A DNA stretch of 64,000 nt from Acidobacteriaceae bacterium (GTDB taxonomy: Bacteria; Acidobacteriota; Terriglobia; Terriglobales; Acidobacteriaceae). Made by a program: the position numbers and the translations under genes. The stretch covers positions 9,686-73,685 of the forward strand of contig JBMFGX010000014.1 in assembly GCA_049977105.1 (NCBI GenBank), given 5' to 3'. How positions within the stretch are numbered: the stretch's first letter is position 1; each line of letters begins with the position of its first letter. Below are positions 1 to 64,000 of this stretch, piece after piece. Under the pieces are notes generated by a model. It made no database searches, was not told where the DNA came from, and saw nothing but the letters and a program-made list of their open reading frames with translations.

Positions 1-535
1 GAATCATGCGCGGGAATTGGGAGTCTGCGCCGGTTGTGCGCGGCAGGCGCCTCTCTGCAATCGGGCGATGGACGCATGAACCCACATTGGCCGTCCAGCG
101 GACGCAGGGTTGGCAACCAGTAGAACGCTACATTCCCCTCATCGGATGGCCGCGCTCCCCCGCGTGGATCGCCTCTTTCCGCGCTCGCCTCCTTCAACTT
201 TTCGCCGATAGCGCCGATAAGAGAGAGTAGAGGGCGCTCCGACGCCATGAGCCGAGTTCACACGGAGAGGCATGCCAATCGCTGTTCCATCCTGGGTCAT
301 CTTCTTTCCAATATCAGCGCCGCACACGATGCCATGGCGCCTTGAACCCAGCCAGCGGGCGCCCAGGGCCGGGCCTTGACGTGGCGTCTCCGACGCCTGC
401 TTCAGGAGATGTGTTCCATCGCTCTTTCGACGCGGATTCGGTCGCAGAGACCGGTCTCCTCTGGACTCGTACCCTTGGCTCACGCAGCGCTGTCTGGTTG
501 ACAGTCCTTCTACAAACACTACGGAGAAGAAGCTC

Positions 536-2734
536 ATGCTACTGAATCAGGAAACCCATTTGGATCTGCAGGAGAAGATTGACAGTTACGCTGCCTGCGT
601 CAAGGATCTCAACGTGGGCAAGAGGCCTGATCTGCCGCCGTTGGAGGCTGCCGATCCGTTGGCGAAGCTGAATCGTGAGCTTCGTCTTCTTGCCGACGGC
701 ATCGCCCGCCGCGAAGCCGAACTGGCGAAGCTCTTCAAGTTGGTTCATAGTGCGGAACTCGGCCTGCGAGTGGAAGATGTCCTGAGCCAGATATTTGATG
801 GTTTCTACGGGATCATCCCTTATGACCGCATCGGCTGCGCCTTTCTCAGCAATGGAGGAACACAGCTTACGGCCCATTGGGCCCGCACCACGCTTGGCCC
901 CATCCAGCTTGGCAAGGGCTATACCCAGGGATTGCAGGGAAGCAGCCTTGAAGAGGTGTTTCGCAGCGGCGAGCCCCGCATCCTGAACGATCTCCCCGCC
1001 TATCTCGTCGCCCATCCCAACTCCGACTCTACGCGGCGGATGGTCCTGGAGGGGGGACGATCCAGCCTTACCTGTCCTCTGTTCATCAAGGGCCGCCCAC
1101 TCGGGATACTGTTCTTCACTAGTCGCGAGACCAACACATACAAACATGTCCATCAGACAGCCTTCCGCCAGATCGCCGATACGGTAGCGGCGGTCATTCA
1201 CAGAAGCAGACTCTTTGACGATCTGGTGGAAGAGAATCACTTCCTCCTTCGACAGGCCGAACAGCTCAAGATCCAAAGCAACTGCGATCCCTTGACCGGG
1301 TTACTGAACCGACGCGCCATGATGGAGGCATTCGACCAGCAGTTGCATGCCGTGAAGGTCTTCGGTACACCGCTCGGTGTGATTATGGCTGATATCGATC
1401 ACTTCAAAAGCGTCAACGATAGCTATGGGCATGCCGCGGGCGACAGAGTGCTGTGCGAGTTTACCCGCCGCCTGAAAGGCGAACTGCGGCCAATGGATTT
1501 CTTTGGCCGATACGGTGGCGAAGAGTTCCTTATCCTGATCTGCAGCACCCAGCCGGGACAGTTGTTGCAACTGGCGAACCGGCTCCGCAGATTGGTGGCG
1601 GATACAACCTTTGACTTCGGAATGGTGCGCCAGACCGTGACTGCAAGCTTCGGCATCGCCATTGCAGACAGCCGGAACAGCATGAGCAGCAGTGTGGAGA
1701 GTTTACTGGAAGAGGCTGACCGGGCCCTCTACGCAGCCAAGGCCGCTGGACGAAACTGTTGTGAACTGGCTCCGGATCGCAAAATGGATGAGCAGAGCAA
1801 CCCGGCTCCTGGCACGGATACGCCACCGCTTGGCAAAAGCCCCTCCGACGCGCCGACGCCGTCACAGACCAGTGCGAAGGATGGATCCAGCGTCGGCTGT
1901 TCCTCAGCTGAGAGTTCCATCAGCCAACCGTTGCAGAGTTCCGCGCCGGAAGTGGATCAAGCCAAACCGGAAGAGAGCGCGGACGAAGAGAGCGAACTGG
2001 GCCGTAGGCAGGAAGCAGCCGAATCCTACCGAGTAACAGAATCCGATGAGATTCTGCGCATGTTGCGCTATGTGCAGCAGGGCCGACAGTTGGTGGTAAT
2101 GATGCTGCCGGATGGTCGAAAGATATTGACCACGATCTTGAATGTTGACGCAGATTTACGCAACTTTGTTTATGATTCGGGACGCGATCTTCAGGAAACC
2201 CAAGCTGTCCTCTCTGCGCCGCGACTCCATTTCAGCACCACCCGGGACGGCGTCCCGCTCAGGTTCATGGCGACGGCGCCGGTCGCGGTGGACTTCAAGG
2301 GCGCGCCTGCCTTCCTTTCACCCTTGCCTGTCACGATGCAGTATCTCCAGCGGCGCGAGTACTTCCGCACCAGGGACCTCCAGCGCTATGGTTGTTCTGC
2401 TCACCTCAAAGACTCCACAACCGTCTCTCTGACGTTGAAAGATCTCTCCCTTGGCGGCGCAGGGCTGGAATCCACAAGCATTACGCCTGAGCAACTTCCA
2501 ATCGGCTCCTTGCTACGGGATGCGGTACTGGATTTTCGTGAACTGGGAAGACTGGACGGGGTCTCCTTGATGGTCTTGTCTCATAAAAAGACTGTAGTCC
2601 ATGGTGTTTCTACTTATCTATATGGCTGCCGTTTTGAGCCACTTCCCGCGGCGAAAAACACCATCCTGCAGAGACTTGTGTTCTCCCTGGAGCAACTACA
2701 TCGCACCGGGACTCGAGAGAAGCAGCGAGTCTAA
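536..2734 (+). CDS. GAF-GGDEF diguanylate cyclase with C-terminal YcgR-like PilZ domain
   Basis: 732-aa ORF. GAF-like block (RSGEPRILNDL...LGILFFTSRE). GGDEF domain with DPLTGLLNRR, ADIDHFKSVND, active site GGEEF and an RxxD I-site (RPMD) five residues upstream. A Ser/Pro/Ala/Glu-rich linker leads to a PilZ domain with RRxxxR (QRREYFR) and DxSxxG (DLSLGG). Confidence 0.85.
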   Translation: MLLNQETHLDLQEKIDSYAACVKDLNVGKRPDLPPLEAADPLAKLNRELRLLADGIARREAELAKLFKLVHSAELGLRVEDVLSQIFDGFYGIIPYDRIGCAFLSNGGTQLTAHWARTTLGPIQLGKGYTQGLQGSSLEEVFRSGEPRILNDLPAYLVAHPNSDSTRRMVLEGGRSSLTCPLFIKGRPLGILFFTSRETNTYKHVHQTAFRQIADTVAAVIHRSRLFDDLVEENHFLLRQAEQLKIQSNCDPLTGLLNRRAMMEAFDQQLHAVKVFGTPLGVIMADIDHFKSVNDSYGHAAGDRVLCEFTRRLKGELRPMDFFGRYGGEEFLILICSTQPGQLLQLANRLRRLVADTTFDFGMVRQTVTASFGIAIADSRNSMSSSVESLLEEADRALYAAKAAGRNCCELAPDRKMDEQSNPAPGTDTPPLGKSPSDAPTPSQTSAKDGSSVGCSSAESSISQPLQSSAPEVDQAKPEESADEESELGRRQEAAESYRVTESDEILRMLRYVQQGRQLVVMMLPDGRKILTTILNVDADLRNFVYDSGRDLQETQAVLSAPRLHFSTTRDGVPLRFMATAPVAVDFKGAPAFLSPLPVTMQYLQRREYFRTRDLQRYGCSAHLKDSTTVSLTLKDLSLGGAGLESTSITPEQLPIGSLLRDAVLDFRELGRLDGVSLMVLSHKKTVVHGVSTYLYGCRFEPLPAAKNTILQRLVFSLEQLHRTGTREKQRV

Positions 2735-3020
2735 GATCTGCCCACAGGCTCTCAGGGTCTGAGCAGCGACGGAGCGAAGAGGGAAGATCTTGGTCTATCC
2801 TCATCGTCGCCCCGTCAGCACCCGGAATCTGCTTCTGGGGCGAGATGTAGGAGCGGCCTGCCTCGCAGAACCACGGGCTCTGTGGCTTGGAGTGCTGTGT
2901 GTCCGGGCAGGCTATTGAACCGTGGGTGCTCAAGATCAGGATCAAGCGGAACCGGCCGGCAGCGCGGGCGACAGCAGGTTGCAGCCGTTGGCCGGGGATG
3001 CGGACCGAGCAGAGCCAAGG

Positions 3021-3965
3021 CTAGAACTCCAGCGCCACCTTGGAGTACACCGGATCACGGAAGGTCGAGTAGAACGCCTCCTTCAGTGGCGTAGACCGCA
3101 CCGCAAATATCCCCGGCCAGTCGATCACCTCAAACACATCCGGCGTCACCAGCGCCTCCAGTTGCCGAGCCGTAAACGGAGGATTCTTGTCCCAAAGAGC
3201 ATTGATCTTCAGCAGCGCCCAGAACACCCGGTACGGTAGCCGGACAATCCGCGCCCTGGCGCCTGTGGCCTGCTTCAACAGCCGGATCAGGTCAATGTAG
3301 TCGATCCGCTCCATCCCGGTAATGTTGTAAGCTCCGGTGGTCTCTCTTTCCACGGCTGAAGTGATGATGTCGGCAAAATCTCCGGCATACAGCGGCTGGC
3401 GTAGAAACCGTCCACCCCCCGGCACCGGGAAGACGGGTACCCGCTGCATGAACCGAGCCAGCCATCCCACGTGCTTGCGGTCAAACCATCCAAACATCAA
3501 AGTCGGCCGCAGCACCACCTGGCGGATGCCGGAAGCTGCAACCAACGCCTCCTGCGCCTTCTTGGTCTCGGTGTAATCATCCACCGCCATGGAGTTCACC
3601 ACCGACGACGAGATGCTGACGGCATAAGGCACGCGGCAACGCAGCGCAACCTCCAGCAATCGCTCCGTAGCCGTGATGTTGTTGCGGACATACTCTGCGG
3701 AGAACAGGCCGCCGATCTGCGCGTGCCCGATCACCAGATGCGTGCATCCTTCCAACTCCTGTTCCCATGCTCCGGGCTCGGCAAGATCCGCTTCCACCAC
3801 TCTCAGCGCCGGATGCAGACTTCGCAGAATCGCCGTGTTCTGCGGGTGCTTATCGATCGCAACCAAATCACCCAGATTCCTGCCCTGCAAACGCGGCAGC
3901 AGGTTCTGCCCTACCAGTCCGGCGGCGCCGGTGATCACAATTTTTCTTTTTGCCATAATCTCCAT
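3021..3965 (-). CDS. NAD-dependent epimerase/dehydratase (extended SDR)
   Basis: 314-aa ORF. N-terminal Rossmann motif KIVITGAAGLVGQNL. Length and layout are typical of sugar epimerase/dehydratase SDRs. Confidence 0.8.
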   Translation of the reverse strand: MEIMAKRKIVITGAAGLVGQNLLPRLQGRNLGDLVAIDKHPQNTAILRSLHPALRVVEADLAEPGAWEQELEGCTHLVIGHAQIGGLFSAEYVRNNITATERLLEVALRCRVPYAVSISSSVVNSMAVDDYTETKKAQEALVAASGIRQVVLRPTLMFGWFDRKHVGWLARFMQRVPVFPVPGGGRFLRQPLYAGDFADIITSAVERETTGAYNITGMERIDYIDLIRLLKQATGARARIVRLPYRVFWALLKINALWDKNPPFTARQLEALVTPDVFEVIDWPGIFAVRSTPLKEAFYSTFRDPVYSKVALEF

Positions 3966-4011
3966 CTATCTCGATCGAGTCTCAGATTTGCATCTTCGTA
4001 TCCATCGAGTC

Positions 4012-5301
4012 TCAGCCTTGCTCCGCAACGGCTCTGGCCATCTCCGCTCCCAGGCGGACGCTCTCTGCAATGCCGCGGTCCTCCGGGTAGTAATAGCAGG
4101 TATCGGCGATCTGCAGACCTGCAATCGGCGTCTGCACGGGGGGAATCTTGGCTGCGAAGCCCGGCTCGCAGATCGGCTGCCCATAGCGCAAGCGGGCTAC
4201 TTTGGTGTCTCGCACGTCCTCTTGCGTCAGCTTCGGGTTGATGCGCCGCAGGCAGGCAAACGCCTCGCCCAGAAGCTGTTCGTCCTTCCATGCAAACTTG
4301 GGATGCGTCACCGGCATGTAGTAAGGAACATACACAATGGAATCGGGCCCTGCCGAGCGCAGGTTGGAGAATTCGATGACCCCGGGAATCTCGATCTCCG
4401 GCACGGACACATTCACCCAGAAGTGCGGCGTAACCGAGCGTGCCAGTTTGAAGATCACACAGATCACGCCGATGTTTTGAATCGCCGCATAGCGTTGCTT
4501 CCATGCCTCGGGCAGATCCGGCACCAGCGCATTCACCATCGGGGTGGGTACGGTGCAGATCACCGCATCGGCGGCGAAGAAGCCCTTGGTGGTTTGTACA
4601 CCGGTGACGCGTCCGTCCGCAGTGGTCACACGCTCCGCCGGGGTAGCCAGATGCACTCGGCCTCCGTGCGCCTGGATCCCTTCTACCAGAGCATTGACCA
4701 GCGTGATCGACCCTCCCTCGATGTACCCCAGCCGCTCCTCCAGAATACCGGCGCGCGAACGCCCAATACGCCGGATGCGCGTCCAGATCCACGCTGCTGA
4801 GATGTTGTCGGCATACTCATAGAACTTATGGTCAAACAGCGGCTTCCAGAACCAGTCGTACACCGTCTGCCCGCACCAACGCGTGATCCATCTCTTGGCT
4901 GACTCATGCTCGATGGCGGGCCAGCGGTTCCGGCGAACGCAGACGAAGGCAAACAGACCGTAGCGCAGCTTGTCCAGCAGCGTCAGCCGGGGATACCGCA
5001 ACAGCGCGATGGGATCTCCCCAGGGATGGAGTCTGCCGTCGAAGTAGCCCATGGAGGTCTTGCGCCACTTCAACTTGTCTTCCATGCCCAGTTCTTTCAT
5101 CAGTTCGAACGTCGGTCGATCGGAGAGGCAGACAAAGTGATAAAAGCGTTCCAGGGACAACCCGCCAAAATCAAAATGTCCCGCCATCCCTCCCGGATCC
5201 GGCGCCGCCTCAATCACATCCACCTGATGTCCATCTTTTGCGGCGCGGTAACCTGCTGCTAACCCCATCGCTCCCGCGCCAATCACCACCACACGAGCCA
5301 T
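4012..5301 (-). CDS. FAD-dependent oxidoreductase (amine-oxidase / phytoene-desaturase-like fold)
   Basis: Dinucleotide-binding motif VVVIGAGAMGLAAGYRAAKDGHQVDVIEAAPDPGGMAG at the N-terminus. I moved the start to the internal ATG at 5301 (MARVVVIGAG). The ORF-track start at 5373 adds 24 non-conserved residues. Confidence 0.75.
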   Translation of the reverse strand: MARVVVIGAGAMGLAAGYRAAKDGHQVDVIEAAPDPGGMAGHFDFGGLSLERFYHFVCLSDRPTFELMKELGMEDKLKWRKTSMGYFDGRLHPWGDPIALLRYPRLTLLDKLRYGLFAFVCVRRNRWPAIEHESAKRWITRWCGQTVYDWFWKPLFDHKFYEYADNISAAWIWTRIRRIGRSRAGILEERLGYIEGGSITLVNALVEGIQAHGGRVHLATPAERVTTADGRVTGVQTTKGFFAADAVICTVPTPMVNALVPDLPEAWKQRYAAIQNIGVICVIFKLARSVTPHFWVNVSVPEIEIPGVIEFSNLRSAGPDSIVYVPYYMPVTHPKFAWKDEQLLGEAFACLRRINPKLTQEDVRDTKVARLRYGQPICEPGFAAKIPPVQTPIAGLQIADTCYYYPEDRGIAESVRLGAEMARAVAEQG

Positions 5302-5517
5302 ACAGTATCCTCGGGCACAAGATTCACACCGCCTGGCTCCGGTTGCAGGACCCAGCCACGGATCCTGTTCCAAACCAATCCGCTTCCTTAGATTTGGCTA
5401 AAGTGTACATGGCGGGCACAAGATTTTCTTTGCTCCACCAAATGTTTTTTGCTCAGCTCGCATGTCGCCATGCCGTGGCGGGCAGGCGCAAGCGCGACGA
5501 TTCAAAGCTGCTGAACT

Positions 5518-7236
5518 TCAGAGCGGGGCATGGGGCCTGTAGTACACCACATAGAGGGTTCCCGGCTTGCTCTCTAACCACAGCGAATAATGCACGGGAG
5601 CAAACGGAGCCGGCCCATAGCAAGCGCCAGGATCAAACGATACACCGTAGAGAGGCTGGATGTGGGGGGTGTAGTCGTAAGCATTTACCGTACAAGTTCC
5701 CGCCGGCAGGGGCGGCGCGGGCCGGTATGCGTTCGCCGGCGTCACGATTCGATCCGTATTGATATAACTCGAATGCCGCAGCTCCACCGCCAGGTTGTAC
5801 TCCCATCCACTGTCCACTGCCGTGTCCGCAATCCCGGCAGCGGCGAGCTCCTCCGCCAGTCTCACCCGGGCACGATCGAACGCAAACGTATTGTGGGTGT
5901 TCACAACGCCGTATCCGGCCATCAGGGCGACCAGAACCCAACCCACCCTGGGGAGCTGGGCTCGAACGTTCTCCTGGTAGTACCTCACCATGCAGAGCAG
6001 GGCGACCACCAACAGCGCCAGAAGGTAACGTTCCGTCAGGTGGTAGGCTCCGGCACGCGGCAACAGCAACAGAGCGTATGCCACGGAGAATGGCCCGAGC
6101 AGTACTCCCAGTTGCTTCCAGCTCACCTGCGCCGGATCCTCTTCCGGGGTTTGACGGGGCTGCGAGGTCAAACTGGCAATCAGGCCGTAGAGGCCGCCAA
6201 AGGAGACGATGGTCAGCAACACCTGCACGCCACGGCTGAGCAGGCGCGGGGCATTCCCCTTCAGCAGGACAAACTCATATGTTCCATGAATGCCGATCCA
6301 ATCTCCTCCCATCGGCTCCAGCGGAAAGTCGCCCCGAAGGTGGCTGGGATAGGTTCCCAGGAAGAGATATCCAAGCAAAGCCAGCGAGCTCAACACCAGC
6401 ACCCACCGTCGGCTTCTCACGGCTTCCGGCAGGAAAAGGGCCACGATGGGCAGTAGAAGGAAAGGAGCATCCAGGAAGGTGCATGCAACCTGGGACGCCA
6501 TGTGCCCGAAAGAGAATCCCCCTGCCAGCACTTGCTCTGGCACAGTGTAGGGTTGGCGCTTCAGCCACTCCATCCCGGCAAGGATAAACAAGGCTCCAGC
6601 AGACGCCGCAGAGCAGCCTACTGCCACCACGCGGCGACGTTCCCGCAGCAGCCATACCGTGCATGGAACCATCACCAGTATGCCGAGCCAGGCAATCTGG
6701 CGAGCCGTTCCAAAGACGGCATTTGTCGCAACCGCGAAGATTAACCAGCCGCTGGCCGTACGCGGCGTCTTGGCCTGCAGCGCCCGCAGACAGCCGTAGA
6801 GACAGATGACCACGGCAAAGAGTCCTTGGATGTCTGTCATGAACGTAACAGACAACACCAGGTAGAGCGGTGAAAGCACAAAGGCCCAAGTTGCCATGGT
6901 CGCATTGCTCTCACTCATGTGAGCCCGCACCAGGGTCCGCTGCAGTAGCGCAGCCAGCACCATGGCAACCAGCAACGTACTCATACGCACGGCAGTTGCA
7001 GAGGCGCCGAATACCTTCACCATCGCTGCGCCAAGAAAGAGCTGCCAGCCAATCATCGGCGCCGCCCATCCGTTATAAGCAAAGTGGCCTGTGGCCGCCA
7101 GGTTTCGCGCCATCAAGACGTAAGGCCAGTCGTCGCAAACGCTCATGTTGGCGTAGGGGCGGCTGATGAGTTCACAGACCGGTACTGCCAGCGCACAGAG
7201 CAGAGCATTGAGACGAAATCGTTGGATCGTTTGCAA
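5518..7236 (-). CDS. polytopic membrane glycosyltransferase, GT-C fold (ArnT/PMT, GT39/83-like)
   Basis: 572-aa ORF with more than 10 hydrophobic helices. Acidic DD motif in the first loop (SVCDDWPYVLMARNL) as in ArnT/PMT-type polyprenyl-phosphate-sugar transferases, plus a soluble C-terminal domain. Confidence 0.65.
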   Translation of the reverse strand: MQTIQRFRLNALLCALAVPVCELISRPYANMSVCDDWPYVLMARNLAATGHFAYNGWAAPMIGWQLFLGAAMVKVFGASATAVRMSTLLVAMVLAALLQRTLVRAHMSESNATMATWAFVLSPLYLVLSVTFMTDIQGLFAVVICLYGCLRALQAKTPRTASGWLIFAVATNAVFGTARQIAWLGILVMVPCTVWLLRERRRVVAVGCSAASAGALFILAGMEWLKRQPYTVPEQVLAGGFSFGHMASQVACTFLDAPFLLLPIVALFLPEAVRSRRWVLVLSSLALLGYLFLGTYPSHLRGDFPLEPMGGDWIGIHGTYEFVLLKGNAPRLLSRGVQVLLTIVSFGGLYGLIASLTSQPRQTPEEDPAQVSWKQLGVLLGPFSVAYALLLLPRAGAYHLTERYLLALLVVALLCMVRYYQENVRAQLPRVGWVLVALMAGYGVVNTHNTFAFDRARVRLAEELAAAGIADTAVDSGWEYNLAVELRHSSYINTDRIVTPANAYRPAPPLPAGTCTVNAYDYTPHIQPLYGVSFDPGACYGPAPFAPVHYSLWLESKPGTLYVVYYRPHAPL

Positions 7237-7342
7237 TCAGCCCCCCAAAGCTGTGAGTTGTTCCACACCGAAGGATCCTGAGCAAGAACATGAGGACCCG
7301 CAAGGTAGACAGTGTCCGATGCTACGCAAGCTGCGTTCGACG

Positions 7343-8989
7343 CTACGGCCTTAGCGTAGGAGCAGCCGGGAAATTCGGCAGACGCTCGAAACGGACATCG
7401 TACACATTTGGCGCGGTGGTATTGGGCCCCAGAAATGTCAGTGTTGCATTGCCTTGTTTTTCCTGCTTCAAAAGATAAGGTTCCAACCACAGCCCTCCGG
7501 CGGTCCCGTTCACTACCATCAGAAACTCCCTATGATCCGGCACAAAGCGGCCAATATCCATCGTCTGATATCCCAGCATCTTCCCGAACAACAGAAAGTT
7601 TCGCTGCGAGGTGTCTGACAGCGGATACTGGTTCACTTGAGCAAAGTCCGTCAGGAAGTACAGGCGCGATCGCAACGGTTCAGGTGCATAGGCGTCCAGC
7701 CGGGTGTACAGAAGGTGATCCCCGGCGAGAACAGGAAGGTCCGTTGTCTCCAGCAGCTTTACCCAGGTAGCGCTGTCATAGGACGACCGCATCCGCGCAT
7801 GCACCTGCCGAGGGTGCTCAAGAGCTCGAACTCCTTCTGGTATGGTCTTCAGATCCACCCGCAGCGTCACCGAAGAAAACAACACGCATACAGCGGTGCC
7901 CGCGGCAACGGAGCGTCCCGCCCGCTCAGCAAGGCCGCACACCAGCAGAAGCGCCAATCCAATGGCATAGGCCAACACATAATCAGCACGATATGCATGC
8001 AAGAGATAGGAGGGCGGGAGCACGCAGACTGGAAGCAATGCCAGCATGGACACCAGCACCCACTCCGGCAGGGAGAACCCCGCCCGCGCCAATGGCGCTC
8101 CCCGCTGCTCCAGGGCTCGCTTGTCACCAATCACCGGGATCACAAGGGCCACTGCCAGCAATATCACGACAAAACGCCAGTTCTGCTGGAAGTAGTCGAT
8201 ATAGACTTGCTTCATCGATGCGGAGCTGGGCTGTGACCAGAAGTGCGAACCATAGAGCCTGGATGCCAGCAGATCCCCGCGTAACACCGGAAGGAGCGCT
8301 AGCGGGCACAGCGAAAGCGCCGCCCACATCCCCCAGTCAAGCCGCCTCCTTCGCCAATCCGCCAACCCTTGTGCGGCTGCGAAGGGTATGAAGAAGAAGA
8401 TGGCAAAGCTATGCGAATAGATCGCCACAGTCAGGCCAGACCACACCCCCAAGGCGCTGCGCCATCGGGCCGGCTCTTCACTCCCGCTCTGCCAGCAGAG
8501 CATGGCAAACGCCAGGCCGGCGAGATCTAACGTATAGCTCTTGGCGAAGACCGCAAAGGTCAGGAGCGGATACATCATCAGGAGCAGAACCACGGCAAAG
8601 GCATACACCGCCGGGTACCACCTGCGCACAAACAAAAACACGCACTCCAGCATCGCCAGAAACATCAGAATCGCCGGCAGCCGGGCACTGATCTCGGCAT
8701 CGGCTCGCAGCCGGAGCACTGCGTGCAGCACCAGCGCATAGACCAACCCGATCGTGTCCAACCCGCGGGCATAAAAGTTCCAGATCGCATGCCAGTTCGG
8801 CAGCCCGGCTACCCGCAGCAGCACCAGTTCGTCATACCAAAGGTAGTCACTGGCGGAGAGCCCCACCAGCGCCACAAAGAGCAGACCGAGCAACAAGCCC
8901 ATTAGAATTCCGGCGCGTTCCTCCACGATCTCCCCGAGCCGTTCGAGCGCCGAGCCGGTCATTCGTCTTACCGCAGGTCCTGAAAACAT
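7343..8989 (-). CDS. polytopic membrane glycosyltransferase, GT-C fold (second paralogue-like copy)
   Basis: 548-aa ORF with many TM helices. First-loop acidic motif (SDYLWYDELVLLRV) and a soluble C-terminal domain. Same strand and directly upstream of the other GT-C gene. Confidence 0.6.
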   Translation of the reverse strand: MFSGPAVRRMTGSALERLGEIVEERAGILMGLLLGLLFVALVGLSASDYLWYDELVLLRVAGLPNWHAIWNFYARGLDTIGLVYALVLHAVLRLRADAEISARLPAILMFLAMLECVFLFVRRWYPAVYAFAVVLLLMMYPLLTFAVFAKSYTLDLAGLAFAMLCWQSGSEEPARWRSALGVWSGLTVAIYSHSFAIFFFIPFAAAQGLADWRRRRLDWGMWAALSLCPLALLPVLRGDLLASRLYGSHFWSQPSSASMKQVYIDYFQQNWRFVVILLAVALVIPVIGDKRALEQRGAPLARAGFSLPEWVLVSMLALLPVCVLPPSYLLHAYRADYVLAYAIGLALLLVCGLAERAGRSVAAGTAVCVLFSSVTLRVDLKTIPEGVRALEHPRQVHARMRSSYDSATWVKLLETTDLPVLAGDHLLYTRLDAYAPEPLRSRLYFLTDFAQVNQYPLSDTSQRNFLLFGKMLGYQTMDIGRFVPDHREFLMVVNGTAGGLWLEPYLLKQEKQGNATLTFLGPNTTAPNVYDVRFERLPNFPAAPTLRP

Positions 8990-9210
8990 TGATCTCCTGA
9001 TAGCGGATATGAATCTATAGCTCTAGGAATCAACAACTTACCACCGTGACGGCACACCAAGTTTTGTGAGGATCGTCCAATGATGCAGGATTCTTTCATC
9101 CTAATAAAACTTAATCATATCGATTCGCAGCCTTATAATCGCACCAACCTGCAGACGCTCGCGAGCCCGTCGCTCCGGAGCGTTCGACATGCAAGCGCCT
9201 GAGGAGTTTT

Positions 9211-10389
9211 ATGCCGCCCTACGATCTCTGCATCGTGATTCCGACGCTGGACGAGCGCGAAAACATTGGGCTCCTTCTGGAAAAGCTGCGCAACGCCCTT
9301 GCATCGATCCGTTACGAGGTCATCGTGGTCGACGACGACTCGCCGGATGGCACTGCTGCCTTTGCCAAGCGTCTCACCTGCACGGAGGATAACCTCCGGG
9401 TTCTGCATCGCATCGGCCGCCGCGGCCTGTCTTCAGCCTGTATTGAAGGCATGCTGGCTACCTCCGCCCCCTACATCGCGGTGATGGACGCTGACCTGCA
9501 GCACGATGAGACCATCCTTCCGGAGATGTACTACCGCATACGCTCCCAGAATCTCGATCTGGTAGTGGGCTCTCGAAACATCGATGGCGGCAGCATGGGC
9601 GAGTTTTCCCGTTGGCGGCTGCGCCTGAGCCACCTTGGCCGCCGTTTGAGCGGCGTGGAGCGCCATGCCTCCCTCACCGATCCCATGAGCGGCTTCTTCG
9701 TCATTCGCCGCTCCTTCTTTGAGCGGGTGGCCCATCGCCTCACCGGCAGGGGTTTCAAGATCCTGCTGGACATCGTCCTCTCGTCGGATGGCCGCATCCG
9801 CGTCAGCGAGGTCCCTTACCGCTTTCGCCTGCGTCAGCACGGCCACAGCAAGCTGGATCTGATCGTAGGTCTGGAGTATCTGGAACTGATTCTGGACAAA
9901 CTCATCGGAGACTACGTCTCGGTGCGCTTTGTCCTGTTCACCCTGGTTGGAACTATAGGAACGGTGATTCATCTTTTGCTGCTGGGCGCAATGCTCAAGA
10001 TCGAACGTCTCAGCTTTGTGGACTCGCAGACTTGCGCCACCGGGATTGTCATGATCCTGAACTACGTCATGAACAACTCCCTCACCTATCGCGACCGCCG
10101 ACGCCGCGGAGTGTCCTTCTTATTTGGCATGGTGACCTTCTGCATCGCCTGTTCGCTGGGCGTGGTGGCCAACGTGGGCATCAGCTCAGAGGCGTTTCGC
10201 CACGGAATGCCGTGGGCTCTGGCGGGCGTTACCGGCCTGCTCTTCAGCGGAATCTGGAACTATGGCGTCACGGCCAACACCACCTGGCGAGATAGCCGCC
10301 GGTCCGCGGAACACCGCGCCGAGCGCCGCGCCCAGGCCTCTGCACTCGTCGAAGACTCGCCTGTTGCTGATACCGCGCTGCGCTCCTAG
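9211..10389 (+). CDS. GT2 polyprenyl-phosphate glycosyltransferase (DPM1/ArnC-like) fused to a GtrA-like membrane domain
   Basis: N-terminal CIVIPTLDERENI...VIVVDDDSPDGT and MDADLQHD motifs of GT2 dolichyl/undecaprenyl-phosphate sugar synthases. The C-terminal 4-TM segment (FVLFTLVGTIGTVIHL...NYVMNNSLTYRD) looks like GtrA. Confidence 0.85.
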   Translation: MPPYDLCIVIPTLDERENIGLLLEKLRNALASIRYEVIVVDDDSPDGTAAFAKRLTCTEDNLRVLHRIGRRGLSSACIEGMLATSAPYIAVMDADLQHDETILPEMYYRIRSQNLDLVVGSRNIDGGSMGEFSRWRLRLSHLGRRLSGVERHASLTDPMSGFFVIRRSFFERVAHRLTGRGFKILLDIVLSSDGRIRVSEVPYRFRLRQHGHSKLDLIVGLEYLELILDKLIGDYVSVRFVLFTLVGTIGTVIHLLLLGAMLKIERLSFVDSQTCATGIVMILNYVMNNSLTYRDRRRRGVSFLFGMVTFCIACSLGVVANVGISSEAFRHGMPWALAGVTGLLFSGIWNYGVTANTTWRDSRRSAEHRAERRAQASALVEDSPVADTALRS

Positions 10390-10756
10390 TTGTCTTCAAG
10401 TTTGCTGTCGTTCCATTCGCCGCTGTCACGCTCGCCGCCGTCACGTTCGCTTCGCCGCAGGATTCTTTCTACCCGGCAGATGCTTCCCCACGGAGCCTCG
10501 GACAATCCCCGCTCTGGCTTGGCCTTTCCGCTACGCGATTGCTTTCGCGGCCCATGCGCCCGGCGATGTCTTGGCTCGATGGGCTCTTTCGGTGCCGTTC
10601 GGCGCAGATTATCATGATATTTAGCTGGATTCACTACGGGGTAGTTTCCTTGCCGATGATTCTTCCGGAGCGAAGAGATGGCAACGTCTTCGCAGGCAAC
10701 GATAACTATCGATCCGGAAGATTCCGCAAGCTCCGCAACCCGGCCACAGGTAGAAG

Positions 10757-11908
10757 GTGCAAGCATCTATGTCTGAAAAGGACACCATAGCCGTAGCCAT
10801 GTCCGGCGGCGTCGACTCCTCGGCCGTTGCGGCGCTGCTGCACGCCCAGGGACACCCCATTGTCGGCCTCACGCTGCAACTGTGGAACCAGCGCCGTCTG
10901 GCCGCCAACTACGCAGCGCTCGGTCTTCCGGAAACCGTTCCGCAGGGCCGTTGCTGCTCCATCGACGATGTCTACGATGCGCGTCGCGTCGCGGAGCAGC
11001 TTGGCATCGCCTACTATCTGGTCAACGCGCAGGAGCGCTTTGAGGCCGACGTGGTTCGCCCCTTCGTCGACGAGTACCTGGCAGGCCGCACGCCCATCCC
11101 CTGCACGCTCTGCAACAATCATCTGAAGTTTGACCAACTGCTGCTCACCGCGCGCCAGATTGGAGCCGAGCGCATCGCCACCGGCCACTACGCTCGCAAC
11201 TATTACGATCCAGAGCGCGGCCGCTGGATCCTCGCCCGCCCGGTGGACACCTCCAAGGACCAGACCTACTTCCTCTTCGGCCTGACCCAGATGCAGCTCA
11301 GCCGCACCCTGTTTCCCCTGGGCGAGATGCGCAAGCCGGAGGTCCGCAGCATGGCCGCGGACCACGGCCTGGCGCTGGCTCAGAAGCCTGACTCGCAGGA
11401 GATCTGCTTTATCCCCGGTGGCAGTTACCAGAGCTTCCTCAGCGCCTATCTCGAAGAGCAGGGCCGCAATCTTCCTGACACCTCCGGCGAAGTGGTCAAC
11501 TCCTCGGGCCAGATCCTGGGCTCTCACCCGGGCATCCACACCTTCACTGTGGGCCAGCGCAAGGGCCTGGGGGTAAGCTCCCGCGATCCCCTCTACGTGC
11601 TCAGAATTCATCCCGACTCGCACCGGGTTGAGGTGGGCAACGACCAGGAACTTCTCTCTGGCCGACTCACCGCCAACCGTCTCAACTGGGTTTCCATCCC
11701 AGAGCCCGCAACCCCCATCCGGGTGGGCGTCAAGATCCGCCATCGTCATGAACCGGTGCCGGCTACCCTGCGCGTCATTGCTCCAGACACCATTGAGGCC
11801 ATCTTTGACGAACCGCAGCGCGCCATCACCCCGGGCCAGTCGGCCGTCTTTTACCAGGGCGACGAAGTTGCCGGCGGCGGCTGGATCCTGGATCAAGGCC
11901 CAGCGTAG
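10757..11908 (+). CDS. mnmA: tRNA 2-thiouridine(34) synthase MnmA
   Basis: PP-loop IAVAMSGGVDSS, followed by GRCCS..D, CTLCNNHLKF, KDQTYFL and the GQSAVFY C-terminal motif. The start could be the ATG at 10769. Confidence 0.93.
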   Translation: MQASMSEKDTIAVAMSGGVDSSAVAALLHAQGHPIVGLTLQLWNQRRLAANYAALGLPETVPQGRCCSIDDVYDARRVAEQLGIAYYLVNAQERFEADVVRPFVDEYLAGRTPIPCTLCNNHLKFDQLLLTARQIGAERIATGHYARNYYDPERGRWILARPVDTSKDQTYFLFGLTQMQLSRTLFPLGEMRKPEVRSMAADHGLALAQKPDSQEICFIPGGSYQSFLSAYLEEQGRNLPDTSGEVVNSSGQILGSHPGIHTFTVGQRKGLGVSSRDPLYVLRIHPDSHRVEVGNDQELLSGRLTANRLNWVSIPEPATPIRVGVKIRHRHEPVPATLRVIAPDTIEAIFDEPQRAITPGQSAVFYQGDEVAGGGWILDQGPA

Positions 11909-12112
11909 TGCGCCCCCGCCAGTGCAGAGCGGAGATGGACAGCGCACGCGGATAGCGGACGAACGCCTGCGGATGGCTCGCAGCGTCCGCAGGGCTTTGC
12001 CCCGGGGATGGGTGGCAAGCGCTGCTTGGCTCTGAGGAGTGTCCGGGCCAGCCGGCACTCAGCCGCGCAGCCACGTTCTTGCAAACTATAATCGAGCACA
12101 GAAAAGGGAAGC

Positions 12113-12754
12113 ATGGGACTCTTCGGCAAGAAACTCAAGCAGGAGCATAAGGTGATGCTCCAGGTAGAGCGCGCGCAGGGCAAACGGCTGCAGGAATATC
12201 ATCGCGCCACCGCCGAGTGTCCTCATCCTGAGCGCTGGTCGATGTACGATTCCATGACGGCGGAGGTGGAGGTTCTGGAGTTCCTCCGAACCCTGGTGAC
12301 CACCATCAAGCCCAACCTCATCGTGGAGACGGGCTCCTTCCTCGGCGTCAGCACCTTATGGATGGCAGAGGGGCTGGAGTCCAATGGCTTTGGCAGGATC
12401 GTCAGTTGTGAGTATGATCCCGTGGTCTTTGCCAAGGCGAAAGAAAAGATCGCCGCATCGCCCCTCAGCTCCCGCATCGATCTGCGCAATGAATCCAGTC
12501 TGGAGATCAAGATCGATGGGACCATCGACCTGTTCTTCTCAGACAGTGATCTGCCCATCCGGGCCCTGGAGATCAAGCGCTTCCTGCCCCAGATATCACC
12601 CTACGGGATGATTCTGATCCATGACGCCAGCTCCCATCTGAAGGTGGTGCGTGATGCGGCCTTGGAATTGGAGCAGCAAGGGCTGCTCTCCTGCGTATTT
12701 CTCAGCACGCCCAGAGGACTTGTTCTCGCTCAGAAGCGCGAAGGCCGCAAGTAG
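12113..12754 (+). CDS. class I SAM-dependent (O-)methyltransferase
   Basis: 213-aa ORF. SAM-binding motif I LIVETGSFLGVSTLWMAEGL and an acidic loop CEYD. Resembles the family-3 O-methyltransferase / CmcI-like fold. Confidence 0.7.
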   Translation: MGLFGKKLKQEHKVMLQVERAQGKRLQEYHRATAECPHPERWSMYDSMTAEVEVLEFLRTLVTTIKPNLIVETGSFLGVSTLWMAEGLESNGFGRIVSCEYDPVVFAKAKEKIAASPLSSRIDLRNESSLEIKIDGTIDLFFSDSDLPIRALEIKRFLPQISPYGMILIHDASSHLKVVRDAALELEQQGLLSCVFLSTPRGLVLAQKREGRK

Positions 12755-12878
12755 TCTCTTCCGCGTCCTTCCGTACCATTTCAAGCGGTCCCGCAAGGCG
12801 AGGCTGGACCAGCGTGTCCCTGGGCCACCTCGACGAGCTCAGGTCTGAGGCGAACGGAGTCACCCTCGCGAAGGGTCT

Positions 12879-13553
12879 TCAGTAGCGCGGCCACACGGAG
12901 GGCGGCGGGATCCGCTGCGGACGACGAAAGAAGGAGCATGCAATAACACCGAAGAGAAACCCGGCGACGTGCGCCACATACGCCACGCCACCCGTCTGCA
13001 CAGAAACCACCGAGCCCACGTTGAGCAACTGCATCAGGAACCAGAATCCAATCAGCAGAATCGCCGGAATAAAGGTGACGCGGATGAAGAAGAAAAAGAA
13101 GAACAGCGCGCGGATGCGGTCGCGAGGATAGGTCACCAGAAAACCTCCCATCACCGCTGCAATGGCCCCGCTGGCGCCCAGCGTCGGAACCGTGGATCCC
13201 GGGGTGGCGGACATCTGCGCCAGCATGGCGGCCAAGCCGCCCAGCAGATAGAACAGCGTAAAGGAAAAGGGATTCATGGCGTCTTCCATCGCCGGACCAA
13301 ACGCCCACAGAAAGATCATGTTGCCCAGAATGTGCGACCAGCTTGCATGCAGAAACATGGAGGTGAGCAGTGTGATCAGGTTCTGGCCGGAGAGGATCAC
13401 CACGGGAATCGCAGCCCACTGGTAAACAAAGGCATCCCCACCCTGCAACTCATGGAAGAAGACATAGACGTTCAAGAGTATGATCAGCACGGTCGCGTAG
13501 GGAAAGTGCGACCGCCGACGCGATGCATCTCCCAGAGGGATCAGGCCACCCAC
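12879..13553 (-). CDS. rhomboid family intramembrane serine protease
   Basis: Six-TM protein with HASWSHILGNMIFLWAFG and the catalytic GASGAIAAVMG motif, plus the downstream H in AHVAGFLFG. Confidence 0.9.
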   Translation of the reverse strand: MGGLIPLGDASRRRSHFPYATVLIILLNVYVFFHELQGGDAFVYQWAAIPVVILSGQNLITLLTSMFLHASWSHILGNMIFLWAFGPAMEDAMNPFSFTLFYLLGGLAAMLAQMSATPGSTVPTLGASGAIAAVMGGFLVTYPRDRIRALFFFFFFIRVTFIPAILLIGFWFLMQLLNVGSVVSVQTGGVAYVAHVAGFLFGVIACSFFRRPQRIPPPSVWPRY

Positions 13554-13882
13554 GTTCCACTTCCTCCCATTGGTTGTGTCTCTGGCGGAAGAGTATCAGG
13601 TTTACCCCACTCCCGGATGACTTCGACCGCGGCAATGATAGTTTTTTGGCAATTGCAACCACTTCGAGGAACACGAACCGGGGAGCTGTGTTTGTCCTTA
13701 ACTTGGTGAAGTCCGTTCCTTCTGCCGAGCCGGCGCCCGCGCGACGCGTTCCGCACCTGGCTTGAGCGAGACGTCAAATTGCGCTTTCCATGCATTCGTC
13801 TCGAACTGGCATCATTCCTCATCGCCCATGGAAACAGCCAGGCAGGATGGCTCTGTTGGGCGGAATCGATCTCGGAGTTTCC

Positions 13883-14179
13883 CTAAAGCACCGCAAGTCT
13901 ATCTCTACGCAAAGTAAACATCCTCGACACCTGGCCATGCGGCATCCGTTTGTAAACAACCCACCCGGTCTTGTTGCGATTCAGGGTAGGCTTGAAGGAC
14001 GCATTCAACTCATAGAATGACCGCCATGGTTGCTTGCCGACGTCGGCCACATACCCTTGAAGAGGGTGACCGTAGATCTCGTCGACGATGTCTTGCTTTA
14101 CCGCCTCCTCTTCCGCCGTCGTTAACCTCTGCGCGCCTTCGGTCTCAGGGTTTGCGTTCAAGCGCTTCCCCTGGTCCAT
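13883..14179 (-). CDS. hypothetical protein
   Basis: 98-aa ORF with non-repetitive composition. I recognise no motif. It lies next to the degraded toxin-antitoxin module. Confidence 0.3.
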   Translation of the reverse strand: MDQGKRLNANPETEGAQRLTTAEEEAVKQDIVDEIYGHPLQGYVADVGKQPWRSFYELNASFKPTLNRNKTGWVVYKRMPHGQVSRMFTLRRDRLAVL

Positions 14180-14406
14180 AGCCCGTCGATGTCAGGACAG
14201 GAAGCACGGCGCAGAGCGCAATTCCCGCGTTTTTCATTGCTGGCTCTCCGGGTGGATAACAAGGATCATCACATCAGATCCCTTGGGAAGGTTGCCTCCG
14301 CCTGTAGCATTGACAAGCGGTCTCAATGAATCGGCGTTGCAATCAGGGCCCCATTACGGTCCCGCTCAGCAGCGAAAAGCGTGATGAAAGGAAAAGCTCC
14401 GAAAGC

Positions 14407-14814
14407 TCAGAATGGGACCACGGAGACGCCGGGGACGGCCTGGAAGTGGCGTATGTTGCCGGTGGCAACACGGTAGCCAACATCGAGTGCCGTGACGGCT
14501 ATGAGCAGGTCGGAGTGCGGCAACGAAACGCCCCTGGCCGTGCTCTCTCCGTCGATCTGCCCGGCCCGGAGAGCGACTGAAGCCGAGACCGGATACACAG
14601 GGATTGCGGCCATCAACTCGTGGAGAAACTGCTGTCAAGTCGCCTTGCGTTCGGGCGTGTTGGCACGGGCCGCTCCTTGCGCCAGTTCAAGCACCGTGAC
14701 CACTGACAGGGCCACGTCTTCGCCTGGGGCTCGCGGGCGATTTCAGTCAAAGCCTGTCGGGCGTTTCTACCCTTCCGCTCGGCTGCGATCAGGACACTGG
14801 AGTCGAGGATCAGT
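14407..14814 (-). pseudogene. vapC: vapC (PIN-domain toxin), disrupted
   Basis: PIN N-terminus (GLILDSSVLIAAERKGRNARQALTEIA) is in one frame. The continuation GEDVALSVVTVLELAQGAARANTPERKAT is in another frame, so there is a frameshift near 14725-14735. An in-frame TGA follows (+ strand tca at 14635-14637). The PIN C-terminus comes after it (QQFLHELMAAIPVYP...LPHSDLLIAVTALDVG...NIRHF). The expected start position reads ATA, not ATG. Confidence 0.7.
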
Positions 14815-14815
14815 C

Positions 14816-15088
14816 CTATGCCACAGGATTCAGCGGCTCCCGCTGTGCGGCCACTGCTTCTTGAACGTCGCGGACGAAGTCCTCGTCGATGATCGCGGGG
14901 GAGTCTTCCGACAGCACAGCGATGCACTCTTCGACGGAGCGGCGCCGCGGCGTTGCCGTGCGCAGCACTGCAACCGGCGCAGCGTCGGACTCGATGACAA
15001 TCTCCGCACCGGCACGCACGTGGGCCATAAGACCGCCGAAGTCGCGGGCAGCGTCGGCTTCCGAGAGGTCGATCGTCGCCATATTCAC
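14816..15088 (-). CDS. Phd/YefM-type antitoxin (VapB-like), apparently intact
   Basis: 90-aa ORF. The N-terminal ATIDLSEADAARDFGGLMAHVRAGAEIVIESDAAPVAVL resembles prevent-host-death antitoxins. Its stop abuts the PIN remnant. Confidence 0.65.
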   Translation of the reverse strand: MNMATIDLSEADAARDFGGLMAHVRAGAEIVIESDAAPVAVLRTATPRRRSVEECIAVLSEDSPAIIDEDFVRDVQEAVAAQREPLNPVA

Positions 15089-15495
15089 GATGGTACCCTC
15101 ATTCCTGTTTTTTCTTAGAACTCGTTCGCGATCTCTCCATCCGGACGGCAGAAGACGTCAGGCAGTTCTACGCAGTCGGCTCATCGAGGTGGTCATCAAG
15201 AGAGATGGAGCAGAGAAAATCGTACCCGGGCGACGTCCCCGTGGAGCAGTCCAGGCAGACGGCGGCAGAAGAACTGTGAACGGAAGCTCAATACCAGCTT
15301 GCAGTTCGTCCGCCTCGCCTTCCTCGTCCTGCTCCTCAGAAGATCGTAAACAGCTTCTTAGAAGGTTGCTGCGACCGCATTTGTAAGTACTACCGGGCAG
15401 GGAGGATTTCGAGACGCCGAACCAGGTGTCGACAAGAAATCTTGCCGACCGCGGTAATGATAGTTTTATTGCGAAGGGAAGTTCTAACCGAAGCG

Positions 15496-16152
15496 ATGCA
15501 AAAGAGTGTGGTCTTACAGACATTACAAGAGTCCGGACTGGCACCTGTCCTGCGTGCGGAGTCCATCGAAGAAGCGTTGGCGCTGGCCCGGGCAATCGCT
15601 GCGGGCGGGGTGAATGTGCTGGAAGTCGCCATGACCGTGCCGGGAGCGATCGAGGTGATCCGCCGGCTGGTCAGGGACCATCCGGAGATGCTGGTCGGCG
15701 TCGGAACCGTGCTGGATGCCGAAACCGCGCGCGCCTGCATCCTGGAAGGAGCGCAATTTATCGTCAGCCCGGCGCTGAATCTCAAAACCATCGAGCTTTG
15801 CCATCGCTACTCCGTCGCTGTTCTTCCCGGCGCGCTTACGCCCACGGAGGTGGTCACGGCCTGGGAGGCCGGTGCGGATGTGGTCAAGATCTTTCCCGCC
15901 GGCGCGTTGGGCGGGGCCAAATACCTGGCCGCGCTCAAAGCGCCGCTGCCCCACATCCAGATGATTCCCACTGGTGGCGTGACGCTGGCTACGGCCGCGG
16001 AGTTTCTGCGTGCAGGAGCGTTTGCTCTGGGGGTAGGTTCTGATCTGGCAAACGCCAGGGCGATGGCCGAGGGCAGGCCGCAGGTGGTTACAGAGACGGC
16101 GCGCAGGTATCTGGAGATTGTGCGTCAGTTCCGTTCCGCAACCACAGCCTGA
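15496..16152 (+). CDS. eda: KDPG / 4-hydroxy-2-oxoglutarate aldolase
   Basis: GGVNVLEVAMTVPGAIEVI, VGVGTVLD, FIVSPALN, LPGALTPTEV and ADVVKIFPA motifs. I placed the start at the internal ATG 15496 (MQKSVVLQ). Confidence 0.88.
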   Translation: MQKSVVLQTLQESGLAPVLRAESIEEALALARAIAAGGVNVLEVAMTVPGAIEVIRRLVRDHPEMLVGVGTVLDAETARACILEGAQFIVSPALNLKTIELCHRYSVAVLPGALTPTEVVTAWEAGADVVKIFPAGALGGAKYLAALKAPLPHIQMIPTGGVTLATAAEFLRAGAFALGVGSDLANARAMAEGRPQVVTETARRYLEIVRQFRSATTA

Positions 16153-16279
16153 CGCTGCCGGCGGATTCGCCTGCACACGCCGAACAGATCCGCCTTCTAC
16201 GCTCTCAAGACACTCCCCAGACACTCTTCAACCCAGCCAATCGCCAAACGGCAGCCATTTGCCATAGACTCGCTTCATC

Positions 16280-17098
16280 ATGCCTCCCGCCATTGCTACC
16301 CATGCGCTCACTCGAACCTTCGATGGGTTTACCGCCGTCGACCACATCGATCTTGCGGTAGAAGCCGGGCAGTTCTTCGGATTTTTAGGCCCCAACGGCG
16401 CAGGCAAATCCACCACCATCAAGATGCTCACCGGATTGCTGGCGCCCAGCTCGGGAGCCGTGCAGATTCTGGGCCAGGACCTGTTTTACAACCCCATTGA
16501 GGTCAAACGGCACATCGGGGTGGTGCCTGAGGGGATGGCTCTGTTTGCCCGCCTGACAGCGCTTGAGTACCTGCGCTTTGTCGGCCGCATGTACGGACTC
16601 GACAAAGCCACCACGGAGCAGCGCGCCGAAGAGTTGCTGGAGTTCATGGGCCTCTCTGACCAGTCTCGCAAGCTGATTGCGGATTACTCCCACGGCATGG
16701 GCAAAAAGCTGGCTCTGGCTGCGGCGGTTATCCATGGCCCCAAGGTGCTTTTTCTGGACGAGCCGTTTGAGGGCGTGGACGCCATCGCCGCGGGCACCCT
16801 CAAGTCCATGCTGCAGGGGATGATCGCCCGGGGCGCAACCATCTTCCTTACCTCGCACGTGCTGGAGATCGTGGAGCGCCTCTGCTCCCACGTGGCAATC
16901 ATCAACCACGGGCAGATCGTCGCTCACGGCTCGCTGGAAGAGTTGCGTGCCGGGGTCCAGGCGCGCTTGCCTATCCAAGGCGCAGCCGGCCCGGAGATCT
17001 CGCCTCAGGCCAACCTCACCCTGGAGCAGATCTTCCTGAACGTAGTGGGCGGAGCGGCGGCGACCCGTCCGGAGCAGGAGTTGACATGGCTGAGCTAG
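16280..17098 (+). CDS. ABC transporter ATP-binding protein
   Basis: Walker A GPNGAGKST, Q-loop, ABC signature region and Walker B LFLDEPFEGVD. Confidence 0.92.
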   Translation: MPPAIATHALTRTFDGFTAVDHIDLAVEAGQFFGFLGPNGAGKSTTIKMLTGLLAPSSGAVQILGQDLFYNPIEVKRHIGVVPEGMALFARLTALEYLRFVGRMYGLDKATTEQRAEELLEFMGLSDQSRKLIADYSHGMGKKLALAAAVIHGPKVLFLDEPFEGVDAIAAGTLKSMLQGMIARGATIFLTSHVLEIVERLCSHVAIINHGQIVAHGSLEELRAGVQARLPIQGAAGPEISPQANLTLEQIFLNVVGGAAATRPEQELTWLS

Positions 17099-18912
17099 AG
17101 ACGCCCTCGCCGCCTTCCTCCCAAGCTCCGGCAGCAGCGTGGACTCCGGCCCAGACCTGGGCCCAGTTCGCCGCTATCGCCTGGCTGCGCTGGCGGATCA
17201 CCGTCAACAGCCTCAGCCGCCGCGGCGGCGCGGGCGAACTGGCCGGCCGCGCGGTCACCACCCTCATCTTCCTCGCCGTCCTGATCCTCTGGCTGGGGGG
17301 AGCCGGTCTGGGCGGCTTCCTCTTTGTAAGCCACGGCCACATCAACCGAATCGCTTGGCTGCTGTGGGGCATCTTCCTGCTCTGCCAGATCCTCAACATC
17401 CAGTTCGGGCAACGCGCCACCAACTTTGATCCAACCCAGCTCATCCGGTTTCCCATGCAAGCCAGGACCTATGTAGAGATCCGGCTGTTCTTTGGCATGC
17501 TCACCGCCGCCAACGTGACTGGAACGCTGATGGCCGTCGCCGTCGCCGTGGGGATAACCCTCGCCGCTCCGACGCTCTCGCTTTACGCAGTCCTCGCCAT
17601 GGCCGCCTTTGCAACCGCCAATTTGCTCTTCTCCAGAATGATCTTCGCCTGGGTGGACCGCTGGCTCTCCACGCGCCGCGCCAGAGAAGTGGTCACCGCC
17701 CTGCTGCTGGCGTTCTCGCTGCTAGCCCAGTGGGCAAACTTCACCTTCAACCCGGCCTACAACCATCGCCACGGAACCCACGTCTATCAGCTCTCCCAAA
17801 AGCACCAGGCCTGGGTAAACCAACTGCTCCAGAACTCCGGCTCGGCGCTGGCCATACTGCCTCCGCACTTAGCCGCAGCTTCCTTGACGGCCGCACAGCA
17901 TGGCGACCCCTTGAGGTTTACAGCCGACACCCTGGCGGTCTCCGCTTACGCTGCGCTCTTTCTTCTGGTCTTTGCGTTGCGCATGCTCAAGGAGTTCCGC
18001 GGGGAGACTCTCTCTGAACCGGCCGCCGGAGTGCGAAACCCCAGAACAGATCCCGCCAGACTGAGCCCTGCGAGCACAGCCGTCTCTACCCAGACCGCGC
18101 TGTGGCCAGCCGAGCCTGCGGCCCCAGCCTCCGCGCCGGTGAAGCCGACCGCCTCCATGCCCGCGTCCACAGCCGCCTCCCATAGTCGGCTTCTGCAGGT
18201 GGCGGTCCCCGTGCTCAGCAAAGAGATCCTCTACTCGCGCAGGAATATGGGCATTCTCTATGGCCTGTTGATGCCGCTTTTTCTGGTGCTGGTCTTTGCC
18301 GGCCGATTCGCCTCCCTGGAGAACAGCAATCTTTGGGCCTTTCCCGCGGCTGTCGGCTATAGCCTGCTGGTCATCTGCCCGCTCAGTTACAACATCTTTG
18401 GTCTGGATGGACCTGGAGTTCAGCTCTTCTTCCTCGCGCCCGTGCGCCTGAGGGACGTTGTCCTGGCCAAGAATATGCTCAGCGTGGTCATGGCGATTCT
18501 GGAGATCATCCTGATCTTCTTCCTCATCACGGCGATGGCCGGCGCTCCCTCACGAAACATCACCCTGGCTACGCTGTTCTGGGCTGCTGGAACGCTGGCC
18601 TTGAATCTGATCTTCGGCAACCGGCGTTCTTTCTACTCGCCTAAGCGCATGGACCCGCAGCGCGTGGCCAGAAAGCAGACCTCCCCGCTGAGCGCGCTGA
18701 TCAGCCTGGCATTCCTGGTCCTCTGCGCCGGCGTGGCCGTCCTGCTCTACGGGCTCTGCCTAAGCCTGCACGCCTTGTGGGCGCTTTCCCCCGTCATGGC
18801 GCTCTTGGCTGCGATCAGCGTGGCCGCGTATGCGCAGAGCCTTCGCTCCATGGATGGGTACGCTCTGCAGCATCGCGAGGAGCTGATGCAGGAGATCTGC
18901 AAAGTAGCTTAA
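17086..18912 (+). CDS. polytopic membrane protein, putative permease partner of the ABC ATPase
   Basis: 608-aa ORF that overlaps the ATPase stop by 13 nt. Many TM helices are split by an Ala/Pro-rich central loop. I recognise no family motif. Confidence 0.55.
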   Translation: MAELETPSPPSSQAPAAAWTPAQTWAQFAAIAWLRWRITVNSLSRRGGAGELAGRAVTTLIFLAVLILWLGGAGLGGFLFVSHGHINRIAWLLWGIFLLCQILNIQFGQRATNFDPTQLIRFPMQARTYVEIRLFFGMLTAANVTGTLMAVAVAVGITLAAPTLSLYAVLAMAAFATANLLFSRMIFAWVDRWLSTRRAREVVTALLLAFSLLAQWANFTFNPAYNHRHGTHVYQLSQKHQAWVNQLLQNSGSALAILPPHLAAASLTAAQHGDPLRFTADTLAVSAYAALFLLVFALRMLKEFRGETLSEPAAGVRNPRTDPARLSPASTAVSTQTALWPAEPAAPASAPVKPTASMPASTAASHSRLLQVAVPVLSKEILYSRRNMGILYGLLMPLFLVLVFAGRFASLENSNLWAFPAAVGYSLLVICPLSYNIFGLDGPGVQLFFLAPVRLRDVVLAKNMLSVVMAILEIILIFFLITAMAGAPSRNITLATLFWAAGTLALNLIFGNRRSFYSPKRMDPQRVARKQTSPLSALISLAFLVLCAGVAVLLYGLCLSLHALWALSPVMALLAAISVAAYAQSLRSMDGYALQHREELMQEICKVA

Positions 18913-19013
18913 CCGCCGCTTGCAACGTCAAAAATCGCGATCTCAAAATTCCTCAGTGTTTCCTTCCCCATGCCGCTCTTGTCCCGTGCGCTTCAGCTTC
19001 GCCCGCAAGAGCC

Positions 19014-19931
19014 TCACCGAGCCATCGTGCCGATCAAGCTCAGCATTCGTCCTGTCACGCCCTGTTCAGCGCGATGGCTGAAGTACTTGCGCCGTCCGTC
19101 CTCAAGACGCACGCAGGACGTACACTCGCCGATCAGCGTAATCGCAGCGGGGTGCAGGCCCGCATCCAGAAGCTGCCGACGGTTGGCCTCCCAAAGGTTC
19201 AGATGAACCCTGGCCTCTGCCTGAGCCTGTCCGTCCTCACCATCGCCGCTTGCGGCAACGGCTCGTACAGCGTCCGGGCCCTCGGTAAAAAGGTCTCGGC
19301 TATACCCGAACTCGGCCTCAAACCGCTCTTGCACCTCGCCGCCTACCTCAAAGCAGCAGGGGCCAATCGAGGGGCCGATGGCTGCGATCAGATCCTGTGG
19401 CCGGCATCCCAGGCGCTCGCGGAGCAAGCCGACGCCACACTCCACAATCCGCGCCAGCGTTCCCCGCCAACCGGCATGGAGGGCGGCCACCGCGTGCGTG
19501 CGCGTGTCGGCGATCAGAACCGGAACGCAGTCCGCAGTCAGAATGCCAAGCAGCAGGTTGGCGTCCAGCGTGTAAAGTCCATCCCCTTGCAGCGTGGCTC
19601 TGCCGTCTGCGCTCATCGGCGGAAGCTGCGACCGCTGCACCTGGCAGACAACTCCGCTATGGCACTGGCGGATGGTGATCAGTTCCGGCCGACCGTTGCC
19701 TGCGCTCTCACTCGCATCCAGTCCCACCAGAGCATCCACCAGACGCTGCCGCGCCGCCGCCACCTCTGTCGGATCATCCTCCGGGGTGTACCCAAGATTT
19801 TGCTCCGGGGGGCCACCCTCGGCGTAGACTGTGGAAGCTCCCCCTTTGCGGGTACTGAATCCGGCCCGGAGCCAGGCATGAGTTCGCCAGGCAGGAACGG
19901 TCACAATACCTGGAACAGGGCGGCAAGCCAT
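19014..19931 (-). CDS. pgeF: YfiH/PgeF (DUF152) laccase-domain / peptidoglycan editing factor
   Basis: AALHAGWRGT, CCFEVG and the C-terminal CT..FFSHR motifs. I placed the start at the internal ATG 19931 (MACRPVPG), giving the usual length. Confidence 0.8.
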   Translation of the reverse strand: MACRPVPGIVTVPAWRTHAWLRAGFSTRKGGASTVYAEGGPPEQNLGYTPEDDPTEVAAARQRLVDALVGLDASESAGNGRPELITIRQCHSGVVCQVQRSQLPPMSADGRATLQGDGLYTLDANLLLGILTADCVPVLIADTRTHAVAALHAGWRGTLARIVECGVGLLRERLGCRPQDLIAAIGPSIGPCCFEVGGEVQERFEAEFGYSRDLFTEGPDAVRAVAASGDGEDGQAQAEARVHLNLWEANRRQLLDAGLHPAAITLIGECTSCVRLEDGRRKYFSHRAEQGVTGRMLSLIGTMAR

Positions 19932-20655
19932 AGTTGGATTGTACAAACTGCGGATCCCCGCCCGGCAGCCGGCTTCGCAATCCACCGTTTGGCTTAAAGA
20001 TTTCGGGCCCGCTTTCTGGCGGGCCCTTGAGAGGCTTTGGGGAGGGGAACTACTGAGGATTCGTAGGGGGTCGCCCAGAAGATCGGGCAAAAAAGGAAGG
20101 ACGTTCTATCAGAATGGATTAGTTTAGGTTAGCCTCTCAGTTGTTAAGTCAGACGCACTACGATACAAATTGGTTGCCGGGAAGCAAAAATTTGTGTTGA
20201 TCCTATCGGCCCTGTATCAATCTGCGAAAGAAACCTACCACTGGATGCAACGTTCACCCCGTTCGCGCGTCCAATGGACGCGGTCTCGAAAAAAAACGGG
20301 TAGAACCCAGAATTCTCTCTTGATGGTTGAATAGAAAGGTTTTTTGCACCCGGCTGCTTCGGCAGCCCTTCCCAAAGAATGGAGAACAGGAGCCATCGAT
20401 GCAACCCTCTCTCACGGGAATCCGGCTCTTAAGACCAAAAGAGTCATGTATTTGCAGGGAGTTACGCCGTTACGACTCCGGTCGGACTCTGATCTGTTTC
20501 CAACCGTGGATTCGGGTGTTTGGCCCCGATCCACGCCAAGCCCCATCCTCAGCCGGGAAGCTTCGCCTCCCGGCCCATCCAGAGTTTCCACCGGGCTTCC
20601 ACGCCTAACCTATTGAATTGAAGAAGAATCTGATTTATCATTCCGCGACTGCAAG

Positions 20656-22485
20656 ATGAAAAAAACAACTCTTATCGCCTCGCATCTCCTCCGTTCCCGA
20701 ATTGGGAAGTTGTGTGTCGCCATCATCGGTACCTCTCCCAGTGAGATGATCGAGAAGGCCACGGAAGTACTGAAAGATTCCAATTTCCTGGAATTTCGAC
20801 TCGATTACCTCGCCAAGCCCGCTGCCGCGCTTCCCGCTCTGAAGCACTTTCTCTCCAGCAAAACCGCGGCTACGGCGATTGCCACCTGTCGGCGCAAGGA
20901 GAACGGTGGACGCTTCGAAGGATCGAAGACCGCCGAACTGGAAATATTGTTGAAGGCCGCTGAAGCCGGCTTCCACCTGGTCGATGTCGAGCTGGAAACC
21001 ATCGAAACACTGCCCCAGGAAACCATGAGCGAGCTCCGCGCGGCGGGAGCGGCGGTCATCCTCAGCTACCACGACTTCCAGGCCACCAAGGGTCTGGAGG
21101 CCGTCTACCAGCGCATGCTGCCCTTCGCCCCCGATTACATGAAGATCGTTGCTACCGCCAGGACGCTCTCTGACAACCTGACCCTGATGAAGTTTCTCGA
21201 ACGCGCGGAGGATGAGTCCAACTCCAGCGTGGTGGGTATCTGCATGGGAGAACCGGGAATCATCTCCCGGGTGCTGGGACTCAGGGCAGGCTCTGCGTTC
21301 ACCTTTGCCGCAGCCAGCCAGGGAGAAGAGACCGCCCCCGGCCAGATGGCTGCGCGCACCCTGATCGAGACCTATCGAATTGAACAGGTCGATGCCGCAA
21401 CCAAGATCTATGGCGTCGCCGGCAATCCGATCGCCAGCTCCCTCTCGCCCCTGATGATGAACACCGCCTTCCGCCGCGAGACCGTCAACGCCGTCTATCT
21501 GGGCCTCCAGACGTCCAAGGTCGACGACCTCTTTCACCTGGCGCGTGAGGTTCCCATCCAGGGCATGAGCATCACCATGCCGCTCAAGCAGGACGTTCTT
21601 CCGCTGCTGGAGAGAACCGATGCACTCTCTGCCAAGATCGGCGCGGTAAATACCGTTCTGCGCGCTCAGGATGGAAAGTTTTACGGCTTCAACACCGATG
21701 TGGCCGGCGTCGTCTCTCCTTTGGAAAGACGGTTCTCTCTGCGCGGAGCCAGAGTGCTGGTGCTGGGTGCGGGCGGAGCCGCGCGGGCTGCCGTCTTCGG
21801 CTGCTGCGACAAGGGTGCGGAGGTCTTCATCCTCAACCGCACGGTAGAAACCGCTCAGAAGCTGGCCAAACAGTCCGGAGCCAAGACCATCAAGCGCGAA
21901 GCCGTAGCCAAATCCAACTTCGACGTCATCATCAACGCCACCCCCGTGGGCATGGCGGCGGCCGCCAAGTCCGGAGCCGCGGGCAAAGCGACCCCGGCCT
22001 CCCCGCTGGAGGAGCATGAGCTCAACGCCCGCTACGTCTTTGACCTGGTCTACAACCCCATCGAGACGCCTTTGCTCAAGATGGCCCGGCAAAAGGGCAT
22101 CGCCGTAATCACCGGCGTGGAGATGTTTGTCCAGCAGGGTGCGCGGCAGTTTGAGATCTGGACCGGCAAGCCGGCGCCAGAGGAGGAGATGCTGCGCGTC
22201 GTGCTGCATCTCCTGCGGCAGAACATGGATTCATCAGCCTCTGCCACTCCCCTCGCCGCCTCGCCCAGCACAGCCTCTAATTCGGAGACCGCCGCGGAAG
22301 AACCTGCACCTGCGCCTGCAGCGAAACCTGCGCCTGAAGCGAAACCTGCGCCTGCAGCGAAAGCCTCGCCCAAACACAGTCCCCTGGCTCCCGCCCGCAA
22401 GGCAGCGCCGGCCAAGCCGGTGCGGTCCAAGCCAGTCGCCAAGGAGGAGCAGGTCAAGCCCAAGTCGAAGGCTCGCTCCCGGTAG
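20656..22485 (+). CDS. bifunctional type I 3-dehydroquinate dehydratase / shikimate dehydrogenase with Lys/Ala/Pro-rich C-terminal tail
   Basis: AroD-like N-terminal half (CVAIIG...LEFRLDYL...ILSYHDF...MKIVATA). AroE-like half (YGVAGNPIASSLSPLMMNTAF, GMSITMPLK, VNTV, LGAGGAARA). The last ~95 aa are low-complexity (PAPAAKPAPEAKPAPAAK...KPKSKARSR). Confidence 0.88.
   Translation: MKKTTLIASHLLRSRIGKLCVAIIGTSPSEMIEKATEVLKDSNFLEFRLDYLAKPAAALPALKHFLSSKTAATAIATCRRKENGGRFEGSKTAELEILLKAAEAGFHLVDVELETIETLPQETMSELRAAGAAVILSYHDFQATKGLEAVYQRMLPFAPDYMKIVATARTLSDNLTLMKFLERAEDESNSSVVGICMGEPGIISRVLGLRAGSAFTFAAASQGEETAPGQMAARTLIETYRIEQVDAATKIYGVAGNPIASSLSPLMMNTAFRRETVNAVYLGLQTSKVDDLFHLAREVPIQGMSITMPLKQDVLPLLERTDALSAKIGAVNTVLRAQDGKFYGFNTDVAGVVSPLERRFSLRGARVLVLGAGGAARAAVFGCCDKGAEVFILNRTVETAQKLAKQSGAKTIKREAVAKSNFDVIINATPVGMAAAAKSGAAGKATPASPLEEHELNARYVFDLVYNPIETPLLKMARQKGIAVITGVEMFVQQGARQFEIWTGKPAPEEEMLRVVLHLLRQNMDSSASATPLAASPSTASNSETAAEEPAPAPAAKPAPEAKPAPAAKASPKHSPLAPARKAAPAKPVRSKPVAKEEQVKPKSKARSR
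22309..22362 (+). repeat. 18-bp tandem repeat x3 (cctgcg cctgMa gcgaaa) inside the aroDE tail
   Basis: Three consecutive 18-nt units read directly from the sequence. They encode PAPAAK/PAPEAK/PAPAAK. Confidence 0.85.
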
Positions 22486-22742
22486 GCCCAGCCACTCAGC
22501 CCCGTTCCTCAGCCTGACCTCGGCAAAGCAGAGAGCACGCCGTGCCCGGGACCGAACCCAAAACTGCTTGCAGTTACCAGAGCGGTGGCTGTTCCCAGGG
22601 AAGCTCCAGACCCCCAGCGGACCGGCTCAGCCCGGGTCTGGAGCTTCTGCATCTGCTCAGCCGCAGACCCACGCCCGGCTCGCGGTTTACAGCGCGACAG
22701 TTCCACCACTGCGGCACGCTCTTTGCCTACAATTCGCTGTTG

Positions 22743-24827
22743 CTAATCAAACTCCCGCGAGATCCAGCTCTTCAAGGCAGACATACTTGCCTCCCGTCCC
22801 AGAAACGCGCGGACCAGCTCTCGCGCAGGCCGGGAGCCGCCCGGCTCCAGAACTTCACGGCGGTAGCGCAGGGCCGTGGGGCTATCCATCAGGTTCCTCA
22901 CATCAAACGCAGAGAAGAACTCCAGCGCGATCACCTTGTCATACAGGTATGTGTAGTAGTTGGAGGTGTAGCCGACCAGGTGGGTAAAGGCAGCGTACAT
23001 GCGGTTGCCTTCCACAAACTGGTAGCGAGAGAAGCATTCGTACCCCGCGCGCAGCAGACGGTCCAGATCCAGCGTTGAGGCTGCCTGGTCGTGAGTCTCC
23101 AGCGAGTAGGTGGCGTACATCACCTGGGTAAGTGTCGCCAGGGCGCGGCCATGGGCGCTGGCTCGGACCATGCGACTGAAGACGTCATAAGGAATCGGCT
23201 CGCCCGTCTGGTAATGCCGGGCGAAGCTCCGCACCAACTCCGGGTCTTCAAAGAACTCCTCCAGCATCTGGGAGGGAACTTCAACAAAATCGCCCTCGGT
23301 GGCGATGCCGGACTGCCCGGCCCAGCGCTGCCGTCCACCCAGAATCTCATGCATCAGATGGCCAAATTCATGGAAGCAGGTCACCACATCGGAGTACAGC
23401 ATCAGCCCCGGATCGCCCTCGCTCGGCTGCGGAAAGTTGCATACCAGCGAGGCCTCCGGAAGCTGCCGCCCCAGCACGCCGCTCACCAGCGAGCACTCGC
23501 TGAACCACTTGCTCTTGCCCTCGCGCGGGTGCATGTCCAGGTAGATGCGGCCGATCCTCTGGCCCCGGGCAGAGGAACCGGTCGCGCTGTCGATCACGTT
23601 GAAGGCCTTCACCCCCGGCGCCCACACCACGGCGTCCTCCACCGGCGCAAACTCAACCCCGAACAGCCTGCCGGCAGTGGAAAGAATTCCAGCCTCCACC
23701 TGGTTGTAAGGGAAGTACGGCCGAACCGACTGCGAGTCGAAGTCAAAGCGGGAACGGCGGAACTGCTCCTCCCAAAAGCGAGCGTCACTCAGCGTAAGCG
23801 GAAGGGCCCCCGGATCGCGCTCCCGCACAAAGGCCTCCAACTCCGCAAACTCGCGCTGTGCCGTCTCCCGCGCGGCATCTTCCACATCGTTCAAAAAGCT
23901 GCGCATGTTGGCGGCTGAACCCATCATCTGGTCCACGGTGGCCAGGTCCGCCCAGCTACGGAAGCCCAGCAGCTTGGCCATCTCCTCCCGCGCGGCCAGC
24001 AGATCCAGCAGCACCTGCCGGTTCGCCGGGTAGGCGCGGTCGTTGTAGGCCAGGTACATGCGCCTGCGTAACTGCGGGCTCGCGGCGTAGCTCATCACCG
24101 GCGTCATCTCCGGAGGATCAGTGGTCAGCGTAACGGGACCACTGGCTATCAGTTGCTCCGCCTCGCCTTTGGACGCATCGCCGAAGCTTGCATCACGCCG
24201 CACTCCATGGCGCGTCAGGTAATCCTCCGGCAATCCCCGCAGCTCATTGGGATCGTCGATCGGGATCTTGCGAACATCGTCCTGCACCGTACGGCTAAAG
24301 GTCATGCTCAGGGCGGTCATGCGGTCTGCCAGGGAGCGGATGCGCTCCCGCGTCGCATCATCCTTATCAACGCCAGAGAGCCGGTAGCCCAGCAGCGTGC
24401 GATCCAGGTAGTAGAGCGTGGCCGGGTCAGTGGCAGACGCATCTTCTATCAAAGCCCCATGCAGAGCCTCCAGCGCCTGGTACACCTCGCGATTCAGGCT
24501 CAGCGCCACGCTCTCTGCACCGATCACCTGGGAGAGCTCCTGGGCGGCGTCGCGGACCTCCGCCAGCGGATGGACCATGAACATCACCCCGCTCTGGCTG
24601 CCGGCCATACCCAGATGCCAGCGCGCGCTGTCATAGGGCGTCAGCGTATTCTCCAGCGTGCGCCGTCCGTCCACGGCCAGCAGCTCATCAATCGCCGCGC
24701 GAGCAGCGGCAAGGTGGTGTTCCACCCACGCCCTGGTCTCCGCCGCTCCTGCCGGACCGGACCAGATGTGGAGGGGATCGGCAACGGTGGGATCTGTGGG
24801 CTTGGACTGTTCCTCAACATCCTGCAT
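22743..24827 (-). CDS. M3 family metallopeptidase (peptidyl-dipeptidase Dcp / oligopeptidase A-like)
   Basis: 694-aa ORF with the zinc motif FHEFGHLMHEIL (HEXXH), a downstream E, and M3-typical length. Confidence 0.88.
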   Translation of the reverse strand: MQDVEEQSKPTDPTVADPLHIWSGPAGAAETRAWVEHHLAAARAAIDELLAVDGRRTLENTLTPYDSARWHLGMAGSQSGVMFMVHPLAEVRDAAQELSQVIGAESVALSLNREVYQALEALHGALIEDASATDPATLYYLDRTLLGYRLSGVDKDDATRERIRSLADRMTALSMTFSRTVQDDVRKIPIDDPNELRGLPEDYLTRHGVRRDASFGDASKGEAEQLIASGPVTLTTDPPEMTPVMSYAASPQLRRRMYLAYNDRAYPANRQVLLDLLAAREEMAKLLGFRSWADLATVDQMMGSAANMRSFLNDVEDAARETAQREFAELEAFVRERDPGALPLTLSDARFWEEQFRRSRFDFDSQSVRPYFPYNQVEAGILSTAGRLFGVEFAPVEDAVVWAPGVKAFNVIDSATGSSARGQRIGRIYLDMHPREGKSKWFSECSLVSGVLGRQLPEASLVCNFPQPSEGDPGLMLYSDVVTCFHEFGHLMHEILGGRQRWAGQSGIATEGDFVEVPSQMLEEFFEDPELVRSFARHYQTGEPIPYDVFSRMVRASAHGRALATLTQVMYATYSLETHDQAASTLDLDRLLRAGYECFSRYQFVEGNRMYAAFTHLVGYTSNYYTYLYDKVIALEFFSAFDVRNLMDSPTALRYRREVLEPGGSRPARELVRAFLGREASMSALKSWISREFD

Positions 24828-25193
24828 GACAAAAATCTCCTGATGGAAAAACGGAGGCGCAGAGAACTGGGCCTTCTATCAATCTACGGTAAGTGGACCC
24901 CGATGCCCTCAGCCGCACCCGGAGCGACGACAAGCACGCCTCGGGAACTCCCCCTGCGCCTCCGGCTTTGCCGTTGCACGGAACCCGCCCTCAGGAACCT
25001 ATTCCCGGGGAACCCACCTACACGAGATGGCTCTTCCGGGTAAGATGCGACGGCCAGATCCGCCGGCCAGGCTCACCCCAACCAGCCAAAGGACAAGCCT
25101 CTTTCTTTTCCCAAATAGTTTTTCACCAATTTTCAACTTTCCTTGATAGAATTGCGCCCATTCTGATCTTCCGCCTTTTAAGGAGGGCGACTC

Positions 25194-26414
25194 ATGAGAC
25201 TCGAAATGCTGTATCGCGGTAGACTGCGTCTGGTCACGGCAGGTACGATTGCCGGGATCATCCTTCTCCCTTTGCTGAACAGGGCGCAAGCACGTAATAA
25301 CACCTACATGCAGGTGAACCTTGTTTCCAATGGCTACGTGCCGGCCAAGGTGATTGACCACAATTTGGTCAACCCGTGGGGCGTGGCCGCCGGCCCCACA
25401 AACCCCCTTTGGATATCCGATCAAGGCAGCAATACCTTGATCGTCGCTCCAATCAGCGCGGTTGAAAATGGCTCGGCGCCGCCCTTGACGGTTTCCGTTC
25501 CAACGCTGGGAGGCGGACCCAACGGGCCCACCGGGATCGTCTACAACCTCGCCTCTGCTGCCAACGGATTTGGAATCCCTTCCGGATCCGGTATGTCGAC
25601 CGTACCACCGATCTATATCTTTACGAACCTCAATGGTACGATCCTCGGCTGGAGTCCGAAGAGTTCGGGCGGCGTATCTCAGGCTGTGGTGGCAGTGGAT
25701 AACCACACAAGCATGGCCACATACACCGGCCTGACCATGGCGGCAGTAGGCCAGAACACGTATCTTTACGTGGCCAACTTCGCGCCGAACGGCGGCATTC
25801 AAGTCTTCAATAGCTCCTGGCAAATGGTTACGGACTTCGGAAATGAGGCGTTCGAGGATCCACGCCTTCCCCGGCTTCCGGCAAGCGAGGTCTGGGCGCC
25901 GTACAACATCGCCAATCTCAATGGCAAGATCTACGTGGCCTATGACGCCATACCTGCAACAGGTGGCCTGCCCATCACCCACATGGGGCTGGGAGTCATC
26001 GGCGTGTTTACTCTCCAGGGCCAGTTCATCCGTAATCTGGAGGTCGATCCCGGCCACCGGGATATGGCGAACGGAAACGGCATCGCCTTGGGACGGGCAG
26101 GTCAGCTGGACGCCCCGTGGGGGATGGTCATGGCTCCGGCGAAATTCGGTCGCTTCAGCAATGAATTGTTGGTAGGGAACTTCGGAAACGGCCAGATCCT
26201 CGCCTTTCGCGCGGATGGTAAATTCGATGATACCCTGCGTGGTACCGATCATCACCCGCTGAAGAATGGCTTCCTCTGGTCCCTATGGTTCGGCAACGGT
26301 CAGGACGGCGCCGAGCCAACTACGCTCTACATAACCACCGGCGGACCCAATGAGGCAACCGACGGGTTGCTCGCCGCCATCACAGCCGCCCCTGCAAACA
26401 ACCGGCAGCCATAG
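25194..26414 (+). CDS. secreted beta-propeller-like protein resembling the TIGR03118 family
   Basis: Signal peptide, then YMQVNLVSNG...LVNPWGVAAGPTNPLWISDQGSN. That matches my memory of the TIGR03118 N-terminal signature. RBS aaggagg lies upstream. The family assignment is from memory only. Confidence 0.6.
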   Translation: MRLEMLYRGRLRLVTAGTIAGIILLPLLNRAQARNNTYMQVNLVSNGYVPAKVIDHNLVNPWGVAAGPTNPLWISDQGSNTLIVAPISAVENGSAPPLTVSVPTLGGGPNGPTGIVYNLASAANGFGIPSGSGMSTVPPIYIFTNLNGTILGWSPKSSGGVSQAVVAVDNHTSMATYTGLTMAAVGQNTYLYVANFAPNGGIQVFNSSWQMVTDFGNEAFEDPRLPRLPASEVWAPYNIANLNGKIYVAYDAIPATGGLPITHMGLGVIGVFTLQGQFIRNLEVDPGHRDMANGNGIALGRAGQLDAPWGMVMAPAKFGRFSNELLVGNFGNGQILAFRADGKFDDTLRGTDHHPLKNGFLWSLWFGNGQDGAEPTTLYITTGGPNEATDGLLAAITAAPANNRQP

Positions 26415-26478
26415 CAGGAAGGGGCCGGCAGAACGGCGCAGCCATGCTGCACGCGTAGCTACGCCAGATATCCAGCCA

Positions 26479-26520
26479 GAGGTCATGGGATCCTGCGCGT
26501 CCCATGACCTCTCCTGTTTC
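26479..26520 (+). terminator. putative intrinsic terminator after the propeller-protein gene
   Basis: 12-bp perfect stem gaggtcatggga/tcccatgacctc with a 9-nt loop, followed by a T-containing tract (tcctgtttc). Confidence 0.5.
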
Positions 26521-26840
26521 TGCGCCCCTCAAGCGGCAGCAGCTTGAGCCAACGCCCATTCATGGATAGAAACTCCTGACGGAGCGAGGGACGGGCCTTG
26601 TAGTGCGACCTCCCGCCGTGCGACCTCCTGCGGAGCAACTTCGTCAGGTCCAGAAAGAACGCTCATAGGCTCACCTCGGCGACGCCGCTCGCGAATCTGC
26701 CCCGAGGCTCAACGGCGCGTGCGCTGCCGTCGCAGATCGGCATCTTCAGACTGCCCGATTTCACAACAAGGTGGTCCACGCCCTGGCCACACAGGATCGG
26801 CGATACTCTGAAGCTGTAGACTTCTACCCAGTCGGCCTCG

Positions 26841-28478
26841 ATGAAAGATCTCATCCCTGATCCTGCTCAACCCGAATCTCTTTCTGCGGATTTTCCCTCG
26901 CTGTCCCCTACCGATCGGTGGTTGGCCGCGATTGTGGAATCGAGCGACGACGCGATCCTCATGGAATCGTTAACCGGCACGATTCAAAGCTGGAATGCGG
27001 GAGCAACGCGGGTCTTCGGTTACCAGGCGGAAGAGGCCATTGGCCGGCCCGTATCCTTGCTGGCGTGGCCCGGTGAGGAGCAGCAAAGCGCTGCCTTTCT
27101 CCACCAACTGCGTCAGGGCGGGCGCGTTGAGCATGTAGAGGTGGCACGAAGACATAAGAGTGGGAAAAAGATCTTTGTCTCCCTTAGCCTGTCTCCGATT
27201 CGTGACGCTGACGGCACGATCGTGGGCATAGCCAAGATTGCTCGCGACATCACCGAGCGGAAGGCGACCCAGGAGGCATTGGCCCAGCAACAGTTGCGCC
27301 TTGTCTCCCTGATGAAACAAGAGGCGCGCGCCCGCGCAGAAGCACTCGCCGAGCACAAATTTCGCGAACTCATTGAAAGCGCCCCCGATGCCATCCTGCA
27401 GGTGGATGCTCGCGGCGCTATCGTGATCGCCAACCGTACCGCCGAGACCATGTTTGGCTATAGCTATGAAGAACTGATGGCCCTGAACGTGGATACGCTG
27501 CTGCCTGAAGCAGAGCTCTCCGGCCATGCGGAACACCGCAAGGCCTTTGCCGCAGCCGGCGTTACCCGGCCCATGGGACAGGGTCTCGACCTCTACGGTC
27601 GCAGAAAAGATGGAACCCGGTTTCCTGTGGAGATCAGCCTCAGCCCCGTGCAGACGGAGAACGAGATCCATGTGACGGCGGTCATCCGCGATGTGACCGA
27701 ACGGAAGCAGATGGAGCAGTGGATGCATAGGTTGCAGGAAAGTTACGTCGCAGAGCTAGCCGCGCGGCATAAGGAGGCGGAACGGCTCAACCAGCTCAAG
27801 AGCGAATTCATGGCCAGCATCAGCCATGAACTGCGCACCCCCCTGCACACCATCATTGGATTCGCAGAGCTCCTCGCCGAGGATGACAGCGGCCCGCTGA
27901 ATGAGAAGCAAAGACGCTTTCTGCACCATATTCAAAGCGACTCGACGCATCTGCTGGGTCTGATCAACGATGTGCTCGACCTGAGCCGCAGCGAAGCCGG
28001 CGGACTGAACCTGCGCCCTGAACCGTTGCCTCTGCAGGAGATCGTCTCGGAGGCGGTCAATGCTCTTCTGCCCTATGCCGCGTCCAAGTCCGTCGCACTG
28101 CGCCTAGGCGACCATCTCGATCAGCATGTGGTCGCGGATCCCACGCGTCTGCGCCAGATCCTCTCCAATCTGGTCCACAACGGAATCAAGTTCACTCCGG
28201 CAGGGGGCGAGGTCTGGGTAGAAGCCACCGCCGACCAGGGTTTTGTGACGATTACCGTATCTGACACTGGCGTTGGAATCCCGGCCGAAGAGTGCGACCG
28301 GATCTTCGACAAGTTCTATCAGGTGGGCTTCACCCCGACCGGGAGCCGGGAGGGAACCGGTCTCGGTCTTACCATCTGCCGACATCTTGTGGAGATGCAG
28401 GGCGGCAAGATCTGGGTGGAAAGCCGGTCAAAGCACGGCAGCAGCTTCCATTTCACGCTTCCCGCAAGCCATCGGTGA
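26841..28478 (+). CDS. PAS-PAS sensor histidine kinase
   Basis: Two PAS blocks ([14 protein letters not shown]..., [14 protein letters not shown]...), H-box [18 protein letters not shown], and N, G1 (DTGVGI) and G2 (GTGLGL) boxes. Confidence 0.9.
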
Positions 28479-28522
28479 TGGGGGTCACTGGCAGCGCCAC
28501 GGATTGCCTCTAACCTTGCGAG

Positions 28523-28957
28523 GTGAACTCTGCACCTCAGATGCGCTCCCCATGCGCCTCGCAGCCCGTAACCCGGCAGCCTGTGGCCAAAAGGATCCTG
28601 ATCGCGGACCATCCGTTGAGTAGCCGCGAGCTTCTGCGGTCCATGCTGGAGGCGGATGGCTATGACGTCTGTGACGCGGAAGATGGGGAACAGGTTCTGC
28701 AAAGAGCCAGTACGCTTCTTCCCCAGCTCATCCTTCTGGATCTGCTGATTCCCAAGCTGGACGGCTATCAGACTGCAAGTGCTCTGCGCAAGATGCAGAT
28801 TTTCCAGACAACGCCTCTTATCGCGCTGGCAGCGGCCTGGTCAGATGCGGCGCCGGAGCGGATTTTCCAGGCAGGCTTCACCTGCTATCTTGTCAAGCCG
28901 GTTCTTCCAGCGCAACTGCGCAAGTGCCTCTCCGGCCTGCTGTCACCGGCCGGCTAA
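28523..28957 (+). CDS. single-domain response regulator (receiver only)
   Basis: KRILIAD..., phospho-acceptor context LILLDLLIPKLDGY, and the conserved K in YLVKP. The start is uncertain. Confidence 0.8.
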   Translation: MNSAPQMRSPCASQPVTRQPVAKRILIADHPLSSRELLRSMLEADGYDVCDAEDGEQVLQRASTLLPQLILLDLLIPKLDGYQTASALRKMQIFQTTPLIALAAAWSDAAPERIFQAGFTCYLVKPVLPAQLRKCLSGLLSPAG

Positions 28958-30324
28958 GCCCAGATCCCATACTTCTTCATCTTGTAGCGGAGCGCGTCAC
29001 GCCCGATTCCAAGCCGCCGCGCCGCCTCGGATTGATTCCCCTCTGACGCGCGCAGGGCCTCTTCAATCAGTCGCTGCTCCTGGTCCGCAAGGCAGACGGG
29101 AGTAGCCCCGTTGGCGTCCTCAGCCGGCGCGTGAGGGATCAGATGCTCAGGCAGATCCTGAACATCGATTTGGGGGCCATCGGCCAACATGCAGGCGCGG
29201 CCGATCACATGTTCCAGCTCCCGCACATTGCCGGGCCACGCGTAGTGTCCCAGAACAATCGATGCCCGTGGGGTCAGGCCGCCGATCTTCTTGCGAAACT
29301 CCTGGTTGAACCTCTTCACAAAATGCCGGGCAAGAAGCGGAATGTCCTCAGGCCGATCCCTGAGCGGAGGAACCGTCAGTTCCACCATGGAGAGACGATA
29401 ATACAGATCCTCACGAAACTTGCCCTCGGCAATGGCGGCGCGAAGATCGCGATGCGTGGCGGCGACCACGCGGACGTTGACCTTTCGAGCCGCCACCGAG
29501 CCGACAGCCAGAACCTCCTGGTTCTGCAGGGCGCGCAGCAGTTTCGCCTGCGTCTGCAGAGGCATGTCTCCAATCTCGTCCAGAAAGAGGGTCCCTTCGT
29601 TGGCCAGCTCAAAGAGTCCCGTTTTGTCCCGGTCGGCGCCCGTAAAGGAGCCACGCACATGACCAAAGAGTTCGCTCTCAAACAGGGTTTCCACTACAGC
29701 CGAGCAGTTCAGAACGACAAATTTGCCGCTCACCCGGCTGCGGCGATGCACCGCGCCGGCTACCAGATCCTTGCCAACCCCCGTGGCCCCGTGGATCAGC
29801 ATGGAGCGGTAGTGCGGCGCGACCCTTTCCATCATGGCGAATAGATCCCACATCCGCTCGCTCGCTGCCACCATCCCCTCGAACTCCAGCTCGGGCGTTG
29901 CTCCACCCGCAGCAGATTGGAAACGCTTCCTGCGTTTGGCCACATCGATCAGCCTCGCCACTCGCTCCCGCAGTACGGCGATCCTGACCGGCTTTTGCAG
30001 GTAGTCGGCAGCCCCTTGACGAATGGCGGCCACGGCTGTCTCCGTGGTGTAATGTGCCGTCATCAGAATCACATCGATCAAGGGATCAAACCAGATCACC
30101 TGCTCAAGGACTTCCAGCCCCGTCATCCCCGGCATCACCAGATCCGTCACCACCAGTCGCGGGTGATGCTTCCGCACCAGTTCCAGCCCTTCCCCAGGGC
30201 TCGATGCCGTGTAGACCGCAGCCTCGGCGTGGGCGAGAGCTGCCGAGATCAGTTCAAGGCTCCCAGGGTTATCGTCGATCACGACAATGGAGACAGCTTC
30301 AGGCATAGAACGTCGCAAGAGCAT
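28954..30324 (-). CDS. sigma-54-dependent Fis-family response regulator (NtrC-type)
   Basis: Receiver (VVIDDN...VVTDLVMPGMTG), AAA+ with Walker A GATGVGKD, ESELFGH and the GAFTGA-like GSFTGA loop, and a C-terminal Fis HTH (NQSEAARRLGIGRDALRYKMKK). Its stop overlaps the convergent receiver gene stop. Confidence 0.92.
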   Translation of the reverse strand: MLLRRSMPEAVSIVVIDDNPGSLELISAALAHAEAAVYTASSPGEGLELVRKHHPRLVVTDLVMPGMTGLEVLEQVIWFDPLIDVILMTAHYTTETAVAAIRQGAADYLQKPVRIAVLRERVARLIDVAKRRKRFQSAAGGATPELEFEGMVAASERMWDLFAMMERVAPHYRSMLIHGATGVGKDLVAGAVHRRSRVSGKFVVLNCSAVVETLFESELFGHVRGSFTGADRDKTGLFELANEGTLFLDEIGDMPLQTQAKLLRALQNQEVLAVGSVAARKVNVRVVAATHRDLRAAIAEGKFREDLYYRLSMVELTVPPLRDRPEDIPLLARHFVKRFNQEFRKKIGGLTPRASIVLGHYAWPGNVRELEHVIGRACMLADGPQIDVQDLPEHLIPHAPAEDANGATPVCLADQEQRLIEEALRASEGNQSEAARRLGIGRDALRYKMKKYGIWA

Positions 30325-30348
30325 CGTATCGCGCGATGCGCGAGATCA

Positions 30349-30399
30349 ACCGCGTTGGGTGAAATGGCGCAGTTGCTGCGCTATTTCACCCAACGCGGT
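30349..30399. repeat. 51-nt nested perfect palindrome / hairpin
   Basis: 17-nt arms ACCGCGTTGGGTGAAAT / ATTTCACCCAACGCGGT flank an inner hairpin gcgcag-ttg-ctgcgc. It lies between the divergent sigma-54 activator and Crp/Fnr genes. Confidence 0.8.
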
Positions 30400-30427
30400 C
30401 GGCATAAGACTTAATTCTACAGTCACA

Positions 30428-30443
30428 AGTGATTGAAATCACA
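30428..30443. promoter_or_regulatory. CRP-type box AGTGATTGAAATCACA
   Basis: GTGAT-N4-ATCAC palindrome, 9/10 to TGTGA-N6-TCACA. It sits immediately upstream of the aaggag RBS of Crp/Fnr gene 1. Confidence 0.5.
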
Positions 30444-30454
30444 AGGAGCCATCT

Positions 30455-31192
30455 TTGGCATGGCAATTGCTATCTCTTCAGCAGATAGAACTTATGGAGA
30501 AACCAATGACCAGATGCCAATTTTGCTCGCACACCGGAAAGCACGCCTTCTGTAGTCTTGGCCAGCAGTCCCGCGCCTTCTTTGAATCCCATTCGGTCAG
30601 CATGGAATATCCCCGCGGCACGGTCCTGTTTCGTGAAGGCGACCGTACCGAGGCAGTGTATGTGCTCTGCTCCGGGAAGATAAAGATCTCTACCAGTTCC
30701 AAAGAAGGCCGCACCATGATCCTGCGCATCGCGGATGCAGGGGACGTTCTGGGCATGAGCGCGGCGCTGACCGACGGAGAACATGAAGTCACCGCGGAAT
30801 CGCTTGAGCCATGCGTCGCTCGCGTTCTGCCCGTCAAGCATCTTGCCACCATGTTGCAGGCCTATGGCGATGCCAGCATCGGCGCGGCGAAGTCTCTGGC
30901 GCAGGACTATCGCGCCGCGTTTGATGAAGCGCGGCTGGTCGCTCTGCCTGGATCTCCAGCCGCGCGACTGGCGCGATTGATCCTGGACTGGACCGACGAG
31001 GCCAGGAAGAACTCATCCGCAGTCATCACGATGCCGTTGACCCATGAAGAACTCGCCTCCATGACCGCAACCACCAGAGAGACCGTCACCCGCACCCTCA
31101 GCCGCTTTCGCAAGGACAAGATCATTGCGATTCGAGGCGTGTCGCTCACCGTGCTCCAGCCCACCATGCTCGAAGAGCTCTCGGCTTGCTAA
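30455..31192 (+). CDS. Crp/Fnr family transcriptional regulator 1 (Cys-rich, FNR-like sensor; CRP-like recognition helix)
   Basis: cNMP-binding-fold core (GTVLFREGD...VYVLCSGKIKI...GRTMILRI..GDVLG). HTH LTHEELASMTATTRETVTRTLSRF. N-terminal C-x2-C-x8-C (CQFCSHTGKHAFC) plus a Cys in LEPCVARV. Start is either the TTG at 30455 (5 nt after aaggag) or a downstream ATG at 30494/30506. Confidence 0.88.
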   Translation: MAWQLLSLQQIELMEKPMTRCQFCSHTGKHAFCSLGQQSRAFFESHSVSMEYPRGTVLFREGDRTEAVYVLCSGKIKISTSSKEGRTMILRIADAGDVLGMSAALTDGEHEVTAESLEPCVARVLPVKHLATMLQAYGDASIGAAKSLAQDYRAAFDEARLVALPGSPAARLARLILDWTDEARKNSSAVITMPLTHEELASMTATTRETVTRTLSRFRKDKIIAIRGVSLTVLQPTMLEELSAC

Positions 31193-31303
31193 GCAAGCCC
31201 TGCTCGCTGCATAAAGAATCCCCGGGGAAAGCCTGCGCTGCCCGGGGATCGCCCTGCCGTTTGGTCTTCAGCCGTTCGGTCTTTAGCTGCCTGGTCTTCA
31301 AGC

Positions 31304-32794
31304 TCAGCCGGTCATCTGACAGGTGGTCTCCAGCAGCAGGTCAACCCCACGGCTCTGCGCAGCGTTTTCCGGAAATCCATGCAGAAGCGCTTCCACCACA
31401 TCCGCCGCATGGTAGTGTGAGCGGCCCGGGGCCAGAAACTGCGCCACGCTATTCAGATCGTCGCCGGCCGTTACAATGCCTTGCTCCACGCGTTGCCCGT
31501 TCCTTACCTGCGGATAGCCTACGTTCGCCATCAACGCGTTGCACAGACACTTCCGGCCGACAGCCTCTTCCGCTTTACCGCCCTTGGCTAGATAAAGGCT
31601 AAGCGGCTCGGCGGCGCAACGATAGCCGATCTCGCCCTCCGGCGTTCGGTAAGGCTCGCGCAAAAAGCCCAGATCGCAGATCCGCGGCCTGTCGGCATAC
31701 TCCTCCGGTTCAGAGTATGTTCCCTCCAGACGCGCAACTTTGAACGGAAATCCTGTCGGCGACGCCACCGGGTCCGTGAACACATGCCCGCTGCCGGCAG
31801 CGGCCTTGGCCAACAGCAACTGCTTGTAGTCTTCCCGTAGTCCAGACTCCTCGGTGAACTCAAACGCGGTTCCTACCTGCACCCCTGTGGCGCCCTGCGA
31901 TAGCGCCTCCCGCAGCTTCTCCGGATGCCCATATCCTCCCGCCAGCCAGAACGGCACGCCCAGTTCGCAGAGCTTTTCGATGTCGACCGCGTCTCGCTCG
32001 CCGTAGATCGGTTCGCCCGCATCGGATAGCTGTAGCTTTCCCCGTGGCGGAGCGTTGTGCCCGCCCGCCATTTGCATCTCCACCACCAGTCCATCCACTC
32101 TGCCATTGGCCTTTTTCAGCAGGGTGGAGGCCAGCGTGTTGGAGGAGACGATCGGTAGAAATCTGGGCCTGGTCAACGGCGCCAGCTCCCGCTCCATAAA
32201 CTCACGCGGATCAAAGTGCATGGTGCAATCGTCGCCCTCTTGCCCGCCCGTCACATGCAGCGTGTACTCCACCGGCTGATGCTGCGCCAGGCGATCCAGC
32301 ACGCCCGGAATCTTCAACGGAATCCCCGCGCCCATCACCACATACTCAACCCCTGCCAGCATGGCCCCATAGATGCTTGGCAGATGAGCTGTCTGGATCT
32401 TCTCCATGTAGTTAATGCCCACCGGGTTCTTGTGCCCTTTGCGAGCCAGAAACACCTCCACAAAGTTGCTCACCATGCACAACTCAAGCAGGTGGCGAGG
32501 ACTGTCTTTGCTGAGCGAACCTGCTACGCGATAGGGCGCCGTCTCCGCCTTGCCCCCGGCCAGGAAGTACGCCCTCCAGACTCTCTCGGCCATCTCCGGG
32601 AAAGGGAAGGCATCCATCCCGCGGCGCATGTGGCCTTGCGGATCGCCATCCTGCAGGCGCCGAACCAGTATCTGGTCCAAAGCCGTTCCTGACACCACGC
32701 CAAGCTGCCCGGTCCGCGAAACAGCCTGCGCCAGCCGCCAGTTCGAGACGCCAATCCCCATGCCACCTTGAAGAATTACTGGATAGTCACTCAT
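31304..32794 (-). CDS. nitronate monooxygenase / 2-nitropropane dioxygenase family FMN protein (long form)
   Basis: The N-terminal YPVILQGGMGIGVSNWRLAQAVSRTGQLGVVSG is typical of the NMO/FabK-like TIM-barrel family. 496 aa. Confidence 0.75.
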   Translation of the reverse strand: MSDYPVILQGGMGIGVSNWRLAQAVSRTGQLGVVSGTALDQILVRRLQDGDPQGHMRRGMDAFPFPEMAERVWRAYFLAGGKAETAPYRVAGSLSKDSPRHLLELCMVSNFVEVFLARKGHKNPVGINYMEKIQTAHLPSIYGAMLAGVEYVVMGAGIPLKIPGVLDRLAQHQPVEYTLHVTGGQEGDDCTMHFDPREFMERELAPLTRPRFLPIVSSNTLASTLLKKANGRVDGLVVEMQMAGGHNAPPRGKLQLSDAGEPIYGERDAVDIEKLCELGVPFWLAGGYGHPEKLREALSQGATGVQVGTAFEFTEESGLREDYKQLLLAKAAAGSGHVFTDPVASPTGFPFKVARLEGTYSEPEEYADRPRICDLGFLREPYRTPEGEIGYRCAAEPLSLYLAKGGKAEEAVGRKCLCNALMANVGYPQVRNGQRVEQGIVTAGDDLNSVAQFLAPGRSHYHAADVVEALLHGFPENAAQSRGVDLLLETTCQMTG

Positions 32795-32929
32795 AACAAC
32801 CTGATTCTTTCACCGAGAAACGCTACGGAACGTTTTAATTTTGTAATTTCATTTCCGCATGCAGAATACCTGCTGCTCGGAGCTGTCGCATTGCCCCAAA
32901 GCGCTTTGTTTATCAGCCTGCAACGCCCT

Positions 32930-32945
32930 TGTGACATATGTCACA
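32930..32945. promoter_or_regulatory. perfect CRP-consensus palindrome TGTGACATATGTCACA
   Basis: 16-bp perfect palindrome equal to TGTGA-N6-TCACA. It lies 136 bp upstream of the NMO-like gene start and 361 bp upstream of the radical SAM gene. Confidence 0.6.
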
Positions 32946-33305
32946 GAAAGGCGGATGGCAAGTGGTTATGGTTGACAAGGATGGCATGGAGTAGCTGAGG
33001 CTCAGGTTCTATGCGAAGGATTTCAGCCACAACGTATCTTCACCGCAAACTGAGCGCATCCGTGAACGTTCCGGGTCGAAGGGCGGGCTCCGCTCTATGG
33101 GTATGAGCTTGCGCGGAGGCGTGCGGCAACTTGCAGAGCCTGGACTCGCACGCTTCCATCCCCAGAGCGCCCTGACGAATCTTTCTCCGCTCCCTGTGGT
33201 CTGCAAGTCAAGAGCGATACCGTCCCAAGTGATCCAAGTACGAGCCACCCGGAATTCTGAAATCCAATCCACGAGCAAGACAAAACAAGTAGGAAGAAGG
33301 TCATC

Positions 33306-34496
33306 ATGACAGAAGTTTCGAGCCGTCTCTTTGTATCCGGTAATGGAGCAGTCCAGGTGGTCCCTCCGCCTGCCCATCCCTCCGCTCGCTCTACACACGG
33401 TTCTGGTCTGCGCGATTTTTCCCAGGACCCCATGCTGGTCTACTGGGAGATGACGCAGGCCTGCGCTCTAGCCTGCCGCCACTGCCGCGCAGAAGCCGTC
33501 TCCACGCCCCACCCTCAGGAGTTGACGAATACCGAAAGCCGAGAGCTGCTGCGCCAGATTGCGTCCTTCAACAAGCCCTTGCCGCAACTGATCATGACCG
33601 GCGGCGATCCCTTGCGCCGCGCCGATCTGTATGACCTGATTGACTACGCGCATGATTTGGGCATCACCGTCTCCATTACGCCCAGCGCCACCGGAGAGCT
33701 GACCTTTGAGGCTCTGGCAAAACTGAAGGCGCACGGTATTGAGAGCCTCGGCCTTAGCCTGGACGGCTCCAGCGCGCTTCGCCATGAGGCCGTGCGCGGC
33801 GTGGAGGGCTGTTTCGATTGGACCATCCGCGCCGCTGAGGGCGCAGCAAAACTGGGAATGCCGATTCAGGTGAATACCCTGGTCTCCGAGGAGACCGCCG
33901 ATGACCTGCCGGCCATCTATGAACTCCTCAAGTCCATCCAGGTGATGCGCTGGAGCCTCTTCTTCCTGATCGCCGTGGGCCGCGGCAAAACCTTGCAGCC
34001 TGTCTCTCCGGAGCGCGGCGAAGAGCTGATGAATTGGATCTATGATCTGGCGCGCGTCGGCCCGTTCGCCATCAAAACAACGGAAGCTCCCTCCTATCGC
34101 CGCGTTGCCTTGAACCGCATGCGCCAGGAGGGAATGCATGCCCGCGAGATTGAGCAGACGCCAGTCTATCGCGGATTCGAGGTCCGCGATGGACACGGCA
34201 TCATGTTCGTCTCCAACCAGGGCGATATCTATCCCGCGGGCTTTTTACCGCTGGCCGTCGGCAACGTGCGCACCGACCATCTCGTGGACATCTATCGCAA
34301 CTCCCCCATGTTCCGCGCACTGCACAATCCCAGCGAGTTCAAAGGCAAGTGCGGAGAATGCGAGTATCGCGCCCTCTGCGGCGGCTCGCGCGCACGGGCG
34401 TTTGCGTATACAGGAGATGCCCTGGCCAGCGATCCCTTCTGCCCCTACGAGCCCAAGGCCCACGCTGTATCCCCATCTCCCGCTATGGCAAGCTGA
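33306..34496 (+). CDS. radical SAM enzyme with C-terminal SPASM/twitch-type Cys cluster (NirJ/AhbD-like architecture)
   Basis: CxxxCxxC in WEMTQACALACRHCRAEA, and a GGDPL motif. The C-terminus KGKCGECEYRALCGGSRARAF...DPFCPY is typical of SPASM domains. Confidence 0.85.
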   Translation: MTEVSSRLFVSGNGAVQVVPPPAHPSARSTHGSGLRDFSQDPMLVYWEMTQACALACRHCRAEAVSTPHPQELTNTESRELLRQIASFNKPLPQLIMTGGDPLRRADLYDLIDYAHDLGITVSITPSATGELTFEALAKLKAHGIESLGLSLDGSSALRHEAVRGVEGCFDWTIRAAEGAAKLGMPIQVNTLVSEETADDLPAIYELLKSIQVMRWSLFFLIAVGRGKTLQPVSPERGEELMNWIYDLARVGPFAIKTTEAPSYRRVALNRMRQEGMHAREIEQTPVYRGFEVRDGHGIMFVSNQGDIYPAGFLPLAVGNVRTDHLVDIYRNSPMFRALHNPSEFKGKCGECEYRALCGGSRARAFAYTGDALASDPFCPYEPKAHAVSPSPAMAS

Positions 34497-34537
34497 ATCG
34501 GCCTTGGCCACGCTCCCAAACAGCGAAGCCACAGAAA

Positions 34538-34566
34538 GCCTCTCCGCACCGCGGAGAGGCTTTTTC
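34538..34566 (+). terminator. rho-independent terminator after the radical SAM gene
   Basis: 10-bp perfect stem gcctctccgc/gcggagaggc with a 3-nt loop, followed by TTTTT. Confidence 0.75.
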
Positions 34567-34716
34567 TTCCTGCCGAACTGCTGCGTTTGCAAATCGGCTT
34601 CTACCTCGCCAACACGTCACAGGCATCTTCCGTGAGCAGAATGGAGCCTGGCGGCAAAAAAACTCCAGCTAGCGCAAACGATGTTTCTCTGAGGAAAACG
34701 CCACGCAAATTCGGCA

Positions 34717-34732
34717 CGTGATAACGATCACA
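34717..34732. promoter_or_regulatory. CRP-type box CGTGATAACGATCACA
   Basis: GTGAT-N4-ATCAC palindrome in noncoding DNA upstream of the cytochrome genes. It shares the 17-nt core GTGATAACNATCACAGC with the box at 34884. Confidence 0.5.
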
Positions 34733-34883
34733 GCCGAACTTCATCAGCCCGCCCTATCGTGATTCTGCAGAAACAAACGGTTCAGAGGTTGTCGCAGGCG
34801 AGTCGAGCTAGGATAACGGCGATTGTTGATTCCAAACGTTCGAACGTCTTCCATCTGGCCGATCCATCTCAAAAAAATACGCA

Positions 34884-34899
34884 GGTGATAACAATCACA
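34884..34899. promoter_or_regulatory. CRP-type box GGTGATAACAATCACA
   Basis: GTGAT-N4-ATCAC palindrome 167 bp after its near-twin. It sits 119 bp upstream of the small signal-peptide ORF and 430 bp upstream of the first cytochrome c gene. Confidence 0.5.
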
Positions 34900-35017
34900 G
34901 CGGCGTTCTGCGAGGCATCGTATCGTTATCCTGCCTAAGGAAAGTGTTGAGAGGCCGCCGCAAATGTTCGGAAATACGATACAACCACTCGTAAGGTTGC
35001 CGCTTGGAGATCTGAAA

Positions 35018-35197
35018 ATGAGACGTATGTTCGTTTGTTTGGCATTGACCGCGTCTCTGACCGCAATGTGGGGGATCGGCCCGGTGTCGGCCGCCGCTCA
35101 GAATGGAAAGCAAGCCAGCGCCGTGGAGACAACGGGACCGGTAGGGAGTCCGGCGTCTCGTGTACTTCTTCCACCGTCGTCGGACCAACCGGGCTAA
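35018..35197 (+). CDS. candidate small secreted protein (59 aa)
   Basis: ggaga RBS 8 nt before the ATG. Sec-type signal MRRMFVCLALTASLTAMWGIGPVSAAAQ is followed by a ~31-aa Pro/Ser/Gly-rich tail. Several overlapping ORFs exist in this GC-rich stretch, so the call is weak. Confidence 0.3.
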   Translation: MRRMFVCLALTASLTAMWGIGPVSAAAQNGKQASAVETTGPVGSPASRVLLPPSSDQPG

Positions 35198-35328
35198 CGG
35201 AGCCACCTTCGGGCCTCACCGCGCCCAGAAACTTCCATGCCAACCTGCTGGTGCTCTCCATGCATTACGAGTTCTAACTGGTTAGCACGGTGCTTCAAAT
35301 CAATCAGATGGATCGACGAGGAGATAAC

Positions 35329-35652
35329 ATGGCATCGAAAGTCAAGTCAGGTATCTTGTTGGTTGCTTTCCTGGCAACCTGTGCGTCAACACCCTTCGCT
35401 CAGAACACAGCAGCGGCAATCTATCAATCGAAATGTCAAATGTGTCACGGCGCGGATGGTACTGGGAACACCCCCGCCGGAAAGGCAATGAAGGTCGGCT
35501 CCTTCAAATCACCGACTCTAATCAAAGCTTCAGATGCGGAGTTGTTCGCAGAGACGAAGAATGGAAAGGGACGGATGCCGGCTTACGCGAGCAGGCTGTC
35601 TGACGCTCAGATCCATGCTGTGGTCGCCTACATCCGCACGCTCCAAAAATAA
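35329..35652 (+). CDS. monohaem class I cytochrome c (periplasmic)
   Basis: ggag RBS, signal peptide, single CQMCH haem motif and a distal Met (GRMPAY). Start placed at ATG 35329. Confidence 0.88.
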   Translation: MASKVKSGILLVAFLATCASTPFAQNTAAAIYQSKCQMCHGADGTGNTPAGKAMKVGSFKSPTLIKASDAELFAETKNGKGRMPAYASRLSDAQIHAVVAYIRTLQK

Positions 35653-36138
35653 AAAGGACGGTGACGCAGGCTGAGAATGGCAGCCTGCGCCATCTCTCGA
35701 TCTGTAGCTTCATCGCGCCTGGGGTTGCAGTGTGGTCGGGTTGCGGAATCTATCACCCCAACCACCCCGTCTGCTCTAACTCCAGCTCCTTCAGGAAGCC
35801 AGTGACTGAAGTTGGCTCCCTTCAACCAAAGGTTGTCAAAGGGAGCTCAGTCGTCGTAACCAGGTAAGGCAGCGGTCAGTCTGCGCTGCTACGTCAGCAG
35901 ACTGACCGGATGCCCATAGGAAACCTGTAGCCGTTCGATCACGCTCTCCAGGAGCGAAGATCGTGAAGACGTAGTTGCCCTTTTCTCTTCCGCTAGCGTC
36001 ATCTTTCTGCAAGGATCACGCTAGCAAGTCCCTCATGAGCTGTGTGATTGTATCCGTTACTATTTAGAAAGCAGAATGGGTGCGGAAGCGTGGCGCCCAT
36101 CAAGCGTTCCAGAAAAAATAACTAACTAAGGAGCAATC

Positions 36139-36447
36139 ATGAAGCGTACTCTGACTCTCGCAGCCACTTCTCTCTTCGCCCTGTCCGTTCTTGCACCTGC
36201 CTTTGCTCAAAACTCAGGCGCCGCAATCTATAAATCGAAGTGCCAGATGTGCCATGAAGCGGATGGTACCGGCATGGCCGCCATGCACGTTCCTTCCTTC
36301 AAATCCCCACAACTGAAGAGTGAATCCACCGCATCGCTCATCAACGATGTGATGAAGGGCAAGGCGATGATGCCCGCATTCGGAAGCAAGCTGAGCGCCA
36401 GTCAGGTCAAGGAGGTTGTGGCGTATATCCGCACTCTCCAAAAATAG
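36139..36447 (+). CDS. monohaem class I cytochrome c (paralogue)
   Basis: aaggag RBS, signal peptide, CQMCH and MMPAF. Colinear with the 35329 gene (AAIY.SKCQMCH..DGTG ... VVAYIRTLQK). Confidence 0.9.
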   Translation: MKRTLTLAATSLFALSVLAPAFAQNSGAAIYKSKCQMCHEADGTGMAAMHVPSFKSPQLKSESTASLINDVMKGKAMMPAFGSKLSASQVKEVVAYIRTLQK

Positions 36448-36471
36448 TTGCTAACTGAAAAGAGGTTAGTC

Positions 36472-37890
36472 ATGTCTCTGTCGGGTAGTGCACGGAGCGG
36501 GGGGGCGATCCCCCCCCTCCCCAGCAGAAAATCCCTCGCGAATCTGTTTTTCTCGAAGCGGCCGTTCTCGAAGAGGCTAATCTTAGAGACGCAAGAGCCT
36601 GTCAAGACACTCCCAACGTCTACGCCAGCCAACCGTTCCTCCCTTATCGGACCCGGTCGGGCTCAAATCCCGGCACAATCGTCCAGTCCGCCCCAGCGAG
36701 CCTTCCTTCCTTCCTCGCTCCTCTCTCGGCTCTCCCGATATCGACGCACCCTCGCCGCCCCCTTGCTCTCCGCAGGCTGTGTCCTGTTCCTGCTTGTTCT
36801 GCCGGCCACTCCGGCGCGTGCGCAGACCGACTGCCTGGCCTGTCACGGCGATGTGACCATGACGGACGCCGCCGGCCATAACGTCGGTGTGGATGCCACA
36901 AAGTTTCATGCTGGAATCCACGGCTCTCTGCACTGCACAGACTGCCACAGCGACATCAAAGGCTACCCGCATCCGGCCCAGCCCAGTAAAGTGGACTGCG
37001 GGACCTGCCACACGGCTGAAGCCGCTGATCTGGTCGGCAGCGTGCATCAACATGCCGGCGCGCAGCCCTGCCTCAGTTGCCACGGCAATCCCCACTACAT
37101 TCTGCCCAAAAGCAGTCCCCAATCTTCGGTCTATCCGCTCAACGTCCCGGCCACGTGTGGCAAGTGCCACGGCAACGCCCAGTTCGCCAAACAGCACCAT
37201 CTGACCAACGTCTATCCGGAGTATATCGACTCCATCCATGGGTTCGCTGTCAGCAAAGAGGGCCTGTTGGTGGCAGCAAATTGCGCCAGTTGTCACGGAT
37301 CGCATCACATCCTTAGCCCAACGGACCCACAGAGCCCCACCTACCGCGCCAACATCCCACAAACCTGCGGGAAATGTCACGCCGGCATTCTCACAAGATA
37401 CATGGCGGGCATCCACGGGCAGCAGTTGAAAGCTGGGAACCCGAATGCTCCCGTCTGCACAGACTGCCACACAGCCCATGGCATCGCGGCACCCAACAGC
37501 GCGCTCTCCACAGATGCCTGCGGCCGTTGCCACCAGGCCCAACTCACCACCTATCGCGATACCTTCCACTCCAAGGTCAGCCATCTTGGGGCCTACGTGG
37601 AGGTCGCACGCTGCTCGGACTGCCACGGCGAGCACAATATCCTTCCTCCTTCCGATCCACTCTCTACCGTCAACCCCAGGAATCTGATCAAGACCTGTGG
37701 CAAGTGCCATCAGGGCGCAAATGCCGGCTTCGTTCAATATCAACCGCACGCCAATGACAGGAGTTGGCGCCAGAGCCCGGTGCTCTTCTCCATTCACCTG
37801 TTCATGGTGATATTGCTAAGCAGCGTGCTCACCTTCTTCTTAATTCACAGCCTGTTGTGGCTGATACGCTCCTTGATCGACAGGGCGTAA
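36472..37890 (+). CDS. undecahaem c-type cytochrome with C-terminal membrane anchor
   Basis: 11 CxxCH motifs (CLACH, CTDCH, CGTCH, CLSCH, CGKCH, CASCH, CGKCH, CTDCH, CGRCH, CSDCH, CGKCH). A hydrophobic segment LAAPLLSAGCVLFLLVLPATPARAQ comes after ~95 N-terminal residues. C-terminal TM VLFSIHLFMVILLSSVLTFFLIHSLLWLI. Start is ambiguous: TTG 36448 or ATG 36472 (preceded by aagagg). Confidence 0.85.
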   Translation: MSLSGSARSGGAIPPLPSRKSLANLFFSKRPFSKRLILETQEPVKTLPTSTPANRSSLIGPGRAQIPAQSSSPPQRAFLPSSLLSRLSRYRRTLAAPLLSAGCVLFLLVLPATPARAQTDCLACHGDVTMTDAAGHNVGVDATKFHAGIHGSLHCTDCHSDIKGYPHPAQPSKVDCGTCHTAEAADLVGSVHQHAGAQPCLSCHGNPHYILPKSSPQSSVYPLNVPATCGKCHGNAQFAKQHHLTNVYPEYIDSIHGFAVSKEGLLVAANCASCHGSHHILSPTDPQSPTYRANIPQTCGKCHAGILTRYMAGIHGQQLKAGNPNAPVCTDCHTAHGIAAPNSALSTDACGRCHQAQLTTYRDTFHSKVSHLGAYVEVARCSDCHGEHNILPPSDPLSTVNPRNLIKTCGKCHQGANAGFVQYQPHANDRSWRQSPVLFSIHLFMVILLSSVLTFFLIHSLLWLIRSLIDRA

Positions 37891-37916
37891 GACTCGTCAG
37901 CGAAAGGAGCCAGATT

Positions 37917-38906
37917 ATGCCAGACCAAGCCATGCCAAAACCTGTAACGCCAGCGCAGTCGCAGCATCAGGTAACCGGGGACGGTCCCTCCGGTCGCCCC
38001 GGCGCGGGCCAAACCCAACCTGCCGCCCAGCCGACCCCAGCCCAGCAAACTACGGCGCAGCAAGCCACTGCCGGCCCAGCCAAACAGCCGGAAGAGCGGT
38101 ACTTCCAGCGCTTTACGGTCAAGCAGCGGTGGTCCCACGCCATCATGCTCACCACGTTTCTGGGGCTGGCCGCAACCGGTCTCAGCATCCTCTTCAGCAG
38201 CAATGCCTGGGCCCAGCGATTCGCGGCTCTGGTGGGCGGCTTTGACGCCATCCTCTTCCTGCACAAACTCTGTGCCGTCACCCTCACCGCAGTATTTCTT
38301 TATCACGTGTACGACCTTATGGTGCGGATCTTCATCAAAAAAGAGAAGGGTATCCTTTGGGGGCCAACCTCCATGGTGCCCAATCTCAAGGATCTCAAAC
38401 ATATGATCGGTAACTTCCGCTGGTTCCTGGGATTGGGACCCAAGCCAACCGCCGAGCGCTATGCCTACTGGGAGAAGTTTGACTACTGGGCCGTGTTCTG
38501 GGGGATGGTCATCATCGGCTCTTCAGGCTACGTCATGTGGTTCGGTCCCTTCTTCGGCAGGTTCCTGCCCGGCTGGGCGTTGAACGCCGTCCAGATCGTA
38601 CATGGTGAAGAGGCACTGCTCGCCATTACCTTTATCTTCTCCATCCACTTCTTCAACTCTCACGGGCGGCCAGACTGCTTCCCGATGGATACGACGATAT
38701 TTACCGGCGTTGCCTCCGAGGAGGAGTTCAAGCAACGGCATCTGGACGAGTACCAGCGTCTGGCAGCCGAGGGCAAGCTGGAGGAAAAGCTTACGGTCAA
38801 ACCACAACCGGGGTTTGTCACCTTTGCGAAGGTGATGGGTTTCACCGCTGTCTTCATCGGTCTCGTGTTATTCGTCTTAACAGTGCGTGCCTACTTCCGG
38901 ATTTAG
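37917..38906 (+). CDS. membrane b-type cytochrome-like subunit (FdnI/HydC/PhsC-like)
   Basis: aaaggag RBS, with the start 27 nt after the undecahaem stop. About five TM helices with conserved His (WSHAIML, LFLHKL, FLYHVY, IVHGEEALL..FSIHFFNSH). Gln/Ala/Pro-rich N-terminus. Start moved to 37917. Confidence 0.7.
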   Translation: MPDQAMPKPVTPAQSQHQVTGDGPSGRPGAGQTQPAAQPTPAQQTTAQQATAGPAKQPEERYFQRFTVKQRWSHAIMLTTFLGLAATGLSILFSSNAWAQRFAALVGGFDAILFLHKLCAVTLTAVFLYHVYDLMVRIFIKKEKGILWGPTSMVPNLKDLKHMIGNFRWFLGLGPKPTAERYAYWEKFDYWAVFWGMVIIGSSGYVMWFGPFFGRFLPGWALNAVQIVHGEEALLAITFIFSIHFFNSHGRPDCFPMDTTIFTGVASEEEFKQRHLDEYQRLAAEGKLEEKLTVKPQPGFVTFAKVMGFTAVFIGLVLFVLTVRAYFRI

Positions 38907-38983
38907 GCATGAGCCCCATTGCTTGGCTTCGTCCCACTCCTTGAGTTCGCTGAGGCGCAAAATTCAATTACGAGGAGTTCCTA

Positions 38984-40420
38984 GTGCCCATCATCGATCA
39001 CATCGTGAAACATTGGCTTAGACCTTTCTTTTTTCTGGGAAGGAACAAGCTCAGTCTAGTCGGCGGGGCGATTGCTTCCGCATCCGCCTTCGTTCTGATC
39101 GGTTTCTGGATGGTGAGCATCTTTGGGCACGGCGGCTCATCCAACCCCTACCTCGGCCTCATCCTCTTCTTCGTTTTGCCGACGTTCTTCATCCTGGGCC
39201 TCATTGTGATCCCCATCGGGATCATGCGGCAGCGGCGCAAGTTGCTCGCCAAGGGCGAGCTTCCCTCGCTCTATCCAGACGTCGACTTCAACGAGCCGAT
39301 GTTTCGTCACGCCCTCAACTTTGTCGTTGTCGCCACCGTCATCAACTTTACAATCGTCGGCGTTGCCAGCTATCGCGGCGTCGCCTACATGGATTCGCCC
39401 AACTTCTGCGGCACGGCTTGCCATGTTGCCATGCAGCCCCAGTGGGACGCCTACCAGGCTGGTCCCCACTCTCATGTGCAATGCGTGGAGTGCCACGTGG
39501 GCAGTGGGTTTGACAACTATGTTCACGCCAAGATGGAAGGAACCAAGCAGCTCGTCGAGGTCACCTTTGACACCTACCCGCGCCCCATCCTGGCGCCGCT
39601 CGATGTGCTTCGCCCCGCCCGCGCAACCTGCGAAAAATGTCACAACCCCAGACGCTTCCTCGGTGACCGCCTGCTGGTCCTGACGGAATTCGCCAGCGAT
39701 GCGCAGAACTCCATGACCAAGACCGTTCTGGTGCTTCATCTCGGCGGCGTGGACTCTCTGGACCAGTTCAGTGGAATCCATGGTCACCATCTCAATCACA
39801 TTGAGTATGTTGCCACCGACGACATGGACCAGAACATCGTCTCCGTTTCTACCCCCGGACCCAACGGCCAGACCATCGAGTATCGATCGGACTGGAAGGG
39901 CCCCGTCAAAGGCGTCCGTCGCGTGATGGATTGCATGGACTGCCACAACATGGCGGCGCACAGTTATTCCACTCCAGGGGAGGCGATCGACGCAGTGATG
40001 GCCGATGGTACTCCCTCACCCTCTCTCCCCTATGTGCGTAAGGAGGGCATGGAACTTATCCAGGGTAAGTACGCTTCGCAGGCGGCGGCCGCCGTCGCCA
40101 TCAGGAACGGTCTTGAGGAGTTCTATCGCTCCCAGTACCCAGCCATCTTTAGCAGCCGGCACGATCAGATCGAGGCAGCAGCCCAGGAACTCATCGTCAT
40201 CTATGACCGGAACGTCTTCCCGGACATGCACGTAACCTGGGGAACCTACCCGAACAACATCGGGCACATTGACTTCCCCGGCTGCTTCCGCTGCCATGAC
40301 GGCAATCACACCACCAAGGACGGCAGCAAGACTATCACCAACGACTGTTCTGCCTGCCACAACCTTCTCGACGTCAGCGATCCCAATCCCAAGATCCTGA
40401 GCGAGGTCGGCTTCCAATAG
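38984..40420 (+). CDS. 3-TM NapC/NirT-like multihaem quinol dehydrogenase candidate (ImcH-like architecture)
   Basis: Three N-terminal TM helices, then a NapC/NirT-like block SPNFCGTACHVAM...HSHVQCVECHVG...K..GTKQL...CEKCHNPRRF. Further motifs CMDCH, CFRCH and CSACH. Total is five CxxCH plus one CX3CH (CGTACH). Confidence 0.8.
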   Translation: MPIIDHIVKHWLRPFFFLGRNKLSLVGGAIASASAFVLIGFWMVSIFGHGGSSNPYLGLILFFVLPTFFILGLIVIPIGIMRQRRKLLAKGELPSLYPDVDFNEPMFRHALNFVVVATVINFTIVGVASYRGVAYMDSPNFCGTACHVAMQPQWDAYQAGPHSHVQCVECHVGSGFDNYVHAKMEGTKQLVEVTFDTYPRPILAPLDVLRPARATCEKCHNPRRFLGDRLLVLTEFASDAQNSMTKTVLVLHLGGVDSLDQFSGIHGHHLNHIEYVATDDMDQNIVSVSTPGPNGQTIEYRSDWKGPVKGVRRVMDCMDCHNMAAHSYSTPGEAIDAVMADGTPSPSLPYVRKEGMELIQGKYASQAAAAVAIRNGLEEFYRSQYPAIFSSRHDQIEAAAQELIVIYDRNVFPDMHVTWGTYPNNIGHIDFPGCFRCHDGNHTTKDGSKTITNDCSACHNLLDVSDPNPKILSEVGFQ

Positions 40421-40444
40421 CATCCAACAACATCCACAAGCAAT

Positions 40445-40475
40445 GCGGCATCCTGAACCTCGGGATGCCGCTTTT
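40445..40475 (+). terminator. rho-independent terminator of the + strand cytochrome operon
   Basis: 9-bp stem gcggcatcc/ggatgccgc followed by TTTT, 25 nt after the stop at 40420. Confidence 0.75.
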
Positions 40476-41173
40476 GCGATTGCATCCTTCAAACCCTCGT
40501 CCTGGGGCCTTTTCCTTGTATGCCGTCCCGGTAGTATCGGTAGCGTCAAGAGTTTTGCGCGGTCGTGTCCGTGTGGTGTCCTGGCAGCGTCCAGAGCTCT
40601 AGGCACCTTTGACCTCCCGTCTTACTCAGGGTTATTGTGTCTGGGTCGTTTGCCTGCTTGCCCCCCATGCGGCCTGGCAGCAAGGCAATCACGCATTAGC
40701 CGCCACTTCAGCCAGCCAATTTATCTGTAATAGCGATGACGCGCACTGGCAGCGACGAGGGCGCAGCGGCAAGGGCTCCAGAAAGCCGACTGATCGTCGG
40801 GAAAGGCGCTCACTACCTCAGTTCTTGTCGCCGAACCTCCCGTATCAGCCGCTCCCGGTGATCGTTGGCCCTCCGGCAGCGACAGTGCTCCGCGGACACG
40901 GAGCGCAACTCAGCGTCCCATGGCCACCATGCTCCACGATCTCATCCTGCTCGCCGCCAGGCGAGCCTCTTGCCCGCGCGCTGCCGACAGGCAGGCGCGG
41001 CACGCGTCGTATTGATTCCGATGCGGGCCAAAGACGCGATCTACGCCCGAAGCGCTCCGCGATAGGAAAGGAAGGGTTCCAGAAGGGAAGTACTGAGACG
41101 GGGAGCCTGTTCCGCTCCTTGCCATGGGCGGCAAGCGGATCAACGCTTGCTTGAGCGATTACTTGGTCTGGCG

Positions 41174-41208
41174 GATTGTGGAGCTGGCCGCAGGGCAGCT
41201 CCACAATC
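41174..41208. repeat. 13-bp perfect inverted repeat (gattgtggagctg / cagctccacaatc)
   Basis: Read directly from the sequence, with a 9-nt spacer. It lies in the unassigned ~1-kb gap between the convergent cytochrome genes. No flanking T-tract on either strand. Confidence 0.7.
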
Positions 41209-41431
41209 GAACGCTTCAGTGCCCAGAATCTGCCCGGTACCTATGTCAAACTCTGCCGTCGCCACCGTTGGTGAGCTCGGTGCAGCTCAAGTTTCCGCTT
41301 CACCGCTCTCCGACTTTTCTGCCTCAATGCGCTCTGACTCAGGCCACGCATCTGCAACCGGACTCCGAGCCAGAGATCGCCGTCGCTGTGAATCAGAACC
41401 CTGGACTATAGGCGCCTTCGTCCATGCTCCT

Positions 41432-44400
41432 CTACCATGTGCGCCCAATGTACACATCGAACGTCCGAAGCACGCCATTCAGGTTCGGGTTCCAGTGGTC
41501 CCTATAGCTTCCGTAGTACAGGACGAACCCTCCCTCGAATTTGTAGGGCAGATGATAGTAAGCCTTGCCCTGACCAAGCCACTGTGGGACCTGCACTGCT
41601 GAAACCTGGGTCGAACCAAGCTGGATATTGTCCAGTGCCTGCTGGAACATGCTGGGATCAAACAAACCTTGCTGAATCAGCGATGCATTGCCCATGCCGG
41701 CGGGATCATTGGGATTCAGATTGGGCCGGAAGCTGCTGCTTGACGCATTGTGAGTAAGCCTTAAATCAAGGCCCATCCGCTGCTTGAGCGTATAGGTGGA
41801 ATCGCCCCAATAGACCTGGCTGAGCTGCTTGTAGGGTACGTTCGGTTCATCGAGAATATAGTTGACCGAGCTATCGTTCTGGAACGCCATGTAACTGGTC
41901 AGGTTGTCCTGTTGGTAAGAGTATCCAGCGGCAACATCCCACGCCCGCGCCGCCTGGAAGGAGACGTTGGCCGCCTCGGTATAGAAGCGGTCTCGCCGCT
42001 GAAAGACCGGGGGAAGTCCGGAGATATCCTGTCCAAACCCCTGATACGTCGGATTAGGAGTATCTGGAAGCGGATCGGCCGGGAAACTGTTCTGCACCAG
42101 GATACTGGTGTTGTTCACGAAGGTCAGCCGCGGCGTGGGGGTGAACCAGAGATTGGCAAAGGTTCGATTCTGGTCCTCAGGAACAATCAGAAATCCTGGT
42201 TGTTGCGTCTTTGTCCATACGTCGCCGGCCACCACATTCAGCAGATGATTGCGATAACCCAGATCCAAAGACCCTCGATTGCTGGTGGAAGACGGAATGA
42301 CATACTGCAGATCCGTGTTATCCATGGAGTAAATCTGCGGCCACAGGAACGAATTGGACCGCGTAATTCCACTTCGCCGGTAGGACGCATCGGCAAACAA
42401 TCCGGCCGGCAGTTCGGCCTCAATCTTCAGCCCCTCCCAATGCCTGTGGAATGAAACGTTCCCGTACAAGCTGTAGTATGGCGTAAAGTCGTTGATCAGG
42501 TTCTGCTGATGGTAATCGGCGATCAGATGGATCCGCTTCATGGCCAGCCAGTTTAGCGTCTCGTCGGAATCGAACCAGTTTTGCGGATTCTTCGTGTAGG
42601 TGTTCACCAGGCGGGTATAACTCACGTGCCCGTCAAAGCTGAACACGTCCGATGGTGTCACAGTGAGGTTTACCGTGTCTGCGACAGTCCGGTCAGGAGA
42701 CGGGATATCGAGATAGTAGTTCCCTGCAGGGAAATCGGTCGGGGCAGGCCCGGATGGGGGGGGATTTATCGGCGAGAAGCCCTCGTTCTCCGGTGTAGAC
42801 GGACCTTCATACGTGGCTGTGGGGAAGATCAGACGATCATTGAAGCTGCTGATCTCGTGTTGGTAGGTAAGTTGTAGCAGGTTCTGCAAATGGTAAGTGA
42901 AGCCTCCACCGAAGTTCCGAGTGGTGTAGTTGACCGGTTGGAATTTGGATACCTGATGGCACAAGTCGCCGCAGGTGGTATTCACTCCGTCTACGTACAC
43001 CGCCGGCGTCGCATTTTCGTCCAGGTAGGTGAGTTGCGTATTCCCCACCCTGGCCTGCATATTTCCGTTCGCAAACAGAAGAACAGGCAACTTCGGTAAC
43101 TGGACCTGCACAGAGCCGTTGCCCAATCTTCTGGTAACCCCAAAGGTGGCGTTAGGCGGAATCAGATCGATAACGGCGCCTGGAAGGCCAAAATCCGCCG
43201 GGGAGAGTTGCGCAAGGTACGATTTGTAATGATCCTGCTCTTGCACCAGACTGCGCAGGTCCAGCCCGGCCTTCATCCATTTGGCAATGGTCAGTTGCGT
43301 CTGCATCGAGTAGTCGACCCCGGTCAGCACCCTGCTCCGTGATACCAGCGTCAGATGGTTCTTGGGCGAGACATAGGATGTCATGCTGACGCTTCCAGCC
43401 GACTGTTGCAAACTGTCATACTCTCCTACACGGCTCAGAAATCCTGTACCGTCAAGAAACCGATAGGAGCCGGAAGTGATGGAGGATGTTGCTAACGGGA
43501 TGCCACCTCCCGCTGTCACCTCAGCCGCGCCGGCACCCGGATTCCCAGCGCTCGGATTCCCAACGCCGGGATTCCCGGCGCCCAGCCCGCGCTGCAGGGT
43601 GCGCGCATGGAGATTGGTCACCAATCCCATCAGGCCGCCTGCGGTAGCAATCGTGGCTGCTGCCGCGTCTGGAGTCGCATTGGAAAAGGCCTCACGTCCC
43701 GCGGGGCCAGGCCCTGAGGCGTCATAGGGCAAGCCGAGCGGTCCCTTGTCAATGAATCTGCTCCCACCGCTCAGCGTGGCTACATCCGTGCCATGAATCG
43801 AGTCGTGACAATTTGTGCAACGATCATCCAACGGCAGATTGGCGCCATTATGGTGACCCGCGTGGCACTGCAAACACAGTGCCGGTTCGCTCAGCGTCAA
43901 CAGATTTGTATTCGGTGAGCCATGCGGCAAATGGCAGTTCAGGCATGATTCCGTCACCGAAGGATGCTGATAGGCAAACGGCCCGCGATACTGCGCGTGG
44001 CAGGTCAAGCAGAGTTCGTTCACGTTGGCTGTCTTCAGGTTATTTCCCGCGTTTCCGCCATGCGCATCGTGGCAGTCCATGCAACTCATCTTGCCCTCGC
44101 CCAGGGGATGGTGGTACGGCATGCTGAGCTGCGCCCTCTCCGCCTCATGGCATCTCAGGCAGGCTGCGTTCGTCACGGAGCGCGCTTCCACCAAGGCGTT
44201 GGTCTCTGGCGAGATCGAGGAAACTTGCTGAGCTCCACGCGTGGTGGTATCGAACCGCACCATATGGCTCTGGGCCGTACTCGCACCGCCGGGATGGATC
44301 TCATGGCAATCGATGCAGCGAACCCCGCTTGCAGCATGAGCCCCGCTCTCCCAGTGTCTGGTGCTTTTGTCCTGGGCATGGCAGGTCAGACAGACACCGT

Positions 44401-44722
44401 TCGCGTTCGCCGAGGTACTCTTCTCGAATCGAAAGATCTTGGAAGTGTCTCCTCCGCCGGCTACGTGAAGACTTCCGTTACCATGGCAACTTTCACACTT
44501 CACTCCTTGCTGAGCGTGATAGGCATGCTGGAAATTCCTGGCGATATCCGCATGGCACGCGGCGCAGGTTTCAGATCCGACGGGTTTTGCCCCTGGAATC
44601 CTTAGAAACTCTGCAAAGGACGCGATACTCTGGGTGGATTGCTTGGCCGCGGACGGAGAGATGCAAACAAACATTGCAAGTCCCGTTACCACCAGAATCG
44701 ATAGGAAAGATGAGCGCCGCAT
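41432..44722 (-). CDS. fusion protein: MtrA/DmsE-type decahaem cytochrome c + Gly/Asn/Pro linker + predicted outer-membrane beta-barrel (MtrB/PioB-sized)
   Basis: One uninterrupted 1096-codon ORF. GGAG RBS, then a signal peptide. Ten CxxCH within aa ~53-306, colinear with S. oneidensis MtrA as I recall it (CLTCHAQYRGPFAYQHPSVTESCLNCHLPHGSPNTNLL..PALCLQCHA...CTNCHDSIHG versus [47 protein letters not shown]...CLNCHSQVHG). aa ~416-1096 have no long hydrophobic helices, are rich in Y/N/T/S/G/Q with alternating patterns, and end ...FDVYIGRTW. Confidence 0.85.
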   Translation of the reverse strand: MRRSSFLSILVVTGLAMFVCISPSAAKQSTQSIASFAEFLRIPGAKPVGSETCAACHADIARNFQHAYHAQQGVKCESCHGNGSLHVAGGGDTSKIFRFEKSTSANANGVCLTCHAQDKSTRHWESGAHAASGVRCIDCHEIHPGGASTAQSHMVRFDTTTRGAQQVSSISPETNALVEARSVTNAACLRCHEAERAQLSMPYHHPLGEGKMSCMDCHDAHGGNAGNNLKTANVNELCLTCHAQYRGPFAYQHPSVTESCLNCHLPHGSPNTNLLTLSEPALCLQCHAGHHNGANLPLDDRCTNCHDSIHGTDVATLSGGSRFIDKGPLGLPYDASGPGPAGREAFSNATPDAAAATIATAGGLMGLVTNLHARTLQRGLGAGNPGVGNPSAGNPGAGAAEVTAGGGIPLATSSITSGSYRFLDGTGFLSRVGEYDSLQQSAGSVSMTSYVSPKNHLTLVSRSRVLTGVDYSMQTQLTIAKWMKAGLDLRSLVQEQDHYKSYLAQLSPADFGLPGAVIDLIPPNATFGVTRRLGNGSVQVQLPKLPVLLFANGNMQARVGNTQLTYLDENATPAVYVDGVNTTCGDLCHQVSKFQPVNYTTRNFGGGFTYHLQNLLQLTYQHEISSFNDRLIFPTATYEGPSTPENEGFSPINPPPSGPAPTDFPAGNYYLDIPSPDRTVADTVNLTVTPSDVFSFDGHVSYTRLVNTYTKNPQNWFDSDETLNWLAMKRIHLIADYHQQNLINDFTPYYSLYGNVSFHRHWEGLKIEAELPAGLFADASYRRSGITRSNSFLWPQIYSMDNTDLQYVIPSSTSNRGSLDLGYRNHLLNVVAGDVWTKTQQPGFLIVPEDQNRTFANLWFTPTPRLTFVNNTSILVQNSFPADPLPDTPNPTYQGFGQDISGLPPVFQRRDRFYTEAANVSFQAARAWDVAAGYSYQQDNLTSYMAFQNDSSVNYILDEPNVPYKQLSQVYWGDSTYTLKQRMGLDLRLTHNASSSSFRPNLNPNDPAGMGNASLIQQGLFDPSMFQQALDNIQLGSTQVSAVQVPQWLGQGKAYYHLPYKFEGGFVLYYGSYRDHWNPNLNGVLRTFDVYIGRTW
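41435..43477 (-). other. predicted beta-barrel (porin-like) domain of the fusion ORF
   Basis: About 680 aa with beta-rich composition and a C-terminal aromatic residue. The size is comparable to MtrB/PioB porins. The assignment rests on composition and context only. Confidence 0.55.
43539..43583 (-). repeat. 15-bp tandem repeat x3 encoding the (G-x-G-N-P) linker
   Basis: The + strand core ggattccc recurs at 43539, 43554 and 43569. It encodes GAGNPGVGNPSAGNPGAG between the cytochrome and barrel domains. Confidence 0.8.
43778..44575 (-). other. decahaem (MtrA/DmsE-like) domain of the fusion ORF
   Basis: aa ~50-315 carry all ten canonical CxxCH motifs. Confidence 0.85.
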
Positions 44723-44842
44723 AATCGTTCTCCTGCAAAAGCCATTTGGAAACGCGAATCGCCGGAACGCTTTGTGTTTTCCACGAGCGAATCCCTATTT
44801 GCTGCGTTACGCAAGAGTATGTTCTCGCCCAAGCAGGAAGTC

Positions 44843-44858
44843 AGTGATGACCGTCACC
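44843..44858. promoter_or_regulatory. CRP-type box AGTGATGACCGTCACC
   Basis: GTGA-N6-TCAC core, 121-136 bp upstream of the fusion-gene start codon at 44722. Confidence 0.4.
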
Positions 44859-45782
44859 CGCATCACGCCGCTGGGCAATATTCAGCCAGAGAAACCCATG
44901 GAGCCTGCAGAAAATAATTATTCGTAAGTTGCGAATTTGTTGAAGTATCGAATCGCATCTGATGCACGCATGGCTGAGTAGCCTTCCATTCAAAATCCTG
45001 CGTAGAAAACGAGTGTCACACAGAAAGAATTCAGGCGTAGCCGTCTAAGTAGGGCCATGTATGCGCTCAAATGTTCCAGTGGATGCGGCAATCCGAAGCA
45101 TTGGGTGACTTCTTTGGTAGAGCTTGTCCTGCGCCACTAACGCCATCGTCAGGCCGAAAATGAATCGCCCTTTGGGTAAGGCACTTTTCAGCGTTCAGGC
45201 TGGAGTTGTTCAGAGCGTTCGAATTATCTCAAAGACGCACGCATTAGTTCTCTCGTCAAATCTCATGCAATCGGGATGACGGACTGCCGGCGTCAGGCGT
45301 CGCGTCGCTGGTTCGTGGTGCGCGTGCGGAATTTGGCTGCAAGCGTCCCTACCAGGACTGGGAAGTGATCACGGGGCAAAGCTCTGCGTCTCCGGCTCGG
45401 ATCACCGATGCAGGTGAGTGTGCTTGCCGCATCCGGTGCCTGCAAGGCTGTCCATTACGCCAACGCTCGTTCCAAATGGATCGCGCAGAAGGAATCTTCG
45501 CAAGGGAAGATGCCGCATGGAGGCCGACTTCTGTGCGTGTGGGAGCATCGCTGCGCGAGCGCAGATGGAGCGGAGCAGGAGACGATCCAGCCGCAAAGCC
45601 AGAGCCGACCGCGGGACCATCCGGAGCGGAAGCGCAAGATCACTGAGCCTGCCAGGCTTTTCGCCGACGCCCAGCCGCACTGCTCTGCCGTGGCGTCAGC
45701 GGCAATCGTCAAGTGCGGTCGCAGCACAACCTGCGGGCCCTCTGCACACAGTCATTGAAGACTTCACTTCTGCATCTGTCTC

Positions 45783-46700
45783 CTAAAACCCAAGGTGATG
45801 CAGGTAGAAGACGACGCATCCAGCCGCAAGACAGTAGATGCCGAACCAGTACCAACGGCCATTCTCCAGCCAGGAACTCAGCCAGCGCAGCGCGGCCAGC
45901 CCTGCCAGAAAGGAGAAGAGCATGCCGAGCAGCGCGGCCATCACGCCGGCGTGCAGGTCAACCTGCGCTGCGCCCACGGGGGCCGCGTGGCTGGCCTTCA
46001 ACAGCCGCAGCACCTCCCGCGCAATCGCCGGTGGGGTGAGGATGACGGCCAGAGCAAAGCTGAATCGCTCGGCGCGCTGCCGGTTGGCCCCGGTCAACAG
46101 GCCGACCGAGATGGTCGCTCCAGAGCGCGAGAAGCCGCGGAAGGGAAGGCATAGCCCCTGAATCGCGCCCATCCATCCCGCCTGAGTGAAGGTTACGTTC
46201 TCTCCGGAGAGCGCAAGGGACCGCTCATAGGCTGGGCGCTCATTCCTGGCGCTGTGGGCCGCAGCGCGCTCCCGCAGGCCAGAGATCAGGATGAGGAGCC
46301 CGGCGGCCAACAGCGCCGGCGCCACCAGATCCAGCCGCGAAAACAGCATCTCAATCTCGCCCTTGGAGTGCCCCTTGAAGGCCGTGTGTTCAATGATCTC
46401 GATGATCGGATACCCTACCACCGCCGTCAGGAAGGTGGCCCAGAACGCTCGCACCACAAAACGCTGCATGGCATGCTTGGTCAAAAAATACGCGTGCTTC
46501 CACTGCGCCCAGAAGTACACGATCACGGAGAACATGGTTCCGGTATGGAGCATCACCAGCACCAGGGTCATCTCCGGCGAGGACGGATTCAGCCCCAGCA
46601 GCTTTTCCGCAACCACGACATGCGCGGAGCTGGAGACCGGAAGAAGCTCGGCAAGGCCCTGAACAACAGCCAGGATCAGTACTTTCAGAAGGGATGGCAT
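45783..46700 (-). CDS. uppP: undecaprenyl-diphosphate phosphatase
   Basis: The N-terminus LILAVVQGLAELLPVSSSAHVVV and the later SRSGATI motif are typical of BacA/UppP. Confidence 0.92.
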   Translation of the reverse strand: MPSLLKVLILAVVQGLAELLPVSSSAHVVVAEKLLGLNPSSPEMTLVLVMLHTGTMFSVIVYFWAQWKHAYFLTKHAMQRFVVRAFWATFLTAVVGYPIIEIIEHTAFKGHSKGEIEMLFSRLDLVAPALLAAGLLILISGLRERAAAHSARNERPAYERSLALSGENVTFTQAGWMGAIQGLCLPFRGFSRSGATISVGLLTGANRQRAERFSFALAVILTPPAIAREVLRLLKASHAAPVGAAQVDLHAGVMAALLGMLFSFLAGLAALRWLSSWLENGRWYWFGIYCLAAGCVVFYLHHLGF

Positions 46701-46835
46701 AGCTCGATTTTACCTTGCGGGATGCGCAGGGCTACGGCCATCCATCGGCGCAGTTCAGACCAGGATTGCATCAATATGGCTTTAAAATCGCCTCGCCGCC
46801 GTTTCCCGCGGAGTCTGCAGAGCATCCTACATGGC

Positions 46836-47813
46836 ATGAAGACCATCACTCTGGAAGAACATTTTGTAACAGAGAGTTTTCTGCGGGCCACAGGAGCGTA
46901 CCAGCGCGATCTGCCGCAGCGGATGCTGGCTCTCCGCAGCAAGCTGCTTGATCTTGGCGCGGGCCGCATCCAGGCGATGGATGATGCCGACATTACCCTC
47001 CAGGTGCTCTCCTTGGCCGGCATGGGCGTGGACGGGCTGGCCGCTGCGGAGCAGAGCGCGGTGCTGCACGATGTGCACGACGAACTCTACGCTGCCGTCC
47101 AGGCGCATCCGGATCGCCTGGCAGCCTTTGCCACGCCGGGCCTCAAAGATCCCGCCCGCGCCGTCCAGGAACTGGAGCGCTGCGTGAACCAACTCGGCTT
47201 CAAAGGATTGTTCGTCGATGGCACAACGGACGGTAGGTTTCTGGATGCTCCGGAGTTCTTCCCGGTGCTGGAAGCGGCCGCCTCCCTTGGCGTGCCGCTT
47301 TACATTCATCCTGCTCCGCCGCCCGCCGCGGTTCAAGCGGCGTACTACTCCGGCTTGCCCGGCGAGGCGGGTATGCTGCTCTCCATTGCCGGCTGGGGGT
47401 GGCATGCGGAAGTGGGCCTGCATCTTCTGCGTCTCATCGTGTCGGGAGTTCTGGACCGCCTGCCGAGTCTCCACGTCATCGTGGGCCACATGGGTGAGGG
47501 TGTTCCGTACGCCCTGGCACGCAGCAACAACGTGCTCTCGCCGGCCTGCAAGCATCTGCAGCGCAGCGTGACGGAGACGATGCTGGCGCAGGTGTCTATA
47601 ACCACCAGTGGCTACTTCTCCCGGCCGCCCTTCGACTGTGCTCGCCAGGTGCTGGGGCTCAGCCGCATCCTGTTCTCCGTGGATTATCCGTTCAGTCCTG
47701 CAACCGATGGGCGCAGGTTTCTTGCAGATCTGGAGTCCACCGAGCCGGCGCTCACTGCGGCAGAGATGGCAGCGCTGAGCTATCGGAACGCAGAGCGCAT
47801 TCTGCCCCTGTAA
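46836..47813 (+). CDS. amidohydrolase-2 family protein (ACMSD/LigW-like metal-dependent hydrolase or decarboxylase)
   Basis: MKTITLEEHF start is typical of the family, with later HPAPP and VGHMGE motifs. The 5-prime 194 codons of the ORF-track entry (from 46254) run antisense through uppP and were trimmed. Confidence 0.75.
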   Translation: MKTITLEEHFVTESFLRATGAYQRDLPQRMLALRSKLLDLGAGRIQAMDDADITLQVLSLAGMGVDGLAAAEQSAVLHDVHDELYAAVQAHPDRLAAFATPGLKDPARAVQELERCVNQLGFKGLFVDGTTDGRFLDAPEFFPVLEAAASLGVPLYIHPAPPPAAVQAAYYSGLPGEAGMLLSIAGWGWHAEVGLHLLRLIVSGVLDRLPSLHVIVGHMGEGVPYALARSNNVLSPACKHLQRSVTETMLAQVSITTSGYFSRPPFDCARQVLGLSRILFSVDYPFSPATDGRRFLADLESTEPALTAAEMAALSYRNAERILPL

Positions 47814-47908
47814 GGTTTCGCCGCTGCGGAACCTCGGCTGCCGCGGAAGCTGCAGCGGCGCAGATTCCGCGGTCGTGCGTAGCCGGACCCGGCCTGGCGC
47901 ACCGCGGC

Positions 47909-48931
47909 TCAGGCTTGATCCCTCTGCAGTGGCTCCGCGGCCGGATCCACGTTTCCTCCGGAGAGAATCGCAACAATCTTTCTGGCGGAGGGCAGCTCCT
48001 GGGCTCGAAAGAGTGCTGCGGCGAGCGTGATGGCGCCGGAGGGCTCGGCCACCCGTTGCGTCGTCTCAAGGATGATGCGCATGGCGTCTCGAACCTCCTC
48101 CTCGCGTAGCGTAAGGACGCCATCGACAAAGCGCAGGATCAGCTCAAAGTTCAACCTGCCCAGCGATTGAGTGCGCAGCCCGTCGCAGATGGTCTGCGCT
48201 GTCTTCTCCGCCGGCCACTCCACCAGCGAGCGGGTACGGAAAGATTCGGCGGCGTCGGCGGCCAACGCCGGCTCGCAGCCCCATACCTGCGGAGCCGCAA
48301 CGCCGTTGGCCTGCGCACGCAGCTTGATTCCCGTGGCCACACCAGAGAGCAGGCCGCCACCGGAGACGGGCGAAAGCACCAGATCAACCTCCGGCAACTG
48401 CTCCAGAATCTCTACGCCGCAGGTCGCCTGGCCGGCGACGATCGCCGGATCATCATACGGTGGGACCATCGTGTAGCCATGCTCTGCGGAGAGCTCTTCG
48501 GCACGCTGCCGCCGCTGGCTGCTGGCCGGGCCGACCATCACCACCTCAGCGCCCAGCGCCTGCGTGGCTTCGCGCTTCACCCGCGGCGCGTTGCTGGGCA
48601 TCACCACAACGGCTTTGGCGCCCAGCGCGCGGGCTGCATAGGCTACCCCCTGGGCGTGGTTGCCAGAGGAGTAGGTGATCACGCCGCGCCGCAACTCCTC
48701 CGCCGAGAGCTGCGCAATCTTGTTGTAGGCTCCGCGCAGCTTGAAGCTGCCCACCGGCTGTGCTGACTCGTCTTTCAGATAGATCTCAGCAGAGCGCTCA
48801 GCCGGCAGCGCCAAGCCCGCCGCGCGCAGCCGCTCCGGGTCTACGCGCACCAGCGGCGTGCGCACGGCGACACCGGCGATTCGTCTCCGTGCCGCGTCAA
48901 TCTCATTCCAGGTGATCAAGGCAGCGCCCAT
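47909..48931 (-). CDS. PLP-dependent threonine/serine dehydratase (short form, no regulatory domain)
   Basis: PLP-lysine motif SFKLRGAYNK, SSGNHAQG and a GGGLLSG glycine loop. 340 aa. Confidence 0.85.
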   Translation of the reverse strand: MGAALITWNEIDAARRRIAGVAVRTPLVRVDPERLRAAGLALPAERSAEIYLKDESAQPVGSFKLRGAYNKIAQLSAEELRRGVITYSSGNHAQGVAYAARALGAKAVVVMPSNAPRVKREATQALGAEVVMVGPASSQRRQRAEELSAEHGYTMVPPYDDPAIVAGQATCGVEILEQLPEVDLVLSPVSGGGLLSGVATGIKLRAQANGVAAPQVWGCEPALAADAAESFRTRSLVEWPAEKTAQTICDGLRTQSLGRLNFELILRFVDGVLTLREEEVRDAMRIILETTQRVAEPSGAITLAAALFRAQELPSARKIVAILSGGNVDPAAEPLQRDQA

Positions 48932-49084
48932 GGACTCTCATTCTAGTTTGCTTGCCGTGTGGATGGTTGTTGGAGCCGCTCCCGCACGCCAGGATCGCCG
49001 CAGTCCCTGCACAGCGTTCAGCACGGCGGCGCTGCAGCCAGGATCAGCTCGGCAAGCCTCCGGCCGTGGCTGTCTCCGCCGGGT

Positions 49085-50365
49085 TCAGTCTTCTGCTGCA
49101 TGCATGATCAGAGCGAAGAAGCGCACCAGCCGCCATTTGTCTCCAAACGTGGGCCTTTGGCTGCTGACGTCAATGTGGGAGATCACCGGAGAAATCAGCG
49201 CCATCTTGATCTCCTGGCGCGGAATCTGACGTTCCAGCCACTGCGTCTCCGCGGACGGAATGATGTTGTCCGCCCTGCCGCTGAGCAGATAGACAGGGGT
49301 TGCGAGCTTCGCCAGGTGTCCTTCAGGGCTTACGGCGGCCATCTCCGCCTGGTGCAGCGCGTTGCTGGCGGCGATCATGCGCCGCGTCACCGGAGAGGCG
49401 GTATCCATCAACTGCCGTACCTCGGCGAGCTGCCTTGGGCTGAGCTTCTGCATGGCCGCACGCTCCGCCGGCCGATCCTCATAGAGGTGCTCGCGCAGCG
49501 CCAGCCGAACCGCAGCCAGATCCGCAGCAGGAACAAAGTCCTGCAGGTTCTCATACTCCAGCACCAGGGAGCCGTACTCATGCGGCGGCAGCATCTCCAC
49601 AGAGCCGTCTGGCCGTGGCTCTCTGCCCGTCAGGTAGTAGTTGGCCACACGCGCCATCTCGTCCTCCGAGCCCACCGCGGCCACAAATCGGATGGCCGGC
49701 CGGAACTGCGGCTCCGTTGCGGCCAGCAGGGAGAGGCTTCCCGAGAAGCTGATGCCCATTACGCCCACCGGCCGGTTACCGGTTGCGTGGTCCAGCCAGA
49801 TGGCTGATTCTCCAATGTCGGCAATGGAGTTCGCGCCCACGCGGTAGTCCTTGATGCCCGGCAACTCTGGGGTGAGCACCTGCACACCGCAGGAGGCCAT
49901 CGCGGCGGCGAATTCGATGATGCGGGGCTCATCGATTCCCAGGTAGTGGACGCCATGCACCACCACCACCCCGGGAGCGTGGGGATGGTCTGCCGGCGTA
50001 TACAGCCGGGCGCGGAGGGTTCCGCTGGGCAGGGCAAGAAGCAGGTCGGTCCGGCGTACCGGTTCGGAGACCACCCATGCCAGGCTGCGGGGAACCGGAT
50101 CGCCGGCCACGCGGTCCAGAACGGCAACCGCCTGAAGCCGCGCCCGGGCATACGGCCATAGCAACGCGGCGTCAACAGCTACCAGCACCGTCAGGCACAG
50201 CAGCAGAGCCGCCATGTAACGGCGCGGATGGTTTGCGATCGCCTCGCGCCGCAGGCGCAGAACGTGGGCCAGAGACGGGGGCGCGGAACGGTGTAGTGGC
50301 TTGGCCATACGGGTTGCGCTGAGTCTGCGAGGCGCTTCTGGGTGGTGACCGCCGCGGCGTGCCAA
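49085..50365 (-). CDS. membrane-anchored alpha/beta hydrolase-like protein
   Basis: N-terminal TM, HG motif (VVVVHGVH) and a nucleophile-elbow-like GISFSGS. The start is uncertain. Confidence 0.55.
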   Translation of the reverse strand: MARRGGHHPEAPRRLSATRMAKPLHRSAPPSLAHVLRLRREAIANHPRRYMAALLLCLTVLVAVDAALLWPYARARLQAVAVLDRVAGDPVPRSLAWVVSEPVRRTDLLLALPSGTLRARLYTPADHPHAPGVVVVHGVHYLGIDEPRIIEFAAAMASCGVQVLTPELPGIKDYRVGANSIADIGESAIWLDHATGNRPVGVMGISFSGSLSLLAATEPQFRPAIRFVAAVGSEDEMARVANYYLTGREPRPDGSVEMLPPHEYGSLVLEYENLQDFVPAADLAAVRLALREHLYEDRPAERAAMQKLSPRQLAEVRQLMDTASPVTRRMIAASNALHQAEMAAVSPEGHLAKLATPVYLLSGRADNIIPSAETQWLERQIPRQEIKMALISPVISHIDVSSQRPTFGDKWRLVRFFALIMHAAED

Positions 50366-50383
50366 GCACTCCGCAGCGGGGGT

Positions 50384-50866
50384 TCACTTGCCGTGCGAAA
50401 GGCTCCCTGCCCTGGCTCCGTCTTGTCGGCGGCGCAGGGCATCCGTGCCCACCTTCAGGATGCTCAACAGCAGAATGAGCGTGATGATGCCCATGGAGAC
50501 CAGACAGTAGATACACCACTTCTCGATGATGTAGGCCTCCAGATAGGAGAGAAACGCCGCAAAGAAGAATCCGATCTCCGCAGCCTGCAGGGTGAGCCAG
50601 TACTGTTTACTGAGCACCAGCGCTGCAATCAGCAGATAGCCCGCAATTCCAATCACCGCCACAGGGATGTGGATCTTTGCGTTAGCCGCTGGATCAAAGC
50701 TGAGGGGAGGGAACACCGCAAAGCGTCCGTGGTTCACCTCGCCGCAATCGAACTTCGCTGATACCGAACAGGGCGGAGCTTGCGACGGATCTTGAAGGTG
50801 AATTCGGAGGGCTAAGCAGGAATCGAAGATGCCGGCGAGTGCAAGCAATGCAATCAGGTAGCGCAT
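50384..50866 (-). CDS. vitamin K epoxide reductase (VKOR) family protein
   Basis: Four TM helices, a loop Cys pair (PPCSVSAKFDCGEV) and a CxxC in the last helix (WCIYCL). Start placed at MRYLIALL. Confidence 0.75.
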   Translation of the reverse strand: MRYLIALLALAGIFDSCLALRIHLQDPSQAPPCSVSAKFDCGEVNHGRFAVFPPLSFDPAANAKIHIPVAVIGIAGYLLIAALVLSKQYWLTLQAAEIGFFFAAFLSYLEAYIIEKWCIYCLVSMGIITLILLLSILKVGTDALRRRQDGARAGSLSHGK

Positions 50867-51280
50867 GGTGACCTCATTGTATGAGATCGCAGGCAAGCGG
50901 CGCCAAACAGGGGCGCGGCCGAGTCACGCCAACTTCGCCTTCAAGCAGCCGCAAACCTCGGTAAGCGTCTGCGGCGGGCGTCCAGTGTTTTCAGAGCAAT
51001 CGCTCCGCGTGGCGCCATCTGCGCCACGCAGCGGCGACGGCTGAGATGGGCTTTGGCCCGTGCAGGCCCAGCCGAAAATCGTCCAGTGAGCAGACGCGCC
51101 CAGATCAGAACAGGAACTCGCCAGGCTCCATCAGCCATTCACAGCATTGGCCAAAGCCCTCTTTCAGCACCATCACGGGTAGCAAGAGCTCTTTCGGAAC
51201 GCCCTCCGGGATCCAGGCGACCCAGCCGATTCTCCTCGCTGCCGGCAGCGGGAAAACGTCCCTCACGCCGCGCCCTGGGA

Positions 51281-52213
51281 CTAAGTATGCAGAACAAGCG
51301 TGCGTTCCAAGCGGAAGTTGAGGACGCTCTCCGCAGGCACCTTGATGGTCTTGCCATGGGTGAAGATCTGCGTGCCCAGACCACCGACACCTCCGGCCAC
51401 CGCACCGATCGCTGCGCCGGTACCGCCGCCAAATGCCGCACCCAGCAGCGAGCCCAGAGCCAACCCGCCGCCGCCAAACAGCGCCGTACGCTTGTTCAGA
51501 CCCACGCCCTCCTGCCCACCAACGGAACTGGAGTCGACCATGTAGACCTGGCCATGCACTCGGATCGCATACAGGTCAAGCGCGTAGGCTTGGCCATGCA
51601 TGCCACCCTGGGAAACATCTACCACCTGCAGTTCGGCAGCGGTCCCGGCGGGGATGGCGATCGCCCCTTGGCTGTCTCTAACGTCGTTCTGGATCGTGGC
51701 TGGATACCGCCTGCCCGCCGTGTCCTTGCTGGTGTCGATGCGAACATTGGTCTGGACGTCAATCTCTGTTCCTGAGGGAATGACGATAGAACTGCGTGCA
51801 GCCCTGGGAGGACTTCCAGCCGTCCCATAACCCATGCTTGCCGTGGTCATCGGCGCCGAAGGAGACGCCTGCTCAGAGAAGATGAGGGTCGTAACGTCAG
51901 TCAGCGGAAAGACGTAGGAGATGCCGTTTTCGCCGTTCATACTCAGCGTTGTCAGGCCCACAAGCTGCCCTTTGTACGCATGGCCGCTCCGCAGCGTGAT
52001 GTGATCCGCCACGTTGGAAAAGACAATGGATTGCACCTGAGCGATGGGGAACGTGTACTGGATGCCCTGCATGTCTTTGAACACCAGCGTTCCGCTGGGC
52101 GCGCCGGTGAAGACGCCAGAGTAGCTGCGCCCATCATGCAGAACCACAATATCCGCCAGGGCAGCGCTGCTGCAGGTGAAGAAAAGTGCAAGAAGAAGGA
52201 CGAGCTTTTTCAT
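51281..52213 (-). CDS. secreted protein with C-terminal glycine-zipper segment
   Basis: Signal peptide MKKLVLLLALFFTCSSAALA and repeated beta-rich modules. Glycine zipper FGGGGLALGSLLGAAFGGGTGAAIGAVAGGVGGLG near the C-terminus. Start placed at 52213. Confidence 0.6.
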   Translation of the reverse strand: MKKLVLLLALFFTCSSAALADIVVLHDGRSYSGVFTGAPSGTLVFKDMQGIQYTFPIAQVQSIVFSNVADHITLRSGHAYKGQLVGLTTLSMNGENGISYVFPLTDVTTLIFSEQASPSAPMTTASMGYGTAGSPPRAARSSIVIPSGTEIDVQTNVRIDTSKDTAGRRYPATIQNDVRDSQGAIAIPAGTAAELQVVDVSQGGMHGQAYALDLYAIRVHGQVYMVDSSSVGGQEGVGLNKRTALFGGGGLALGSLLGAAFGGGTGAAIGAVAGGVGGLGTQIFTHGKTIKVPAESVLNFRLERTLVLHT

Positions 52214-52542
52214 GGTTTCAATGGACTCCTGCTTCAGGGACGCAATCCATCTGCATAGACCGGATCCATCCCTCAGATAGGAAGGCGGCCCCAAAAGTTC
52301 AACGATTCGGGCAGTCTTTGTAACTTGCCGCCCTCAAGTATACCGGATCACGCTTCCATCTTTCGGGCTGGAGCGTGGCTGCTGAAAGCTATCCAACTCC
52401 AGGGAACCGGCGATGGAGATCCCGGCGTCCGGAACTGCGGACTCGGCGTGCAGCGCATCTCTTCGCACCATGCGCCGCAGCCAAAAAAAGAAGGTGGCTC
52501 CAAGCTTCCGCAGCCACCTATCGAGCCGGCTTTTCAGAACCC

Positions 52543-53555
52543 TCAGAACGCAGCCTTGGTTTGCCGAAGGCTATACGAACTGAGCGTCTTGATGTAATTG
52601 CCGCGGTCATAGGGCGAGGTGTCCGGCACGGACCGGCGGCTCAGGCAGCCGCGCGTCTCCGCCAGCGTGGCGTACTCGCGCTCTTCCAGCCAGTCCCGCA
52701 GATCCGCCAGCACCCGACCAATGTGCTGGATGCCGTAAAGATGCAGCGCTGAGGTCATCTCCGCCACGCTCCCGCCGGCCATCACAGACTTCAGCACATC
52801 CTCCGCGGTATGAACGCCACCGGTGATAGCGATGTCGCCCTCCAGATGACCGAAGAGGATGGCCGCCCAGTGCAGCCGTGGCAACAGCTCAGCCGGCGTG
52901 GAAAAGTGCAGCGTCGGCCGCACCTCCAGCGTCTCTATGTCAAAATCCGGCTGATAGAAGCGGTTGAACAGCACCACCGCCCGCGCGCCCACTTCTTCCA
53001 GACGCCCGCACACATGGGGCAGGCTGGTGTAAGACTGCGAGAGCTTCACGGCGACGGGGATCGTCACCTCCTTCACCACGCTGCCCACCAGCTCCACCAA
53101 CTGATCCTCAACCTGGGTTGAGCTCTGCCTGCCATCGGTCACCAGGGCAAAGGTGTTGAGTTCAATGGCGTGCGCTCCGGCCGCCTCCATCTCCCGGGCA
53201 AAGCGCACCCAGCCGCCGGGCGTGGCGCCGTTCAGGCTGGCGATAATGGGAATCCTCACCGCCTCCCGCGCCCGTCGTAGATGGTCCAGGTAATCTTCGT
53301 GCGTCATGCGGTAGTCGCGCATCTCCGGCAGGTACCCGAGCGACTCGGCATAGGACTCCGTGCCGCGCGATAGATCCTCATCCAGCTCGTGCGACTCCAG
53401 CGTCAACTGCTCCTCAAACAGTGACGTGAGCACAACAGCCGCCGCGCCCGCGTCTTCCATTCGACGAATGTTGTCAATCGACTCAGAGAGCGGCGTGGAC
53501 GACACCACCACCGGACTGCTCAGCTTCATGCCCAGATACTGCATGGAAATCTCTG

Positions 53556-53559
<4 letters not shown>
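52543..53559 (-). CDS. dihydroorotate dehydrogenase-like TIM-barrel flavoprotein (probably not a true DHOD)
   Basis: Class-1 PyrD-like N-terminus (LGMKLSSPVVVSSTPLS) and GGV..AED near the C-terminus. The catalytic loop reads AIELNTFALVTDG where I recall class-1 enzymes having IELNLSCPN. Its start overlaps the nifJ stop (ATGA). Confidence 0.7.
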
Positions 53560-57209
<3,650 letters not shown>

Positions 57210-58226
57210 TCCACGGCGCGGCTTGTGGAAGGTTCGGCCGCTAGCCTAAGTCTCCAGACTCCGACGCCAAAACGCAGTGACGCAAGGCACAGAAGGAGCG
57301 CTATAGAACCTGCCACAAACCCACATCCCCCTCCCGCATGCAGATCCGCCTCCTCTGCACAAAGAGCCCACTGACCCGTCACCACGCAGATCCTCTCCCA
57401 GAGCTCCGCACAGCGGATTCCCGCCAACTCCTGCCGGCCGGAGTGACTGCGGAGAACCCCAAAACTCCATACGCCACGCTCACCCAGCATCCACCCGGCA
57501 GATTTCACGCCAACCTCGCTCTCTTCTGTCCGGAACCAGCCAGGGACGATCGCCCATTTGCCCGGCCGTGCAGGTTCACCCCAATTCCAGACCATCCGCC
57601 AGACGGCGCGGTAACCGAACGCTGCACCCGTTGGCCTTGGTATGGTTTCAAGGGGCTGGAGCAAGGCTTAGGAAGACTACAACCGCACCCGCAGCCCAAT
57701 GGCGGAGTCCACAAGCGTGATGCGCTTCCTAGACATCCAGTACCTTGTCCTCTAACATCAAGAAGGCAAGGTTCTGCGCCCTTCTGCTTGCGTTTGCGTC
57801 AGGCGAAGAGACAGCGTCCGGCCAGTACCTCCACCGTGTGATGTCATAACAGAGTCAGAAGGCGAACTTGCGACGGCAATTCAGTTCGTCATCCTTCTCT
57901 GCTCGGGAGCGATGTGTGCCTCAATCGGCCTATCACCAGAACCGCTATACACCGCACGCCCCTACGGAGTTTGGCAGGCCCATGCAGCTCGAAATCTCCT
58001 CGGAGCCAGGCAAACACAGCACACTGCCTCCTCCATCTCTCGACAAAGATTCCTTCGCACCCGGTCGTTCCTGGCCGGAGTCAGGCTTCCTTCCCGCTGC
58101 ATTTCATCCGTCAGGCACAAAACCCTTTACCGCCGGGCAGTTCATCCTGCCCAGAATGGACCAGTGCTCATGCAAAGTAGCCTTGTGACACGCACGACAG
58201 TAGGTAACGGAACAGCCGGAGAATCC

Positions 58227-58973
58227 ATGGTGGGGCTCAGCTCAAATAAGAAATCTTCTTCGCCCATAGGGCGCAATCGCGAGTGCTCCACTTGCGAACT
58301 GCGCTCCTTGCGCATGTTCTGCAATTTGAATCAAGCGGCGCTTGCCGATTTTCAGAAGCTCGGCGTCAAACGCTTCCTCCCCCGGGGTACACGTCTCTTC
58401 CAGGAAGATCAGCCAAGCACCGGCGTCTTTCTTCTTTGTACCGGGCAGGTCAAGCTGTCCTGCACCTCCAGAGAGGGAAAAACACTCATCTTGAAGATCG
58501 CGCTGCCCGGTGACGTGCTCGGCCTCGGCGCGGTCATCTCTGACACAAAATATGAGGTCACGGCGGAAGTGATCGAGCCGGCGGAGATCAAGAACATTCG
58601 CCGCCAGGAGTTCCTCGAGTTTCTCGAAAAGCATGGAGAAGCAAGCCTGCACGCCGCCAAATCCCTCTCCGAAGAGTACAAAACAGCCTTCTTCGATGCC
58701 CGCCGCCTGGCTCTATCCGGTTCAGCCGCAGAACGCTTGGCCTCAGTCTTCCTCGATTGGGCGCGGACAGCCTCCTGCGGAAAACCAGAGATGCGCTTCA
58801 CCATGGCCTTGACGCATGAAGAACTCGCCAACATGGTGGGCAGCTCGCGAGAAACCATCACTCGCGTCATCAGCAAATTCAAGCGCGACAAGATCATCCA
58901 GATCCGCGGCGCATCCATCATCGTTCTCGATCCACTCAAACTGGAACAGCTCGCCTCCATGCAACTGCTGTGA
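58227..58973 (+). CDS. Crp/Fnr family transcriptional regulator 2 (paralogue of regulator 1)
   Basis: ggaga RBS before ATG 58227. N-terminal C-x2-C-x8-C (CSTCELRSLRMFC), a cNMP-fold core (GTRLFQEDQ...VFLLCTGQVKL...GKTLILKI..GDVLG) and HTH LTHEELANMVGSSRETITRVISKF. The upstream part of the ORF-track entry was trimmed. Confidence 0.85.
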   Translation: MVGLSSNKKSSSPIGRNRECSTCELRSLRMFCNLNQAALADFQKLGVKRFLPRGTRLFQEDQPSTGVFLLCTGQVKLSCTSREGKTLILKIALPGDVLGLGAVISDTKYEVTAEVIEPAEIKNIRRQEFLEFLEKHGEASLHAAKSLSEEYKTAFFDARRLALSGSAAERLASVFLDWARTASCGKPEMRFTMALTHEELANMVGSSRETITRVISKFKRDKIIQIRGASIIVLDPLKLEQLASMQLL

Positions 58974-58984
58974 TTTAGATCACG
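58969..58984. promoter_or_regulatory. CRP-type box TGTGATTTAGATCACG
   Basis: GTGAT-N4-ATCAC palindrome, 9/10 to the CRP consensus. It overlaps the stop codon of Crp/Fnr gene 2 and lies ~420 bp upstream of the usp gene. Confidence 0.4.
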
Positions 58985-59404
58985 GTTTCACTACCCTCTA
59001 TCTTTCTACAGTGTGACCAGAGGTAAGCAATGGTTAGCCATTGCGTCAGCTCGGTCTGCCAGGTAGATGTCAAATCGATAAGGGATGGAGAACTGTACGC
59101 GCTAGAGAGCCGCTCCGCTGACACGGAGTCCTTCCGGCTTTTTCCCCGCTTGCTCAGAGAACGCGCCGCGCATTCTCAACTCGTTGGGAAAGGTCGCGGT
59201 CGTCGCTAGAACGGCCTGTCACGGTCCACCAACGACGGAAGCAGACATCCGTAGAGTCTTCCATCGCAAGCATCCGTTCCTCACCGGCGCGCAGCGCTGG
59301 TCCGGCAAGCGACTCCTTTCTCCTTATCCATTCCGCATCTGCCTGCAAAAGGGGTAACCCGCATGGCTTGAGCTCGCAGCCTCGTGTTCGTCTCAGGAGA
59401 GGGT

Positions 59405-60319
59405 ATGTCGAAGCAACGTTCTGAGTTCCCATCGTTTCTGCGAATTCTCATGGCAACAGACTGCTCAAGGGTCTCCGGTCCTGCCTTCTGCTGTGCCCTC
59501 GATCTCGCTCAGATGTTTCATTCCAAGCTCACCGTGCAGAAAATCGTTGAGCCTGCGGAGACAGACTTGCCGGAATCCCCGGCATCGGATGCCTTCCTCG
59601 ACCCTGCCGCCACTTCAGCGGTCAACGCTCCCTCAGGACTGGTGAGTCACGCTCTCGCCCGCGGCATCGATTGCGAGGTCAGCACCGAGTCGGGCAATCC
59701 CACGGATGCGATTCTGCGCCAGGCCAAAACCACACAAGCAGACCTCATTGTGCTCGGGGTCGAATCCACTCGTGCCTACGAGCCCTTCCCCTTAGAGACA
59801 ATCATCGAAACCGTGCTCAGGAAAGCCCCTTGTCCCGTGCTGGCCTTCGGCCCAATCTCTGCCGCGCAACCCCCCCGGCGCCCGCACTCGCAACCCGTCC
59901 TGTTCGCAACAGACTTCCATCGCACCACTACGGCAGCCATTGCCTACGCGGCCGCTCTGGCGGACTCTTTCCACACCGAACTGCACTGCCTGCATGTTCT
60001 TCCCCGGGCTCTGCAATCCACCCAGAAGATGCAGGTCATCCCCACCATCCTTACCTGCGCTCTTCGCCAGGTCGCCTGCAGCGTCATGGGCAACCCCGTC
60101 TGTTCCGTCACCTTCGGTAGTGAAGTCTCCCATGCCATCGTCGAATATGCGCGCGAACACGACGCAGCCACCGTCGTTCTGGGCGTTCGCCAGGCGTCCA
60201 TGACGGGTTCAGCTCTGGCGCCGCCCATCGCCTATCGCGTGATTGCAGAAGCACCCTGTCCCGTGCTCACCGTCCCCTACGGCAAAGACTTCGACCAGCC
60301 CACCACATACATTCAGTAG
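59405..60319 (+). CDS. tandem-domain universal stress protein (UspA family)
   Basis: Two Usp repeats (ILMATDCS...ADLIVLGV...APCPVL and VLFATDFH...TVVLGV...APCPVL). aggagag RBS before ATG 59405. Confidence 0.8.
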   Translation: MSKQRSEFPSFLRILMATDCSRVSGPAFCCALDLAQMFHSKLTVQKIVEPAETDLPESPASDAFLDPAATSAVNAPSGLVSHALARGIDCEVSTESGNPTDAILRQAKTTQADLIVLGVESTRAYEPFPLETIIETVLRKAPCPVLAFGPISAAQPPRRPHSQPVLFATDFHRTTTAAIAYAAALADSFHTELHCLHVLPRALQSTQKMQVIPTILTCALRQVACSVMGNPVCSVTFGSEVSHAIVEYAREHDAATVVLGVRQASMTGSALAPPIAYRVIAEAPCPVLTVPYGKDFDQPTTYIQ

Positions 60320-60805
60320 ATCGGCCGGAAGACGGCCCGGCTGCCGCCCGAACCCCACTGCAAGGTCCACTACAAGGTCGGCCCGCGCCAGCCAGTGATC
60401 TCGGGGCTGCCCGCCCCTCGCTGTAGATGTAGATTTAGCGGACGCTCTCGATGATCTGCCCTCTCAGCCACTCCTTGACGTGTCCCCGCCGCCGTCACCC
60501 CATGCACAAAGTGGATCTTCAGACCCGGAAAAATCTTCCTGCAGGATCGCCACGGCCGTAACGGCTTCCGGCGTCTCATGCTCCCCCCCCGCGCCGGCCA
60601 CAACCCCATCCGGCTCAACACCATCACCACGACTCCTCCAGTCCCAGAGCCGCTGCCTTTGGTGCCATGGGCTAGCGCTTCATCGATCGTCAGGCAAGAT
60701 GACCTCTGTCTCCGTGCTACGCGTCAAGTCTTACCGGTTGACGCCTATTCGTGAAACGATAAAAAGGGGAGCGCCAACCGGGCTCCGGGTGGAAAGGACG
60801 ACTTT

Positions 60806-62008
60806 ATGCCAGGCGATTCGATTCTTGTAGTGAACACCGGTTCCTCCAGCCTGAAGACGGGACTCTATGTTTCGTCACACAACCAGGAACATTTGCTCTT
60901 TGACGCCTCCGCGGAGCGATTGGGTCAACCGGATGCCACGCTCTCACTGCGGGATGCGGATGGCCGCATGCTGCGCTCTGAAAATCTCTCTTTGCAGACC
61001 CACCAGCAGGCGTTGCAGCATGTTTCGAAATGGCTCGCCGACCACGGTATCGATCCGCCCAAGGCAGTCGGACATCGCGTCGTCCATGGCGGTCCCAGGC
61101 TGATCGAGCACCAGCGGATTACCGATAGCGTTCTCGATACCCTTCGCCAATACATCCACTTCGCGCCCCTGCATATTCCCTTGGCTCTGGCGCTCATCCA
61201 GCAGGCGGAAACCACCTATCCAGCCGTGCCCCAGTTTGCTTGCTTCGATACCGCCTTTCACCGCACCCTGCCCCTTACCGCCTCCCGCTTCGCCATCCCC
61301 CATAGCCTCTTCGACAAAGGAGTTCGCCGCTATGGATTTCATGGTCTTTCCTGTGAATCCATCGTGCATGCTCTGGGTGCGGAGCTTCCCGCCCGCACCG
61401 TCATCGCTCATCTCGGCAACGGAGCCAGCCTTACCGCCGTCAAGCAGGGCTGCTCCATCGATACCAGCATGGGACTCACTCCCACCGGAGGCATCCCCAT
61501 GGGCACACGGACCGGCGATCTGGACCCCGGAGTTCTGCTCTACCTCATGCGTACCATGCAGATGAACCCAGACGACATGGAAACCCTGCTCAACCACGAA
61601 TCGGGCCTCAAAGCCCTCTCCGGTACAAGTGCAGACGTCCGCACCCTCACCGCCTCCGCAGACGCCGGCGATGCCCAGGCCCAGTTCGCCCTCGATGTCT
61701 TTTGTACCGCTGTGGCCAAGACCATCGCAGCCTACGCTGTCGTCCTGGATGGGTTAGACCTGCTCGTCTTTTCCGGAGGCATTGGAGAACACAGCGCTCG
61801 GGTCAGAACCAGCATCTGCGCTCATCTGCGCTTCCTGGGCGTAGCCCTCCAGGAATCCGCCAACGCCGCATCCAGCCCCACCATCTCCTCCCCCAACTCC
61901 AGCGCCCAGGTCCGTATCGTCCAGAGTCGGGAAGACCTTCAGATCGCCCGCCACAGCCGTCGCCTGCTCCGACAGGAAAATCCACGCTCCACCCCTGCTC
62001 TTCAGTGA
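60806..62008 (+). CDS. ackA: acetate kinase
   Basis: ILVVNTGSSSLK N-terminus, HRVVHGG, FDTAFH, RRYGFHGLS, HLGNGAS and the DTSMG motif. Confidence 0.93.
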   Translation: MPGDSILVVNTGSSSLKTGLYVSSHNQEHLLFDASAERLGQPDATLSLRDADGRMLRSENLSLQTHQQALQHVSKWLADHGIDPPKAVGHRVVHGGPRLIEHQRITDSVLDTLRQYIHFAPLHIPLALALIQQAETTYPAVPQFACFDTAFHRTLPLTASRFAIPHSLFDKGVRRYGFHGLSCESIVHALGAELPARTVIAHLGNGASLTAVKQGCSIDTSMGLTPTGGIPMGTRTGDLDPGVLLYLMRTMQMNPDDMETLLNHESGLKALSGTSADVRTLTASADAGDAQAQFALDVFCTAVAKTIAAYAVVLDGLDLLVFSGGIGEHSARVRTSICAHLRFLGVALQESANAASSPTISSPNSSAQVRIVQSREDLQIARHSRRLLRQENPRSTPALQ

Positions 62009-62426
62009 TCGCCATCACAGACACTCGATTTCAATCTCTTCAGCCTAAGAAGAGGAGGCCATATGCCACTACCGTTCCGTCCCTCGACATCCTCTTCCAG
62101 CAGCAAGGCCTGCACCGGCCCTTGCACGGGATTCGGCACGACAAGCTCCTGCCCTCCCTTGATCGTCCTCGCGGCATTCGCAAACCAACCAGACGTGCTC
62201 GGCGCAAAGCCGTATTCCGTGCGCAACATCTACCCCTGCTTTGGCCCGGAGCGCTAACGCTTCCAGACGGCAAGTTCACGGTTTCACACAGCTAAGCGAA
62301 CCATCCTAAAGCACGAAGCTGTTCAGTTCGGGGCGCCTATCCGATCGCTCAGGAACGCGAACCCGGGTGCTCAAAAACCATCACCGCCCATCCTGCAACG
62401 CTCCAATCATCATCAGAGCGCTCCGT

Positions 62427-64000
62427 CTACCTCGGTTTCCAGCTCGAGCCGGCGGAACGGCTGAGCAGTACCGTCGAACGAGGGCCAAGCAGATACGCCG
62501 TCCCGCGAAACACCGCTCCCGGGGGTTCCAGGATGTCCCGCGGAGCCGGCTCGCTGGTGTCGATCAACCGAAACCACGGACCACCACTCGCAGGGCAGGG
62601 AACCGCAAACCATAGCGGCTCCCAATAGGCATTCATCATCAAGTGAAATACCGGTTCATCCTGCCAGAATCCGGTAGCCGCCAAAGTATGAGAGTCTTCT
62701 GAGAGATCCGGCGCATGCAGCTTGACGCCATGCCATTCGATCCGGGCTGACTCCAGCATCTCCTGGAAAGACATCTCTGCTCCATCAATACGGCAACAGA
62801 ACCGTCTCCTCAGCCGGATGAGCGTGCGAACAAACCGATGCAGGCCGGCGTACTTCTTGCGTCGGCTCCAATCCAACCAGGACGTCTCGTTATCTTGGCA
62901 ATAGGCGTTGTTGTTTCCTCCCTGCGTCCTGCGAACCTCATCTCCCATCAGCAGCATCGGTGTGCCTACAGCCAGCATCGTCAACGTCAGGGCATTCCGC
63001 ATCTGACGCTCCCTCAGAGCCTCAATCGCTGCGTCATCCGTTGCTCCCTCCACACCACAGTTCCAGGAGAGATTCTCACTCATCCCATCCCGGTTTCCCT
63101 CCTGATTCGCTAGGTTATGTTTCTCGTTGAAGCTGACCAGGTCGTTCAACGTGAATCCGTCGTGGCAGGTCACAAAATTGATGTTTTGTCGCGGCGAATG
63201 ACACGGATGCAGGTAAATATCCTGGCTGCCCAGAAGCCGCTCTCGAAGCCGTTCAACCGTGCCGCGATCAGATTTGATGAACGACCGAACATCATCCCGG
63301 AAGATGCCATTCCACTCCGTCCACCGATCGACTGAAAATGACCCAACCTGATAAAGACCGCCGGCGTCCCACGGCTCCGCGATCAACTTCACCCCCGCAA
63401 GCACCGGGTCTGCATCAATCTCCCATATCGCCGGGGCGTTCACCATCGGCGTGCCGTCTACGTCTCGCGTCAGCACAGACGCCAGATCAAACCGAAAACC
63501 GTCCACATGCATCTCTGTAACCCAATGGCGCAGGCTGTCGATAATCATCCGCCGCACCACCGATTGGTTCACATTCAGCGTGTTTCCCGTGCCGGTAAAA
63601 TCCGCGTACTCTCCGCGATCCTTGCAGAGTATGTAATACATCGGATTATCCAGGCCCTTCAAGCTTAACGTCGGCCCACTCCCCCCGTGCTCAGCCGTAT
63701 GGTTGTACACCACGTCCAGAATCACCTCTATCCCGGCCCGATGGAGCGCCTTCACCATGTCCCGGAACTCATCCACGCTCCCCGAACCGGAAGCCTCCGA
63801 ACTATAACGACGGTGCGGTGCAAAAAAACTTACCGGGCTATAGCCCCAGTAATTCTCCAGCCCCGGCGGCGCATCCTGCCTGTCGAATGCAAACACCGGC
63901 ATCAGTTCTACCGCTGTGATTCCAAGATCTTGCAGATAGGGGATCTTTTCCTTCAGCCCGGCATAGGTGCCGCGCAGCTTCTCCGCGACCCCTGAGTTCG
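62427..64000 (-). CDS. glgX: glycogen debranching enzyme GlgX / isoamylase (GH13), N-terminus outside window
   Basis: GH13 motifs EVILDVVYNHT, GFRFDLA, LIAEPWD and FVTCHDGFTL. The frame stays open to the window edge (..RGTYAGLKEKIPYLQDLGITAVELMPVF). Confidence 0.9.
   Translation of the reverse strand, partial: NSGVAEKLRGTYAGLKEKIPYLQDLGITAVELMPVFAFDRQDAPPGLENYWGYSPVSFFAPHRRYSSEASGSGSVDEFRDMVKALHRAGIEVILDVVYNHTAEHGGSGPTLSLKGLDNPMYYILCKDRGEYADFTGTGNTLNVNQSVVRRMIIDSLRHWVTEMHVDGFRFDLASVLTRDVDGTPMVNAPAIWEIDADPVLAGVKLIAEPWDAGGLYQVGSFSVDRWTEWNGIFRDDVRSFIKSDRGTVERLRERLLGSQDIYLHPCHSPRQNINFVTCHDGFTLNDLVSFNEKHNLANQEGNRDGMSENLSWNCGVEGATDDAAIEALRERQMRNALTLTMLAVGTPMLLMGDEVRRTQGGNNNAYCQDNETSWLDWSRRKKYAGLHRFVRTLIRLRRRFCCRIDGAEMSFQEMLESARIEWHGVKLHAPDLSEDSHTLAATGFWQDEPVFHLMMNAYWEPLWFAVPCPASGGPWFRLIDTSEPAPRDILEPPGAVFRGTAYLLGPRSTVLLSRSAGSSWKPR

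Follow-up and report, generated by a model that had tools for sequence, protein, structure and literature searches.

Homologues of the inner-membrane cytochrome ImcH have so far been reported from Fe(III) reducers only, Acidobacterium capsulatum among them (PMC6295460), and the Geobacter relatives OmcK (GSU2203) and GSU2204 showed up-regulation with hematite (PMC4070692). The present locus belongs among the known porin–cytochrome systems as a variation of them. It occupies 10 kb of the window, the whole 64 kb stretch of DNA that was analysed, from a soil acidobacterium of the Terriglobia. All six open reading frames are present as described previously, five on the plus strand (unit 1) and one convergent with them on the minus strand (unit 2):

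35329..35652, plus strand: c1, monohaem class I cytochrome c with signal peptide and CQMCH (PF13442, E = 2.8e-15)
35662-35692: 12-bp hairpin 3' of c1
36139..36447, plus strand: c2, monohaem class I cytochrome c, paralogue of c1 (PF13442, E = 7.4e-14)
36472..37890, plus strand: 11-haem cytochrome c with 11 CxxCH (PF14522 and PF14537 matches)
37917..38906, plus strand: b-type membrane subunit of the HydC/FdnI class, dihaem-b-type (PF01292, 39.2 bits against a cut-off of 30.1)
38984..40420, plus strand: ImcH-family inner-membrane cytochrome of 478 aa with one Cx3CH and five CxxCH
40421..41431, no strand: 1,011-nt spacer between the convergent units
41432..44722, minus strand: predicted single-polypeptide outer-membrane conduit of 1096 aa (the fusion)

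A recount of the haem motifs returned the total of the preliminary description, 28 CxxCH plus two Cx3CH over six genes: one each in c1 and c2, 11 in the 11-haem protein, none in the b-type protein, five plus CGTACH at residue 142 in the NapC/NirT-like protein of 478 aa, and ten (residues 53-306) plus CGDLCH at residue 584 in the fusion. As only 34 CxxCH motifs occur across all six reading frames of the 64 kb, their clustering is not due to chance. The same count revealed no further multihaem gene in the window, and the reported lack of an MtrC/OmcA gene holds throughout it. The PF13442 matches of c1 and c2 likewise bear out their description as two paralogous monohaem class I cytochromes c; the likely start of c1 is ATG 35329, which is preceded by a GAGGAG ribosome-binding site. 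High-potential, oxidase-linked chains typically contain class I cytochromes c, MtoD of Fe(II) oxidisers being an example, and as carriers the two monohaem proteins fit an inward flow of electrons as well as an outward one.

The 11-haem protein, with ATG 36472 as the probable start of its gene, carries a signal or anchor segment at the N-terminus and a transmembrane (TM) helix with two histidines, one of them conserved, at the C-terminus. For the b-type gene the start codon is ATG 37917, preceded by an AAGGAG site; the gene follows the 11-haem stop codon after 26 nt, not the 27 nt given before. Its product contains 12 histidines and about five hydrophobic segments, or six at a lower threshold, two of which adjoin. 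In four homologues (L034, L076, L128 and L159) both parts form a single protein that is colinear with the pair across the junction, and alignment with these shows conserved histidines in TM1, TM2, TM3 and TM5. The 11-haem protein thus corresponds to the c-domain and TM1 of a split CbcL-type bc-cytochrome, and the b-type protein to TM2-TM6. As evidenced by the published TM positions of CbcL, the helices of the b-type protein are similarly spaced (43/74/30/81 versus 48/78/34/78), and the pair also matches the pattern of histidines in the CbcL helices. The split CbcL-like pair proposed earlier is therefore well founded, both in these colinear Acidobacteriota homologues and in the likeness to CbcL itself.

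The 478-aa protein has three TM helices (29-47, 58-76 and 107-125), with the Cx3CH beside TM3. Its haem motifs at positions 142/167/216/317/434/455 match those of the A. capsulatum ImcH homologue at 142/166/214/317/434/454 (Table S3, PMC6295460). On these features we assign it to the published ImcH family, in agreement with the ImcH-like call of the preliminary description.

Unit 2 would constitute a whole outer-membrane conduit in one chain, with the following predicted parts:

residues 1-~26: Sec signal peptide
residues ~45-325: MtrA/DmsE/OmcK-type decahaem domain
residues ~330-410: Gly/Ala/Pro-rich linker
residues ~412-1096: barrel of ~26 strands
residues 584-589: invariant CGxxCH, on a long loop whose predicted orientation is outward

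The N-terminal domain matches MtrA (PDB 6R2Q_A) with E = 5.7e-46 and scores 196.9 bits against TIGR03508, above the DmsE-family cut-off of 192.2. Together with the large C-terminal beta-barrel this upholds the proposal of an Mto/Pio-like outer-membrane module. The barrel was modelled with 25-26 strands, all periplasmic turns of at most six residues and a long loop carrying the haem motif, in a structure model that is poor overall (mean pLDDT 45.6, loops below 50), so that loop orientation follows from the long-loop/short-turn rule rather than from coordinates. In a Foldseek search, MtrB ranked second and had the best TM-score. The barrel CGxxCH occurs unchanged in all 32 aligned homologues and corresponds to a CxxCH in split relatives, which are homologous to the fusion at 100% probability; family members P0253 and P0269 have no haem motif in the barrel. 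The motif would bind an eleventh haem.

In relatives, the genes for the monohaem cytochrome, the multihaem–b pair and ImcH come after those for a separate decahaem cytochrome and a haem-free barrel of about 800-900 aa, all in one operon. Of the imcH loci, 33 extend 6 kb or more upstream; 18 of them have a decahaem gene upstream on the same strand, and in 17 of these 18 it is followed by a barrel ORF ending in YxF. Upstream of c1 in the window, the segment 35018–35277 is the scar left by the deletion of this pair:

35018..35163 (right limit approximate), plus strand: relic 5' end of the deleted operon-type decahaem gene, signal peptide MRRMFVCLALTASLTAMWG...
35164..35277, plus strand: relic 3' end of the deleted operon-type, haem-free outer-membrane barrel gene, ending ...LSMHYEF before a stop codon

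A blastx alignment of 53 aa pairs the first relic with the N-terminus of the L104 decahaem at 38% identity (E = 1.6e-4, small database). In the second, a stretch of 27 aa shares 92.6% identity with the C-terminus of the L086 barrel, at least 13 other barrels give similar matches, and the DNA alignment stays in frame through the shared stop codon, after which the first monohaem gene follows. An internal deletion of ~3.3 kb removed the decahaem–barrel pair of unit 1; all that remains is its promoter, the codons of its signal peptide and ~38 codons at the end of the barrel gene. Without a conduit of its own, unit 1 may have become partly non-functional, or it may work with some other partner encoded elsewhere in the genome. 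The lost barrel and that of the fusion are of different families, with an hhalign probability of only 12.7% between the two types.

Both units carry a palindrome with the consensus GTGAY-N4-ATCAC. Five exact GTGATNNNNATCAC sites occur in the 64 kb window, where 0.05 are expected by chance; the sites considered here, and the regulator gene next to one of them, are:

30429..30442, no strand: exact palindrome GTGATTGAAATCAC, 13 nt before the Crp/Fnr ORF
30455..31192, plus strand: Crp/Fnr-family regulator (PF00027, PF13545, PF00325)
34718..34731, no strand: exact palindrome GTGATAACGATCAC in the operon promoter region
34885..34898, no strand: exact palindrome GTGATAACAATCAC, 133 nt before the start codon of the relic decahaem gene
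44844..44857, no strand: near-consensus palindrome GTGACGGTCATCAC (on the gene's strand) with one mismatch, 122 nt upstream of the fusion start codon

The limits given previously for the locus, 34717 and 44858, coincide with two of these Crp/Fnr-type sites. The motif is strongly enriched upstream of both gene families: in relatives, 12 of 17 decahaem-first operons have it 16-202 nt ahead of the decahaem start codon, a distance to which the site at 34885..34898 conforms, and in 28 of 75 fusion loci a site with no more than one mismatch lies within 350 nt upstream, against about two expected. The regulator at 30455..31192 combines an FNR-like N-terminal C-x2-C-x8-C cysteine cluster, conserved in homologues divergent to decahaem operons, with a CRP-like RETVTR recognition helix that fits the GTGA half-site; its best NCBIfam matches are FixK, FtrB and Fnr, all under their cut-offs. 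The palindrome in front of its gene is probably an autoregulatory site. The motif fits the FNR-like regulators encoded nearby, one of which would presumably bind it.

We consider it somewhat better than an even chance (probability about 0.55) that both units form one low-oxygen (FNR-type) regulon and that electrons are exported through the fused conduit. Upon oxygen limitation, an FNR-like regulator would turn on both units. Quinol would be oxidised in the inner membrane by the ImcH-family quinol:cytochrome c oxidoreductase and the split CbcL-type complex, and unit 1 would deliver the electrons to the periplasm. There, c1 and c2 would carry them to the fused conduit, an MtrA-type decahaem wire tethered by a flexible linker to its barrel, and on to Fe(III), humic quinones or similar acceptors. 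If the eleventh haem in the predicted outward loop is the surface contact, MtrC/OmcA would be unnecessary. The most likely function is thus low-oxygen-induced extracellular electron transfer, and the locus is a plausible route for respiration on iron or humic matter outside the cell. We agree with the preliminary description that sequence does not decide the direction of flow.

There are reasons to doubt that the two units work together. As a rule the fusion gene stands alone: none of its neighbours is conserved, the commonest neighbour family being present in no more than 9 of 80 loci, and the fusion adjoins inner-membrane genes in only three of them (L001, of the same species, L034 and L076), so its adjacency here could be accidental. 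General conservation of the five plus-strand genes together with the fusion is thus not supported, and these genes are also absent within 10 kb of the 60-72% identical fusions of relatives. The units may then be unrelated neighbours and the locus not one pathway, the fusion being fed by other periplasmic carriers while the operon uses a conduit encoded elsewhere or decays. We hold this to be a possible but less probable arrangement. It would suit the scar, which reveals a native partner of another barrel family, the convergent orientation across a 1-kb spacer, and the IS66 element at the corresponding junction of the 95%-identical relative L002. Against it stand the five plus-strand ORFs, all intact with conserved haem and His motifs, and the palindrome common to both units; on the L076 contig, moreover, the genes for c, ImcH, a fused multihaem–b protein and a fusion-type decahaem (62% identical) lie on one strand, and in L034 a fused multihaem–b gene lies 7 kb from the fusion gene. 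Adjacency, the L076 contig and the common cis-element are the remaining ties between fusion and operon. The claim made earlier of a "self-contained" locus holds only in part, as the native decahaem and haem-free barrel have been lost from it. The spacer, 84% identical in nucleotides in L001 and L002, contains no gene or RNA recognisable by Pfam or Rfam.

Even a joint system could run in reverse, with Mto/Pio-like uptake of electrons from extracellular Fe(II) or reduced humics via the conduit and monohaem cytochromes to a terminal oxidase, and with ImcH and the CbcL-type complex as quinone reductases. The relatives' order of decahaem, barrel, monohaem cytochrome and NapC/NirT-related protein indeed mirrors mtoA-mtoB-mtoD-cymA, in 50 of 74 related loci the gene just before imcH encodes a class I monohaem cytochrome, and FNR-type control also fits microaerobic respiration. 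Still, the host lineage is known as heterotrophic, the window context is fermentative or anaerobic (PFOR, acetate kinase, Usp), and no terminal oxidase, RuBisCO or other autotrophy gene was found near the clusters in the loci inspected. While CbcL/MtoC homologues occur in iron oxidisers and iron reducers alike (PMC6295460), the restriction of the ImcH homologues reported so far to Fe(III) reducers also makes uptake unlikely. Least probable is that the inner-membrane cytochromes do not serve extracellular electron transfer but feed a reductase in the periplasm that acts on nitrite, TMAO/DMSO, a sulfur compound or another soluble substrate, as weak similarity to NrfH, NapC and TorC (TIGR03153, E = 2.7e-16; 2J7A, 2.6e-4) and the source annotations "nitrate/TMAO reductase-like tetraheme cytochrome c subunit" might suggest. 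The membrane proteins do not classify with Nrf, Nap or Tor systems, their scores for NrfH (59.9 bits, cut-off 134), NapC/NirT (18 bits, cut-off 311) and TorC (20 bits, cut-off 455) all being far too low. No catalytic subunit (NrfA, NapA, TorA or similar) turned up in a survey of the window ORFs or in the related operons inspected, where the partners are decahaems, barrels and monohaem cytochromes.

Besides PFOR, acetate kinase and Usp, the window encodes another Crp/Fnr regulator as well as a radical SAM protein resembling AhbD, an anaerobic context overall. The latter gene is:

33306..34496, plus strand: TIGR04053-family radical SAM/SPASM protein (469 bits, cut-off 395)

It is kin to NirJ and the oxygen-independent haem synthase AhbD, and in L081 and L094 homologues precede the cytochrome operon.

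The six open reading frames of the locus and the haem motifs they encode were found exactly where, and in the numbers in which, the preliminary description had reported them. The CxxCH motif occurs once in each of the monohaem cytochromes c encoded by c1 and c2, eleven times in the multihaem protein mh11, not at all in the b-type membrane subunit b, five times in the NapC/NirT-like 478-aa protein encoded by imcH and ten times in the 1096-aa fusion protein. With two further Cx3CH motifs, CGTACH at residue 142 of the 478-aa protein and CGDLCH at residue 584 of the fusion, the locus holds 28 CxxCH and 2 Cx3CH. As all six frames of the 64 kb window together contain 34 CxxCH, 28 of these inside the six genes, this clustering is not due to chance. 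The absence of an MtrC/OmcA-type surface cytochrome was likewise confirmed, in that the window contains no further multihaem reading frame and no surface decahaem lipoprotein of this kind, PF22113 matches being weak and located inside the MtrA-like domain.

Probable start sites on the plus strand are 35329 for c1, 36472 for mh11 and 37917 for b, each preceded by a ribosome-binding-like sequence, and with gaps of 24, 26 and 77 nt between c2, mh11, b and imcH these four genes look like a single operon. The products of c1 and c2 are monohaem cytochromes of class I by their PF13442 matches (E = 1e-14 to 1e-15). In a scan for promoters and terminators, counts were no higher than in shuffled sequence, with the exception of a 12-bp hairpin 3' of c1. 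Some 97 nt directly 5' of c2 (36042-36138) are 77% identical to the stretch ahead of the third monohaem gene in the related locus L081 and may represent a conserved internal promoter or 5' UTR. The fusion gene lies on the minus strand (41432..44722), convergent to imcH, and the intervening 1,011-nt spacer (40421-41431), with 84% nucleotide identity in the related contigs L001 and L002, contains no credible ORF, no Pfam family and no Rfam family at E <= 1. Pfam searches with ORFs of the spacers returned no match, and Rfam at gathering thresholds gave nothing meaningful for the whole window.

The 478-aa protein, originally described as ImcH-like, is assigned by its sequence to the published ImcH family, which is defined by three TM helices, a Cx3CH motif after TM3 and homology to NapC/NirT (PMC6295460; Levar et al. 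2014, PMC4251993). TM count, the Cx3CH after TM3 and the motif positions all fit this family. A hydropathy scan placed the helices at residues 29-47, 58-76 and 107-125, and the haem motifs are CGTACH at 142, directly after TM3, and CxxCH at 167, 216, 317, 434 and 455. They are almost superimposable on those of the six-motif ImcH subclass and of ACP_0476, the 479-aa ImcH homologue of Acidobacterium capsulatum, with helices at 21-43, 58-80 and 113-135 and motifs at 142/166/214/317/434/454 (Zhong & Shi 2018, PMC6295460, Table S3). Motif spacing is 25/49/101/117/21 versus 24/49/103-108/117/20 in the ImcH family, and across 25 homologues C142 never varies, with a conservation of 90% or more for C146 and H147. 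The NapC/NirT region is matched by PF03264 at residues 113-197 (37.9 bits, cut-off 24.1) and by the NrfH structure 2J7A at residues 124-222. Membership in NrfH, NapC or TorC was considered and rejected, as every score remained far under the family cut-off, so that the protein does not class with these respiratory systems for soluble substrates. A requirement of ImcH for acceptors above -0.1 V counts among the family criteria. In Acidobacteriaceae the family is very large and exceeds 5,000 clusters (90% identity). Geobacter sulfurreducens ImcH (GSU3259) has the same three N-terminal TM helices and the Cx3CH directly after TM3, but contains seven haem motifs instead of six, the last one being missing here, and is encoded monocistronically, whereas in the window imcH closes a c-mh-b-imcH operon.

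The proteins mh11 and b would correspond to a split bc-cytochrome of the CbcL type, and the earlier suggestion of a CbcL-like pair is strengthened by fused homologues that are colinear over the junction and by a TM spacing and histidine pattern in line with published CbcL. Subunit b matches PF01292 (HydC/FdnI type) with 39.2 bits versus a cut-off of 30.1, and in the related loci L034, L076, L128 and L159 the multihaem and b parts form a single, colinear protein of 675-736 aa. The split point is located after TM1; mh11 carries its 11 CxxCH followed by this helix. TM2 to TM6 are spaced by 43/74/30/81 residues versus 48/78/34/78 at the published positions of G. sulfurreducens CbcL (GSU0274), and conserved histidines are found in TM1, TM2 and TM3 and as a pair in TM5, matching the description of CbcL. 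By these published positions, the arrangement is like that of CbcL, MtrH and MtoC, with a multihaem c domain followed by six HydC/FdnI-type TM helices of the same spacing and histidines. These three are, however, single polypeptides, whereas two ORFs 26 nt apart are found here; CbcL has nine haems versus 11 in mh11, and b has an additional Pro/Gln/Ala-rich N-terminal extension. The organization of CbcBA, where the C-terminal helix of the c subunit supplies a histidine, resembles the split seen here. In searches against solved structures no significant match was obtained for b, and only generic c7-type multihaem proteins were retrieved for mh11. The fused mh-b genes encode 11 or 13 haems (L034 20153-22180, L076 2387-4588, L128 11466-13676, L159 11450-13639), and those in L128 and L159 are downstream of imcH, not upstream. 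The extension of b (37917-38080, ~55 residues) is absent from the fused homologues, and mh11 (36472-36750) has a Ser-, Pro- and Arg-rich N-terminal stretch of ~90 residues that precedes its signal or anchor segment.

The decahaem-barrel fusion is, as judged from its homologues, both real and common: full-length homologues form at least 331 clusters at 90% identity, and 352 matches were obtained in species-representative genomes. The loci retrieved in the fusion search number 80 and are almost all from MAGs labelled Acidobacteriota/Terriglobia (for example Granulicella, Terracidiphilus, Sulfotelmatobacter and Acidiferrum), one being labelled Dormiibacterota. In about ten of these the two parts are unfused, a decahaem protein of ~320 aa being followed after 40 nt by a ~700-aa barrel with one CxxCH; these split versions show 35-39% identity to the fusion, with a probability of 100% for homology to its barrel. 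The barrels form a compact family of 102 representatives at 50% identity in a set of 1.84 billion proteins; at least three divergent ones are of fusion length.

With ten CxxCH, 196.9 bits for TIGR03508 (cut-off 192.2) and E = 5.7e-46 against MtrA (PDB 6R2Q chain A), the N-domain of the fusion is classified as a decahaem cytochrome of the MtrA/DmsE type. Its top-scoring family is NF041028 ("GSU2203 family"), at 226.9 bits versus a cut-off of 325, and the sole family to match the barrel domain is NF041027 ("GSU2204 family CXXCH-containing (seleno)protein"), at 35.8 bits versus 350; split and CxxCH-type relatives score 56-86 bits. The GSU2204 family is listed as an outer-membrane barrel of the MtrB/PioB type (2026 review, PMC13188914). 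In Pfam the C-terminal ~690 residues had no match, PF11854 (MtrB_PioB) not being significant, and the split relative L062 reached 20.5 bits with PF11854, under the cut-off of 23. An AlphaFold2 model of the fusion had a mean pLDDT of 45.6 (strands ~80), and from this low-confidence model, in which the haem domain was left out, only strand counts and loop lengths were used. It contains 25 well-scored strands and a probable first strand within residues 412-1093; turns on one side are all of six residues or fewer, and every long loop is on the opposite side. Foldseek with the same model (pLDDT 45.6) retrieved only large outer-membrane barrels, including TonB-dependent receptors and LptD, with MtrB (6r2q_B) second in rank and first by TM-score (TMt 0.44). 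The barrel haem motif, CGxxCH at 584-589 (CGDLCH), is invariant in 32/32 aligned homologues, aligns with the CxxCH of the split relatives, is followed by an invariant NYTTRN and occurs at about residue 200 in nearly all representatives of the barrel family. Counting strands back from the periplasmic C-terminus, the model would place it in a long loop on the outward side. A conserved cysteine in the signal peptide had raised the possibility of a lipoprotein; as several homologues lack this residue and its context is not that of a lipobox, the idea was dropped.

The fusion is like Shewanella MtrAB(C), MtoAB and PioAB in combining an MtrA/DmsE-family decahaem with what is modelled as a large, ~26-strand barrel closest to MtrB by TM-score, and the mto cluster likewise encodes, close by, class I monohaem cytochromes and an inner-membrane protein related to NapC/NirT. 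To this extent the Mto/Pio-like outer-membrane module postulated earlier stands. It does not extend to PF11854, which MtrB and PioB match and the present barrel does not, nor to the co-directional mtoA-mtoB-mtoD-cymA operon, as the conduit in the window is fused and convergent. Wire and sheath are separate proteins in MtrAB, MtoAB and PioAB but one polypeptide here, the barrel has a haem-binding motif of its own, the surface decahaem MtrC of MtrCAB is absent, and the inner-membrane partner is of the ImcH type and not of the tetrahaem CymA type. Geobacter OmcK (GSU2203) and GSU2204, both up-regulated with hematite and magnetite (PMC4070692) and characterised only by this up-regulation with iron oxides, are alike in a barrel haem motif at the equivalent position, and their two-gene arrangement is reproduced in the split acidobacterial relatives; here, however, a single chain comprises both, a Cx3CH takes the place of the CxxCH, and the HMM scores are far under the cut-offs. 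Cyc2 of Fe(II) oxidisers also unites a cytochrome with its own barrel in one chain without a separate surface cytochrome, but has one haem and a small barrel of ~16-17 strands, where the fusion has ten plus one haem motifs and a predicted ~26 strands. The likeness is one of concept only, no relationship in sequence between the fusion and Cyc2 having been detected.

The plus strand genes form a conserved module that is found as c-c-c-mh(456 aa)-b(299 aa)-imcH in L081 and as c-mh-b-imcH in L082. A metagenome scan seeded with an ImcH alignment yielded 80 more loci, and the recurrent operon order is MtrA-like decahaem, haem-free barrel, one to three monohaem cytochromes c, (mh + b), imcH, (fused 13-haem mh-b), where brackets denote optional genes. 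The operon-type decahaem has ~310-390 aa and its haem-free partner 745-943 aa with a C-terminal YEF, YAF or YSF, an ending of the type that is the usual signature of outer-membrane proteins. Among 33 imcH loci that extend 6 kb or more upstream, 18 have the decahaem there on the same strand, with the barrel following in 17 of these 18. A decahaem is present in 14 of the 20 loci flanked by 6 kb or more on both sides, and a monohaem cytochrome c directly precedes imcH in 50 of 74. In Acidobacteriota an MtrAB-like pair thus often shares an operon with ImcH-type genes, unlike the situation in the genomes available to Zhong & Shi (2018), where no mtrAB or mtoAB adjoined imcH (PMC6295460). The order decahaem-barrel-c-imcH is analogous, not identical, to that of mto. 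Treating operon-type and fusion barrels as one family was rejected, as hhalign gave a probability of 12.7% (75% for split barrels versus the YxF type), and the two are considered distinct or very remote.

A remnant of such a pair is found just 5' of c1. The final ~38 codons of an operon-type barrel gene are found at 35164-35277; a 27-aa stretch shares 92.6% identity with the C-terminal end of its L086 counterpart (...LSMHYEF and stop), with at least 13 other barrels also matching and the DNA alignment remaining in frame through the shared stop codon. Upstream, translation from an ATG at 35018 gives MRRMFVCLALTASLTAMWG..., which is similar to operon-type decahaem signal peptides (38% identity to L104), and an exact palindrome is located 133 nt 5' of this ATG, the distance found in intact operons. 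Across 35018-35277 the beginning of a decahaem gene, its signal-peptide codons, thereby runs out of frame into the 3' end (~38 codons) of a haem-free barrel gene; L081 and L086 have the intact 3.3-kb pair at this place. The simplest reading would be an internal deletion of ~3.3 kb that removed the decahaem and nearly the whole barrel from an L081-like ancestor. L081 holds a radical SAM gene, a Crp gene, decahaem, barrel and c-mh-b-imcH together, and in the window the five plus strand genes after the deletion are intact. The native partner of the operon therefore appears to have been a different conduit, now deleted.

The fusion gene itself has no conserved neighbour, the largest real neighbour cluster covering 9 of 80 loci. 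The five plus strand genes adjoin it only in L001 (96% identical, the same species, on a contig that ends inside imcH), in L034, where a fused mh-b gene is 7 kb from the fusion, and in L076; none of the five was found within 10 kb of fusion genes 60-72% identical to that of the window. The view of the locus as one self-contained, co-conserved unit is not supported in that form, the 80 loci showing no conserved fusion neighbours and the plus strand genes forming a conserved module of their own. In L002, whose fusion gene is 95% identical, IS66-like transposase ORFs (4752-6137, judged by eye from their translations) begin ~80 nt from the equivalent of the imcH end, and this junction may be prone to rearrangement, or the contig chimeric.

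A feature common to both units is a palindrome of the type GTGAY-N4-ATCAC. In its exact form, GTGATNNNNATCAC, it occurs five times in the window versus 0.05 expected. The sites, and genes of the surrounding context, are as follows.

30429: exact palindrome, upstream of a Crp/Fnr gene
33306-34496: radical SAM/SPASM protein, TIGR04053, relative of AhbD/NirJ
34718 and 34885: exact palindromes, promoter of the cytochrome operon
44844-44857: palindrome with one mismatch, 122 nt 5' of the fusion start
53556-57209, minus strand: PFOR
57912-58973: second Crp/Fnr regulator, with the same Cys cluster
58970: exact palindrome, upstream of the tandem-Usp gene
59384-60319: tandem-Usp protein
60806-62008: acetate kinase
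62005: exact palindrome

The two locus boundaries of the preliminary description coincide with palindrome sites. Of 75 fusion loci, 28 have the motif with at most one mismatch in the 350 nt 5' of the start, where chance predicts 0.028 per 380 nt; it is found 16-202 nt 5' of the decahaem start in 12 of 17 decahaem-first operons, and in L082 the Usp genes adjoining the imcH operon have it as well. The canonical FNR box TTGAT-N4-ATCAA was tried and discarded, as its enrichment was weak (26 sites versus 15.8 expected at two mismatches), the actual motif being GTGAY-N4-ATCAC. A dozen or so loci have a Crp/Fnr gene upstream of the decahaem on the opposite strand, and the encoded proteins, like both paralogues in the window, have an N-terminal C-x2-C-x7/8-C cluster and a RETVTR helix, features that predict an FNR-like sensor with CRP-like recognition of the GTGA half-site. 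We infer that these proteins bind the palindrome and are its likely regulators. The stretch 52543-62008 groups genes characteristic of anaerobic or hypoxic metabolism, and with PFOR, acetate kinase, Usp and the AhbD-like protein the context of the window is indicative of hypoxia or anaerobiosis. The TIGR04053 protein may act in oxygen-independent haem synthesis or modification; in L081 and L094, too, homologues precede the cytochrome operon.

Based on their adjacency, on L076 and on the shared palindrome, a pairing of the two units is plausible. They would constitute one low-oxygen regulon and jointly be able to span the cell envelope: quinol would be oxidised by ImcH and the split CbcL-type complex, electrons would cross the periplasm on the monohaem cytochromes, and the fused conduit would pass them over the outer membrane. 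The barrel-bound haem would be the likely surface contact, and this would explain the missing MtrC/OmcA. Outward electron flow, with reduction of Fe(III) or humics, is favoured because ImcH homologues have been reported from iron reducers only (PMC6295460) and because of the anaerobic gene context; a gene order like that of mto, together with class I cytochromes, leaves electron uptake as a possible second direction. The full proposal is that of a one-gene outer-membrane wire, with ten haems threaded in a barrel of their own chain, an eleventh attached covalently to an outward loop and no partner porin or surface cytochrome, which together with ImcH- and CbcL-type quinol oxidases under an FNR-like regulon would form a hitherto unrecognised Fe(III)/humic respiration under oxygen depletion in the abundant Terriglobia of soil and peat, and would in this genome have taken over the function of the deleted two-gene conduit. 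To this combination as a whole we assign a probability of roughly one in three.

Each component appears to fall in, or near, a known family, namely ImcH, CbcL, MtrA/DmsE and OmcK/GSU2204. In the literature searched no decahaem-barrel fusion is described for Acidobacteriota, and the searchable literature likewise contains no description of a one-chain decahaem-barrel protein with a conserved barrel haem motif, of the mtrAB-like-c-imcH operon so often seen in Terriglobia, of the FNR-type palindrome common to both units or of the deletion scar. A 2026 peat preprint presents other acidobacterial clusters, EET1 and EET2, and mentions neither ImcH nor inner-membrane modules nor fusions. Extracellular respiration in the phylum becomes directly testable with two conduit families, one ImcH-linked and MtrAB-like and one fused, behind one FNR-type motif. 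Terriglobia Acidobacteriota dominate acidic soils and peat, and their O2-free respiration is poorly understood. A full conduit encoded by a single gene would be the simplest known multihaem trans-membrane wire and attractive for heterologous engineering, and the deletion scar represents a natural experiment on the interchangeability of the two conduit types.

Further upstream in the window, the stretch 26841-30324 encodes a histidine kinase with a PAS domain, a stand-alone receiver and a response regulator dependent on sigma-54. Seven of the 80 fusion loci (L018, L039, L045, L049, L066 and L068 among them) have sigma-54 response regulators of 37-40% identity no more than 10 kb from the fusion, a vicinity that recalls Geobacter BccR next to cbcBA.

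Follow-up and report, generated by a model that had tools for sequence, protein, structure and literature searches.

To our knowledge, all bacteria studied so far make the ten-haem wire and its barrel in the outer membrane as separate proteins. This is the arrangement of MtrAB of Shewanella (MtrCAB, PDB 6R2Q), MtoAB and PioAB, where a decahaem cytochrome of the DmsE/MtrA family accompanies an MtrB/PioB-superfamily barrel of 26 strands. The pair GSU2203/GSU2204 of Geobacter and its relatives (NF041028 and NF041027), itself uncharacterised as far as we know, also comprises a decahaem cytochrome and a barrel, and there the barrel itself holds a CxxCH-type motif. The GSU2204-type "CXXCH-containing (seleno)protein" has been listed as an MtrB/PioB-family barrel (PMC13188914), and the Geobacter-type genes are separate and often followed by ABC-transporter genes (locus L084; PMC11492766). 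Cyc2 and Cyc572 of iron oxidisers, with a c-type cytochrome and an outer-membrane barrel in one chain and the haem on the barrel protein, are, as far as we know, the sole natural examples of a cytochrome c fused to such a barrel; Cyc2 has one N-terminal haem in the pore of a barrel of about 16-18 strands. Type Va autotransporters have a signal peptide, an N-terminal domain ending at the outer mouth, a linker that crosses the lumen and a C-terminal barrel.

Here we describe, in a window of 64,000 nucleotides from a member of the Acidobacteriaceae, a single gene whose product combines a DmsE/MtrA-family decahaem and a predicted MtrB/PioB-superfamily barrel, in the order A then B. What is known is the two-protein MtrAB kind; what is new is that the two parts are joined in one chain, by a tether of 61-95 aa among its homologues, and that the host belongs to the Acidobacteriota, unlike those of MtrAB, MtoAB and PioAB. 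A fusion of this type was not described in the literature that we searched, where the monohaem Cyc2 is the sole fusion on record, in agreement with an earlier note on this DNA that could name no characterised example. Taken as a whole, the evidence is best explained, with a probability of about 0.7, if this one polypeptide is a complete MtrAB-type electron conduit across the outer membrane.

The fused gene and its decahaem module

According to the ORF list and the translation, the gene is one uninterrupted reading frame of 3,291 nt and 1,096 aa on the minus strand, exactly at 41432..44722; the earlier note had placed it there but left the strand unstated. It starts with ATG, preceded by AGGAG about 8 nt upstream, and its stop codon (TAG/TGA) lies at 41432-41434. 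After removal of the signal peptide the computed mass is about 116 kDa for the apoprotein and about 123 kDa with 11 haems. The order of the domains is a signal peptide, ten CxxCH motifs (aa 53-306), an Ala/Ser/Gly/Pro linker of about 85 aa and a C-terminal domain of about 690 aa, with the following features:

41432..44722, minus strand: whole gene, fused decahaem cytochrome and predicted 26-strand outer-membrane barrel (ORF list, translation, homologues)
44642..44722, minus strand: Sec-type signal peptide, aa 1-27 (hydropathy, AXA-like SAA site)
43742..44641, minus strand: MtrA/DmsE-type decahaem module, aa 28-327 (motifs, TIGR03508, match to 6R2Q_A)
43496..43741, minus strand: linker, aa 328-409 (Ala/Ser/Gly/Pro-rich, (GxGNP)x3)
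41435..43495, minus strand: predicted MtrB/PioB-superfamily 26-strand beta-barrel, aa 410-1096 (AlphaFold2, Foldseek, hhalign)
42956..42973, minus strand: C584-G-D-L-C588-H589, CX3CH haem-c attachment motif (predicted junction of loop L4 and strand 8)
41435..41464, minus strand: C-terminus TFDVYIGRTW, beta-signal-like and closing with an aromatic residue (last strand 1083-1095 in the AlphaFold2 model)

The signal peptide (MRRSSFLSILVVTGLAMFVCISPSAA, followed by K) reaches a 19-aa Kyte-Doolittle maximum of 2.13 and is the sole stretch above 1.6 in the fused protein, the linker peaking at 1.37. This bears out both the signal peptide proposed for aa 1-27 and the proposed absence of a hydrophobic helix from the C-terminal part. 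The predicted signal peptidase site is the AXA-like SAA, with the cleavage position read from the sequence, and inspection of the signal peptide gave no good lipobox. The motif scan placed the ten CxxCH, as had been counted before, at aa 53, 76, 111, 136, 188, 214, 238, 260, 283 and 302. In the alignment of homologues twelve further His are invariant in this module, which closes at the junction with the conserved motif GGSRFIDKG. Residues ~20-315 scored 196.9 bits on TIGR03508 (DmsE-family decahaem; cut-off 192.2), the profile comparison that the earlier note had proposed, and the module matched solved Shewanella MtrA, 6R2Q_A, with an E of 2.1e-34. The MtrA-like residues flanking the motifs, which had been recognised before, are present in YRGPFAYQHPSVTESCLNCHLPHGSPNTNLL and align with the solved MtrA residue by residue. 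Judged by these sequence comparisons, the N-terminal part is shown to be a DmsE/MtrA-family decahaem module. We rejected equivalog status with GSU2203/GSU2204, considering that both scores (226.9 bits on NF041028, cut-off 325; 35.8 bits, E 4e-9, on NF041027, cut-off 350) are far under the cut-offs.

The barrel domain and its haem-type motif

Both AlphaFold2 runs, in answer to the strand count that had been proposed, gave 26 long strands for the C-terminal domain (pLDDT 70-96), with only 2-5 residues in the turns on the periplasmic side and long loops outside. The best structural match in the PDB was MtrB, 6R2Q_B (Foldseek E 2.4e-17 and 1.8e-16; TM 0.64-0.68 on MtrB), which leads the next matches, 22-strand TonB-dependent receptors at about 1e-8, by eight to nine orders of magnitude. 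A short helix at aa 429-435 matches the helix cap described in loop 1-2 of MtrB (PMC7198977). Identity to MtrB is only about 9%, and of the comparisons proposed with the MtrB/PioB profiles the direct one failed, the barrel scoring on neither PF11854 nor TIGR03509, while hhalign of barrels of this type with PF11854-positive barrels gave a full-length match (probability 100%, E 9.8e-65, 617 columns). The hit on NF041027 was weak; this model gives 146 bits for P0212/L084, a split relative that also passes PF11854. The protein ends in YIGRTW, as noted earlier, and a Y-[VIL]-G-[RK]-[ST]-[WF] terminus was kept in all 120 homologues retrieved. Together, the models and alignments show the C-terminal part as a predicted 26-strand barrel of the MtrB/PioB superfamily with a typical outer-membrane protein C-terminus.

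The motif scan also revealed a Cys pair that the earlier note had overlooked. This CX3CH lies between strands 7 and 8 of the AlphaFold2 model (547-568 and 589-612). C584, C588 and H589 are invariant in 106/106 aligned fused homologues and belong to only 15 invariant columns among fused and free-standing barrels of 19-56% identity, and the spacing at this position varies among CxxCH, CX3CH and CX4CH. Unlike this barrel, MtrB and the haem-less Nitrospirota barrels have no such outer-loop site; in the alignment with haem-less MtrB/PioB-type barrels, the motif is absent and falls in an insertion. A GSU2204-type barrel can hold selenocysteine, whereas the protein of the window has no Sec codon. Cyc2, with its single haem, differs from the ten-haem wire, barrel-loop haem motif and 26 strands predicted here, and we detected no sequence relationship to Cyc2 or Cyc572. 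The C-x(2-4)-CH of the predicted fourth extracellular loop is in our view a likely candidate for an eleventh, exit haem; H622 is a candidate distal ligand, which in the model appears too far along the strands. As far as sequence conservation tells, the barrel is more than a passive sheath and carries its own haem-binding motif.

Conservation and origin of the fusion

The barrel query gave 505 matches, the best 120 of which were mostly 1,020-1,155 aa long. In assemblies from NCBI, JGI, ENA and Logan we found more than 100 full-length fused homologues, from independent assemblies of Acidobacteriota/Terriglobia in soil and peat; exactly ten CxxCH, together with the barrel motif, occur in all 105 full-length homologues retrieved, and the same single ORF was found at 22 independent genome loci. 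In the tree the fused proteins form a single clade with a bootstrap support of 100/100, nested among relatives that have two adjacent genes in the same order. In these split pairs (L028-L030, L034, L082, L084) the decahaem gene precedes the barrel gene by 0-18 nt, and each part is encoded separately with its own signal peptide; the halves of the L082 pair are 48% (decahaem) and 39% (barrel) identical to those of the window protein. These data show that the fusion derives from an adjacent mtrA-like/mtrB-like pair still present in related Acidobacteriota and that it has been maintained throughout a whole clade. The earlier note had asked whether the fusion recurs in related genomes and whether a stop or frameshift is hidden in the linker; since it is conserved and defines a clade, the latter is excluded.

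Genomic neighbourhood

Convergent with the fused gene lies an intact electron-transfer operon, preceded by a gene remnant:

35104..35274, plus strand: truncated copy of another outer-membrane protein (874 aa) that retains its last ~75 aa (tblastn)
35290..40420, plus strand: intact periplasmic/inner-membrane electron-transfer operon (Pfam, CxxCH counts)
35290..35652, plus strand: monohaem cytochrome c (Pfam, CxxCH count)
36139..36447, plus strand: second monohaem cytochrome c (Pfam, CxxCH count)
36448..37890, plus strand: c7-like cytochrome with 11 CxxCH (Pfam, CxxCH count)
37764..38906, plus strand: cytochrome b561-like protein (Pfam)
38984..40420, plus strand: NapC/NirT-like cytochrome (Pfam, CxxCH count)

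The remnant is 47% identical to a Silvibacterium outer-membrane protein (L052; tblastn E 6e-10), only over query residues 800-874; in other Acidobacteria this 874-aa protein stands after an unfused MtrA-like decahaem. The operon genes are 50-63% identical to those downstream of such unfused clusters (L042, L047, L049, L052, L071, L072). Genes for PFOR, acetate kinase and a Crp/Fnr protein are also near the fused gene. This context speaks for an electron conduit; against it counts that no neighbouring genes were conserved across the fused loci. The fused gene resembles MtoAB and PioAB in having no gene for an MtrC-like partner in its vicinity; at 19/21 fused loci there was no second multihaem ORF within 7 kb, which supports the self-sufficiency of the fused protein.

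Proposed mechanism and alternative explanations

The linker, whose repeats GAGNP-GVGNP-SAGNP had been noted before and are present in the translation, has a weakly hydrophobic core, AATIATAGGLMGLVTNL. In 101 fused homologues it is 61-95 aa long (median 84, none below 61), with 20% A, 15% S, 13% G and 10% P and a median 19-aa hydropathy maximum of 1.03; both AlphaFold2 models give the linker a pLDDT of about 30-40. The earlier note called such a tether topologically compatible with MtrAB assembly, but this passes over a difficulty. Within the MtrCAB structure, MtrA has its C-terminus (residues 284-306, haem A10) at the cell surface (PMC7198977), so the linker must return through the lumen to the periplasmic strand 1. 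Given the narrow solvent channel of MtrAB, about 5 Å in width (PMC7198977), this threading may be sterically hard, which counts against our explanation. A neutral account of the linker length could be read-through of the old C-terminal tail, the intergenic spacer and the signal peptide. Because AlphaFold2, run without haem, gave pLDDT below 50 for aa 218-408, docking of the haem domain in the lumen is taken only from the homology to MtrAB.

The protein would be exported and receive its haems in the periplasm, and during folding by BAM the barrel would then close around the cytochrome tethered to it. As in MtrAB, the chain of ten haems would span the membrane within the lumen, and since its last haem would lie at the outer opening, the tether of small residues would descend the lumen to strand 1 in an autotransporter-like topology. 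The barrel-borne eleventh haem could accept electrons from haem 10 and present them outside, as a counterpart of haem 5 of MtrC in Shewanella, in which case a separate surface cytochrome would not be needed. The fusion would set a 1:1 stoichiometry and guarantee that the barrel never folds empty.

Other explanations have to be weighed. In formal terms the chain has the type Va order: first a signal peptide, then an N-terminal passenger, a linker of ~85 aa in which a helix is predicted (aa 351-379) and last the barrel. The topology argument already puts the passenger C-terminus at the outer mouth; the barrel could then be mainly a translocator and anchor for a decahaem exposed on the cell surface, with the linker filling the lumen, and electrons would have to come to this cytochrome either through the barrel haem or by some other path. 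We regard this as unlikely, taking into account that the barrel has 26 strands, is homologous to MtrB and has no PF03797 match, in contrast to the unrelated 12-strand barrel and exported cofactor-free passenger of autotransporters, to which the resemblance is topological only. The passenger, moreover, is homologous to MtrA, which resides inside MtrB, and the free-standing relatives are two proteins with their own signal peptides, as in ordinary MtrAB. We know of no case in which a decahaem cytochrome is exported through a barrel after folding and haem loading. Just as improbable is a polyprotein, in which the fusion has no purpose beyond joint translation and export and the linker is cut in the periplasm, leaving an ordinary two-chain MtrAB-like complex. 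Cleavage would spare the threading, the linker is poorly conserved, of low complexity and disordered in both models, and its weakly hydrophobic AxGAAGGxxGM core looks like a degenerate signal peptide inherited from the once separate barrel gene. But the linker has no recognisable protease or signal-peptidase context, its median hydrophobicity is well under that of the true signal peptide, an internal segment would be wrongly oriented for signal peptidase I, and the constant minimum of 61 aa suggests that it is retained for a reason.

The threading problem also disappears if the decahaem is tethered outside the barrel, as a periplasmic electron-collecting antenna touching the periplasmic mouth of a haem-bearing channel or receptor, with its C-terminus and strand 1 both periplasmic; the absence of a confident docking in AlphaFold2 agrees with this. 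Yet a lone haem in an outer loop cannot span a membrane of ~40 Å from the periplasm, MtrB-homologous 26-strand barrels have no known role beyond sheathing MtrA-type cytochromes (PMC7198977), and short linkers would be tolerated here, yet the shortest one observed has 61 aa, so that we give it a slightly smaller chance still. That an assembly error or pseudogene joins ordinary mtrA-like and mtrB-like genes is effectively refuted by the same continuous ORF, with its ten CxxCH and GGSRFIDKG junction, in the independent assemblies and fused loci above; the short matches that look unfused are gene-calling truncations. The single stop or frameshift that breaks each of the relatives L014, L018 and L086 does show errors or decay in the family, in the opposite direction.

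Within the preferred reading, that of a complete conduit in one chain, we lean weakly towards an outward electron flow, to Fe(III) or to humic or particulate organic matter, over an inward one from Fe(II). One gene may thus by itself move electrons across the outer membrane.

The Fused Gene and Its Conservation

The decahaem cytochrome and the barrel are encoded together by one gene.

41432..44722, minus strand: fused decahaem-barrel gene, 1,096 aa

As the earlier note had claimed, this is a single uninterrupted ORF; its ATG start is preceded by AGGAG, and a plus-strand reading of the same interval was dropped for its many stops. There are exactly ten CxxCH motifs, spanning aa 53-306, and the MtrA-like flanking pattern described in that note was found and aligned with solved MtrA. 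The expected low-complexity linker, which is Ala/Ser/Gly/Pro-rich and contains GAGNP-GVGNP-SAGNP, follows the haem region, and the protein ends in ...YIGRTW. No hydrophobic helix had been seen in the C-terminal part; the N-terminus is the sole strongly hydrophobic segment of the protein. The motif inventory of that note was incomplete, since C584-GDL-C588-H589 (CX3CH) within the barrel had been overlooked.

When the barrel alone was used as query against 5.8 billion proteins, 505 matches were obtained. Among the best 120 of these, 105 were 1,020-1,155 aa long, and each of these full-length homologues ended in an aromatic residue and carried ten CxxCH motifs. The survey of genomes found the fusion conserved as a single ORF in 22 loci of species-representative genomes. 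Those examined among them came from MAGs of Acidobacteriota or Terriglobia, some of which derive from peat (fen, palsa and SPRUCE samples). L002 ("Acidobacteria bacterium FK2.bin45") is nearest, with 95% identity. Because the single-ORF fusion recurs in homologues and in 22 genome loci, an assembly artefact as its source is excluded.

Several matches resembled unfused forms. The short proteins P0007, P0012, P0032, P0056, P0059 and P0060 (700-810 aa) were rejected as natural split forms: barrel matches of this size are gene-calling truncations, and P0059 lies inside a 1,103-aa ORF at locus L001. The homologue P0129 turned out to be fused as well, its gene being disrupted by one frameshift. Loci L022-L035, scored as fused by tblastn, were mostly adjacent split genes on ORF audit. 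The loci L014 (~10555), L018 (~2330-2750) and L086 (~2960-3004) hold members of the fused clade whose ORF is interrupted once, by a stop or a frameshift located within the haem domain or linker or close to them; these interruptions are sequencing errors or recent pseudogenes, and there the gene callers report a barrel without signal peptide.

The N-Terminal Decahaem Module

The N-terminal module, with its ten CxxCH motifs within about 300 aa, passed the NCBIfam model of DmsE-family decahaem cytochromes, TIGR03508, with 196.9 bits, just over the cut-off of 192.2 (E 4e-58). A PDB sequence search with the fused protein retrieved 6R2Q chain A, from the Mtr complex of Shewanella baltica (E 2.1e-34, stretches aa 11-144 and 184-299); this chain is MtrA despite another label in the file. 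By cut-off, motifs and MtrA homology, the module is assigned to the DmsE/MtrA decahaem family. It also scored 226.9 bits with NF041028, the model of GSU2203-family decahaems, below the cut-off of 325, and is thus a relative of that family that stands outside it. In 106 sequences there were twelve further invariant histidines (H66, 69, 86, 129, 143, 205, 221, 253, 267, 290, 291 and 310), which would be enough for bis-His ligation of the ten haems.

The C-Terminal Barrel

Direct assignment of the barrel to a family failed, as Pfam, NCBIfam and the PDB sequence profile returned nothing or a weak match. There was no Pfam family match even at E<=10, and no MtrB/PioB match, TIGR03509 included, in NCBIfam at E<=1. 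The weak match was to NF041027 ("GSU2204 family CXXCH-containing (seleno)protein"), with 34.9-35.8 bits (E 4e-9) over aa 413-647 only, far from its curated cut-off of 350. This family is put equal to an MtrB/PioB-family barrel in a recent review table (PMC13188914), and the conserved haem-binding motif within GSU2204-type barrels is also found in the window barrel. The assignment was therefore based on fold search and profile-profile comparison.

The fold was settled by structure prediction. AlphaFold2, run with the alignment of 105 homologues, modelled aa 410-1095 as a barrel with 26 long strands (pLDDT 70-90), with periplasmic turns of 2-5 residues and long outer loops. A second run, limited to linker and barrel, reproduced the 26 strands at pLDDT 85-96. 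The model has a short helix in loop 1-2 (aa 429-435), in common with MtrB, where a helix cap in that loop has been described (PMC7198977). In Foldseek searches of the PDB, MtrB (6r2q_B) came first for both models, with E 2.4e-17 and 1.8e-16 and TM values, normalised on MtrB, of 0.68 and 0.64; the runners-up were 22-strand TonB-dependent receptors at about 1e-8. The outcome that the earlier note had held to be fatal, a C-terminal part with no barrel prediction and no similarity to outer-membrane proteins, did not arise.

Profile homology led to the same place. The gathering threshold of PF11854 (23) was passed by the relatives P0212 (35.1 bits) and those at loci L039, L043 and L046 (30-36 bits), while P0125 reached 20.9 bits; haem-less barrels that adjoin decahaems in Nitrospirota loci pass this Pfam MtrB_PioB threshold. 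With hhalign, the window-barrel family (alignment A2) matched the PF11854-positive barrels (alignment A4) with a probability of 100% (E 9.8e-65, 617 columns), and pairwise BLASTP gave E 1e-7 over about 600 aa. A direct match to PF11854 or TIGR03509 was not obtained, but the homology to PF11854-positive barrels extends over the full length. Considering that fold search and profile homology agree, the window barrel belongs to the MtrB/PioB superfamily, where it has diverged beyond the reach of current family HMMs. Barrel and decahaem are linked genetically, being fused here and adjacent genes in split relatives; in the AlphaFold2 model the pLDDT of the haem domain was <50.

A Haem Motif within the Barrel

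The motif overlooked before lies between strands 7 and 8 of the AlphaFold2 model.

42956..42973, minus strand: CGDLCH, a CX3CH haem-type motif (aa 584-589) in predicted extracellular loop 4

Outside the ten CxxCH motifs, C584 and C588 are the sole cysteines of the mature protein. C584, C588 and H589 are invariant across the fused clade, and in an alignment extended to free-standing barrels with as little as 19% identity they make up 3 of only 15 invariant columns. Fused and split members alike show CxxCH, CX3CH or CX4CH at this position of the alignment; since the spacing varies while the position is fixed, the motif is taken for a real haem-attachment site and not for a chance pair of cysteines. 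It lies in an inserted segment that the haem-less MtrB/PioB-type barrels lack. Its predicted place in extracellular loop 4, counting from a periplasmic N-terminus, is supported by the consistently short even-numbered connections of the model. The nearly invariant H622 was considered as distal ligand of the candidate eleventh haem; located on strand 9, it looks too far from H589 in the model.

Origin of the Fusion

In distant relatives (32-39% identity) the decahaem and barrel genes are adjacent, in the same order and 0-18 nt apart, and the barrel of these split pairs carries its own signal peptide.

L028-L030, L034, L082: split pairs of Acidobacteriota
L084: split pair in Geobacter-like surroundings that include an ABC substrate-binding gene

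At L082 the decahaem is 48% identical to the N-terminal module of the window protein and the barrel 39% identical to its C-terminal module. The fused clade of the window, with P0129 counted in, was monophyletic in 100/100 bootstraps (neighbour-joining, barrel domains). By these comparisons, the fused gene can be traced to a split pair. The split decahaems of Nitrospirota (L036) and of the Geobacter-like L084 begin with a lipoprotein-type signal (…LAGC/AAGC), whereas the acidobacterial fused protein has an ordinary signal peptide.

A second, distant fused lineage is represented by P0138 (965 aa, L085 6001..8898) and P0149 (1,016 aa), with 29-33% identity in the barrel and linkers of about 57-62 aa. 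Split members separate these proteins from the window's clade in 76-92% of replicates and, as they stand between both fused groups, a second, independent fusion is suggested. The barrel homologue P0209 (783 aa), which has the conserved CxxCH motif (CATCH) in its barrel, carries an N-terminal class-I monohaem cytochrome c domain (CAVCH) and no decahaem; with this domain content it would add a third type to the cytochrome-barrel fusions of the superfamily.

Genomic Neighbourhood

Fused genes usually stand alone: no other multihaem ORF was found within 7 kb in 19 of 21 loci, and no neighbour family was conserved across the fused loci examined. The window is an exception.

30455..31192: second Crp-like ORF
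33306..34496: radical-SAM gene
35104..35274, plus strand: remnant of an 874-aa outer-membrane protein, last ~75 codons (…APRNFHANLLVLSMHYEF)
35290..40420, plus strand: intact electron-transfer operon, converging on the fused gene (Pfam)
45783..46700, minus strand: bacA/uppP, upstream of the fused gene
53556..57209, minus strand: pyruvate:ferredoxin oxidoreductase
57912..58973, plus strand: Crp/Fnr-type regulator
59384..60319, plus strand: Usp gene
60806..62008, plus strand: acetate kinase

Two of the operon's products are monohaem cytochromes c. The others are a c7-like cytochrome with 11 CxxCH motifs and a TM helix at its C-terminus, a protein resembling cytochrome b561, and a NapC/NirT-like protein with 5 haems. 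Genes 50-63% identical to these occur in other Acidobacteria, where they come after an unfused MtrA-like decahaem and an outer-membrane protein of 874 aa that is unrelated to the window barrel. The operon normally belongs to that unfused type of cluster and is orphaned in the window, where the unfused decahaem and the first 800 codons of the outer-membrane protein are absent and the radical-SAM gene lies upstream of the remnant instead. The remnant results from sequence being deleted or rearranged, or from a join made during assembly. As only this remnant is left beside the operon, the fused conduit may have taken over from the lost outer-membrane module. The 874-aa Silvibacterium-type protein was rejected as a relative of the window barrel, with no significant similarity and no Pfam match.

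The nearby pyruvate:ferredoxin oxidoreductase, acetate kinase, two Crp/Fnr-type regulators and Usp suggest an anaerobic lifestyle. Crp/Fnr-type genes also stand beside unfused decahaem clusters in 15 other loci. In the ~1 kb upstream of the fused gene (44723..45782) no ORF had a family match, and its GC content (0.558) is close to that of the fused gene. A regulatory RNA or promoter was sought there and rejected, as Rfam had no match anywhere in the window and promoter-like sites occurred at chance level.

Topology and Proposed Mechanism

In MtrCAB, the part of MtrA exposed at the cell surface consists of residues 284-306 and haem A10 only (PMC7198977); in the window protein, aa ~289-311 are aligned with this stretch. 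If the cytochrome is seated as in MtrA, its C-terminal end would be at the outer mouth; since strand 1 starts at the periplasmic rim, the tether would have to pass back along the lumen, as an autotransporter's linker crosses its barrel. The earlier note had called the tethered arrangement topologically compatible with the known assembly, but that account was too easy in leaving out this return path. The likeness to type Va autotransporters ends there, as these have a 12-strand translocator (PF03797), whereas the window barrel has 26 strands and no PF03797 match in Pfam.

In 101 homologues the tether has 61-95 aa (median 84), is rich in small residues and is never short. This length fits threading; it fits equally an inherited old tail, spacer and signal peptide. 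The sole conserved, weakly hydrophobic stretch of the linker, aa ~353-380 (43580..43660, minus strand; consensus AxGAAGGxxGM in alignment A1), has a 19-aa KD of 1.37 in the window protein, with a family median of 1.03, and may be the decayed signal peptide of an ancestral free-standing barrel gene. The linker pLDDT of 30-40 makes the models uninformative on the path of the tether.

The data show what the domains are, that the fusion is conserved, that it derives from a split pair and that the barrel has a haem motif. In the mechanism proposed here we further infer that the cytochrome inserts in the lumen, that the tether is threaded, what haem 11 does and which way electrons flow. The fused protein would be exported by Sec, its eleven haems would be attached in the periplasm, and BAM would fold the barrel round the tethered cytochrome. 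Electrons from periplasmic or quinol-linked cytochromes would travel along the ten haems, reach the loop haem and leave to an external acceptor, or else take the opposite course. The joint reading is that of a self-sufficient one-gene, 11-haem outer-membrane wire, with a barrel round its own tethered cytochrome, the tether running back through the lumen and the loop haem as an exit or entry replacing any surface cytochrome; we hold it tentatively, at a probability of about 0.4.

Significance

Extracellular electron transfer has its paradigm in porin-cytochrome conduits and, to our knowledge, every characterised multihaem conduit of this kind is multi-subunit. A natural single-chain conduit would mean that sheath and wire can be one protein. 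It raises a question of biogenesis, how BAM closes 26 strands round a tethered holo-cytochrome and a returning linker, and the fusion is a natural test of MtrA templating the folding of MtrB. The barrel-borne haem suggests a way to do without MtrC-type surface cytochromes. For engineering, the appeal of a one-gene conduit is its fixed 1:1 stoichiometry, given that balancing the expression of mtrCAB is a known bottleneck.

The earlier note knew of no characterised decahaem-barrel fusion, and our searches of literature accessible without subscription likewise found fused cytochrome-porins described only as monohaem Cyc2/Cyc572. Cyc2 has a single N-terminal haem and a small porin (~16-18 strands), whereas the window protein has 10+1 haem motifs and 26 strands, so that the likeness would be an analogy of principle only. 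Surveys of Mtr clusters report Acidobacteria only with separate mtrCAB genes (PMC8805035), and a 2026 preprint on Acidobacteriota of peat deals with porin-cytochrome clusters made up of several genes, without mention of any fusion. The database names of the fused family are generic ("cytochrome c3 family protein", "predicted CXXCH cytochrome"), and surveys that seek a separate porin gene beside the cytochrome will miss it. What is new here is that a conduit of MtrAB type is made as one chain, whose barrel bears an eleventh haem site, and that it is common in a phylum which is ecologically dominant. The fused family is common in Terriglobia of peat, bog, fen and forest-soil metagenomes. In the joint reading the fusion seems to have originated two times or more; it is found widely among those Acidobacteriota that are dominant in acidic soils and peat, and could be a main route by which humic or particulate organic matter or iron is respired there.
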